The notes beneath the pieces are model-generated. The model was not told where the DNA came from. It did no database searches and saw nothing but the letters and a program-made list of their open reading frames with translations. From assembly GCA_017499595.2 (NCBI GenBank), contig CM039004.1:2914001-2978000 (forward strand): DNA of 64,000 bases, read 5' to 3'. Below, piece by piece: positions 1 through 64,000 of the stretch (positions are counted from its first letter, which is position 1; each line of letters starts with the position of its first letter). The DNA comes from Psilocybe cubensis. Lineage: Eukaryota. The position numbers and the translations under genes are program-made.

Positions 1-790
1 CCAGGAATCGCCTAATCATAGAGGGAAACGCCCAATCAAATCAGCCTCAGCCACCAGAGAAAATCATGATGAAAACGCACTGTTTGATAGTTAATCGGAG
101 CCATTGGTGCTGGTGCGTCATTTGGGCCAGCCCCAGCATAGGACGAACTCGACGAATAGTATGCGCTCATCGCAAAGGTTTTAAGATGCACTTGAAGGAT
201 ACGCCCAAGTGGAATGAGGTCAAGTAATCTAACTACATGCACATGCACTGAAAAAACAGATACATACCTAGATATTAATCCTGCGCGGCGCGCGTAATAT
301 TCGCCCGGGTCGGCGTTCACGGTTCTGATGCTGCCATGGCACCCTGATCAACTGCTTCCGGACCGGGTCCACACACCTTAAAGTTCCCATGTTCTAATCC
401 TCACAAAACATACAGGTATCGCAGGTAGAGGGCAACTCTCTGGCAATACGACCATATTTTCAAAAGAACAACTAGTTCTTATTCTAGACTGCGTCATTGC
501 CTCATTTTGCGGAGGTGGATCCACGGAACTCAACATGAACTGATCACCTGCAACTGGTTGAGATGTTGTTACTCCATCTTTTGATCAGGGAAACTGTCAA
601 CAGCGCATTAAACACGGAACCATCACAGGGCATACCATATACATTGTGAGCCGAGACTGAAAGGGCTTCAGTACGCCCGTTGACGGGAAAGGGTCACTTG
701 CCCTGTAATGCGGTGCTCTCCCTCAAACCACGATTCGCTCCACATCCAAAGCGTAGTCCAAGCTCAACATCCCCCTCCAGTCGGCACCGG

Positions 791-2231
791 ATGTCTGGCT
801 TTAAGAACGATACTTTCGATGACCGCGATACTGATCATCTAAAGTATCAAGGGAGCAGCTGGTTTCTATCGGGTTCTTGGAACGCAAGCAATGTTGGAAC
901 GACGGGGACGCTCTCATCAACGAACGGTATTAATGACACTGTTACTTTTGTGAGTTTTCACTCGACGTAGCACCAGGAGTTGTCTTGGTAGCTGACTCGA
1001 CGCCATTCTCTCTGACAGACGTTTCCTGGTGCGTTCGGCTCAAACTGAACTTCAATGCTCTTTGACAACTAATGTTTGGATCACTATCGCAGAACCTGCC
1101 ATTGCTTTCTACTACTTTGGAATTCCACGCTGTTGCGGTGGTCAATATGGGATATGCATTGACTGCGACCCCAACAAACCAAACTTCATAACAATAGACG
1201 CCGTCAACATCACCGACGACGGACACAACCCTCCGGTATGCATAATCACTCATTGAAACTTCGACCCAAAGTGTCATTTTTGGTCGTACTAACAACCTAC
1301 TGACGCTGTCTTCTGTCTTCTTTGCTAGATTGTATTATTCTCACAGAGGTTCACCACCCCAGGCATACACGAGATTATCATTAAAAACGAACCAGACCTT
1401 CGGTTCGACGGACGTTCGCAGCTCACTATCGACGGAATTGTACTCGAAGTGCCAGATCCTTCAGCTGGTTCTTCTTCTTCTTCATCTTCCTCGTCCTCAT
1501 CAACAACCTCTTCCTCCTCGACTTCCACATCAAATGCCCCATCCCCATCCCCATCCACCGCACCCAGCACCTCTCCACCAATCGGCGCCATCGTCGGCGG
1601 CGTCCTCGGAGCACTCGCCTTCCTTCTCGCCATAATAGTACTCGCCTTTTGGATCCGCATACGCCGACGGCGTGCTCGAGAGACTGACAACCTCGCTGAA
1701 TCCGGCGGGCCCCGCCCAACCTTCGTCCAGCCCTTCAGCCCTGCAACAAACTCCTCGTTCTCAGCACCGACGCTGTCCACTTTCATGTCTCCCACAGAAA
1801 CCACCGTCTCCGCGTGGAACACCACATCTGCAGCTGCGAGTAGTGCGGGCACGAGCACCAATCGTCGCGGGCACCACGGGCACCATGCTCGTGGCGGAGC
1901 AAGCCATGCGGCGTTCCAGTCCGTATCCACTTTCTCCGACGCCACGTCCTCCTCACGCGTAGGAGGAGGCGGGGCTTCGAGTTCCGCATCAGGGCCCACT
2001 GTAGGACCGCGACGAGAGCGCGATGCTGGACCGGCGCCTGTTGTGGTGGAAGAGGCAGAGGAGGAGGATGTGCTGCCCCCGGATTATGGTGATGTGTTTG
2101 CACCAAGTCGGAGGGCGTCGGCAGCGGCGGCGGCGCAGCAGCGACATGGAGGAGGAGGGGGTGTAGGAAGCGGCGGAAGCACTGTGTCATCAGCCTCTGG
2201 CGGTCTTTCGCCTCTACGAAGGAAAACATAA
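791..2231 (+). CDS. Single-pass membrane protein, paralog A (N-terminal DDRD..Y.GSW-type domain, Ser/Thr stalk, TM helix, cytoplasmic PPxY)
   Basis: Predicted exons 791-949, 1019-1028 (10-nt microexon), 1093-1235, 1329-2231 with GT-AG introns give a continuous frame. TM segment GAIVGGVLGALAFLLAIIVLAFW followed by RIRRRR; LPPDY motif. Confidence 0.8.
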
Positions 2232-3753
2232 CTTGAAGTTGGACTGTACCGAAGGGAAAGAAGAGTGTTACAGGCAGCAGTACGCTGGATTATTCTCAGG
2301 TTTTTTTTCTGCTATTTTTTCACTTCGGGGGTGTTTTGTATCATTATTTATATATGAAGGCGACTCCAACGCTGCTGCATTTACACTAACTTTGTGGGCA
2401 TAAGTAAGACAGCGTGCCTCTATGCCTAGGTATGAACTAGTTACTCTTTGAAAACCCTCCACACATTTAGGAAGATGAATTCATATCAAACCTTTTCTTT
2501 GAAGTTGTTTTTCCTCGGCTTATAGGGCTTATGGTGCCCCCAAGCTCTGGGCTTCCAGATTATCAGCAGTGTCAAAATATGTGGATTCTCTGGAGCCAGA
2601 CGCAGGTCAGATGAAACCAATAGTCCAATCAAAGTCTACTAACGGTAGTCCAAATTCTATTAAGCTAAAACAACTGTATGACAGAAGGGTTGAAAATACA
2701 GATAAAACGATCGAAATTGTAGCCAATACAATAAGTTAACAACTTGCTCATCAGACTATGGAATTTTTTAAATAAACGGGTCGAAAGGGGAGGAGTGAAA
2801 GAGTGTCCTCTCCCCAAAATCGTGCCGATACTTTGCCGAATAATTGCATTGATGAACATGTGATTGTTACAGGGACTCCCATTTTCCAAAGCATTTTACC
2901 TTCTTGCTCTTTACTTCCTACACCCCGTTCTATACCATGTCTCTTTCCCATTCTGTGTAACTTTTCAGTAATTTCAGTCGGAAGGCATAAAAACATGATA
3001 CGTTGAACCTCACGTCTATGTGGTGGTCCGCAAAAGCAGTTATAATTCGTGGAATTCATGGCTAATTTCGACATGCAGATCGCTCATGTCCCTCTCAGTT
3101 GTCCTTGGCGACGCTCTTGAGCTTTAAATATTTCACAGATCCTTCATCAATGTCAACAAATTCTTCACTTTTGTGAAATGTTCCCGGGTACCACCTATAC
3201 ATAGGGCACACCCAACCAAATCGGCCTCATCCATGAGCGAAAATGATGAAAGCGTATCATCTGATCATTGTTGGGAAATTTCTGGGACCAGCGCGGCATT
3301 CAGCGCATATGCAATGCAGAATGAATTCGATGATTAATATGCGCTCGTTGCAGACCTTTGGCGATGCTGTCCAACGTTTCGGCCAGAGGGCAACCTTCTG
3401 GGAATCCAACCATAATTTCAAAGAATCCCTGTTCCGCATTCAAATCGCTCCATGTCCTTATAATTAGTGCAGGAGGATCCACTGGATTTAATATGCATTG
3501 ATCACCTGTAACAGGTCGAAATGCTAATACTCCAACTTTTGATCAGAGCAACTGTCAACAGCGCATCGAACACGGAGCCATCCCAGGGGATCCCATATCC
3601 GTTGTGAACTGAGACTGAAAGGACTCCACTATCACATCGATTGACGGTAAGGCTCACTTGCCCTCAATTATTGTTCACTTCCTACAACCGTATTTGCTTC
3701 AAAAGTAAAAATCAGTTCAAACTACGCCATCCAACTCCAGTTGTCGGTAGGAG

Positions 3754-5137
3754 ATGTCTGGCTTCAGAAACGACACATTCGATGACAGAGATAGGGAACA
3801 TATAAAGTATATAGGAAGTTGGTCTTCGCAAGGCACTTGGAATGCAAGCAATGTCGGGAGGTCGGGGACACTTACCTCAACGAACATCATTAATGACACT
3901 GTCACTTTCGTGAGTTTTCACTCGACCTAGTTGCACCAAAGGATGCCTCGGTAGCTGACTGGATGTCGTTCTCTCTGACAGACATTTCCTGGTGCGTTTT
4001 TCACCAATGGGTCTTATGCTATCTGACGACTAAATCGTTATCGTAGAGCCTGCCATTGCGTTCTACTATTATGGAATTCCTCGCTGTTGTGGCGGTCTGT
4101 ATGGGATGTGCATTGACTGCGACCCCGACAACCCAAACTATATACAAATAGACGCCGTCAACGCCACCGACGACGGACGAAACCCTCCAGTATGTATAAT
4201 CACCTCACTGTGGCTTCAGGCCAAACGTCATTCCAGCGATGTAATAAATCAACTGATGCTGTTTTTCTATCTTGTTTTATAGATTGTATTGTTCTCACAG
4301 AGGTTCAATACCCCAAGCATACACCAGATTATCATTAAAAACGAACCTGACATTCGATTCGACGGACATTCGCAGCTGACGGTCGACGGATTCGTACTGG
4401 AAGTACCAGACCCTTCAGCAGGTTCATCACCATCATCGTCATCGACCTCTTCTACCTCAACTACCACATCGAATGCTACATCGCCATCCACATCCGCCTC
4501 AGCCAGCTCCTCTCCACCAGTCGGCTCTATCGTCGGCGGCGTTTTTGGCGCACTCGCCTTCCTCGCAATAATCGGTCTCGCCTTCTGTTTCCGCATACGC
4601 CGACGGCCCGCGCGCGAGAACGACCACCTTGCAGAGTCCGGCAGACCATACCCATCCTTCGTCCAGAACTTCAGTCCAGGGATCTCAACGGCGGCGCCGG
4701 CCATTATCTCTCCCACCGCAGACACAGTCTTTACATGGGGCTCCTCAGCGGCCACAGGTACTGCTAGACCCTCGAGTCGCCAAGCGCGCCAGGGGCATCA
4801 CGCTCTTGGAGCAGGCCATGCAGAGCCCCAGTCTGTGTCCAGCTTCTCAGACGCTACATCTTCCTCGCGAGTAGGCGGGTGGGGGTCGAACTTTCCATCA
4901 TCGCCCTCAGTAGGATTTCGACGAGAGCGCGATGCTGGACCGGCGCCTGTTATGGAAGAAGAGGCTGAGGACCGTGTGCTGCCCCCAGGATATGGCGATG
5001 TGTTTGCGCCGAATAGGCGGGTATCGACTGTTGCTGGGTCCCAGCAACATGGTGGGGCAGAAGTGGGTGCAGGAAGTAGAAGAAGCACTGTATCATCTGC
5101 GTCTGGTGGACTTTCGCCTGTGCGAAGGAAAATGTAG
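3754..5137 (+). CDS. Single-pass membrane protein, paralog B
   Basis: Same exon layout and clear similarity to paralog A (MSGFRNDTFDDRD, CCGG, IIIKNEPD, GSIVGGVFGALAFLAII, RRERDAGPAP, LPPGY); microexon ACATTTCCTG. Confidence 0.8.
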
Positions 5138-5662
5138 GATGGTTTTGAGGAGGAATTGGCGGAGGCACCAGTGCGATGGATTCTCCTCTGTATTTCTTTT
5201 CTTCTTTTATTGTTCCCTTTCAAATGTATTTTGTACCATTATTTTATATGAAGGTAGATACATCAGCGCTGCTGCATTGGTGCCAACTTTATGGGTACAA
5301 GAAAAGAATAACAATATAGAGCAACTGGTAGAGCTCCTATGTTTTACCAAATTTGTTTACGGAGCGAGTAAAAAAATGAGAAGGTATCATATAAAAGCTA
5401 CAAAGTTTACAATACACAGAATCGTATCTGCAGTAATCCTAAACCATAAAATAAATTATAATATGTTGAGACACAGCGAAGAGAATATAACGGATACACA
5501 TTAAAAGATTCAAAGGTAATAACAGATTGTTGGGGTAATATAAGGTTATTAAGCAGCGTAATTCGATTGATTGGGTCGCATGGTTATAGATATCTTCAAA
5601 GATATTGTCAGATAAAGCTTCGTCAAATATGGTCTGGACTACTAGCGTACCATAGAGAGCGT

Positions 5663-6100
5663 CTATTTTCGCGAAAGGGAGTTCCCCCCAAAGCCATAGG
5701 ATGACATGAGCTTTCCGAAAGCAGCCTCGTATCCTTGAGGCTCCGCGCGAGTCTTTGGCTCTTTATGTGTTGATGTGAGAGTCTTTTTGGAGAAGGAAGG
5801 AGCATAGCTGCCTCCAAATCCGTACGAAGACGATAATTGGCCAAAGGCGCTCTGATAATCTTTGCCCGCGGTTGAAGACGTTGGTTGAGATGAATGGAAC
5901 ACTGATGGGTAGGAAGGAGACATTTGGGCTGGGCTTGCGGGCTTCGAGGATTGAGATTTGTTTGGTAATGAGGGTGCGTTTCCGCTGAACCCGTATGAGG
6001 ACGAGAGGTTTCCGAATGACGATTCCCAATTGCTTGATGATGATCGCGTTGATTTGTGCTGGGATGAAGCAAGGAGGGAGGTAGACGAGGATGATTGCAT
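5663..6100 (-). CDS. Small Ser-rich protein with three FGxL(S/M)SSYGF repeats, copy 1
   Basis: 145-aa intronless ORF; a near-identical same-length ORF is conserved at 35188-35625; TATAAAA lies upstream on the minus strand near 6215. Confidence 0.7.
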   Translation of the reverse strand: MQSSSSTSLLASSQHKSTRSSSSNWESSFGNLSSSYGFSGNAPSLPNKSQSSKPASPAQMSPSYPSVFHSSQPTSSTAGKDYQSAFGQLSSSYGFGGSYAPSFSKKTLTSTHKEPKTRAEPQGYEAAFGKLMSSYGFGGNSLSRK

Positions 6101-6519
6101 GATTAAGAAAATATAGTCTTTGCTTTGGTGAGTTTGAAAAGCAGTAGTGCCAAGTTTTGAAAGAGAAAACGTCTTTAAGAGCTGATGAACGAATCGAGAA
6201 TGGCGATCCAGCTTTTATAACGCGCCTCAGTATAACAATTGATATGTTCCACCGTACCCATCGCGAGCTGCGCGACATTAGCCGACCAGGGAGGCCCTTG
6301 TGAGTCATAAAAGTGGGCTGCACAGCACAGAACCGAGTCTGACAGTGGATGCTACGCAGCAGAGACATCTGAACCCGCAGTATTCGGCCACTTCAGTCGG
6401 GTGAAGGTACATCATACCAAGTACAGAGGTCCCACGAGTATAATGGGTGTTTGACAGTCACTATTCAACAAGGTGGTCAATGTCCAGCAATTTCCCGTCG
6501 AACACGGAAATCCTCGACA

Positions 6520-8503
6520 CATCAGGAAAACAGGCGACGAGTAGAATACATATAATATATATAAGTAATAGGGTAGATAATGGGCCATTTTCTACCTAAG
6601 ATTTTTTTCCTATTCTTACCAAATACACGAAATTTTTCTATTATATTTTATTCGACGATTTTTTTTTCTATGTTTTCCAAAGGTCAGTTATATTTCTATC
6701 AAGTCCAGAAAAACGACGCTCCTGCAGGATCGAACACACGACCTTACAAAAAATGTTATCAGGACTGTCAGACATAACCGCTACACCATAAAGGTGGTAT
6801 AAATGTCCATACTTTTAAGAACCAAATAATGCCGACAATGCGGTCACAACACAAAATGAAGCAAAAAACGCGAACTACTCGGCGCCAACTTGAACGCAAG
6901 ACAATGTCTAACTATGATTACAGCAAATTGACCCCGACAACGCGAAACAACAGCGTCGCAGAAGCACTTATCGGATCCATCTCCGCGCGGACTTCGCGCG
7001 GCCGAAATTTTATTCAAACGACAAGTGATCCGAATTAATTTTCACATGTTCGAACTCCGACTTACAAGCATCCCGCGTTTTCACGTTCTCTCAACACAAG
7101 TCCCCACTTACCAGGCTATGCATCCAACCGCGTCTCTCCTACTATCCTCTCCACTGTCCTTGTACATTCTTCTCATTAGAGTGGCTTGCCCTCACCGCTG
7201 TTCTCAGTGGTAATGAGGAAAGATGGTTTATAGCAAGAAACCATGTCCACGACATGCAAGGAACTCTTCTCCATGCATTTTGCCGGCATTGCATTCTAGC
7301 CTTGTCGTGCAACGCGTCATCTGAATTGCCTACAATATGCGGTACTGGAGGTTGTGCGGGCATGGTGCGTCAGTGGTGCTTGTTGCACTTACCGTTCTAT
7401 TCCTCACCTTCTTTGCTCTTCATTAGCCCGGGCACGTCGTCAATTGCGCTCACCACTCGCTATCGCGTTCTGCAAAACAACTGCCGGCGAAAATGGCCGG
7501 GGTGGTGGTGACTCGAGTACGTCAAAGGGTTGCGAGGGAGTTTGTTAAGGTCCGTCGTCACTTGTTCGCGGTCTATGCGTTGTGCAACCATGACTACCAT
7601 ACTCATCTTGGAAGATATGTTGAACTCTGTAGGAATGATGACCAGTCCATTGTAGACTGCGCTACGGGAACAAACTGCCAGCATATACAGGCTGGGCTCG
7701 AGCACATCCAATGGAGGTTTGCCAAGGTGTGTCATCAGTAGTTTTGTGTGATGACTAGGCGCAATATTGAGCTCCATACTCACGTCGGCGTCGTCTAGGA
7801 GAGAGACAGGAGTCGCGTGTGGCGTTTGTTGAGGTGCACTGCAAATGGAAAGGTGAGTGATATGTTGTGTTTACGTCCTGACTCACCAACAAGGGCCGGG
7901 GAGTTGTGTGTAGGTTTCGGTCAAGATGCGCTGCAAATAAATAGGTAAGTGAGCTGGTGTGCATCTCATTGTACGCTTACCACAGCTAGAACAGCGTTGG
8001 TTGTGCTTTGGATTGCTGACCCCATTGGTACGTTTTCATATTCTCCTAACCAACTTCCTTCATTTCTAATCACATTGCTCTCAGCTCCTTTCTGGATGAA
8101 GAGAAGGAATATGTCGAGTGGAGTGCCCCACCTTTACTTGCGATAATCTTGACTCCAATACCACTAGTTTACAATGTTTTCGAGTACTTATTGGCCAATT
8201 TATACCTTTTCTATTACTACTATGTGTGTGAAACATTAAAAGAGTAAAATTCTATTCAATACAAGCAATTTCTATATCTAAAATTCTAATCCTTCTATAA
8301 GTGCATGTTAGAAATATTTGAGGTCTGATTTCTACAAGCAGATATATTTTGGGGCATGGCGAATATTTCTAAAAGTCGATTTGCAATCCGATCAGAGGGC
8401 TTAGCCCTATTTCGCCAAATAATCAAATAAAATCAATATATTTAATATAATCAAATATTTTCGCTAATTCTATTTGTTCTATTCCTCGACTGTTTTCCTG
8501 ATG
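6520..8503. mobile_element. Non-autonomous TIR DNA transposon (~1984 bp), 2-bp TSD CA
   Basis: Termini CATCAGGAAAACAG...CTGTTTTCCTGATG (14 bp perfect, ~36 bp imperfect); absent from the paralogous site near 36050 (cctcgacactctg). Confidence 0.8.
6713..6794 (-). other. tRNA-like segment (A-box/B-box-like) inside the TIR element
   Basis: Minus strand reads ...TGGTGTAGCGGTT...GGTCGTGTGTTCGATCCTGCAGGAGCGTCGTTTTT; no convincing full cloverleaf. Confidence 0.4.
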
Positions 8504-9176
8504 CACTCTGAGGGCGAGGCAGTTCACCGAATACAACTGTGATAAGTGGTGGCGAAAAATCATTTACAGTGGACGAGTATTAAAAGGAGAAAATCAAAAC
8601 CATCGTTATATCTTTCATAGACCGGACGACTGCGCAGAGATGAGGCGGTACTGCGAGTGGAGTTTGGGGTTGGATTGGGGAAATTTCATGAATATCGTTG
8701 GATGATTATCAGTTTTGGTTAATGCTTTGTTCGAGAGTCCTTGAAACAGAGATATTCGTATTTAAACAAAGCTGCGTATATGCATAGTGCATGGATGCCT
8801 AGAGTTTTGCATAGATTTGGGTGGTTGAACTTTCAAGGGGAGATGAATCATGAAAGAGAGCGAAGTGGATCCCAAAAGCCGTGCCGAGCTTCTGCCGAAG
8901 TCTTATACTCATGAGCATGTGACCGTTCCAAGTCCTCAATACTTCAAAGGATCCCTGACCAATCCCCTCATCCTCAACTCGTTCCACGTCTTTTGCGTTC
9001 TACACTACCATCCTTTTGCTTGCTATGTAGTTTCTCAGTACTCCCAGTTGCAAGTTATTAAAATAAGACAAGTTGAACCTCACGTCAATGTAGTGAGTGG
9101 TACGCTTTGAAAGCAGTTATAATCCATGACATTCATGATTTCCAAATCCAGATCCCTAGCTTCATCTTCCAGACGC

Positions 9177-9569
9177 TGAAGAAAACTAAGTAAACCGTGA
9201 GTCTCAGCCGAGAAGGAACAAGGGCTGAATATATTGACCTAAGTAAACCATGAGTCTACAAGTTCTGTTAGTTACTTTCTACAAACGATGAAGAACTGTA
9301 TTCACCTCAGCCGAGAAGGAACAAGGGCTGAGGTGAATGAACCGAGACGAGCTACTATAAGTGAAAAGTGAAAAAAAGGGAAGGTGATCGAGAATTTGGA
9401 GAAGGTGATGCGTTGTACGCTGAAGGAAATGAATTGCTAACTATAGCAGATGAACAGGGGCTACGGGCCCGATGTTCCGAGTGCAAATAAGGAAAGAGTA
9501 AGTATAAAAGTGGAAAAGAAAAAGACAGAAAGTCGAACAACCACAAACATCAAGTCACATATTCCAACA
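9177..9569 (-). repeat. Copia 3' LTR
   Basis: Identical to 30190-30582 except one A/G at 9250; adjacent to the polypurine tract. Confidence 0.97.
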
Positions 9570-9580
9570 CACCCCCTCAA
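9570..9580 (-). other. Polypurine tract
   Basis: Minus strand TTGAGGGGGTG immediately precedes the 3' LTR start TGTTGG. Confidence 0.8.
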
Positions 9581-10361
9581 CGCATCACCTTGCCGGCAGC
9601 CTTTGGATCAACGAGTCCCAAGCGAGACACCCCCTCCAGGAATTTGACACGTTGAAGTGGTTTAGTGAGGATATCAGCTGGGTTCTCTTTACCCGGAATA
9701 TGAAGAATTTGAAATGTTTTCGCCTCGATGTGAGATCGAATAAAATGATAACGGATATCGATGTGCTTCGCTTTGGAATGGGATGAGTCGTTTTCACAGA
9801 GTGACTTTGCGCCTTCGTTGTCAGTTGCAACCACAAGTGGGTCAGGGCATATGATGTGAAGATATGACAGTGAAGAGCCCAACCACAGACCCTCTTGAAC
9901 CGTCCGAGTTAAAGCGATGTACTCAGACTCCGTCGAACTTGTCGATATGCAGGTTTGTGTTTTTGACGACCAGCTTAACGGCCCTCCCGCTACCATCCAA
10001 ACGAAACCTGAGACAGACGCGCGTGAGACCTTGTTGCCCACCCAGTCGGCATCAGAATAACCCTGCAGGGTCTGAGAAGCACTCTGTCCACCGTAGTGAA
10101 GGCGATAGTTACGGGTGCCACTCAGATACCTTAGAACGCGCTTGGCTGTAGCAAAGTGTCAAGGCTCGGGATTGGAAGCATGTTGAGACAATAATAGGAC
10201 GGCAATTGAGATGTCGGGGCGAGAATGTCGTTGTATAAAAAGAAGGGATCCGATGAGGCGTTGAAAAGTTGCCTTGATGTTCGGTATATCTGGGAATGAA
10301 TCGGTTTCTTGTCCAAACACATTGTTGGCGTCGAGAGGAGTTGAGACGGGACTACAGTTGA
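9577..10361 (-). pseudogene. Copia pol C-terminal part (end of RT and RNase H)
   Basis: RPDIS, KRVLRYL, YSDADW, STESEY, DNEGA, KHIDIRYHFIR, NPADILTK motifs; in-frame TGA at 10159-10161; in frame with the 26151+ part once the KDZ insert and one TSD copy are removed. Confidence 0.93.
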
Positions 10362-10679
10362 CACATAAGACAGTTTATTTATAACATACATTACCTAAGA
10401 TTTAATAATAAGGATATTACGTGAGACACGGTGGATTTACTTCCGCTACCTAATTAGGAGATTAGCGTGATGTACGTGTGATTTAGCCTGGCAAATCATA
10501 GCGTACATGACGTGCCATTTAGCGCTAAATGGAGCCGCCGGGTGGCCTGCGGGATCCGCGCGTCTACCTACACGGAAGAAACACGGGCCGGAAATGAGCC
10601 GGACAGGTCCATTTGCATCCCGTGTATTGCAAGCAGACGGATCCGCTTGACCCGTGTTGTGCTGTCAGACGGACCCATT
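10362..10679 (+). repeat. Left TIR of the KDZ element
   Basis: Reverse complement of 25833-26150, with two mismatches seen (10386, 10605). Confidence 0.95.
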
Positions 10680-10804
10680 CATCCATCCGCTTCTGTATTC
10701 CGACAAATATCCGCCTTGAATCGTACATTGGATGACCGTTAATATATGTAATAAGGTGTATAGATTATACTGGCAGCAAATTCCTTTCCACATACCCTGA
10801 TAGT

Positions 10805-12084
10805 ATGGATTATGCCTTTGAGCTAACCCAATCCCTCTCAAACTACATGAAGGCAAAGATAGCTAGTCGTCTTTGGCATGCAGAACTGCCTAATCAAATC
10901 CGGGAAAACTTCAGTGCTGAGACCATGTTTGAGTGCAATCTAGCTGTGGAGGTGATTTTTCAGGCATTTGAAAATCAAGGTATGCAATCAATAAGCTTTG
11001 AAAATTGAGATTAAATAATGTGTAAATGGCAGAATATACGACGTGGGATGCAGAAGAATATTTGACCCATCTCAGCGCACGTTGCACGGGTCAGAATTCT
11101 GCCGTTGAGGCTCGCCTGAAAGACCAGTTTCCTCCGGTGCATTCCACGTTACAGTACCAAACCCTGCCCGGAACTGTAATCGATAGTGCAGGCAACATAT
11201 TGGTGTGGTACCTGCCAGGTATTTTGTCAGAGACAAGGGTGGTGAGTTTTAGAAACGGACCGATTAATTCCTATATTATGCGTTCTAAAGAGTAACAGGA
11301 GAGTGTGTGGAATTCATTACGGGATATTGAAACAATGATTCACAAGGCGGCACCTTTGGCCACAAGCTGGAGGGTCAATGACAGTTACTTTCGACATGAG
11401 CCAGGTTGGCTTCAACCTGGAAATCTTAACTTTTCCCCGGCATGGTTTCAGCAAGGCCATGAGGTGAGAAACTTGTTTGCTAAGTATTATACTGCCTCAT
11501 ATTTTCCTCAGACGTCCAACCCGCTTGAGGTCTCCTTGGACTTGTGTAATCCTATTGGACAGGAGTTTATACGAGACATGATGACATCTTCGGCTTTGCT
11601 GGGAGCCATCTTGAGCATTATACACCCCGAGCAGTACCGGGCGGGAATAAAATTTCTTCAACGGCTTGCTGCGGAACCGGAGCTCGTCCATAAGGCCGAA
11701 ATATTGAAGCAAATTCTCACAATATGGAGTTCGCCCTTTGGAGTCATGACCGCCATCAGCAACCGAGATACACCGTACCATCGGGATAATGGGTCATGCT
11801 ACTCATGGTACGATTTTTTGATGCCACTTGGGAAGGGTGAACACGGACGGCTTGAGCTTCCTGGCCTTGGACTTCGGTACAAGTATGATCCCATGACCCT
11901 TGTTGCAATTACCGGCAGGTTGCTTCAACACGGCACGGTGTGCGAGGGAGATAGGGCAGTCATAGTCTATTACATGCGTAGGAATGTATTTAAAGAGCTG
12001 GGAGTCCAAGAGGCGGGATGGTCTACTACGTACGATCTTTTTGCAAATTTACCGGCCACCAACACTTTTGATTTTGAAATATGA
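10805..12084 (+). CDS. TET/JBP-family 2OG-Fe(II) dioxygenase (5mC oxidase-like)
   Basis: Predicted exons 10805-10979, 11033-11241, 11299-11463, 11512-12084; motifs VWYLPG, NFSPAWFQQGH, TPYHRD (HxD), LLQHG, DRAVIVYYMR; KDZ context. Confidence 0.9.
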
Positions 12085-12311
12085 TCAGTTTTTGACTTGG
12101 AAGTTGGGTTTGGGGAAGATTTTTTTATATTTCCAAAACAAAACGGTACGAAAGCTACAGGACAACCAGAATTCTCTGTCCCAGGGTGTTTCCGACGCGC
12201 CCGCGCTGAGCTCTTCCAAGGTTACCGGAATCATCGGACTCCGCCGTCGTATTACCGGCGGAAAAGGCATCATCCGCCTCCTCTTCGATGTCCTGTGCGA
12301 GAGGTGGGCAA

Positions 12312-13936
12312 CTAAGATTCCTCATCCCAGGGTGTTTCCGACACGTCCTCGCTAAGCTCTTCCGAGTTACCGGAAGCATCTGACTCCTCCGTCGTATCAC
12401 CGGCGGAAGACTCCTCATCCGCCTCCTCTTCAAAGTCCTGTGCGAGATGCTCTAAAAACGTAGCTGGTGTAGAGGATTCAGTGGTATCGGACGTACTATC
12501 AATATCATCCTCTTCTCCCGGGAAAACAGGTCTTGACCTTGCGTTAAAAAGGAAGGCATTGCTGGTGTGTGCATTTGACGGAGGGCTGACGGAACCGGGA
12601 GTAGGCAGAGTATCTGTTGGGAGATGAATATTTGCAGTGTTGGAGGGTGGCGAATGATACCAGAGTGGATGAAAAGGTAGTTCCTTGACGGCAATAAAAG
12701 AATAAAAAATGTCGTTGATGTAAAATGAAGCGACTTTGAGCTTTGAGACCTCGAAGGACCGGGCTTGAGCCGTTATAGCACCCCAACTGTCAGGAGAAGG
12801 GTGAACGGGATGCTGAAATTTGTATTTGGCTGAAAGCCCCTTGCCGTTAGAGAACGGGTGCTCCTTAGAGTCAATCCACATCTTCTCCAATACAGAATAT
12901 CTGCCCAAGGCGGCCGAAGAAGTAGTCACTGCTTTATGGGCATTCTTCATTTTGTCCGCCACATTCCGGCGCAGGTGAGCCAACTCCCTCATTACGCCCG
13001 TTAGGATAGGCTGACCGCAGCGGGGACAGTAGGGCGGTCTGTGGTCAGAAATTGCAATTGGGGATGTTTCATCCCGCGTGTTTGCAACACGGGTCGGCGG
13101 ATTGGGTTTCCCCGTGGGCGGTGAAAACGCGGAGCCGTGCTTTCCCGTCAACGCGGATCCGTGCTTCCCCGAGGTGGGGACGGATGTCCGTTCAGCCGCC
13201 TTTCCCTTGCCCTTGGGATTGTTTTCCTGATTTCTTGGAGGCCCAGAGGTAGATGAACTTGCGCCCTCCTTAGCTTCTTTCCTCTGATTATTTAGCCGGA
13301 GTACCTCTTGTTGGTATTCAGGCAGAACCACCTGGTGGGAAGGACGCAAATCAGATATAATCCACAGCAATAAAAAAACATACCTTGTTCCAAAATTCTC
13401 TTGCTTGCGATTCAACGGTAACAAAGGCAACTTGCCACTCATCGCCTTCAGCAAATCCGTCCCTCCACCAATATCCCCAGCTCTTGGTCTGATTTAAAAT
13501 TTCATCATCTTCCCATGCTGACCAGCTTTGATTTAGAGATTCAAATAAAACAGCTCGATGGTGGGGAGTTCGGTTCAAAACGGCATGTACGCTCTGATTG
13601 AGAATTTCTGATATAAAAAATGGAATATTGACTTGGAATCCATTGACATAGCAGTATCCGAGTACTCTCAGCAGTATAGCCTGACGACCAGTTCTCAATA
13701 CAAGATATAATCGTTCAAAATTACTGTCTTACCACCTCCAGGTCGAGCAAATACATCCATTTTTGGCGACGCACGGAGGAAACAGAGTCTCCGTTTGCAA
13801 TGAACAAACGGTATCCGGCACGGATCCGTGCACCACAAATATGGACATGAACTTTGGCCAGAGCACGTCGCTTATCATAGGTAAGGAGATGATGTTCGTC
13901 CTCGACAGGAGGTTTAAAAAGCCGCGGTAAGTGCAT
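12312..13936 (-). CDS. Uncharacterised KDZ cargo protein (~500 aa, CPRC motif, acidic tail)
   Basis: Predicted exons 13936-13733, 13680-~13385, ~13331-12312 join in frame via GT-AG introns. Confidence 0.6.
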
Positions 13937-13980
13937 GAATTCAACGAGATGGGATACAACAAGAATGTTCAAAGAACTGG

Positions 13981-16900
13981 TTAATCTGTAATTATAAATC
14001 TCCACACGGACAGATACTCCGGGTTAATTTGACGGAAGACCTTATCCGCGGCCCGCCCCAAATCATTCCACATGGCAATCTGCTTTTGAGCATTTGCCCT
14101 GTGACCAACTAACCTGTCAGGAACAAAATCATGCCGTGCACGCCATGTCTTTGCCATATACACATAAAATCTGACAGTCCATTCCATTTCCTTTTTTGTC
14201 AAGGCCAGCTCTTCTTGCCATCTATTCCTCTGAGCTCGCGCGCGGAGCCAGTTTAGCCTGAAGACTAAGAAGCCCTTGAGAAAAAAATTAGAAATACAAA
14301 TAGCAGTACTCACACTCATTAACGTATAATTGATTATCATTGTCCAGGCCCTGACGGGATCTCCAAATCCAACTTAGACGGTCCGAGCTTCCTCCGCGAA
14401 TGTTCGGATCCGACACGGCATTACTATGCTTGCAATCATGGACTTGCAGAATGGGATATTGTTTCCGAATATTATCCTCGTCTCGCACGCCAGCAGATAA
14501 ATAGATCATCTTCTGACGGTTTGTGTTGTAGAGTCGCCGGTGCAATTTCCAGGAAGCATTCAAAAGCTTGACGCCATCCCAAGCACGAGTCCCCATATAG
14601 ACGGAGTCGGCGGTCCGAACCTGATATTTATACTGCCAAGAAAGCTGGATCAAGGCTGACCGGACCGCTTCCAGACAGTCCTCTGCGTGGCCATGTCTTA
14701 TTTGAAGTTCAAGTTTGCGAAGCCCTTTTAAAATGAGGTTTGTTCCCGCGTCAAGGCCGTCAAAGAAATCTTGTTTGACGGCGGAGGGAAACGGAAGCGG
14801 CTGTCGTTCCGGATCCGCGCGGGTAATGTTGACATTTCCAAGATCAGGATCGTCGTTGTCACTGACTTCATAGTCAAGTATGGGAGCAATGTCCCCTTGA
14901 ATATCCTCCAAGACATCTTCGCCCATGAAGGTCATAGCGGATCGACAGAAGGCTTCAACGCGGGTCCGCATGGAGCGACGTTTATTGACCAAGTCAAGTT
15001 TCTGCGCGGTGGAAGGATGCTTTCCGAGCTTTCTGACATGGTCCCTGAGCTCCAATCTAAAAGCATGTTAAATTCTGTAGGATGCAATTGAAATAATCGT
15101 ACTGCGCTTGCTCCAGTTTTAAGCCGGATGATATCCATGCTGCCTTTCCAGTAGCACCATTAGATGTAAGTTCCATATTTGAAAGATGCAATTCAATTTC
15201 TTGGCGTCCAGCAGCCGTTTTCACTTTGCTTGCCATTACCTTGCCAACAGCGTCGGCCACACCTTGTTCTCGGTCCGCTTCTGCTTTTGAAATTTCATCT
15301 TCCCAAGTGTTGATGAGCCCGGAATCTTGTTGATCCGTGATACCCCTATAAAATCGGTCTGTGATTCCGGACTGTTCCCGTGCCCGTTTGAACTTTGCAG
15401 CAATTGTTGCAGCCATATTAATGGTCTTCTTCCAGTTGGAATCCCCCATGTGGTCGTCCAAAACCTCTGCTCGATGGGCAGTGGTAGCGGAACGTGTACT
15501 CCGGGATGTGTCATTTAACACGGACCACAACGGCTCCAGGATTTCTCCGTCAATGATTCCCACACCCGGGACATAGGTGGATGCGTAGTTGTAAAGACAT
15601 TCCGTCTTGTGCCCATGGACGTGAAATAAACCAATTGCAAAAATCATTTTAACAGAAGGTGGCCAATGCATTTTTGTGGACTCTGAGAGACGCCTTGCCA
15701 AGTTAACGCAATATTGACAGTTTATATCGTAGATTTCCAAATGTTTTGTGATTCCCTGTGTGTTGGTAGTTTCCCTGGCCTGAGTCAAAGACCAATCCAT
15801 GTGCATCTGCTTTTCGCCTTTGTCAAAATCGACAACGCTGGATGGACAGAAGCATCCGTGCCTAGCGCAAGCGTGTGCCCCAATTCCACGTACTCTCTTA
15901 CCCGGGCTGACTCTGTTTTCAGCTTTCTGGGCGTGGTAGTTATGACATGTTTGTTCCTGATATTTTTTTACACAGAGGATAAGCCATCCGCCGTGGAAGA
16001 TTTTTTTGACACGGAAGGGAAGCATCCGCCGTGGAAGATTGTGACACGGAACGTAAGCATCCGCCGTGAAAGATAAATCATGGTAGATAACGCACCCGTT
16101 TATAACGTGGAGCAAGAGAAATTGCTTCCTTGATGTGCTCCTTGTATGGGCCCGGAGCAGTCATGTATCCTTCTCCAACGCTCAACCAAACATCGTCTCC
16201 CTCGTTTTTCTGATTGAGGTGATCTGCTTTGAAATTACCATCTGCAACATAACTACGTATGTACAGATTGCTATTTGCTGTTAATTGCAGTCACCCTTGA
16301 AGAATAACTAAAACTTGCCTGTCAGCATCATCAATCCAGGTATCAGGTAGGTTTATTCCAGGCTGTGGACAGGCGGGGCAGAATAAGGCCAACTTCCCTC
16401 TCCTATCTTCAACTTTGGGATGATCCTCGGTCCGCGTCATTTGTGGTGCAGGCGGACCATCTAATCCGCCGTGTCCCAGAGACGGGTCCGTTGACATTCC
16501 GACTTCTTGAGACGGACTATCAGATCCGCCGTCAATTGGATCAGATACATTAATACCCATCCTCTCTGGTGATGAATCATGGCAATGATGATAGTAAGGG
16601 ACCACCGCTTCTCTTGTATGCCCTTCTCCGTATTGTCGTCTCAGGACAAGGTCCCTGTATTCTCTACTAAGCCTTCTCAATTCACGATAGCGGTTCAGCA
16701 CCTTTTTTGGAAACGCTGGCAAAGTCAGTCTTCGCAACTTTTGGTAATACTGATAAGCCGACGTTTTGCACTCGAGGTTGTCCATCCGAAAGTCCTCAAG
16801 GACCTCAACTGTGAACACAGTTTGAACGTTTTCAAAGCTGGCTGCAAATAATCCCATCTCCAGATACTGTAAATCGATAGACGGAAGGCGGACGGACCGG

Positions 16901-17903
16901 CATGTGCATGTTCGCACGGGCAGATAATGGACTCCGGAGGTGTGCACAATTGCCTTGAAAGGAATTCCATTGTTGTCTGCTGCCTTTGGACGAGGTTGGT
17001 CCAGATAGGTTGTATCGACTTCCTCGAATAGATCATCGTCTTCATCGTCTCCATCGTCCAGCTCAACCAAATGGGGTACCTCCGGGTCCGCCAGAAGCTG
17101 AGCCGTAAAGGATTCTTGGTCATTGCTCGCAGGAAGCGGATCCAGGTCCAATCCGTGTTCATCCTCAAAGATGGGCGAATTGTTTCCGCCGTGCCCATGA
17201 CTCCCGGATGAATTGTTTCCGCCGTCGCATCCTAGATGGCTCGGATCCGTGGGATAAGGACACCGCTTCCCATTATGACCCAAATACAACTTGACACCCA
17301 CTTCCCACAGAGCTCCCGGACGGAAATATAGACCCGTCCACTTCTCAACGCGGTGGAAAGGTGTAAATTGATGGTTTCTTCGCAGGCATTCAGAACACAA
17401 AATTCTAGAGCCAAAGCATTGGCAACATCTCCACACTCCAGACATTCCTTGACATTGCTGACACCGTCCATTCAGATCCGGATCCGGGGCTTCTCCTCCA
17501 ATCATTGTTCCAAGATACACCTCTCGTTTCGGGAGCCATTCCCTCAGGTAATCATTTTGAGACTGGATAGGTAAAGTCATCCTGATCATTCTACTAAAAA
17601 CATGTTAAAACATACCTTTCCTCCCGTTCTGTCGTCATCTAGCTGTCTCAGGTTATCAAGTACCTGCTGATCAGTTAGATCTCCCGGATAATGAGGTATT
17701 TCTTCTTCCAGAATGTTGTGTTCATGGTTTTGGAAAGAGTAAGTCGTTGTTTGAGGGAGGTTTGTTGATGATGATTCTGCAGGAAGTTTGTGGATCCTCG
17801 GCCGCCCTCTCTTTCGTTTCTTGGCCCCACTAGACCAGGAGGCCTCCCGAACATTGGGAAACTCCTCATCCGATCCCCTATCAGGTACTTTCTTGAAGCC
17901 CAT
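13981..17903 (-). CDS. KDZ transposase with CxC2 cysteine cluster, apparently intact
   Basis: HRVEKW..LGHNGKRCP, HTSGVH..CTC, CPACPQPGINLP, VADGNFK, CARHG..DFDKGE, YDINCQY, FHVHGH..C, DGEILEPLWS; six predicted exons, no internal stop seen. Confidence 0.93.
15978..16075. repeat. Three ~35-bp direct repeats with core AAGC(C)ATCCGCCGTG in transposase intron 15957-16095
   Basis: Read directly from the sequence. Confidence 0.8.
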
Positions 17904-18782
17904 GGATGTTGGAAACAAAGAGTCTGACAGCCTGTGAGCGCAGATCTAAATGTAGTATAACATGTTTATTTCTGTAGATAAATTTCCCTCAATTATGCCG
18001 TTTTAAAGAGGAGAAAAATAGCTTTCATATGACTTATCTTGCAGCATATTTGGATGAGTGAGTGAAATGTTATGAACAAAACTTAATCCAGAGATGCACA
18101 AAATGGACGTGATCCCATCATAAATGTACAATATGATGCAGAACGACCCTTTCAGAACCACACTTTGGAGTGTTTTTGAAATATCTTTTCACTGGCTGGC
18201 CCCTCATTCCTCCGGCGTATATCATATGAAAGATATTTTTAATAGCTACCGAATGACATTTTTTGTAGAATGTGAATCCTCGTATTTAAGGAGATATTCT
18301 CAATATACTAGAAAATGTGTCAAAATGAGCTCACTGGGATCATTATATTTTTTGAAAAAAATTATGCATTTGAATACCTCTCATGGTCTCTGAGATGACT
18401 GCCGTTTTGGGTTTCACAAGTTTTGGGTGAGAAGACGTGAATTTGAATTTTGTGTTTCTGTATCTTTACAGCCATCTAACAAGAATTTAAAACCTTGTAA
18501 AATTATCTTTATATAAAGCGCTAAATGTTTACAAAATTTCATGTTTATTGATTGAGTGCAGAGGGAACTATTGCAAAATCATGAGGTCAATGTATGTGAC
18601 AGCGACCAGCATGCTTTGATCATCGTGGCCGACGATGAAGCGGGATTACCTGATTGGGAAAAATATGACATCACATCATTCATTTAGTATGATCGGAAGC
18701 TTATTTTATCTCCGTATGACGTGAGATTTGACTAGATCACACAGATACTCATCGATAAGCTACTTGTTACATCGCTGCAATT

Positions 18783-21093
18783 ATGCCCACCAATGCATCC
18801 CCCGACGCGGATCCGCTTCCTTCCACCGCAAATGCCACAACCCACAACGGACCCAGAAGCGGACAGACGGCGGAGGGTGACTTTCCGCCGGAAGAATCAA
18901 ATATATGGACCACAAAGGAAATGCGCGTGTTGAAAAAGCATGTACAGCCCTACAAAGATACATCAAAGTCATCCAAAGCAGACTACATACAGAACACTGT
19001 CATACCTGAGCTGCAAGCTACATGGGATCACAGATACTCTAGACGTGCTAGGAAGGAAGATAAGCAACTACACAAAGAATGGAAGGTGAAGAAGCATGTG
19101 AGCTCGTTGTTTCTTTGAAAATTTTGTTACACACATAAACCATCACAATAGCGAATTTTTAATTGGTTTAGAAACCATGCGTCAAATCGAATTGGTGTAA
19201 AATTGGAAGGATTGAACTCCCGTATAACCTTTCAGACGGTATTCCGTGAGGAGAAGTCGGCAGAGATTGACTCCGAGGTTGCGCTTCTATCAGGGAATGC
19301 TGCTCGTGGAAGTAAAGATTGGATGAAGTTTTATCAACAAGGACGTAAGCAGGTTGAGGCCAGATTGACTCAGGAGGAGCGGGACAGGTTCATGGAGATC
19401 CTTGAGGAATGGAATAAGAAAGGTGTTTCAAAATCAATGAAGGCAAAGTGAGTCGGTGGAACTTGTTTCCGCCGTCAATCTGACATCTGCAGGACTGCTG
19501 CCAGGCAAGGCAGAAAAATACTTCGACAAATGGAGAAACTTAAGTGGCAGAGAATGGGTATGAGGTCCATTACCTTTGAGGGGCATTATGATATTGAGGG
19601 TAAAATCGAATACTCAATGTAAGTGTTAAACACGGCATGAACAAGTTCCGCCGTGAATGCTTACGGCGGAAACTTTATCCGCCGTAGGGTGTTTACGGCG
19701 GATAAAGTTTCCGCCGTAAGCATTCACGGCGGAATAATTTGGCCCGTATTAATGTTGACTGATGGGCATTGAAGGACCCAGACAAGCGATCTAGCACTCA
19801 ACGATGTCAGAATTCCTTCCTTTGGGCAACTCTTTCCATCCGAGTTGGCCGCTTTTCACAGAGCGTTTGTTCAATACCTCGTCCACATTTCAGAAATAGA
19901 GAAGGGTGTGGCCAATCCAGCACTGCCAGATGCATCGTTTCATGAAAAATCCCTCAAGTTTAGCAGCAATGGATTTCCAATAGTACCTAGTCCTATCTAT
20001 GGCTCAACTGGGAGAGAAGTCGCTTATGCGCAAAAGTCAATTATTAGAATTTACATGAACAAGGTTTATGGTGTGTAATTTGTCTATGTCCTCAACAAAC
20101 TTGCTAACTATGTATACAGCTTTAGCCAAGGATAGGCCTGGTTCAAGTGTTCCTTGGGATGCTCTTGAAAGGCGTTCTGCAGAAATGATTGATCCAGAGT
20201 ATTGGCCAAGTTCAATCCCCGTGACGGATCCGAGCCGGCTCCGCCTGGAGTCAACCTCTGCAATTCTCAAGCTATGGAGGGACCGTCAAGCGCAAGGAGA
20301 CATCCCCTTTAAATTCTCAAAGGTTTTTGGAAATGGCTATGACATTATGGAACCTCTCTATCCGTCCAACTTGTTTGACGGCCTAGAAGCCCACCCGATA
20401 CCTCCACCTCCTGCAGCCATAACCAAACGTCGGCTGAGGCAAAAAGCTATACGACTTCAAACCCAATCTTCAAGCGACTCTGAATCATCCAATCTGTCAG
20501 AGTTTGATAATGGACGGGGCAGTCCGGCATCCGCGATGCCACGCACTACTGCCAGATTTGAAGTCACGCCAGAGACGGATGAGACTCCTACCGACGCACC
20601 TTCAAGATCTAGCGAGCCACCCTCTCTACCAAGTAGATCCAGCCCAACAATTGTCAATCCATCATCCAGCCCAACTCCAGAGGTTGAGGAGGCGCCTCCC
20701 AAGCCAGCTAGAAAGATTATGCCAAGAAAAAGAACAAATCCATATGTCGGAACGGCGGAAATGGACGGACCCGATGAAGAGAGTTCTGTACCCCCCCCAG
20801 TTAAGCCAAAACCAACTAGAAGGATTAAACCTAGGAAAAGAACAAAGCCCTACTCAGATCCACTTGACACAGTGGAAGAAGATGGAGTCCAAACAGGAAC
20901 AACCCAAGACACGGATAATACACGGGCTGGCAGGGACGTGACTTGTGATGCCTTTGTGGAGACAGTAACAAGTCCAGATACGGATGAAACACGGGCCCGC
21001 AGGAATGTGACTTCGGATGCCTTAGCACTTCAGGAAGCAAGTCTGCTTGTTGTAGCAGGTAAAAGACAAAGAAAAAAAACTTTGAAAGCCTAG
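18783..21093 (+). CDS. KDZ-associated protein with homeodomain-like and divergent HMG-box-like regions
   Basis: Predicted exons 18783-19097, 19152-19447, 19493-19618, 19775-~20072, 20121-21093; RIFNWFRNH and LTQEERDRFMEILEEWNKKG motifs; basic C-terminus. Confidence 0.7.
19646..19734. repeat. Perfect 41-bp inverted repeat with 7-nt loop, inside an intron
   Basis: TTCCGCCGTGAATGCTTACGGCGGAAACTTTATCCGCCGTA-gggtgtt-exact reverse complement. Confidence 0.95.
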
Positions 21094-21371
21094 CTGTTGA
21101 AGTAGATTCATGATACCTATTGAATGTGATGCTTTTTATTCTTATCTTGATGTTTCTCAAACATGTTTTCACACAAAATCAAAACAGAAAGCGGGGTTCA
21201 TTAAAAATCATCAAGTGCTACTTTTTGGGAGAGGTATAAAACAGATGAGCACATGAGAGTAAAAACTATATACAGTCCAAATGATGAAAAAATTGTATAG
21301 GGATGTGAGCAATGTAATATATGACAGGCAAAAAAGGAGACCAAAAAAAAGTTACAAAGAATTGAAATACA

Positions 21372-23210
21372 CTACTTTTTTTGGGCCTTGGATTTTTTGG
21401 GCGAGCGCGATGCTTCAGCCAGAGTCGTTTCCGCCTTTCGCTTTCGTCCAGCCCTTGTCTTTGTGGCTATGTTCGACGCGGGCAGCGTGGACGCCACGAT
21501 CTCAACATCCTCCTCCTCCACAATTTCAACCTCGTCGCTGTCCGAGGGATCAGACAACTCCAATGAGTGTCCATTCCCGGATGGCCCAGCCTTGGAGGAT
21601 GGCTTAGCCTTTGACAATGGCTTAGCCTTTGAGGATGGGCCGGCCTTTGACGATGGCGCGGCCTTTGACGATGGTGCACCCTTTGACAACGGTGCGGCCT
21701 TTGACGTCGAACTTCAAGGACGTGGAGCTGGGAGAGGGGGTGGTGGAGACAGGGAAAGGATGGGCGGTACCGGTGGGAGCGAGGGTCGGCCAGCTGGGGG
21801 GGGCGAAGGCGCTTCCGGAGTCGAACCGGGCAAGAATAGCGCTGTTGGTGGCGCAGACACGGCAGGGAGGACGGGTGCGGGTGGAGGTGGGGGAGGGGAA
21901 GGGAGGACAGGTGCTGGCGGTGGTGGAGGAGGGGAAGGGAGAATGGGTGCTGCTGGAGGTGGAGGTGGGGAAGGGAGGGGTGCTGGCGGTGGTGGTGCGC
22001 TTGGGGATTGTGGCACAGAGGTGGGTTCACGGGTCCGCGACGGACCCGATTCTTGTTTGACCTCCGTCTTGGAGGGTCCTGCTGCCTGTTTGGGGGCGGG
22101 ATTCCTTTGTTCATCCTGCTCCAGCAAATCGTCGACCACATCTCGGACGTGGTTGATCCTCTTGGTGATGTCGTTGAACATCGTGACGGAAAGCGAGGTG
22201 CTTCCTGCCACTTGTTCTTTGGCCATGGTCCATTCGGCCTTCACCTCTTGGATGCCGTCCTCGATGCTCTTCATCCTGTTCTCCACCGCCAAGTTCGTCT
22301 CGGCAAACGTCGCAATCCGTGCATTAATCGCCGTCATGGACGCGGATAACCCGTCCAGCCGTTCCATGATTCTGCCTTGGCGCTCAAAGAGCTGCACAAG
22401 CAGTTCTCCCACATCCTCGGGGAACGACCCTTCCCCGGCCTTCCCCTTCGCCGGAACATCTTCTCCCTCCTCCAACTTCAACGCCTCCCCATAGCTTCCC
22501 AGTGGCGTCGTCAAAAATTGACCCACGAAGGTGTTGCGCCCCGGGTAGAAGCTGCAGTGGATCTTGCGAGACTTGCAAGACTCGCAAGATTGGTGCTTCA
22601 CGGGGACGAGAGGCTCAGTGCCTGTCTCCCCCTTGACATAGCATGGCACCTTGAATTTGATGCATGCCGTGCACCTTTCCACCATGTCCACCATCCCCTC
22701 TGGCACCTGGCGCACTTTCTGGGATCTCGACCGCGCCTTCCTGATGGGGGGGACATCGTCCTCGGTGTCCTTCTTTACGGAACGCGTGCGCATCTTCCGG
22801 GTGGGGGTGGCAGTGGGGGTGGTAGGCGGTGCCCCTTTGTTATCGCCTTCGTCGTCCTCGTCGACGTCCGCGTCCGCGTCTTCGTCCGTGTGGCTTCCTA
22901 TGATCGCCTTGCTCCTGAATTTCCCCTGCTTGGACTTCGCCAATCTTGCCAGCTTCTCCCTGTACGCTGGGTGACCGGGCATGTTGGAGGCGGTAATGTG
23001 GGGAATGATTTCCCCCTTCTTTGTCCGTGGGCCCCTGTAATCCGCTGGAGCCAACTGAATGGACTCCACGGGGTCCGCCGCTTTCCGTTTGCCCTTGTCT
23101 TTGTGGGCGTCTGTCACGGGTCCGTCTTCCACCGGGGGTTCGACTGCCTTGCCCTTGCCCTTCTCGGCCCGTCTCTTCTCCGTCTCCTCCTTGTTCCTCT
23201 CCTCGTCTGT

Positions 23211-23244
<34 letters not shown>

Positions 23245-23946
23245 CTCTTCCTCCTCTCCTCCGCCTTCTGCCTCTCCTGCTCCCTGGTCCTCCTCTCCTG
23301 CTCCCTCTTCCTCCTCTCATCCTTTCTCCTCTCCTCCACCTTCTGCTTCTCTTCCTCCCTCTTCCTCCTCTCCTCCTCCTTCTGCCTCTCCTCCTCCTCC
23401 TCCCTCTGCCTCTCCTCTTCCTCCTCCCTCTTCTTCTTCTCCTCCCTCTTCCTCCTCACCTCCCTCTTCCTCCTCTCCTCCACCCTCTGCCTCTCCTCCT
23501 CCTCTTGCTCCTCCTTCTCCCTCCTCTTCTCTTGCTCCTCCTCCTCCCTCCTCTTCCTCTGTGCCTCCTGGCCTTCCTGGTAGGCCTTGAAGTTGGCGAC
23601 TTGATGTTTGAGCGTCGCCCAGTCGACCTCAAACCTGTAGATGTTCTCGCCGTCCTTGCCCTGGATGACTTTGTACGAGTAGACAACGGGGCTCGCAACA
23701 TAGTCAATGAGCCGGAAGCGGGCGGCGTCCCTGACATGCTCCTGACACAATGGAACCTATTGGAATTTTTTTTTTTGTTGAGCAAGTCATGATCTTATAA
23801 AATTGAGAACTTACCAAGTCCCTGTAAAGCTGCTCCAACTCAGCGTTGAACGCGCTTTCACCGTTGCGGTAGCACTCGGTAAACTTTTTTTCCCAGTCAG
23901 CGAGGCGTTGGGCGAAGGTGGCGGTGGTGGAAGATGAAGCGGCCAT
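21372..23946 (-). pseudogene. Zn2Cys6-cluster, E/R/K-rich coiled-coil, Pro-rich cargo protein with an in-frame TGA near the C-terminus
   Basis: CTAC-x6-C-x18-CESC-x6-C; one intron near 23757-23814; TGA at 21714-21716 is in frame with the downstream SSKAAP-repeat/KRK tail ORF. Confidence 0.7.
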
Positions 23947-24431
23947 TGAAAAAAGCGTGTTTTTATGGGGGAAGACGCGTTAAATGGGTGAGGCACGGTA
24001 GAACGTGAGGGTGGTGATCGTGGTTGGAGTTAGTCTAAAAAAAGTCTAAAAAAAAGCGGTCCCGCAAAACAAAACCATACACAAACATGTACAATCTGAG
24101 TCATGTGATTTCTTCACCAGATCCAGTTTGTGCAAAAGTTGCTAAGTTCGATACACGGGTGAATCTATTTCCGTGTCATGGAGAATCCTCGGATAGTATT
24201 GTATTCCGTGAGATATATAAACAAGCCCACCCAGTTGCACTTTCTGGACTGTATGTCCTCCTACAACTTTATTCCCACCTCTAGCAAAAATTCCCCCATT
24301 GACTACACCAGTCTTAACAATCTTACCAGGCTTCTTGAAAAACTGAAGGAACCTCCTCCCGTAAAACCTATAAAATGTAAGACTAATGGCATTAATTCAA
24401 GTAAATTTTAATTGATTTCTGAGCATCAGCA

Positions 24432-25754
24432 ATGTCTTCAAATATTAGCAACTCTAAGGAAAGCAAACGCACAGCAAGGACGGATGACCTGGCTCCGCCG
24501 CCAATGCCAGTCATTCCAGATAACCTGGCTCCACCCCCTATGCCTGTTATTCCAGATAACCTGGCTCCTCCCCCTATGCCAGTCATTTCATCTAACCTGG
24601 CTCCGCCCCCTATGCCAGTCATCCGGAAAGACCTGGCTCCGCCGCCAATGCCAGTAATTCCAGCTAACCTGGCTCCACCCCCTATGCCTGTCATTCCAGC
24701 TAACCTGGCTCCGCCGCCAATGCCAGTAATTCCAGCTAACCTGGCTCCGCCGCCAATGCCAGTAATTCCAGCTAACCTGGCTCCACCCCCTATGCCTGTC
24801 ATTCCAGCTAACCTGGCTCCGCCGCCAATGCCAGTAATTCCAGCTAACCTGGCTCCACCCCCTATGCCTGTCATTCCAGCTAACCTGGCTCCACCCCCTA
24901 TGCCAGTCATTCCAGCTAACCTGGCTCCACCCCCTATGCCAGTCATCCGGAACGACACGGCTCCGCCGCCAATGCCTGTCATCCGGAACGACACAGCTCC
25001 GCCGCCAATGCCTGTCATCCAGAACGACACGGCTCCGCCGCCAATGCCTGTCATCCGGAACGACACGGCTCCGCCGCCAATGCCAATCATTCCAGATAAC
25101 CTAGCTCCTCCCCCTATGCCTGTCATTCCACCTACCCTGGCTCCTCCCCCTATGCCTGTTATTCCAGATACCCTGGATCCTCCACCTATGCCTGTCATCC
25201 GGGATGATGTGGCTCCGCCGTTGATGGCAGCACATGTTTCATACACGTCTGTCATCGACAAAATCATTATGGACTCTCGTCCAGCTATTTCCTCTGAGAG
25301 GAAGCAAGGTCGCTATTCTCCACCCCCTGAAGCATGCCACCTGCTCCTTCAAAACCCTTATTTTCGAACCTACGGCAGGTTTGATCCCATGGGCGGCTAC
25401 CCCGGTTCGCCTCCCACCCAGTCTGACATTGAGTTCGAGGATGTGACAGATCAGACGGCATATTTTAACCCTCCTTTTCTATATGTATGCACTTAGATAT
25501 TACCAAGCACTAGATACTGACAACTATTTTAGAATTATACCGAGCAGCAGCTACGGGCAACATACGACCAAATAATTGACAGTTCCGTCGGCGACAATAG
25601 TTATGACAGCAAGGTCACAACGTTTAAGAACCTCCGCCTGCATCAGCTGCAGTCAGAAATTCTGACTTATAATGCGCTGGAGGAAATTGACGCTGGGCTG
25701 GCAGGGATTGAATCGAGTTTGGAAAAGCATTTGTATACCGGTAGAGATGAATAA
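24432..25754 (+). CDS. Proline-rich tandem-repeat cargo protein
   Basis: ~20 copies of NLAPPPMPVIPA; predicted intron 25485-25532; last exon NYTEQQLR...GRDE*; the true start may lie in an upstream exon. Confidence 0.65.
24483..25222 (+). repeat. 36-bp coding minisatellite (~20 units)
   Basis: Repeating acctggctccgccgccaatgccagtcattccagcta-type units. Confidence 0.95.
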
Positions 25755-25832
25755 ATTATTTTTGGAGCCCTTGTGCTCATTGATTCGCAATACCTCTCAA
25801 ATATCCCTCCCTCTCTGGGAAGATACGGGTCA

Positions 25833-26150
25833 AATGGGTCCGTCTGACAGCACAACACGGGTCAAGCGGATCCGTCTGCTTGCAATACACGGGATGCAAA
25901 TGGACCCGTCCGGCTCATTTCCGGCCCGTGTTTCTTCCGTGTAGGTAGACGCGCGGATCCCGCAGGCCACCCGGCGGCTCCATTTAGCGCTAAATGGCAC
26001 GTCATGTACGCTATGATTTGCCAGGCTAAATCACACGTACATCACGCTAATCTCCTAATTAGGTAGCGGAAGTAAATCCACCGTGTCTCACGTAATATCC
26101 TTATTATTAAATCTTAGGTAATGTACGTTATAAATAAACTGTCTTATGTG
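25833..26150 (-). repeat. Right TIR of the KDZ element
   Basis: Inverted copy of 10362-10679. Confidence 0.95.
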
Positions 26151-29100
26151 CAGTTGAGAAGTCCATATTCATCTAGGACGTTTTCAATGTAAGGCCTTTG
26201 GTGAATCCAGAGTTCGCGAGTGGCTAGGTTCCGTTCGTATTGTACACCCAGGTAAGATCGAAGCGGACCTAGATCCTTGATACCAAAACACTTGTTGACC
26301 TCCGACTTGGTGTGTTCAAGGAATGCTTTCGAATTTGATGCCCCCAACCCATCGTCTACGTGAATGCACAGCCAGCAGTGTATTTGCTCTCCACTCCAGA
26401 TTCCTTCGAAGATGAATGTGGCGTGATCTTTTTCTGACCGTTTAAATCCTATATCTTGGAGCGTTGAGCGAATCAAGATATACCATACGCTACTTGCCTG
26501 CTTCAAACCGTAAAGTGACTTTTTTAATCTCCAAACGCCATTCGAGAAGGGGGAGGAGTAACCGGGAGGACACTTCATGTAGATGACTTCTGATAAGTCT
26601 CCCCATAGGAAAGCCCTCGTGGCGTCAAAACACTCTATGTGCCATCCATTGAGGGTCGCATGTACAACAATTGCCCGAATGCTGACCGATTTGGATACCG
26701 GCGCGAAGGTTTCATGGTAGTCGATGAGGTATTTCTGAGAGAAACCTTGCGCCACGAGTCTCGCCTTGTAGACTAATTCTCCCTTATCGTCTATTTTGAA
26801 CTCGAATACCCAGCGACATCCGATGGTGTGTGTGCCTTCGGAGAGCTGTTCGTCTAGGTATACATTCATCGATTTGAGCATGTCGAGTTCTTTTTGAATA
26901 ACCTTTTGCCATTGATCAGCGTCTGGTCGCTCCATCGCTTCGGCAAAGTTGGAAGGTGGAATTTTTAGGTCGTAGTTTGGTGAGTGAGGGTTTCGTCTGC
27001 GTTCGCTCCGGACTGAGAGTAATATCGCTTCGAAAAGTAGGTCCTTATCGCGTGCTAGATAATCTTCAACATCTAGCGAGACTAGTGAGGTGTCTTCGAA
27101 GTCGCGCGGAGGGCACTCCAACATTCCGACAGAGCACAAAGAGATGAAAGGATTTTCATCACTGTCACCCCCTTGCTCGTTGGAAGGCTGGACAGTTGAC
27201 GAGCGCTCAGCGCTGGTCGCTCTCCGCGACGCAATGATTGACTCGCTTTTGGCTTTTTCGGCTTCACGAAGCTGATTGTAAAGCACACCCCTTGACGATG
27301 GATGACGTTCTCGAGAGGACGAACGAGGAGGAGGTAAAACGCGTTGGGCGACGGGCGTTGGAGGTTGATGAGGAGGAGAAGTAGTGGGTGGGGTGGAGGG
27401 TATAACATCGATATCTACGGATGAAATTGAAGAGGACAAAGGTGTAGATGAGGAATGAAGAAGTTCAGGAGAATCAAGATCAGAAGGTGTAGCTACAATA
27501 TTCGGAACGGACGGTACAGAAGTAGCAGAAGAAGATGAAGGAGACGAGGCACAAGAAGTGGACAAAACGCCAGGTAAGAAAGGTAAAGAGGAATAGTCAA
27601 CAGGAAGAGAATTATTATTAGAATTAAAAGGAAAAGGCATGTTTTCGTCGAACATAGCGTTCGAGGAATCAAAAAAATGACCAGTCTCAAGATGTCGGAA
27701 ACGATACCCTTTCCCCCCAGGGGGGTATCCCATAAATCTGCATTGTACAGATTTGGCACCTAACTTTGATTGCTACTCTTCAGGGACGTGAACAAAAGCA
27801 CGACAGCCCCATACACAAAGGTGAGCGAGATTTGGAGGGCGATGGTACATATTTTCGAAAGGAGTGATGCCGTCTTCATCGGTGGTGGTGACGTTAAGAA
27901 GGTAGGATGCAGTGAGGGCCGCTTCACCCCAATAAGTCATTGGAAGCTGAGCTGTTGTAATCATTGCGAGCATCCGACCTTGAATCGTGCGCATGAAACG
28001 CTCAATTTCACCGTTCATCCAGTGTTCACGGGCAGGGGTGACCTCCTGTTCAATTCCCGCTTCCATGAGGTAGGCGGCAAAACTACCTTTCCACTCGGGC
28101 CCTCCATCGCAGCGGAAGCGTTTGATTCTGAAACCCGTACGCGTCTCCCAGCGTGCTTTAACGATTTTGAAAGCTTCCAGCATTGTGTCGGCGGTTTTAT
28201 CGGCAGTAAGCTGGACGTTATTGACTTTCATTCCGGCACAACGAAAAGCGACAAAGTATTCTTTATGATGTGGAGTTCTGACGGGAAAAGGTCCGCAAGT
28301 ATCGGCCACAATAAGCTCGAGGGGCTGATAGGCGCCCTGGCCAAGTGAACTTGGCGGATGCGGGGTGGCCGAGTGCTTGGCGATAATGCACGACTCACAT
28401 TTAATGTTATTGTCTTTGACGTCAGATTTCATAACTCTCTTGACGAGCGCGCGGGTAGCTTGTTCACCAGGGTGACCCAGTCTCATGTGATGGAGGTACA
28501 TGGTCTCGGGAACTTTCACAAACATGACGCGTTCCACTGTTGAGTCATCGGTGTTTGGTACGAAAGATGTCCTGTCCATCGCAAATAATCCGTGAATCAA
28601 GGATGCTGATGCGAAAGTGACACCTTCTTTGGATAAGTGTATTCCCCGACCAGGATCGAAGTTACATCCGATTCCTGCAATGAAGAGTCGACTGACGGAT
28701 AAGAGGTTTACAGCGGCACTGGGAGCATGCAAACAATTGTTGAGTTTGAGTTTAATGGTCTTTCCTTGATATGTGACATTGAGAATACATGTACCGCCCC
28801 CTTGAGTGGTCAAAGTGCCCAGGTTTGCCGTCGTGACATTCCTAGCATCGCTCTCCGAGTAGGTATGAAATAAATGACGTGATTTAATGATATGGGAGGT
28901 TGCTCCAGAGTCAAGGAGGATTGAGGTAGATAAGAATGATCTCGCGCTTGCTGCGGCGACGAGGTTTTGTTGAGTGCCATCGAGTTCTTCAATTAAGGCG
29001 CATGAGATCTCCCCAGTATCGAGAGAACCCGAGTCGACTGCAACAGACGCCGTCTCCGCTTTCTTTGCTGCCATTGCTGCTCGATATGCGGGACCCTGCC

Positions 29101-30040
29101 CCTCCATTCCGCCACCTTTTGCCCAGCAATGTTCCTTGTCGTGTGAACGATTCTTGCAATTAGTGCATCGAACGCCGTTGGGATTGTTGGCATGTTTGGC
29201 GATGGGTCGGTTATCATTCGAGAAATTCGAATATTCGGACCCTGGAGGGTGACGTCTTGTCCCTGCTTCAGCCTCGAGGCGTTGACACTCGATTGTCAAA
29301 CGGGCCGTGATTCTCTCGAGAGCAGTATTGGGCGCGGATGGCGCTCGTCCTTCCTCAACTGCTGCCTTGTCTCTGTCAAGCGTATCCTGATAAAGCTGAA
29401 TCATAAGTTGTTTGAAGTTTGGCCAAACACCAGAGGACGGAAGGCCGCGGATAATGTGATGAATGATATCTCCCTCCGGGTAGTCAACACCCATGTCTTT
29501 AAGTCTCTCTCTGCCGGTGCGAAATTCGCCCATGTATTTCTCGATTTCGGTGTAGTCTTTGAGTTTGATTGATGCCAGCCTTTCTTTGATAGCGAACTGA
29601 GCGTTAATGTCGACGCGAGCATACCTCGTCATAATCTGATTCCAAACCATCCTCGCAGTGATGTCTTCTCCAGCGTTCAGGTTGGATTTAACAAGTGCCG
29701 AGACTTTCCTGGTAATGAGCGTTTTAGCGCTGTCATCATCGCTCCACCATTTCCTGTAGGCTGCTATGATCTCGTCTGAGGCGTCGTTGGCAGGTTCCTG
29801 GGGTTTCGGTGAAATTGGATATCTCGCTGTTCTGCTCTCCGATCCCTCAATGTGACCATAAACTCCACAATCCTTTAGGATGTTGCGCATGTCGTCTCTC
29901 CATGCAATGAAATTCGAGGTTCCTTCGAGGTTCACAATATGATCGACCTTTACGTTCGCAGGCGTAATTTTGGTGCTCATCGTTATGTTGTTGATGGTCG
30001 TGTGGGCGGTGTTTGGAGTTTCACCTGCCATGGCCGACAT
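26151..30040 (-). pseudogene. Copia gag-pol (Gag, CCHC knuckle, protease, integrase, RT)
   Basis: CTNCKNRSHDKEHC, LLDSGATSH, HMRLGH..CESC, ADTCGP/RCDGGPE/NGEIER, YKARLVAQGFSQ, LYGLKQA, HVDD; in-frame TAG at 27773-27775. Confidence 0.95.
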
Positions 30041-30176
30041 TTTGGTATGATGAATTTATTGAGTAAAGTAGACGTTGATTTGGATACAATGAATGAGCTG
30101 GTGCCTTCTGAAAAGACACAAAACTGTGAGCCTGAGGACTGAGGTTCGATTTAATTCGTTTATTTCAGGCGCTAGC

Positions 30177-30189
30177 GGGGCCCATAACC
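30177..30189 (-). other. Primer-binding site (half-tRNA iMet type)
   Basis: GGTTATGGGCCCC directly after the 5' LTR, complementary to the initiator tRNA-Met anticodon arm, as in copia/Ty5-type priming. Confidence 0.75.
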
Positions 30190-30582
30190 TGAAGAAAACT
30201 AAGTAAACCGTGAGTCTCAGCCGAGAAGGAACAAGGGCTGAATATATTGACCTAAGTAAACCGTGAGTCTACAAGTTCTGTTAGTTACTTTCTACAAACG
30301 ATGAAGAACTGTATTCACCTCAGCCGAGAAGGAACAAGGGCTGAGGTGAATGAACCGAGACGAGCTACTATAAGTGAAAAGTGAAAAAAAGGGAAGGTGA
30401 TCGAGAATTTGGAGAAGGTGATGCGTTGTACGCTGAAGGAAATGAATTGCTAACTATAGCAGATGAACAGGGGCTACGGGCCCGATGTTCCGAGTGCAAA
30501 TAAGGAAAGAGTAAGTATAAAAGTGGAAAAGAAAAAGACAGAAAGTCGAACAACCACAAACATCAAGTCACATATTCCAACA
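30190..30582 (-). repeat. Copia 5' LTR
   Basis: 393-bp direct repeat of 9177-9569. Confidence 0.97.
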
Positions 30583-31401
30583 GACGCTTTGTATATGTTA
30601 GCATATCCTTCATCCTTGTGGAAATATATTCCGGAATCGCCTATTCATAGGTCAATCAAAATGGCAGTCTCATCCATGAGCAAAATCATGATGAAAGCGT
30701 ATCGCCCCGTTACCATTCTAAATCTCTGGGACAGGCGCATTATATGGAGGAGCCGATGAATAGAACGAATTCTACGAGTAATATGCGCCTCATAGGGTGC
30801 TCCTGAAGGTTGTCCCTGAGAGGATTGAGGTCAAGTAATCCGAAAACACTCATATGTAAAGTGCAGATATCTCAACAATAGTGTATTCGACACGCACAAA
30901 ACTCGCTTGGGTTGGCGTTTACGATTTTCTATCTGCCATACCACCGTGATCAACTGATCTTTGACGGGACACCTCCGCAGCCCCAGGTTCACACCTTCAA
31001 TGTTCCATGATGTCCTGCTCACAAAACACCCAGTTGTTGCAGAATACAGGCAACCTTTTGGCAATCCGACCATAATTTCAAAGAAATTCTCCTCCGTATT
31101 CAAACTATGCAATGTCCTCAAAACCAAGGCAGGCAGATTCCGGGACTAGACTAGGGCCTAATCACCTGCAACCTAGTTGATTTGTTGGTTGTAGCTTCAT
31201 CCTTCGATCAGTGATGTTCTGCACTGCCCCATTATACACGGCTCCATCACAGTAATTACCATATAAATGGCGAGCTGCCACTGGAAAAACTCCAATATCA
31301 CCCCCCTGCCGGAATCCGGTGTATCAACGACTCCTTCCAACCACATTCTCTTCGCGTCGAAACCTTAATCCAAGTTCCACACCCCCCTCCGACTGTTGGC
31401 G

Positions 31402-32297
31402 ATGTCAGGCTTTGAAATCGAAACGTTCGATGACCGCGATACTACACATCTACTGAACCAAGAGAGCTGGTCTTCACAAGGTTTTTGGAACGCAAGCAAT
31501 GGATCGTCGGGGACACTTCCATCACCGAACGGCGGTAGTGGCACTTTTACTATAGTGAGTCTTCACTCGACATAGCACCAGGAGTTACTTTGGTAACTGG
31601 CTGAACACTGTTCCTTCTGACAGAGGATTTCCAGTGAGTTTGTATAGCTCAAATGAGCCTTAAATGCTCATTGATGAATAAATGCTCGGATCGTGATCGC
31701 AGAACCTGCTATTGGTCCCTATTATTATGGATTACGCCCTTACTGCAACCCCAGGAGTCAAATCTTTATGCCATATAACGCCAACAATGCCATCTACCGG
31801 CCTAACATTTCGGTATGCATATAAGCACATATTGTAACTTCGACCCAAACTTTGTTTTAGGCCGTAGTAACATAGTCGATCCACTGATACTGTCTTTCCG
31901 TCTTGTTTTACAGTCAGCATCGCTCTCACGGATGTTTGCCCTCCTAGGCATAGACGAGACAATCTTTGAAAACGAACTTGGCCCTGAATCCAGCGGACAT
32001 TCGGAGATCACCGTCGACAAAATCGCACACCAAATTCCAGATCCTCCAGCAGACTCGTCATCGACAATCTCAACCTCTTCCTCCTCAACTTCCGCATTAA
32101 ATGTCCCATCGCCATCCACATCTGCCAGATCCAGCTCCTCTCCACCGGTTGGCGCCATCATCGGCGGAGTCATGGGTGCACTTGCATTCCTCTTCATCCT
32201 CGTCGCTTTCTGGAGGCAAATGCGTCGGCGGCGTGCGCATAAGACTGAAAAGACCTCTCTGATCACACCTACTTCAGCTGCGGAGGCGGAGGCGTAG
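31402..32297 (+). pseudogene. Diverged, truncated paralog C of the single-pass membrane protein
   Basis: MSGFEIETFDDRD start, same intron positions, GAIIGGVMGALAFLFIL TM; shortened exon 3 and an early stop before the tail that carries PPxY in A and B. Confidence 0.65.
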
Positions 32298-32817
32298 GTA
32301 ACGAGGCGTCTCTCAGGCTGGGTGGCGGCGGCCTGGGTTCATCGTCCGGTTCTTGGGCTCTTGCAAGGTGAACGTCGCCATGCCACGGATGCTAAGTACA
32401 GCTTCTGGAACTGCGACGACAGCTTGACGCCAGGCCGGAGTTGTTTGAGGAGGTGGAGGAGACAGAGGCGGACGAGTTGCCCCCGAAGTATGGCCACGCT
32501 ATCGCAGTGAATCGGATGGCATTACTATCGTTATTATCACACATTAATTCGTTTGATTGACACTGTCCCATTGGCAGTGAATTTCATGAGCAAAGAGGAA
32601 GATTGAAGAACATGTGCCTGTGTGTTAGCTGACAAGTAGTTGATGTATTTGGCGCAAAATCCGATGTAGTGGTCAAAATACCGACGCATGAGCATTTTCG
32701 ACGTTCGCAGCTTAACATCATATTATGAGAATGGATATTATGAATCACAGAGTGCCGTACAATTACACATTAGCATTGAGAAATAAATTCTTAGCAAGCA
32801 AAGTGGCAGAAAAAACT

Positions 32818-34318
32818 CTAAAGGTGACTGGGACGAAGTGGTTCTGCGGTGGGTCTGGGCTCGTTAACAAAGAATGCTTGTAACATAGCACTGCGTCCAG
32901 TTCCATCACCCTGAAGGAAATCATGTCAGCATCAGAGCTCGGAATGAAAGAGAAACAGACTCACAATTAGCCAGTTGGGATACCCAGGATCGAACGGAGA
33001 TGCATTGTCCAAGTACTGAATCTGTTCTTTCGTCAAAGAAATATTTAGAGCTTCCACATTCGCGAGCAAATGCTCAACCTTCCGCCCGCCAATGACAGGG
33101 AACACATACGGCGTCTTCTGCATCACGTATACAATCGCCACTACAAGGCATCACAGACGTCAGATTCCATTATATATAGGAGGCGATAGCTAAGCGTACC
33201 TGAGGTGATGCTCTTTGCACCGACTTCAGCTGCAACCTTTTCAAGCGCCTTGCAGATCGCTTTCTCTCTGTCTGTTCGTTCCCAGTTCGGGTCAAAGACT
33301 GTACGGCCGTGCTCGCCATTGGCACGGCGTCTTTCTTCTTCCTCGTCTGTGCGAATTTTGCCAGCACCAAGAACGCCGTACGGAGCGAGTGCCATTCCTG
33401 GGAGAGAAAAGATAATTAGGTGAATAGTTCGCGACCTGGCCGAGTTGATGTTACCTTCAGATCGTGCCATTGGAATGATATCTCTTTCGAAAGAACGATC
33501 CAAGATGTTCCAGTAGCCTTGATAGATCACGAAAGGCGTAAGCCCATGATCGCGAGCGTATTGATTAGCCTTTGAAACGACCCATGCCGGAGTATTTGAA
33601 ACACCCTTTCATCATCAACGTCAGTACACTGAATCCAGCCTTGGGATAAAAAAGCATGACATACGAGGTACAACACCTTTCCTTGCACGATAAGGGTATG
33701 CATGGCCTTCATCACTTCCTCGAAGCTAGTGTCCCAGTCCCAAAAGTGAAGGTAAAAGAGATCGATGTACGACGTGCGCAATTTCTTTAGAGAAGCTTCC
33801 ACCGAAATGTGCATTGATTTCGCGCTGTTGCCCGAGTACAAAGCAGCTTGTTTGATTGTACCTGTCCTGTTTTTTGTGTTGTTGGAATACTAAGCAAATA
33901 TATTTTAGTACTATCTTGATTACGAAGAACGTTTGGTGTACCTTGGTTGCAATGAAGAGCTGATCGCGAATTCCTCGAGACTCTGACCATTCCCCGATGA
34001 ACATTTCCGAAGTTTCATCTTGACTGAAAAATGATGTTAAAGTCAGTAAGGACGATAACCTACAAACTGAAAATCTTACTAGAAGTTGGCTGTGTCGATA
34101 AAATTCCCTCCATTGTCGAAGAACGCGTCGAGGAGCTTGAAGCTGGAAATTTTATCCATGCTTCCCATCCCGAGTTCGCTCCATTTATCTCCAATGCTCA
34201 TAGCGCCGAGCTGAAGAGGAGATACATGGACGCCAGCCGTAGCTGAGAGCATGCGATATCGTCCGAGACCGGTAACAGGTTGCACTGGTGTGTCGAATAG
34301 AGACTTTGCAGATTCCAT
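32818..34318 (-). CDS. Aldo-keto reductase, aryl-alcohol dehydrogenase-like
   Basis: [70 protein letters not shown] across several exons. Confidence 0.9.
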
Positions 34319-35187
34319 TGCTAGATTTGTTGTTGGGACCTAGGAGGTTTGAGGAATAAAGTCGAGAGGTGTTGGATTAAGTGGATTGATGTGGAATTTG
34401 GGTGTTCCAGCCAGTCCATTTTATACGCTTCTCCGAGTTCGTAGGGCGGTAGGATGACATTGTGCGGTATGAGTGAAGGCAATGAGACCCAGGTCTGCGA
34501 GCCCACATCAGAGGTGTTGAAACGGTTTGATGACGTGTTGAGGTATGACTGTTTGCAGCCGCTGTGCTACATTGTCTCTTGAGTGCCAAAATGTCTTTCT
34601 GCTAGGTTGAGTATAGCACTTGTACACCTAAAGCAGATCATTAACGAGTTCTCTTGATTTATCGGTCCTGTAGAGATGAAGTAGAAGTGAAAACGAAGAT
34701 AAATCATAAAAGAAACGATCATCTCTGCCGGATCACATCGGCATTGAACATCACTCGTCGCCGATTGAATTCGTGCCTTCGGAGATCCAAGCTTCACGGG
34801 AAAACCCATGTATAGAGTTGAAATCAAGGTGAAATACGTTTCGATCCCTATTGAATTGTGATCACACAACTTCGCAGAACAAAAGGGTAATGTTGAGGTA
34901 TATATAAAGGATACAAACGTCTACAATACATGCATCTAGACTACAGTCTTAAAACTACAAATAAAGTAGTGCAATCGATTTGAATGAAGCATAACCCACT
35001 GTTACTAAAGGAAGTTATAGAATAGAATTTAAAGGACTCGGATGAAATAACAGATGATTCTTTGGAAGATATGGCCCATGATTCTGCAGTACAATTCGGC
35101 TAATTAAACTGGATGGTGGATGTCTACGAACGAGTCTCAGTCATGCAACATTAAGCATTGTCTAAATAAATCTACCTCAGAGAGTGG

Positions 35188-35625
35188 TTATTTGCGCGAA
35201 TGCGAATTCGCCCCAAAACCATAGGATGACACGAGTTTTCCGAAAGCAGCCTCATATCCTTGAGGCTCCGCGCGAGTCTTTGGCTCTTTATGTGTTGATG
35301 TGGGAGTCTTTTTGGAGAAGGAAGGAGCATAGCTGCCTCCAAATCCATACGAAGACGATAATCGGCCAAAAGCATTCTGATAATCTTTACCCGCGGTTGA
35401 AGACGTTGGTTGAGATGAATGGGACGCTGATGGGTATGAAGGAGACATTTGGGCTGGGTTTGTGGGCATCGAGGATTGAGATTTGTGTGGTAATGAGGGT
35501 GCGCCTCCGCTGAACCCGTATGAAGAAGAAAGGTTTCCGAATGACGCTTCCCAGTTTTTTGATGATGATCGCGCTGGTTGATGCTGGGATGAAGCAAGGA
35601 GGGAGGTAGACGAGGATGATTTCAT
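35188..35625 (-). CDS. Small Ser-rich protein with three FGxL(S/V)SSYGF repeats, copy 2
   Basis: 145-aa ORF paralogous to 5663-6100. Confidence 0.7.
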   Translation of the reverse strand: MKSSSSTSLLASSQHQPARSSSKNWEASFGNLSSSYGFSGGAPSLPHKSQSSMPTNPAQMSPSYPSASHSSQPTSSTAGKDYQNAFGRLSSSYGFGGSYAPSFSKKTPTSTHKEPKTRAEPQGYEAAFGKLVSSYGFGANSHSRK

Positions 35626-36524
35626 GATTAAGAAAATGTGGTCTTTGCTTTGGCGAGTTTGAAAAACAGTAGTGCCAAGTGTTGAAAGAGAAAACGTCTT
35701 TTAGAGTTGATGAACGAATCGAGAACGGTGATCCAGCTTTTATAACGCGCCTCAGTATAACAATTGATATGTTCCATCGCACCCATCGCGAGCTGCGCGA
35801 CATTATCCGAGTAGGGAGGCCCTTGTGAGTCATAAATGTGGGTTATACAGCACAGAACCGAGTCTGACAGTGGAGGCTACGCAGCAGAGACATCTGAACC
35901 CGCAGTATTCGGCCACTTCAGTCGGGTGAAGGTACAGAAGGTACATCATACCAAGTACAGAGGTCCCACGAGTATAATAGGTGTCTGCCAGTCGCTATTC
36001 AACGAGACGGCCAGTATCCAGCAATTTCCCGTCGAACACGGAAATCCTCGACACTCTGAAGGCGAGGCAGTTCACCGAAATACAACTGCAATAAGTGGTG
36101 GCAAAGACCGTTTACAGCGACAAGCATTGAAGAGGGCAAATTTTTAGAGAACCGTGTGTATCTCTTTCACTTGAACGACTGCGCGGTTGTGCTGCGGATA
36201 TTTGGCCGCTGGCGGAAATTCCAAATATCGTCGGTCGATTACGATGTGGTCTGCTTAATGCTTGTTTTCAAAGAATTTTTTGGGTTGCGAGGTAGAATTT
36301 CGTAAATCTTCGCAGACGCATAGCACATGGTCTTCTGGGTTGTGGATGGACAGATCGAAAGGCAAGGTGAAAGGAAGAGGAGGAGTGGATGCCCATTGAT
36401 TACTTGCGCTATCAGGCCAAAACATATCGTGCCGAGATGCTGCCGAACGACCTCATCGATGCGCACGTGAGTTAACTTTTTTTGAAAGGCAGAATTCAAA
36501 AACAGAACGCTCAACTCGACTATA

Positions 36525-38575
36525 ATGGCTACCCTTATCCCCCCTCCCAAACGCCAAAAGGTATACCATGGAAACCCAGAACCTGAACCAGAGGCACCCG
36601 TACCAACATCAAATATCGTGGTCCAATTCTTATCAGAGGAAGATGGATCACCTTTAGCACCACCCGTTAATTTGCCTGCCAATGTTTCGCGTGAAGGATT
36701 AGAAGCGTTGGTGAATCGGTTAAGCAAACAGGTATGAGATATATCTATTATAGTTATGGTTGAGTCTATGAATTCATCATAGAACTAACAGATTGAATTA
36801 CATTCAGGATGAAGATCCAGTTCCGTTTTCGTTTCATGTCAAATTGCCTGAGAACAAGTTTTCTCTCCCTGGCGCTCCTACGCAGGTCGTCATCTCAAAA
36901 TCTATAGAAGCAGATGTTTTGGAACACCCTACGGCTGACATTACCACGGAAGACATCATCAATGTATATTGTTCACCTCAAAGCGTGTTTCGCGTGCGAC
37001 CTGCGACAAGATGTTCATCCACACTTTCAGGTGAGTTTCATCCTGTCGTTCGCTTAAGCTGAATTAAATTCATTTTATATAGGACATACATCTCCTATTC
37101 TATGTGCTTCTTTCTCGCCTACTGGAAATTTGTTAGCGACGGGATCAGGCGACACAAACGCACGTCTATGGGATCTTAACACAGAAACACCATCGCACGT
37201 GTTATCAGGACACAAAGGGTGGGTTCTATGCGTGGAATGGGAAGCTATGGAGCGGAAGCTCGCAACTGGAGGCCACGATGGACATGTTAGTTTGGATATG
37301 TGCCTACTTTTGAGCTTGTATCTGAAGGAATGCTGCAGGTCAGATTGTGGGACCCTAAGACAGGAACCTCGATCGGAGAAGCGTTAAAGGGCCATTCAAA
37401 ATGGATTACCTCTCTTTCTTGGGAGCCTATACACATGTATGTTGCATTGCTTTTGGTCAATTTTCTTGGCTGATCACTTTTTTTGATTGTCATAGAAATC
37501 CAACTGCTCCTCGTCTGGCGTCTTCGTCAAAAGATGGTACCGTGCGCGTATGGTCCACACTAACACGAAGGACAGAATATACTCTAGGTGGACACTCTGC
37601 AAGTGTAAATGTTGTGAAATGGGCAGGTGGTGGCGGCAAACACGGTGTTTTGTATACAGCAAGTAGTGACCGAACTGTCCGTATATGGGACGCAGAAAAG
37701 GTATTTGAGACCATTATATTTTTCTGCTTTGCATTAAAAAAATTTGAATCGTAGGGGCAACCCCTTCACACATTAAAAGAGCATGCACACTGGGTGACAA
37801 CGTTGACTCTGAATACAGATTTTGTTCTGCGGACAGGCCCGTTCGACCACACGGGCAAAAAACCAGCTTCAGACGAAGAAGGTTCGTTTCGTCCAAGATC
37901 TTTCTTCACACCATGTTTAATTCATCCTCGCAGCTCAAAAACTTGCCAAAGCCCGATACGATGGTCTTCTTAAAACTACGCCCGAGCTACTCATTTCCGG
38001 GTCTGATGACCACACACTCTTCCTTTGGTCACCGTTCCCTTCATCATCCCCGGCGTCTGCCAATGAGCCCAAACATTCCATCACAAAACCTATTTCACGT
38101 CTTACAGGCCATCAGCGCCAGATATCTCACGTCGTATTTTCACCGGATGGGCGCTGGGTAGCATCTGCTGCTTGGGACAACAGCGTCCGTATCTGGGAGG
38201 GGCGGACAGGTAAATTCGTAGCGACGCTGCGAGGGCACGTCGGTGCCGTTTACCGGTTGACGTGGAGCGCTGATAGTCGGTTACTGGTCAGCGCCAGCAA
38301 AGATAGTACTTTGAAGGTCAGTGTTTCCTTTGCGTTTGTTTGTGACGCTAGAATGTCATGGTCGTTGATCATCTATCTCGAACAACAGATTTGGGATTTG
38401 AAGACGTATAAAATTAAAAATGATCTACCGGGACATACTGACGAGGTTTACTGTGTTGACTTTGTGGCTGATAAGGTGGTTAGTGGTGGAAGGGATCGAA
38501 CAGTGAAAATGTACGCGTATCTCGATTTGAATTCGTGAATATGTAACTAACTCATTTTCTAGATGGAAAAATTAA
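36525..38575 (+). CDS. RSA4: Ribosome assembly protein Rsa4/Notchless (NLE domain + WD40 repeats)
   Basis: MATLIPPPKRQK start, VFRVRPATRCSSTLSG, LATGSGD..RLWD, GHKGWVLCVEW, DLPGHTDEVYCVD; multi-exon. Confidence 0.93.
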
Positions 38576-41500
38576 ACTTCATTTGTACTTGTTCCAGTAT
38601 ATTGCAGTTGTTCTATGGGACGCTCTTTTCGAACGAAATGTTCACTATTATCGCCCAAAGCGCGGTTCAGTATAGACGAACATTCCCAGGTGAATTAATC
38701 GTACAGCGCAAAGTTCTTTGAAAGAACATAAACGCACTTCATTAATAATGTCTTGTACATTCTTTCTCCGGAAATTCTACCTCACGACCGTGGGGAACGA
38801 CCAGCATCTCATCTCGAAACATGACAATGCAAATCCGTAGCGGCGCGCTTCCGAGAATGTTGACATGCTCGGACTTCTTCGACGTTCAAAATGCGCCGGG
38901 TGCCAGGGAGACTGACACGATCCCCCAACGGAAACCCGCAACCGTAAAACTCTGTTTAATGTGTTGCGATGCTGTTTATTTTTTTCTTCTACGATCCCAC
39001 AGGTCAACTCAGCACCTACATGCTAAAACCATACTGCGGTGATTGTGGCGCTCGCCCACTGAGGTCAAGACTTCCAAGCCCCTCCAACTTCGACCCATAC
39101 AGCGCTTATATATTAAAATGCAAATGTAAACAAAATGTCACGACGCAATCGTGGGTGCCGAATCCTGATGAGCATCTAACTTGAACTACTACGGATGATC
39201 GAGCACAATGTTCCCATCCATTTGCTCACAAGTTTACATGCGCGACATTACAACTGCAACATATCGGTCAACTATTGACTACTATTTTCGTTTTAGATGG
39301 TCCCCCTCTGCCTCATGCCACCATTTTTCACATTGCTGACTGACCCAATGCATTTTTTGAAACCACGCAGTCATCGGGGGTAAAGAGTATGGTCTTGGCG
39401 TCTGTAACCTCCTAAACTCGACCTGTCTTGTGGTTGTTGTTCTAAAAATAGCCTCGTTAAACTTTTCTGGCATTCGTCCCCAGTGACTAAAACAACATCG
39501 TTGACCGGCGGTTTACTTACTGCACATTTAGCTAAGTTCTTGGTCTGTGTGCATGCTGCACCGGAATACGAGTGGTGCGCTCTCATGGCTGTTCGATACC
39601 GCCGTTTTGCCCGTAGTATATGGAATAAGCATGGATTATTTCACACTTGTCCATGATGGTCTTTCGTTTCACCGTTTTCCATGGCAGTGGTGTGTGAACT
39701 TACTGTAAAGGAAATGAAACTGTAGTGGAAGATATCCCGAAGTTGCGAAGGTAGTATTTTAACCGCTCAAATCTGCTTGATGCACACTAGCAGGGCATGA
39801 GAGATGACGGGAACAGTGGGCGAGTGTAGAGACGTTAATATTGGGTAAACTCTGGATCAGCGGGTAAACTTGCAGGTGTCCCTCCGTGAGTGTCGTAACA
39901 AGACACACTACCCATCATTGATTTATCAACATATAGAACTGTCTCTATAGGTTTGGTGTGCGAAAAGAATCAACTCTGCCAAACCACTTGGTCGTAAAAT
40001 GAGGTCACGGTTTTGTACTGACAATAAATGTAATGAATCTGCGCTCACGAGCAGTGAGGCTAAATGCATTCTTCCCTTCTACGAAGCTCCTTGGAAGTAA
40101 ACAGGGTCCAGGTAAGAATGTCGAGTAATTTAAGCAGAGTTCTTGAAATGCAGTGATGATGAGAATCGGAACGCAAGTTTAGACTCGACGATGGGAAAAT
40201 GGATTTGAACAATATCAGGTCCGAGTGAGGACGTGATGTGAACCGTGCGTGGATTGGGAGGTGGCATTCACTCTACTTGCCATATGTAACGATGGCATTA
40301 GTTAATAGTCGGTTGTGTTCCCGATGCTCCATAGGCTTTGGAGTAAGGTTAACATGACTATGACCTATATCCGACGTATTTGCGTGTTGACAATCGTACA
40401 TGGGTCGAATTGAAACTCCAGAGATACTCGTTACAAGTCAAATGCGAGCCATGCACACAACAGGAGTGACACCATTCGGTCCGATACCGAGTAGATATTT
40501 CCCAGCCTGCCACAGATACATTGTTGTTTAGACATGAGAGCCCGCCGCCTGCGCCGTTAACGATGATAGCAAGTACCCATGGACGGGCATTTGGCGGGAT
40601 GTTCAGGGCATATTTGAGGCTCATGCCCGGCCCTGAAGGTTGAGAAGAGCAACGATAGCCAGCGCAGGCAACGCCGAGGAAGAAAAATAGAGAAGTACTC
40701 GCACACTAATTCCCCTTGACAATCGAGGGTAAAGGGCGCAAGCAGAGTCTTCATTCTTCTCCTAAACCTTGCACTGCTGGACACTCAGTACGCCATCCCT
40801 CGGATTCTCGGGCCTAAGATGCAGTGCGCTATCAGCGAGGCTACTTGGAGTAGGATGAGAGACATGAGGCCATTCTGTCCCAGGACGTCCGGCATTTGAG
40901 TTACTTCATACACAAGTCAGAAGATGGAGCTGGTAAGGATAACGGAGAATAAATAATATGATGTCCGACTTTTAGGCGTGCACAAATAGTCTCCACATGA
41001 TCACATTGACAGAACAGGGAAGGAAACGCGGCGACTAGCTGCCATTTGCAACGTGTGTTCCTTTCGCAAGAGGATGGTCCTAGAATATGGCCGAGGAGGT
41101 GAACAGACTGAGATAGGAGCATTCCCATTAATTTGAGTAATATGATAGAGATCGGGGGACAGTCTGTAGTGTTTACATTCCCATAAGGTCGAGGAAAACC
41201 GAGAGTACATACCTGCCCCAGAAAAATGATACCATGTTTCCCGTTACCTGAGGATGTATTCCACTGTAGATTGATGGTTCTTCGAAAGTGCAGGCAGAGA
41301 TTGAAATAGCATATCTCGAAATTGACCGTCTATGTCGTGTTTATGTTGACTGGTAATTATTTAGCTAGCCTTGAACACCCTTGACGGACGATTAATTGGT
41401 CACCGACCCTATTCTTGTTGACCAAAGGCAGGGAAGATAGATCCTGGAAAGTCGGGGTGAATGAATACGCCTTATCCCTGGGGAAAAGCCTCGCTCACTT

Positions 41501-44500
41501 CCATTTGTAACGTTGAGGAGTGCTCTCAGCGGCATGAACGCTTTAAAGTGTGAACATGAACGCCGAGGAAACGCAATCTGTGGCAATCAGTTGACGATAT
41601 TCAACAACCGCTTCAAGGGTAAAACTCCGATCCAATTTAATTCCCATATTTGGACTGTCGGAGCTGAATTATTAAATGCCGAGCGGCAATCTACGCATGC
41701 GACTTCGTACATACTACATGGTGCAAGCAACTCGCCACATAGCTAAATCTCAATCCGCGGTATGTAAGTGAAGAAAAATCAAAAGTATATTTGAAAAAAG
41801 TTTCGAAGGTGACCATCAAGCAACCATAGCCTTTTGAACTCCGTATGAAAGTTAGTTACGACTTCCTGTAGTAAAGGATTTCTATCGATATTTGTTCTTT
41901 GGATGTACACTGTATAATAGCCAAACTTGCGTCTTTATTAATTGAAGCTCGGCAAACTTAACTATATTCATTTTCCAAAGCTGACTGTGAACACGATGTC
42001 TGGATTATCAGTATATATGACATTTCTACTCTTTGAAAAAATCCAGGACATAAACATGATACGGTATTGAGCTAAGGGATTGACCACCGAAGATTTCGGA
42101 TAGCCAGAAGGCATTATGAGATCGAAAATTCTGGAGCAACGGCGTTTTGGAGGAGATTGTTTGTCCTGATCTCCATAGCAATCAAAATAACCTCACTAAC
42201 TTCAAATATTCTCAGCCCACGCCGGAAGCCTGTCAGTGTCATCGGAGACCAAATAATCGTCTCTGCGTGAGTATCGGATTATCCAAATTTCACCGTATAT
42301 TCATCTTCAAACACTTGGGAAAATGCAAACCTTTCTGCTTTAGCACATATATGGCCATATGGCCATCCAATAGGCGCCAAATCTACTGCCAAAAAGTGCC
42401 TGCTTACGATGAACAAATTACTTCACTGACATTAGTTGCGATAACGATATCGTGATTACCACATCCCTCTCGGGTGCATCTTTTCTTCCGTTACAGTTTT
42501 TGTGCTTCTTTTCGCTTCCTATTGGCCGGGCCGTCAAACTTTCGATCATGATCATGTCTTGTGCCCTGTACGTAAACCCGGCTTCCTGATTCTAAGTTTG
42601 ATGTGATCTACATAAATGAGCAAACTACCTATTTGAGTTAATTGGTGATAATGACATGATTAGAGTTTTCAACCGATACTTGAAGCACAGAAATTAGGTG
42701 CAAGAAAGTGCATGAGTGCATGAGCAAGTGTAGATAGATATTTATGATTTACTTCTGGATACTGCGCATCCTCGATACGAAATATTTACTCAAGATCCAG
42801 TGCACAATGAGTTCATGAGCGCTTCCAATTCGATGACAATATCCTTATCGGCGTCGCTATGTATCATTTACATTTCTTGCTTCTTGTTACCTGAATGCAC
42901 AGTATCAGAAGTATGGTAGCCACTTATTGGGACAGAGCATCATGGATTGGTGGAAATGGGGGCTTTATATTCATCGGTGCGCAAAGAAGGCAGAGCAGAT
43001 GTTGAAAATTGAATTGTAATACGTGTCAATGAGTCAACTTTAAAATTCTTGTTACCTCTTTCTTCAGGTGTTATTATGGAAGAGATCATGCAATTAGAAA
43101 ATTTTGAGAATTTGCTACACCATGAGATGTTGGCCAGCCGATATCGTTGGAAACACCGCGTTGATGCGTTAGAAATTAGGAAGAATAAACTGGATATCAG
43201 AGTAATTTCAAAATATTATAATTCATTCCTATGCAGAGTGATTATATTTGAGGGAGCGTGAGATATAATACCATTTGAGTGAGCCTATGTCCCCGCTGTT
43301 CGATTTCAGCAACACTTGAACCGACCCATGCTCATAAATAGAACTCGCATGTTAATTTGTAATTTCGTCTCTACTACAGTAGATGAGCAGCTACTTCACA
43401 ATGCGTCATGTATAAAAAGCAGAACGCAACCTGTGAACCATACAGATACTCATGCGATCATACCTACACGAATGTCGCACGAGCACTCGCTCACATACTA
43501 TCCAATCTTTTATATTTGGGTTATGGTGTTTCGGAATCACGGATGTGTTGGCATTGGAATAATACAGATGGAATATTCTAATTTGAGTCATGAGGCTAGG
43601 CGCAAAGAGACCATAACTTCCACGGAAAGTGATGATGATGCATTCGAAATCATGGGTGCGAAAATTGCGTAGTTGAAATCAGCTCGCACTCCAAGGACCG
43701 TAGAAGAGGACAAGGGCTTCCGATCTTTGTCCGAGATAGAGAGAATGCCTTCCACAGAATATACGTGACTGAAACGAGCATCACCTGCAATCTTTTGGAC
43801 ACATCGCGCTCGATACGCTCAGTCACTTGCATGTTTGAGTCTTCCGCGGTATTGTAACTCCATCTCCTCGCACCACACCGTTTGCCACGGCAGCCACGTG
43901 AACTCATGGCTACCGCGAAAATGGACTTCTGTATGAATTTATCCTTAGTAGTACGCACTTTAATGTCGAAGACTCGATTCGGAGATTCTCCTCCTTATTT
44001 CCAGCGACTGCCTCAACGAGAGGGAGTGAGATGCATATGATATTGTCTTGTGTAGTACCAAGCACTGCATGTCCCCATTTCGGCTCGTCAGATGAGGTCC
44101 ATCCGGTCAGTTTCACATGAGGGACTCAAGAGAACAACGGACATTCACACGAGCAGAAACGTTGTCCGTTTTCTCTGCGCTGACCTCAACCCTGAATGTA
44201 TTTTCCCACCGTGGTCCAAAGTGACAGAGTTGTTGGGATGCAAGATGATGGATTGTTTTGAATCTCAACACATATTTCCCGTGACGCTGAAATTTGACTC
44301 CCCTTTGAATCTGTTTCTCATCATTACACTATACACGCAGGGTTCGCTTTAAGGCCATGTTAGGCAATGTATCAAAAAGCAGTATAAACGCCGGTTCCGC
44401 TCGGCATTCACAATGAGTAGGTTGATTTCTACCTATCACGACTTTGAAGTTTGAACGTGCCTCTACGTACCTTTACGTAGTCATAAAGGTGTCATAGGTA

Positions 44501-45202
44501 TTATGAAGAAAGCCTCATTGAAATAATTGAGAGGAAGGTGTTTGACATGGTCTTTATTGTGCATATGTGATGCTGAGTAGGTATCACGCAAAATTTATAT
44601 TCGTAACTAGTCTATGCTCAATTTATTCGATTCATCAAAGTCAAAATGCACATATGTATCTGCCAAGAGTACATAGTGCGTGGAGGCCAGACTGTGCACG
44701 CCCCACGGTGAACTCAGGGTTAGAGCGAGTACAAGAACTCTGCGCAGATGATGCCAATGATGATCATCTGAACTTCGACGTATCTAGCTTCTTTAAAATT
44801 TACAAATACGTATGCATGCACTAAGTTAATCCCCAACTCATTGCAACCATAAAAATTGCTGCGCCGCATTTGGTTTATTTATTATTGAATGAAACGCGCC
44901 GCAATTGGGTATGTTCTATTTATAGAGTAGCTGCTTCAAGGAAACAAAGTTGTTTTGAACTTAAAATAGGTTTCCATCCAGCAATCCTGTGAGCAGTTAT
45001 CATTGTCAATGTCAATTACTTTGTTCAAAGGTCATCCGCTTTCTATAGCAAAGGGTGCGTGTAACCAACTACAGGGCGGCACTACAAAGAGAGGCCTACA
45101 AATCCAGACTGGCCTGTGGAATACTGCCAAGTGGCAAATGACATGGGAAAGAGAAGTTTCCCGTTGGGGAGAAACCGCGCAGGTACTTGGTAGGAAGCCC
45201 GC

Positions 45203-45800
45203 CTAAGATTGGGCTCATCAGGAACCAGCACCCCCTTAGGTAAGCAAAAGTTGGCTTACCTCCGAACCTTTTCAACCCTTCTGCACTCACACTATTCTAC
45301 ATTTTTGAACCACAGATATGTAGGTTATGCTTCTTTGAACACATCTGTGGTTTTTTTTTTCAAAAAAATTTTGATCTCAAGAAGTTATAAAGATTTTAAT
45401 TTTTTTCCTTTTTTTTTAGTCTAACACGTCAGAAATGGTGTTTTCTCGAGTTTGGGAGATTTTCGAAAATTTGACAATGTTCTTTTGGCCGCTTATATAA
45501 TGGTACACGTGACCACACGTGACAATAAGTCACGCCTAAGTAATACCTCTCAGACTCATTATGGACTTCCAGAGACTACAATTTGACCTCTGAGGTGTAA
45601 TTCTATTATTGTGGGCATAAAGGCTAGTAGTAAGGATTGTATATGCACATTTATGAATTTTTTTTTTTTAAACTTTTTGTCTGAAACCATTTTCCGTCAA
45701 CATAACTTTTGATTTTTTTTTCGAGCTGGATTTTGGCCGCTCTTGGCGCCAAGCCCATTGATTACGTAAGGGTGCTGGTTTCTGATGAGCCCAATCTTAG
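45203..45800. mobile_element. MITE-like element with ~30-bp TIRs
   Basis: CTAAGATTGGGCTCATCAGGAACCAGCACC ... GGTGCTGGTTTCTGATGAGCCCAATCTTAG; AT-rich non-coding interior; TSD not resolved. Confidence 0.7.
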
Positions 45801-48800
45801 TGTGGGGGTAACAGCCACAAACGGACACGCTCACTGACCGCAAGGGATCAAGCCTTGGGGCAGCTCCGCCTTCCAGCAGACACTAGTGGTAGATCATCAT
45901 AGCTAGAAATAAATATAAGTTGACGTCCACACTTTTCGCCATTACAGAAAATAGACCTTTCCATGTGCAGGGAGCTAAGCATTTGTCAATTGTCCGCCAT
46001 GAGCTAGGTAAGGCTTGGAGTTTTTCCTATAGATGATAGCAGAATGATAGTACCAAACGTACTTCAGGAGCTCACCACTTACAATTTGCTTCTATCAATA
46101 GACGTTTATCCTTTCTGCGGACATTTATCTATTTTTGAGTCTTCCTGAAATTCGATCATTGACCGTTTGTATCTCCTGGGCCTCTGGGCACTGGGCACGT
46201 ATGCGACTAAGTGCTTTCCCGAGTAGCTTCCGTGAGTATCTCCTTGACTTTCGCACTGCCAGCCTATCCCATCCCGATACTACGGGTACTGGGTCATCGA
46301 CAGTGATTGTGGTACGCTGTTATGTCTTCTCGAGGCTTCCATTTACTACTGGGCACAAGGAATATATGATTCTTTACCGACGTACGGCCTGCCGCGCTGT
46401 GAGGCTCACCCACACAGGGCAATTGTCAAATTCTTACAACGCAAAGATCTAAGAGTCCGTGTGTGAATGTTTCGACTGGCATTTGAATTGCTTTTCACAA
46501 CTCTGTTTTTGTTTTACTCAGGTTCATGGCCAAAGGTCGAGAACCTAGAGACACTATTTGGAATGATTCTGGTCTTGGTGGTGTAGATACTTGGAGTCCC
46601 AAGATGATCTAAAGCAGCTTTGAACACTTCTAGTAGTAAGCTATGCTTAATAACATGCCGCCCATAAACCCACTAAGTTGCATTTTTAATTCACCGAGGG
46701 GAATGGTGCAGCCCTGCGTTACCTGACCTGAAATAACGTAGAATGTGTCAGTCCGAAAGACTGGGACCTGGTGGAGTTGATGTCCTATGAAACTCTCTGA
46801 ACGTCCGAGGGCTACTGGCTTCAATATTTTTTTGCGGGTGGGCGCGTAATTCAATCGCGTATTTCACCCTTTTTTGAAAATAAATGTACGCCAAATGAAT
46901 TCAATCACGGTACGTATCATTATGCATTTTTCCCTCAGTGTAATTCTCAAATACGCAGTGTAATTCAATGACAGAACTGACTTGGAACACCACGATAGAA
47001 AGACATAATGCTCATCGCGAAGATGTGGCGGCGTTGAATGACCTGCCAAGTAGTATGCAAGACGTCTAATTGGATAGTATATATGCAGGATGCGTATCTA
47101 CGCACCTAGAATTCTGTCAATTGAGCGTTATTGAATGCCATCGGTCTTGGAATCTTCGTGGCGGGAGTGGGCTACTTCTGTTGAATACAAGACGTTGCGC
47201 CACTGAGAGAATTCCAATACGACGGTAAGCTGGCGGGGAGGGTCATAGGACGTGCTTAGTATCCCCACTGTGAATCCTTTAGAGTGACTTTAGGACCCTG
47301 TCAAGCAACGGCTCCGATCGTGCTTTCTCCTTACTCGCTCGCTAGAAACAACGTTAGCACTACCAATCTAGCATGGGAGTGCTCACTACTCATAGAAGGG
47401 ACGGCGAATCGACACCGCGCCCTCTAGCACGTTAGAATCAGTCATCCGCTAGGGCGGCACACTACTTGACCGGTCCCAAACTACCTCCAACCCATGCCTC
47501 AAAAGTTCTACGAAGCGACGGATCTAGAAATAGGTGTGATTGTATATGCGAAAAAATATAACTGTTCTTGAACAATTCGGACGAGGGACAGATGGATAAA
47601 GCATGTCAAGCAACCTTTGCTGCGAATTGGAAATTTGGCCAAATTATGCCGTCCACTTCTTCGGCTCAGCACACCCGCGAGACGACGAGTTTATGAAAGA
47701 AAGTCGCGCGTTCTATTTTTAGACGCGACATGCTTCGTGAGCGTGGGTGCGCGGGTAAGTGAAAGGGGCGTGTTGGCGCAGGAAAGCTGCGCCTGACTGA
47801 CGGACTGTGCGGTGAGATAGATGGCTTGATTAGACAAAGGCGGATGCCATCATGTATGACAACCCTCCTGAAAGAAAGAACTTGGGAAGCGTTAGGGCCC
47901 TGATGGACTTGAAGAGGAGGGAACGGGTCCCAATCGAATAACTCGCTTCTCTCACCTGGTGCTCGCGGAAAGCGACAGGTATGGAATTCCGAACGTTCTG
48001 AGCGAACGCCGCCTTTGTAAAAAAGCACGGTGATCATGTTCGCACTTCATATCAGAGAGGGGTGGGGTGGTGGCAGGGCGTCCTTTCCCAGTCTACTCGA
48101 TATCTCTTTCCCACCGGACCGACGCCACGGTTCCATGAAGAAGACAACGAGGACGGAGTGCCTGGAACCATAACTCAACGTTACGGTCAAGGAGGGCTAG
48201 TTACTCATCCAAGTAGCGCTATCAGCCATCGATGTTGCCAGAAGACTGGTACCATGCATACTCGTACTCGGATGGACAAAAATGTTGCGACGCGATGCGA
48301 TGCGGGCCCTGCGACACACGATTTGACCTGATGAAGCACCTCAACAAAGCTTCTGATAGGAGATGAATCGAGCGAACTAACATGATGATGATACTACAAT
48401 ACACACACAAATTAAACGCCTCTCCTTCACCGTTTGTTCTCAGAATGCATCAGGCTCAAGTAAGTACCGTCACTCCCACACAGAGCATCTTGAGCGCTAT
48501 TTCGAGCCTACAACTCTCGCACGTACGACTAGCTACTCTACTCTCCAATTCAAGTTTAGAAACCCCTTTCAAGCTGCGAATACGCCGAACGGCGAACATG
48601 CTATTGATCTCCATTTTTTCAACCTTTTAGCTTTGCACCAAAAATTTTCCTTGGGATATTCTGTTGCGCATTTTGACATTAACTCGTACCTCGGTTCTTG
48701 CGCTGTCGGACGGACAGACATTGTAAGTAAACTTGAAAGGCTAGGTTACATTATTTCTTACCGGGGTGTAAATATAGCCCACTGGAGGACACCCAGGTAT

Positions 48801-51789
48801 GTACTCGAATAAGCGTTGAAACCAGGTGGGCTCTAGTATGGATACTCCAACGTCATCTCCTTCGAGTTGTTTCCCAAAGAGAGTCTTCTATCGTCGGAGC
48901 ATGGATGACCCCACCAAACCCGTCTCTGATCTCATCCTTTGATTCCTATCCAGGTTGCGCTAAACCGTATCCGTAGCCTTCATATCCCATGCACGTCCCA
49001 CGATATTACCCAGGGGCTTTCATCATCCCCGTCATGATCACAGAGTCATGCGCAACTCAAAGACTAAAATCCAGGGTCCAATCGAATCACATCGAAAAGG
49101 AGGCAAGGCGACTTTTAGGCGACGGAACAAAAGAAATAAATAAAAAATACAAGGCACGGCGGAAGCCTCGACCAACTTCGCAAGACGCGTGTAATAATTG
49201 CGCCGCGTACTCGTACCAGTGCGAGAGGCCGTCTTTCATTTTCGAATTGACAGTCTGATATCGATGGGATATCTTGTTCTTTTCCAAGTTGAGCCCTGTG
49301 CAGCGTGAGATAGACACGAGATGCAGTAATGTAGTGTATAGCCAGGTCCAGGATCGTCGTACAATGATTGGAGCCATTATGTTAATAGATACAAAGCAGA
49401 TGAAATTCGATCGAAATGACGGAGGCACTCGGAGAGACTGAGAAATGGGCCTGTCCCTGGGACCCTTGAGGGAAAAAAGACACAAAAAACGCTTCCTTTT
49501 TGACAAGAAAATGAAACGAGGCGAGGTGAACGCGCAACGCGTTGCCAGTCCCTGCGAGAATAAAGTGGGGAAGAGAGATCATCGATAATGAATGCGCACT
49601 CGCACTCGCTTCAGAGTTCCCGAGAGAAGCCCAGCTGATTGCCTCGAGGCTAAGACGAGTCGTGTCGACGATGGATACATCTCTAATAGCGCCATAAATA
49701 GCTACATGGATCATTCGCAATTCGCAATTCGAGCGGTAGGCCATTCCGAATCCAAGAATTTGGGAATGGGGCAAGGGGTTAGGCAAGACCAGTGCAGACC
49801 AATTAAAGCGTATGAGTATACAATTTGAAAGTTCTGACAGGCCTGCAGGATACGGCCTGTTCAACAGTATCCAGTGGGTACCATCGACCATCTGCCGAGG
49901 CGTCGCGATTCGCCAGTGCGATTATCGATGGGGTTTTTGCATGAACACGAGATAGATGTGGAGGAGAGGCTGGAAATGGATGATGATGAAGATGATTGTC
50001 GATGATGGGAGTGAGAGAAAGGCAAATCAAAGATATATTTGTAAATAAGCTTGCCTTAGGGCATGTCATTCGTCAAGCGAGACTTCGCCGCTGGACGCTG
50101 CTTGCTGATCATATCATCATATCATATCATGATCACCACCGACATCACCATATACAAGCGCTCCACACAAAATTTCCCAAAGCTTTCCAGCTTCCTCAAC
50201 ACCAGTGGATTTCTCAACAATAAGAAGTAATCTGCAGACGGCGATGAGATGGATGATCGGATAGCGACGATAATAAATGTTCCATAAATTTTTAGCGCAC
50301 ATCCGTGGAAACAGAACAGAAGTACAATGCCCACTGGGCAGAACACCGGTAAACCGTAACACTGGGTGCAATGTGCACGGCACTGGCACGCTGCACTAGC
50401 GATTTTAGTAGCCGCTGCATGCCACATATGTTATTCGCAGAACTCTCAGCGGCCAACCCGTCTCCAGTGTTCTGGTGCAACTGCGCGAACCAAAAAAAAA
50501 AGAAAGGTCATCAAAAGGACATCCACGGCCACGGCCATCCAACAACTTACACCAATGGCAGCTCCAAACACGAAACGCAGAATGTGTTTATGTACGTTTC
50601 CCTGAGAGTCGGAATCAGACTTGTACTATGTATGTATGCTTATACAACTCATACTCGGACCATGATTAAAATTTTCTATAATTCACAGCAATGTATGACA
50701 CTCCACCCACAACACGCCCTTAGCATTGCAAAACACGTCACGTCCGCATCTTTTTCCCTCCGCTGTGCATTTTTTTTTTCTTTCCCATCGCTAATTGGCA
50801 ACCCAATGTATTAATTTAGACATCTGACAATGTTTATGATTATATTTCAATCATGACACATCCGCTAACCCACCTACCGCGGAGGTGTGGACAGCGCCAG
50901 TGGACACTTCTGGGTAAAATTCACAACTTGGAAAAATCCCACCGTGACAGCCAGTCCGCAGGGAACTAGGCTCGCAAATACGCAGTTAAGACAGTTTATG
51001 TACGCATTTGAAATACAATTATGTATTTACACCTTTCCCTTGCCCCCTCCCACTGCCAGACAACCGCAGATACCGCACTTAAGATGCGCATCAATAATAA
51101 TCAGTTCACCGTGACTCACCGTGCACGCACACCTTCCCCACCGTCCAAGTGAACGGTCAGGCTTGCACCTCTTCTTGAAAAAGTCTGCTCGGGGTAGGTA
51201 CATTTGCGCAACAGCAACTCTTAATAATCCACGGCGATGAGTAATGCCCTACTAGGAGCCAGAAAGCATTAGTCAAAGTTATGATAATCATAACGAACCA
51301 ATTATATTGCCATTACCATTACGCCCCTTGGGGCACCCTGTACACACACGCCCCGGCGTATCTCAAGAGCGGTCCCTAGAATGCGTGGTGTTCGTAGCGA
51401 AGTCGTGCAGTAGTAGGATGGCAGTAGCCTGTAGGGACCGCTGGGAATCTCGAAGAAAAGGGTTATCATAACATTCGAGTCCTTGATTCTTGAAGGGCTT
51501 ACATTCGCACTCGTTGCATTATTATATGTAATACTATTTGACATAGAGCTTTACAGGGTAAATTAAAAAAACGACACGAAACGAAACGAAGAAGCTTTGG
51601 GTACCTCAAGTAATAATGAATCCCTGGCATGAGTGAGAATTATCGAAGGAGATTAAAAAACGGTATACTCACTCCCAGGTACTGGTAACAAATTCCTTCA
51701 GCATCCGTAGTACATGTAACGGGCCTACAGTAGAGTACTCAAGGGCCAGGCCAGGTTCTCCACAGGAAAGAAAGAATAATAGAAGTAAA

Positions 51790-53180
51790 GTTTCAATTAT
51801 CTTCGTCTTCGTCTTCGTTTAATTGAAGCCGATCGAGGACGAGAATCAAACCCAAACCCACACCCAAAGCAAAACCAAAACCAAAATCCAGACCCAAAGT
51901 CAAATACAACCCCAACCTCAATTAAAACCGCACGAAGAGGGGCTGAATTAATAATAAGAATAAGAGTAAGCGAAAGAAACAGAAACGGAAACACGAACAC
52001 GAACGCGAACTTTAGTAAGAACGAAAACGAGAACAACTTGAAGGTCAAGGTCAAGCACAAGGTCAAGCACAAGAAACGAAATAAAGGTACGCCCGTTCCG
52101 ACATGTCACCATAAATTAAAAAGAAAAAAAAAAGAAGTCGAAGGCGGTGTTCCAAGTTCCCAAATTCCCAAGTTCCCAAGTTCTCAATTCCCAAGTGCTC
52201 AAGTTCCCAAGGTACTCCCTTCAAGTCTCATTTCCCAAGTACTTCCCAATTCCCAAGTTCTCAGTAAGTCGGTTCTCAGCGAGTCTGTTCTCAGTGGCGA
52301 GCAAGAGTGAGAAGAATTACCAATAAATGATAAATGATAAATGACTGAGAATTTCAGATCAAGGTCAAAGGTGTTCCGTTTTACCAGCACCAAGTCCAAC
52401 TTTCAAAGTCAAGTCCAAGTCCAAGTCCAAGTAAACACCCAACTCAACTCAAAGTCTCAATCCAAACTCAAACCCAAACTCAAACTCAACGGTTCAAAAG
52501 ACGCATTAAACTTCACATTCGATTGTAAAAAACAAATTATCACAAAAAATAGTAAATATACAAGAGTTAAAGATTCAAGAAAAGACGAAAGGACGAAAGT
52601 GGTCAAGTTAACCCATCATTAATTCATTCTTTAAGCTACGCACTAAATTCAAACACAAAACGATGAACGTAGGCAAGAGGCAAGACAAAAAACAAAACAA
52701 TCAATACGTATTTCTCGTATGGTATGGTATGGTATGGTAAGGGTAAGGTAAGGTAGAGTAAGATAGACGTGAATAGGAGTAAGAAAGATAGTAGATAGTA
52801 ATAGAGTAAGTAAGTAAACGGGGCCGAGGACTATGTACAGGATAAAGTAATTCGGTTGTTGCTTGTTGCTTGGTTGCTTGTTTGTTGTCAAAGAAGAGAG
52901 GTAAGAAAAAAGGTGTTGAAGCCATTTTCGTTCGTTGAGATGATAAAATAAAGAAGAACATGAACATGAACATGAACGTGATGATGATGATGATGATGAT
53001 GATAAATGAAAAAAGTGATGATGAATGATGATGAGACAATGAGATGAGAAGATGAGAGAGATGAGACAGAGAGAGAAAGAGATCATTAAGATAAATGCAG
53101 CGACGTGTTGAATATCGAATAAAAAAAAGAAGAAAAAATGTTCGTGTTCGTGAGAGAAAGGCAAAGGAATGCCCATCGCC
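51790..53180. repeat. Dense cluster of short microsatellites / low-complexity sequence
   Basis: (TGGTA)n, (GAT)n, (CATGAA)n, (CAAGTC)n, TTCCCAAG and AAACGA-like runs. Confidence 0.8.
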
Positions 53181-54142
53181 CATCGTTCCGTCGTTGAGAC
53201 GGAATAAGAAAAGACGTGAGACGAAGATTGGAATGAACAGCCGTTTTAGAACACGCCTAGGCTGGGTAAGTGGGGGGGCTGGGCAGCCCACCCACAGCCC
53301 AAAAGGCAAAAAAAGCCAAGTTCACCGAGCATGCTAGGTGACTCGAATGACAATGGCGGGCGTGGGGACCAATCCATGGACGCGATCCCAAGCCTTGAAG
53401 CGAAGCGAAGTGAAGCCCCTAGTCACAATTGAATGCCAAGCGCTGCGTGTGCTGCTGGATGAGATGATGATGAGAGCCATTACCCGAGCCTGTGGGCTGG
53501 GGCGGGAACCACACACACACACGCCCATCGCGAGAACAAAGGGGGTCAGGGAGGGAGGGCAGGCAGGACGTCCCGCTTACGTACGGATCCGGACACGGTG
53601 GCTTGGGCTTGGGGCAAGGGGCTGGCGGTGGCAGGGCAGAGCAGTCGGCGAGGGAGGAGAGGCTCAGAAAGGGAGAAGGGCACAGCACGGTAACTAACGA
53701 CAGCTCCGTACGTGGGGTTCGCGGATAATTTTGGTGACGGCGAGGGAAAAAAGATAGGCAGCAGACATTAGGACAGCGAAGGGGAAGAGGGTGGTGAGGC
53801 AAGGGAAGAAGCACCATGCCATGCCATGGCAAGGCGGAATGCACGGCAGGGTAAGGCAGGCAGGCGAGAGAGAGCGAGAAAAAAAAAGGGAAGGGAAACG
53901 GACAATTAGGTATGCCGTCACTTCACACACACACACACTCCTCCCGTCCCGTCCGAAATATCCATGATAGGCCGTCCCAAAAATGGGAGCGTTTATTTTT
54001 TTTTCTTCCTTGGGAAAAAAAAAAATCGACCGCGGGATGGAATGTAAGAGTTGGTAGTGGTTTTGACTGGTTTTGGTAGCCAAGTGGAAAAATGGAGAGG
54101 TGATGATGAAGATGATGCGCATCGGCGTCATCATGCGTGCGT

Positions 54143-54881
54143 TCATTGCTCAAAGGCGTACTCCACCGCGACGCAGCAGGCTTCGCTTGTGTGCGGGGCA
54201 TCGCGCTGGCCGTGCTGGCGCAGACTCTGGAGGGTGGGGAAGAAGGCGTCGCAGGCGGGACAGGGGTGCATGTTGAGCTCTGCAGAGCTGATGCTGTGTG
54301 AAGACGCAGAGGACCCGTGCGAGCGCGATCGTTTACTAGTGTGCGATTCCTGTTAATGAAAGAAAGAAAGAAAGAAAAGAATAATTAGATCTCGACTGCG
54401 GCTACGGCTAATATGGGTGTTTACGCACATTGTCGCTGTTGTCGACGAGCATCTCGTCGATCTCCTCGACCTTGCGCTTGAGAGACGAGGAGGATTCCGA
54501 GTCGGAGAACTGGCGCCAGAGGAGGATGCGTTTCATGCGCGAGTCTGTGCTGGGCAATGACGACAGAGCGGCGGAGCAGGAGGACTGCTCGAGTTCCTCT
54601 GGCGACAAGTCTGAGGAGCAGTACGAGGAGCAGATCTCCTCCTCGTCCTCGTCCTCGTCCATGTCCTCATCGTCAAAAGACGAAGACGAAGACGAGTATG
54701 AAGAAGAAGCGGCTGAGCTAGAGTTGATAACAGAAGATATTCTGCGTGGAGGCGGGGGCGCAACCTCGACGAGCTGGATGACAGTGTGTGGCTGGCATAG
54801 ATAGAGATTGCCAGACGAGATCTTGTTGTCGTCGTGGGGCTGGAAAAAGGCGGGGGCGGACTGTGGCAGAATGTCGAGCAT
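54143..54881 (-). CDS. Ser/Asp-rich hypothetical protein with a C-terminal C2H2-like zinc finger
   Basis: Predicted exons 54881-54429 and 54349-54143 join in frame; ends HPCPACDAFFPTLQSLRQH...EACCVAVEYAFEQ*. Confidence 0.65.
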
Positions 54882-55372
54882 AGTGGGCAGAGGGGCAGAT
54901 TGTCAGAGAGAGAGATGACTGGGAGATTGTATTTGTAGTACGGTGGCACGGTGAATTAGAATTTCTGGTTGGTGTGCAAGTCCCGTTAAAACGGAGTTGG
55001 ACCACGAAAGGACAGCACAAAGGGAAGATCGATCCACGCAGCGCCGATTGCCAGATCCACATCGGGCCTCCCACAGCGCTTCTTGCCCAATCCGGATTAG
55101 GCAGCCACGTGAATCTAGATCTGCTTATCTCAGCTCCCAGTCCCAGACTCCGTGCAGTCTGGAGTGAGCCTCGATGGGCTCACACAACTCTCTCAGCACG
55201 GGCCACATCTCCTTATGTCCCCTGCGCCAAGGCTCCGACCACTCATGTTCCTCAAAATCATATCATATCATCATACAGCCATCCACAGAATGAGAAAACA
55301 TAGCTACGAAAACACTCTCCTCCTACCGACGCAATACCTCCCCCAGTCCCATCGTATCCACCCACCCACATC

Positions 55373-58300
55373 TCACGGTCGCATCGGCGCAAGCCAAGCC
55401 TCCGCTGCCTCGAACTGTTCAATCAGCTCGCGCAGTACTGCGCCTTCCGAATGCAGTTGTCTCATCGCAGCAAGCGCCTAAAATGAAGAAATAAAAAAGA
55501 AAGAAAATCCAAAAAGGTAAAAATACAACAAAACACATCAGCACACGTCCATGTCCACGGGAAGTAAAGAAAAAAAGACAAGCTCAGAGAAAGCTCCGAT
55601 GAATGTCCAGACTTACCACGTCCCAAAACCTGAACCCGCGCTCGACCTCCGCTTTCGGGTTCTTCACTCCCGGGAACGTCTCCTCGCACAAATCGAGCGC
55701 CATCTCCTTGGCCAGCACCACTCCAGGCGCATTCGCATCACGCACCCGCGTTCCGTTGTTAATGTGCGTCAGCGCGTCCAAATACACCTTGGCGAGCACA
55801 CCAAAGCCCGTGTTCACCTCTGTTTGGAACGGGAGCGAGAGCGCAATGTCCAAGAGATCGTCGCGTGCCCGGCGCGCGTCGTTGCGCAGCAGCATGTTCA
55901 GCGATGTCACTTCAAGCAATGTGCGCAGCGCACGGGTGAGAGACCGCACAAACGAGTTAAACACGAGTAGTTCTCGGGAGAGCGGCGCCGACCATGGTTG
56001 CGGCTGAGAATTAGTTGGTTAGTAAAATAGAAGACAACGTTGTTCCAAGAAAAAAAAGAGAAAGGAAGTGCGAAGATGTGAGTGTTCATTAGGATTATCA
56101 GTCCCAAGCAAGGAATCAGACATCCCGCAACAACCGGCCAAGGACCAGCGAAGGTGAACGTATTGATAGATGAGACAAGATAAAAACGTGTGTGGGACGC
56201 GAGTAAAAAAAAACTGGGACGCACCTTGAAATTCAACGGCACGATGCTAAGCACCCGCATCACCAAGAGCATGCTTGACTTTTCTTCATCTAGTGTGGCG
56301 TAAAGGACACACACACACGACAAGACACAAAAGAGCCACAAATCGCAAACAAAAAAGGAGCGTCAGTGAAATTCGTTCAAACAGGACGAACAGAGCGGAA
56401 TAATTCCAAAAAGGGATAAAATGATCGTGGGAGAGGGACAAGAGAAAACATATCTGCCAGGTTTGATAATTCTGCCCCCACATTCCAAGGGGTTTAGTCC
56501 CCATCCCATCCCGCGTGATGTTACGCTAATCCATCAGTCACCCCAACCTCCGAATCCCAAGGGAAACGGGAACGACAAGGCCCAAAGTAACAAAGGACAA
56601 GGATAGAACATGTAGGACAGGACAAATCAACGTCCCACAAATCCGGAATCAAACCAAATGCAGCAGACCCCGAATACATGCCGCCCTCGCCGCCCACAAA
56701 AAAAGAAAAGAAAATCAAAAAGCAGGGAGAAAAGAGAGTTAGACACGCACCAACGCCGAAACTGGGGCCTCCACTGAAGGCTCGTCCAGACCACAGATGC
56801 CCGTGCATCACACCTGCCCTGACGAGTTCCAGGAACAGGTAGAGCGGGTCCTGGAACTTGTCGTTCACGCGTGCAAGCTTGATCGCATTGTACATCGCCC
56901 GCGCTAGAGGCGAGTGCGTGTGTGAGTTGAGCAGGAATCTGTGGCGCGCCGCAGAGCGCAACAATTGGAATAGATCAGCACGTGCATTCAAGAGTGAGCT
57001 TCGGTAAACATAACAACAAAAAGGAAAAAACAAATTCAAGAAACATAAAACCGAAATCAATGATAGACAGCCCAACGCAAAAAAAATATCCATCCATCCA
57101 TATCCAAAGGGAGACAGACGAAACACCACGTAGTTGGCTTAAAATTTGGCTTGGACAAAATAAGCATTTTTGCCAGGTAAGAGCCTCCGCCAACTGTGAC
57201 GCAGCAACATAATGAAGAATAAAGTGGGGGTGGATGATTATCAAAACCCAAAAATGAATAGGTTATGATGCCCAGATGACGAACAGCATGATGACCGGAT
57301 TCCACGTTAGGCGAACGGGGCTATTTTTTGCCTCTAAGTCGCGCGCGGAGCTCATACTGTCCGACCTCCGTCGCGGAGCGGAGTCCGGCATCCAGCCAAA
57401 CACGCAGGTGACACCGCGACCCGAACAACGAAAAAATCCACCAAGCCAAAAAAGAAGCAGAAATCCAATACGAAAATAAAAAATGATGAAAAGACCACTA
57501 AAGAAACGGACTTACCCTCGCAGTTCAAGGAAACGCCAAATCACGTTGGCCACCACTTCGTCCTTTTTCTCAAGCGGAGAGTTGGCGTTACTTTTGACTT
57601 TCGTGCGAGCTGCAAGACGTTCCGAAGCTGTCGCACCCAGACACAAGGCAAAGTCGATGGTCGAAGACTAGACCACATCGCAGGATAGACAACACCGGGT
57701 CATTCAGCAGACACCAAAAATACCAGAAATAAGAAAAAAAGAGTCCCAACGAGGAGATTTTTTCTCATCAGTACAGGCTACAACGGAACGGTGACAGGGA
57801 GAAGCGGATGCTTACATTTTGCCTTCTCAACTCTTCTTCGACAATGGAGTACATGACGTTCCAGCCGGTGACGCGCTCGGCTAACTGGGCCGTCTGCGGG
57901 GAGTTATGCAACACGGGTTTTTGGTTGGCGTGATTCGGCTGCTCGAACCAGAAGTATCCTTGCACTTTCTTGCTCGCCCAGAAGTTGTGCGCGACGCTGC
58001 TGATGAGAGCCAACGCGGTCGCCCGCGGCCCGGTCTGACCATCCGTGATAACTTCCTTCACGAAGCGTTTATATTCGGTCGTTTCTCCGTTGTCCAATGG
58101 CGGGTTCTCCACGATTTGTCCGCTCGTGAGCCAGACGAGAGCCTGTGGGCCCAGTAGGCCTCGGGACAGGTAATAATAAATTTCATCTGGTAGCCGGTTC
58201 GTAAATATTTCATGCAGATCCTGTGGGATGTCCGCGGCGGTGGGATGGTGGTTGTGATGGTTGGGCCCGTGTCCGGCAGGTGTCGTGATGGCTAGGGGCA

Positions 58301-59408
58301 GCGGCAAAACCGTCCCTTCGGATGAGAGAATGAGTGAGTATTTTATCATCGACCGTGTGCGTGCGTAGTGGTCAGAATACTGGATCGTCTTGACCACGGG
58401 ATGGTCGGAGAAAGCTGACACGGCTGCATGACCCGACTTGTAGTACTTGACCATGTCCACCGTTGCCTTTAATGCTTGTTCGTGCACGGTTGGAGGAAAC
58501 GCGGGCGAGTTGTCGAATCCGACCAGAATACCGATATCCAAAAATTGATCATCCGACACACCGAGCTCCTGTATAAAATTCCGTTTTGAAGTATATTGAA
58601 AAGTGGGGGTCGCAGAAGTCAAGTCGAGAGCTGTGATCAGCTTGTCGACACCCGGGTAGAGGAGGGTATCCGTTGGTCCGAATATAGCGTGGATGTACGC
58701 CTTGTGGTGACGCTGGAGGTATATCAACTGTCGCAGCAAACAACAGAAATATCAGTGTCTGTATGAATGCGACGCATACGGTCCAACAAAACGCGGCCGT
58801 GAGAAGAGCGACAAATGCGTACCTGTGCCCAAGCAACATATGGTGCAATGAGGAATTCCACATTCCTGTGTCTGAAAATACGAAGGACCATCCTCCAGAG
58901 ATCCCATTGGGCGAAGCTGCTTCGGCCCTCGAACAGCTTGGTTGCCGCTTCCTCCTGTCCCTGTTCATATTTTGCCCACGCGTCTCGTCGGTCCCTGCAT
59001 GCGTCGATGTGTTCATTGTGCTGGTTAGGCTTCCAGCGTTTGTTCGGAAGAAGTCCGGGGAATACAAAAACAGGCTTAATGCGTAGTTTTTCGAGAGCTC
59101 GAAGGTCAGATTCGATGCGTTGCGTGAGCGCTAATGGCAGACCCCCCGTCGCGGCCAACAAGGGTTCACGGGACGGCGGGTTGTCGGTCAACAACTGGAG
59201 GTAATAGGATGCATCTATGCCGAGACGCGAGTCGGATAATACAGAAAGCGGAAGAGTTTGGAGGTGTTTTCGTTCAAAAAGGTAGTCTGCAAAAAAACGC
59301 GACAACGCAGAGAAATGGCAATTTCGTCAGTATGACATGTCACACAGAAGAAGGCGCAGCAAGTTCAGCTGTGCTTGATTCCTCACTTTCAAGGTGTTTG
59401 ATAGGCAT
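55373..59408 (-). CDS. MKT1: Mkt1 post-transcriptional regulator (XPG/PIN-like fold)
   Basis: MPIKHLE start, LGIDASYYL, GGLP, IKPVFVFPGL, APYVAWAQL, DLHEIFTNRLPDEIYYYL, FNSFVR, RGFRFWD; multi-exon. Confidence 0.88.
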
Positions 59409-62400
59409 TTGGGAGTTTCTCGTGAGCGCTGGTGACGGTGAGCGCAAGCTGCTGGTAGTCGTTTCCAACAACGCCGGCGTGGACAGCCAGCGGTCCAATT
59501 CTTGATTACGTAATTAGAGGCGTAACCCGAAACCCTAAAGCTGTGCTCTCTACTGGCACTTGCATAAACCCTTCATCATGCTCATCGTCGTCGAGCACTT
59601 TCCTCTACCTGTCCATTGTAGCCAGTGCTATTTCACTATAGTCATATCTGATAGCTGATATTGTTGGTCCAAAACAGTCTGATTCACATGCTGCATGTTA
59701 CCCCAGATTCACTCTTTTGGGAAGGCTCCTCTGTTTTTTTCTCGAAACCGCGGGTGCTAATTGCACGCACGAGAAACTTCGACGGACGTTCGGTACGAAT
59801 AGCTCTCATCGATTATACCGCGTTGCAGACTCTGTTCTCTCGCTCAGTATGTTCTTGTGCTTTTATGGTTATGCTCGATCCACAGCGCACGCAGATAGGC
59901 CCGCGTACCCGTCCCAATCTTGGACAATCATCACGAGTGACTGCAATATACAGATTCGTGTACATCCGCGCACAGGTGTCTTCCAGTGCGGTACAAATCA
60001 AGCTCTCTATCGCCCTCAACGCGGCGTTTCAGCTCCTATCCAACACTTAACCAATTGTGACTCTTGCTTTTCCCACCTCTAGTCAAGGTCATAACTCCAA
60101 GGCGAGACACAAGTGGAAAACCCTATTGCACCGGAACTTCTTTTCCTTGGCCTAGGTGGTATTCAACTATCGGAAGTGTGCTCTCTATCACGATGGCATT
60201 CTTGTCGTCGAACTAATTTTGCAGTGTTTCTTCAATTCCTGTTGGACGCAGCCAAGTCTCGATATCCCATGCAGGCTTTATCATCTGACGACTGCGTGAT
60301 GATTCTAACACAATTATTGACCTCGATACCTTCTATGGCGCGGACTTTACATTGCTTCACACCCCGCGTTGGCCTTCTTCCTCTAATTAACCTTCCGGGA
60401 TCTCACAATTCTACATCCGTTCGGAGAAATACAGTTCTTTGACTGACGACATTTCACCGATCTTTCTCAAATGCCTCTCTGGTCTGACTATCGCTGGTAC
60501 GGGCCTCAGTTAGCCGTTGACCCGTTCCCCATAGCTGTCTACAATGTGGTTGGCTCATCTCTTTGTAAAGTTTTATCATTCTTCATCGACGTCCTAGGAC
60601 TTTGAAAAGCAGGTCTCTGATGTGATATGTTCAAAACAACACATTTATAGCAACAGACTATTCCGTACAAATGCAAGACTTCGTTTTCCAGATAACTGGT
60701 ACGTACATGCATTCTATGTCTATCACCGACAAATTTACCTTTATATGTCTTTCTTAATTCATAATTCCTATTATCGCGGGATGGCTAATATTTCCTCGTA
60801 CAAACCCGCTATTACGCAGACACTCCCGCGCCCCCTCATCATTACTCACGCTCTACAACTCAGGACGAACGCAGGGTCTTCTCACGTCAATCGCCGATTG
60901 GTCAGTATCTCTGCATTCTTGCACAGCATGAGCAGCGCGACAAAGGCTAGATTTAATCCTCTTCGATCGTGGGGAAAAAACAAGCCTAGCCTGAAGGGTT
61001 GCCTGCCGCGCTCCCTCCTCAACCGCTACATTTTGCCTTTCTTGGGCTGTTGTCACCGAATATCCAGCGAAATCGTGGCAAGAGGTCGCTGCCTGTCGCT
61101 GCGTCAACCAACATATCACATGCCCACTCGTTTTTTCCCAGCCTACAAGTGCCAACGAACAAGGTCATATCCTTGCTTAATCTTGATCCGAGGGACGTGT
61201 ATGTTTAGATCTAGCATATCTCTGCGAAGCTTCCACTTAGCCGACGTTGAGGTCAAGAAGCTGCACGAATGGTGAGGCGTCGAGACTCCAAGAGGACAAA
61301 AATCGTGGCTTGTGTTATCGATGGGCAGGTTGCGCCAAAACGCCCGAATGTAAACGCAACGTGCAGTGAGTGAGCTATTCTAAAAAAGAGGCAACGGCTG
61401 CCTACACGCCATACGCCATACATCCATTCGTATCAATTGCTGAATTGTTGACTGGAGAAGAACACTGTATAGAAAATTTAGGATTAAATGATCTTCAACG
61501 CAAGCATCAAAGCGCGCACTATATCACTGATCTATCTATGAATTAAAAATTCAAATTGATCAAGTCGATTGCGGCAAATGCACAACACATCCTGATTCCA
61601 CGCATTCCACGGTATCAAAGGGCCTTCCAGCACCCAAGCATCTCCAAGCGCTGCCTTCCGCTTGGTGCAGAGTATTCCACAGAAGCCTTGGCGTGTGCAA
61701 GTTCGCTTTGCTGGGGATTTGGAGTGCAAGACTCTGCATTTATTTCGGTTTTTACGCAAATTTACCAAGTTGCGGAGAACCATGGATTTGGCCCAGGTTA
61801 GAAAATACCCTCCACAGCGCCACCAAAACCTGGGCTTCGCGAACTGTGGATTTATTTATTTAAACTCTGGTCTTTCTACTTTCGGAAACTGCGTACTTCA
61901 AATTGTGTGAATTTGCAAGTGAAAATAGATACACATTTACGCAAGTATTCAGTTTGCTTCATTTCACTGGAGTACTAGCTCATACGATGTACTTGCATCT
62001 TAGTGCGTTCTTTCGGAGACATTGCACTCAGTCGGATGGATCAGAATCCAGATCGATGAACACATGTAAATCACGCGAGCAACTCAACCCGATGGATGGA
62101 AAAGGAACGTCGATTCTCCCGTCTCTCGCGAACTGAAGGGGATATCCGGCATTGCTAAGAAGACAGAATAAGTATGACATGAGAAAAATTCAGACATGCA
62201 CCTAAGGACAGTCAGTCATACTTTAAATCCACAAGAGCTGGTCTAGCACGGCCGGGCGCTCACCCATTTGGTCCAACCCTGAAAGGTCGGAAAGAGTATA
62301 TTATTTTCCGTTGAGTGAACTAAGTATGCAATGTATTAAATCATGTGTGGGGCTACAGTGTACACGGTAGCCTCATGGGCTCGAGTAACGGCCTCATCAA

Positions 62401-64000
62401 CTGAAAGGTGGAGTGTAGTTCAATGTGATAACGGTATATTCACAAGCTGACCGAACTCTAACTCGCTGCTGCAACCGGGTAATGGTGGATCACCCACATG
62501 AATAGCAGAAACTCACCAAACCGACCCTCATGTCACTACATGAGCCATGCTTATTGAGCAGAGTAAAAAATATCGTGATAGCGTAGAAACCAGGGCTCCA
62601 GCTGAACTGGCAAACAATTTTAACATCTCGGTGGCTCATCCCACGCCATTGCAAGCTTATGATTACCGTCCTAAGCGTTTGTATATCTCAATACACATTG
62701 CCTCACGGATCAGGCAAATGAGATGCAACAGCACCGGCCACGTTCCAAAAGCAGGATGATATCAGTCTGCACTGTGTTAGAAAATACCGCGCGATGGGCG
62801 GTGAGCCAAATGGACACAGGCAGCGATGGAATGCAAAGCGACATTGACAACTGCTCAGTATTATTAGATATCGATGGATACAGAGCCAGCGATATGTTCC
62901 AAAACGCATCTATACTTACCTACAGACTACACATTCGCGCGATGCGCGGTCGGAACTCACCCTGCAGATCATCATTCAGTAGCATTTGTGTGTTGGGACA
63001 CAGGTAAAATGAGGTTTGTGTCTTTGCATATGCTCACATCCGAGTGGACGAGAAGCTAAGGCAGTGCATGTGTATATGTACGTGAAGCTAGAATCAAGAG
63101 AGAATGTGGGCTGAGTAAACTTTGACCACAGTATGGATTTTGAATTGAAAGGGATCATACACTGGGGCCAGCGTGAACACTGGTCGATGACATATGACCT
63201 GACTTAATTCAGAAATTCTGCAGGGTTGTCGAAGGAAGGAAAAACATGGGGCTTTTGTATGATAAAATCACGTTATAAATTACTCATCTTGCCCTACAAC
63301 TTGAAGTTGAAGTCGATCGATGTATGGTATTAGGGCATTCAGTTATGTATCCATCATAAATTCCCCGGGTCATACAGGGGAAGTTATTCCAAAATTTGCT
63401 TTGAACAACAAATTGTGGAGTTCAATTTTTCAATTGCAGATGGTACCCACTCCCTACTGCCATTGAACGCAAATCAAAATGTTCAAGTTTATGCTTTTGG
63501 ATATTCAGAGGACTTTCTCACAGCCAAGCCAATTACAATACAAGCCTCCACAAGCAGACTTTTCAACACCTACAGGAGATTGTGTCTATCCACAGGCACC
63601 ACCTCCTGCGGACCACTGTTGGATCCGTGACGGGTGCCTAGGTTGCTGTCAGGTCTATTAACTTTGTTTACTGCAAGAAATATAGCACAGCCCGGGATTT
63701 AATAATCAACAAGGAAAGGGATGTGGGTCGCTTCCGGTGGCAAAGGTTATTTTTTCCAGGACTGTAACTTGGCAAAACGAACGTGAGACGGAATGCCGGA
63801 AGTATCAAGAGGAGATAAAAGCGTTCTTCCATGGACATTCCAGCCACCGATCGCAGTGGACTCGTCTGCCAAAAGTCACAACAAAGTCTGTTCCTAAGCC
63901 ATACTGAGGTCAATAGGATGTTCTAGGTAATTCAATATTAGACATATGCCAGATGTCGTGGAGGGAAGGGGGAAACCCCTGGTAGATGAGTTGATCGTGC

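Follow-up and report, generated by a model that had tools for sequence, protein, structure and literature searches.

A putative 5mC-oxidising TET/JBP dioxygenase carried by a complete, apparently autonomous Kyakuja-type element in Psilocybe cubensis

Why does a transposon carry a gene for a TET/JBP dioxygenase, and on which methylated base would the enzyme act? Positions 10805-12084 of a 64,000-nucleotide stretch of Psilocybe cubensis DNA (hereafter the window) raise this question. A first-pass annotation had proposed an apparently intact, transposon-borne TET/JBP enzyme, with CcTet-like catalytic spacing and possible activity on both 5mC and 6mA. Our analysis favours a narrower reading, to which we assign a probability of roughly 0.78. 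Briefly, the gene would encode a putative 5mC-oxidising, CcTet-like (AG-type) TET/JBP protein. It would be cargo of a complete, apparently autonomous Kyakuja KDZ element and would counter silencing. As an example the locus is unusually clean and complete, comprising both ends, a target site duplication (TSD), long terminal inverted repeats (TIRs), an apparently intact transposase gene, an intact TET gene and a datable young copia host.

The spliced gene model at 10805-12084, on the forward strand, has four exons. Its frame of 1122 nt encodes a 373-aa product and contains neither a stop nor a frameshift. The best protein match is P0001, a 373-aa annotated Psilocybe cubensis "hypothetical protein" from a cluster of 17 member sequences. 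P0001 came from a search of 5.8 billion clustered proteins, in which 14 of 468 candidates matched at E <= 1e-5. The two proteins are collinear end to end, without gaps, and identical at 352 of 373 residues. Start, splice pattern and stop are common to both; hence, an independent annotation supports the gene model. Despite 21 differences among the 373 residues, P0001 retains the frame, the splice pattern and all catalytic and cofactor residues. The description of the gene as apparently intact is therefore upheld.

Exon 1 (10805-10979) opens with the ATG at 10805, in agreement with the annotated P0001. Exon 2 (11033-11241) carries the equivalent of CcTet "loop1" (S73, A74, R75 and Q79). Exon 3 (11299-11463) encodes W152/R153 and the finger residue His182, which correspond to W204/R205 and H234 of CcTet. 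The catalytic core is encoded by exon 4 (11512-12084), which ends with a TGA stop at 12082-12084. All three introns are of the GT..AG type. These are intron 1 (10980-11032; 53 nt, GTATGC..CAG), intron 2 (11242-11298; 57 nt, GTGAGT..CAG) and intron 3 (11464-11511; 48 nt, GTGAGA..CAG). Though intron 3 is in frame, its retention was rejected; P0001 lacks the segment, and the CcTet alignment has a gap there. An additional upstream exon was also rejected, because P0001 begins at the same Met and the structure model is already confident at the first residue.

The longest open frame (11296-12081) was compared with Pfam and matched Tet_JBP (PF12851) with an E value of 1.5e-19. The score of 70.2 bits exceeds the cut-off of 34.9, and the match covered profile positions 3-163 of 164. 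In a phmmer search of the PDB, the best solved relative was CcTet of Coprinopsis cinerea (7vpn and 7w5p, E 2.5e-27; 8jkk, E 1.2e-26). For P0001, which is 94% identical to the window protein, the comparison with CcTet gave E 3.3e-37. Together, the Pfam and CcTet scores identify a true family match rather than a chance pattern, and the assignment to the TET/JBP dioxygenases is confirmed. HMMER searches of 1.84 billion representatives retrieved 1143 proteins at E <= 0.001, 578 at E <= 1e-10 and 67 at E <= 1e-30. Judged by these sequence matches, the TET family has many members and is conserved throughout the Agaricomycetes, with 578 representative clusters at E <= 1e-10.

A structural model points to the same relative. 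AlphaFold2 was run on P0001, the 94%-identical paralogue, in place of the window protein, with an alignment of 48 rows. The model had a pLDDT of 94.7 and a pTM of 0.94. When this model was compared with the PDB using Foldseek, the top 10 matches were all CcTet chains (TM 0.84-0.92, 25-26% identity). NgTET1 came next (TM 0.45-0.63), followed by CMD1 and human TET2. Hence, modelling of the paralogue bears out the likeness to CcTet, and a CcTet-like, TET-type double-stranded beta-helix fold is predicted. Beyond the CcTet-like core, neither Pfam nor the P0001 model revealed a recognisable targeting domain.

Catalytic residues can be read directly in the DNA, at the positions given in the first-pass annotation. 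Exon 4 encodes H273 (CAT, 11779-11781), followed by Arg (CGG, 11782-11784) and D275 (GAT, 11785-11787). Further downstream are S278 (11794-11796), D284 (GAT, 11812-11814), H323 (CAC, 11929-11931) and R331 (AGG, 11953-11955). Relative to the first His, D284 is offset by +11, the distal His by exactly +50 and the Arg by +58. The offsets of +2, +11 and +50 equal those of H326, D328, D337 and H376 in CcTet (PDB 7VPN, 7W5P and 8JKK). Only the 2-oxoglutarate Arg differs, at +58 in the window protein and +59 in CcTet. The proposed CcTet-like spacing is thus real.

We mapped the remaining contacts using HMMER alignments of the window frame and P0001 to CcTet, with residue numbers from the accessible text of PMC11040006. 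The metal ligands H326, D328 and H376 correspond to H273, D275 and H323. R385, which forms the salt bridge to 2-oxoglutarate, corresponds to R331. Hence, the metal triad and the 2-oxoglutarate Arg are all present. The other 2-oxoglutarate contacts, R321, T323 and Y361, align with R268, T270 and Y308. Similarly, R393 is R339, W204 and R205 are W152 and R153, finger H234 is H182, and loop1 R92 is R75. Thus, across the CcTet cofactor and DNA contacts R321, T323, Y361, R393, W204/R205, H234, R92 and R96, all are retained save R96, which is Gln (Q79). F391 is replaced by Y337, and the change F391Y is described as tolerated in CcTet (PMC11040006). D337 is matched by D284, the Asp at 11812, in an ungapped stretch of high posterior confidence; the first-pass annotation stands on this point.

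Other positions differ. G331 of CcTet is S278 in the window protein, S330 is G277, and T90 and P91 are S73 and A74. The segment matching CcTet residues 147-199 has 22 aa rather than 53. It overlaps the range of DNA-binding loop2, given as residues 163-210 in the accessible text of PMC11040006. Overall, the window protein has 373 aa and the crystallised CcTet chain 430 residues. On the P0001 model, the fold is common to both over the whole length, and about 25% of residues are identical when the structures are aligned. The changes G331 to Ser, S330 to Gly, R96 to Gln, T90 to Ser and P91 to Ala, together with the shorter stretch overlapping loop2, could alter DNA binding or substrate choice.

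The first-pass annotation had taken the Asp at +11 as a pointer to 6mA activity. The CcTet biochemistry does not bear this out. As described in the available text of PMC11040006, Gly331 of CcTet gives space for the N6-methyl group of 6mA, and Asp337 contacts 6mA solely hydrophobically. Asp337 instead substitutes for a missing N4 hydrogen bond to 5mC, and the D337F mutant loses 5mC oxidation but retains 6mA demethylation (PMC11040006). Hence, the Asp marks the CcTet mode of holding 5mC and not activity on 6mA. The side chains of other TETs at the Gly331 position clash with the N6-methyl group, and human Tet2 acquires 6mA activity upon the change N1387G (PMC11040006). At this locus, Ser278 stands where CcTet has Gly.

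We examined both positions in a family alignment of the window protein and 162 relatives, drawn from the best 150 of 1143 HMMER matches and from the protein-cluster matches. CcTet itself did not turn up among these proteins when they were scanned for a 12-residue motif. Among the relatives aligned, the first His is found in 155 of 157 rows and the distal His in 146 of 148. The column of D337 has Asp in 144 of the 155 rows with a residue. Being near-invariant across the family, the Asp does not set the window copy apart. In contrast, the G331 column is mixed among the same aligned relatives (155 rows: Gly 67, Ser 59, Ala 14, Thr 7, Cys 4, others 4). A FastTree tree was built from 136 of the 163 rows; the 27 left out did not span the catalytic core with both His residues. 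Its branches carry only local support values, and the alignment still included the trait column. On this tree there are at least 24 changes between Gly and non-Gly, at least 6 of which are forced by well-supported branches. The rows nearest to the window TET all have Ser. Hence, the 331 position is labile and the window protein is a Ser form. We conclude that the window protein may act on 6mA, though with a lower likelihood than CcTet. The spacing and the Asp of the first-pass annotation are indeed those of CcTet; its step from there to 6mA is weakened by the replacement of Gly331.

The gene had been called transposon-borne, and the ends of the element have now been found. A Kyakuja-type element of 15,789 bp occupies positions 10362-26150 and has TIRs, a TSD and a transposase gene. 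The left TIR (10362-10679, forward strand) is 318 nt long and begins CACATAAG. According to a repeat search, it is 99% complementary to the right TIR (25833-26150, reverse strand), which ends CTTATGTG. The termini are therefore CA..TG. Reading the sequence on either side identified the 7-bp TSD, CAGTTGA, at 10355-10361 and 26151-26157. The TET ATG lies 126 nt inward of the inner edge of the left TIR. Hence, the promoter presumably lies within the element's first 443 nt.

Convergent with the TET gene is a multi-exon KDZ transposase gene (12315-17903, reverse strand). One exon (16294-17604) has the CxC2 cysteine cluster (Pfam PF18803, E 2.5e-21) and another (15060-16160) has the KDZ transposase domain (Pfam PF18758, E 1.2e-37). 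A C-terminal extension of 393 aa (12315-13493) gave no Pfam match and no usable Atlas match. Psilocybe cubensis protein P0015, of 1691 aa, maps collinearly onto the gene over residues 1-1691 with 94-100% identity. P0015 belongs to a cluster of 39 member sequences, and the protein search concerned returned 69 matches. The sole stop in the gene falls within a 42-nt stretch that is missing from P0015 and was taken as an intron; there is also one 5-residue insertion relative to P0015. On this comparison, the transposase gene is apparently intact and the element apparently autonomous. The KDZ domain with its CxC2 cluster, the 7-bp TSD and the 5'-CA..TG-3' ends are all features of Kyakuja. Zisupton and Dileera elements have 8-bp TSDs; the 7-bp TSD and the type of TET thus argue for the Kyakuja clade.

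Further cargo of about 8 kb, at 17.9-25.8 kb, is lineage-restricted. It includes an open frame of 344 aa (20059-21093, forward strand), for which no Pfam family scored above its cut-off at E <= 1. A second open frame, of 680 aa (21714-23756, reverse strand), has an E/R/K-rich stretch, a Cys cluster and a Pro-rich tail. At E <= 1e-5 its relatives comprise only 3 protein clusters, all named Psilocybe cubensis. The Atlas scores are only 0.84-0.86, to unnamed basidiomycete clusters. A Zn_clus match in this frame was rejected (E 0.23, below the cut-off). The cargo region also contains several minisatellites in coding phase. For each gene of the element, the nearest named relatives are Psilocybe cubensis proteins.

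The Kyakuja element itself sits within a copia-type LTR retrotransposon (9169-30481, reverse strand). The copia LTRs (9169-9468 and 30182-30481) are 300 nt long and 99% identical. Pfam identified RVT_2, gag and integrase-type domains at 26147-30055, and the Kyakuja element interrupts the copia pol gene. When the element and one TSD copy were excised in silico, the pol open stretch ran for 605 aa through the junction, compared with 542 aa when interrupted. Since the LTRs are 99% identical and pol is interrupted, the Kyakuja insertion must be younger than an already young retrotransposon. Elsewhere in the window, a match to GRA6 at 1329-2228 (E 0.00053, below the cut-off) was set aside as chance.

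Contigs from public DNA runs X1 and X2 span the whole window as short, deep pieces. In run X1, 2+2 contigs with unlike flanks leave the window at 10358/10362. Contigs of both runs part from the window just outside 10362, and in each run a contig that reaches 10679 carries on into inner sequence belonging to the right end. This pattern, which gives no copy count, fits a repeated element with exactly this left end. Two further runs, presumed to be RNA (X4 and X5), gave 0 contigs over 10200-17700 at 90% likeness, a result that bears on neither transcription nor splicing. The corresponding protein clusters hold 17 (TET) and 39 (transposase) member sequences.

What might the enzyme do for the element? 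Most likely, by analogy with CcTet, it oxidises 5mC and so counteracts the silencing of the element. The mechanism that we propose draws on CcTet biochemistry and on maps of oxidised methylcytosine (oxi-mC) in C. cinerea, as presented in the accessible part of PMC12730594. Expressed from the left end of the element, the TET protein would flip methylated cytosine out of duplex DNA by means of finger His182 and W152/R153. Asp284 would hold the cytosine N4, like D337 in CcTet. Stepwise oxidation of 5mC to 5hmC, 5fC and 5caC would then lower or rewrite the 5mC-based marks that silence the element and, probably, neighbouring repeats. Reduced silencing would leave the transposase gene expressible. 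Such an anti-silencing role is plausible, and the idea is already published in the available text of PMC12730594. Base composition does not add to it. The CpG observed/expected ratio is 0.80 for the element and 0.74 for the TET gene, compared with 1.01 for the copia host and 0.95-0.97 for the flanks. As the element lies below its surroundings, there is no composition sign of shielding from methylation-linked C-to-T decay.

Might the enzyme instead be bifunctional like CcTet, oxidising 5mC and demethylating 6mA in duplex DNA, with the second activity relevant to the element? We regard this as doubtful. CcTet is the closest solved relative, Asp284 aligns with D337, and the residue at position 331 is still small. 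The accessible text of Kojima 2025 (PMC12730594) describes the Asp as conserved in Kyakuja-borne TETs, gives "Gly or Ser" at 331 and suggests activity on 5mC and 6mA. Hence, the idea of the first-pass annotation was in print at the level of the family. The frequent exchange between Gly and Ser (24 or more changes between Gly and other residues on the 136-row FastTree tree) is compatible with functional equivalence of the two. Against this, the side chain and hydroxyl of Ser278 could bind the cytosine N4 instead. R96, required for DNA binding by CcTet, is Gln in the window protein. Moreover, 6mA is scarce in Dikarya. The Asp is uninformative, since D337 is dispensable for 6mA, and both the clash of the side chains found at 331 in other TETs and the gain of 6mA activity by hTet2 N1387G point to Gly (available text of PMC11040006). 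At the other extreme, Gly or Ser at 331 could be a natural switch between 5mC and 6mA as substrates, and the window element could be currently mobile; we consider this combination unlikely. Ser-type transposon TETs may then act on 5mC only, and Gly-type TETs on both bases, if the Ser hydroxyl assumes the N4 contact and excludes the N6-methyl group. Were this true, the changes at 331 would amount to repeated retuning of the host mark that the transposon erases. Were the element mobile, a TIR-bearing, TSD-flanked Kyakuja copy with an intact transposase would serve as an experimental system.

Two further explanations accept the TET assignment and question its role in 5mC oxidation for the element's own benefit. 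The frame may be open merely because the insertion is young, with the copy silenced or already non-functional and no selection on the frame. The TIRs are 99% alike, as are the LTRs of the copia host. The insertion is therefore recent, so that an open frame does little, on its own, to demonstrate function. The copy is also inside a retrotransposon, which is likely to be a methylated neighbourhood, and the low CpG ratio of the TET gene points the same way. Even so, this account is very unlikely. All catalytic and cofactor residues are retained, the paralogue P0001 has kept frame, splicing and key residues despite its differences, and the family is both large and conserved among Agaricomycetes. 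TET frames in transposons are, in addition, mostly undisrupted according to the accessible text of Kojima (PMC12730594). Alternatively, the enzyme may give its own element no protection. It could act in trans across the genome, or lay down oxidised methylcytosine as a mark that regulates the timing of transposition or host chromatin. In C. cinerea and L. bicolor, oxi-mC extends over centromeres as well as DNA transposons and retrotransposons, and TET action that is not target-specific has been proposed (available text of PMC12730594). The TET protein, with no recognisable targeting domain beyond its CcTet-like core, would suit such a role. However, linkage of TET and transposase persists in many independent transposon lineages, which points to a benefit to the element (PMC12730594, accessible text), and we consider action solely in trans improbable. 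Hence, oxidation of 5mC to counter silencing of the element is the reading that we prefer.

Nothing at the locus overturns current understanding. As a candidate active system, the element could help to establish whether a transposon-encoded TET counters silencing. The protein is also a natural Ser variant of CcTet Gly331, and suited to testing the choice between 5mC and 6mA. Psilocybe is absent from the main text of PMC12730594 and from the visible part of one supplement. A full-text literature search found nothing joining Psilocybe with Kyakuja or with KDZ. For Psilocybe cubensis with transposase and methylation, the same kind of search returned only unrelated matter.

How does the locus compare with known systems? 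Human TET2 and Naegleria NgTet1 share the superfamily, the His-Asp-His triad and the 2-oxoglutarate arginine with the window protein. Structurally they are distant from the P0001 model (TM 0.45-0.63). In the accessible text of PMC11040006, Asn1387 of human TET2 and Asp234 of NgTet1 hold the cytosine N4 from the Gly331 position, and Thr/Ser is found where the window protein and CcTet have Asp. CcTet serves as the reference for both biochemistry and structure.

For the element, the closest counterparts are other Kyakuja. According to the available text of Kojima 2025 (PMC12730594), Kyakuja elements carry AG-type TET genes and have 7-bp TSDs and CA..TG ends. In C. cinerea, oxidised methylcytosine is abundant in Kyakuja regions, and the published oxi-mC maps suggest non-specific action of such enzymes across many repeats, instead of action on the element that encodes them (same source). 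The TET-bearing elements of Agaricomycetes described there (Kyakuja-1_LB, Kyakuja-2_LB and Kyakuja-1_AuPo) share with the window element the KDZ domain, the CxC2 cluster and AG-type TET cargo. The first 7 bases of the window element, CACATAA, are identical to the start of Kyakuja-1_AuPo given in a supplementary table of that paper. In contrast, Kyakuja-1_LB and Kyakuja-2_LB are described in the accessible text of PMC12730594 as without TIRs, whereas the window element has TIRs of 318 nt at 99%. Relative to described Kyakuja, it also has about 8 kb of extra lineage-restricted cargo at 17.9-25.8 kb.

A more distant comparison is KDZ1 of Cryptococcus neoformans, a Dileera element (bioRxiv 10.1101/2024.08.15.608186, available part). 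KDZ1 is likewise large, at 10,944 bp, with TIRs of 236 bp and a TSD. Like the window element it has extra genes of unknown function, and its transposition has been observed experimentally (same preprint). The differences are an 8-bp TSD, CxC1 and no TET reported in the available part of the preprint; the window element has a 7-bp TSD, CxC2 and TET. We conclude that the literature already contains Kyakuja elements with TET genes, chemistry of the CcTet kind and the proposal of anti-silencing. To these, the Psilocybe cubensis locus adds two minor variant features, long TIRs and extra cargo.

The CpG observed/expected ratio is 0.80 for the Kyakuja-type DNA transposon (KDZ element, 10362-26150) and 0.74 for the TET/JBP dioxygenase gene (10805-12084, plus strand) that it carries. 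The ratio is 1.01 for the copia host of the insertion and 0.95-0.97 for the rest of the window. Taken alone, the terminal inverted repeat of the KDZ element (arms at 10362-10679 and 25833-26150) has a ratio of 1.24.

The host is a copia-type LTR retrotransposon (9169-30481, minus strand), split by the KDZ element and flanked by 300-nt LTRs that are 99% alike. Besides the insertion, its pol gene is broken in at least two more places. The open stretches are 760 and 605 amino acids long, followed by a separate 193-residue RNase H-like frame (9580-10158). The right-hand flank of the repeat nest holds ordinary host genes. These encode an aldo/keto reductase (33144-33608, minus strand), a WD40-repeat protein (37359-38535, plus strand) and an MKT1-like protein with XPG_N, MKT1_N and MKT1_C domains (55587-59326, minus strand).

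Within the KDZ element, the TET gene and the transposase gene (12315-17903, minus strand) are convergent. Only 230 nt separate them and, hence, their transcripts may overlap. A tandem duplication of approximately 145 nt (12160-12447), with copies 79-88% alike, lies between the stop codons of the TET gene (12084) and the transposase gene (12315). The final ~40 codons of the transposase gene recur in the extra copy. Elsewhere in this gene, copies or strains differ by an indel at an intron boundary: 39 nt at 15962-16002 are absent from contigs of two public DNA sequencing runs (X1 and X2).

The region from the transposase start (17903) to a 344-residue frame (20059-21093, plus strand) is free of genes and contains an inverted repeat rich in CGGCGGAA (19646-19734), with perfect 41-nt arms and a 7-nt spacer. 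Coding-phase minisatellites follow at 21561-22020, 23136-23589 and 24400-25299, where open frames of both strands overlap, so that either strand may be the coding one. One has a 36-nt unit repeated ~25 times, read in the plus-strand frame 24423-25496 as a 12-residue proline-rich repeat; the other units are of 18-21 nt and 18/36 nt.

The minus-strand frame at 21714-23756 encodes 680 residues: an E/R/K-rich stretch, a two-part cysteine cluster and a proline-rich tail. Its relatives comprise only three clusters, named Psilocybe cubensis, one of which matches 86% of the searched part at 100% identity. As cargo of the KDZ element, the 680-residue frame is lineage-restricted.
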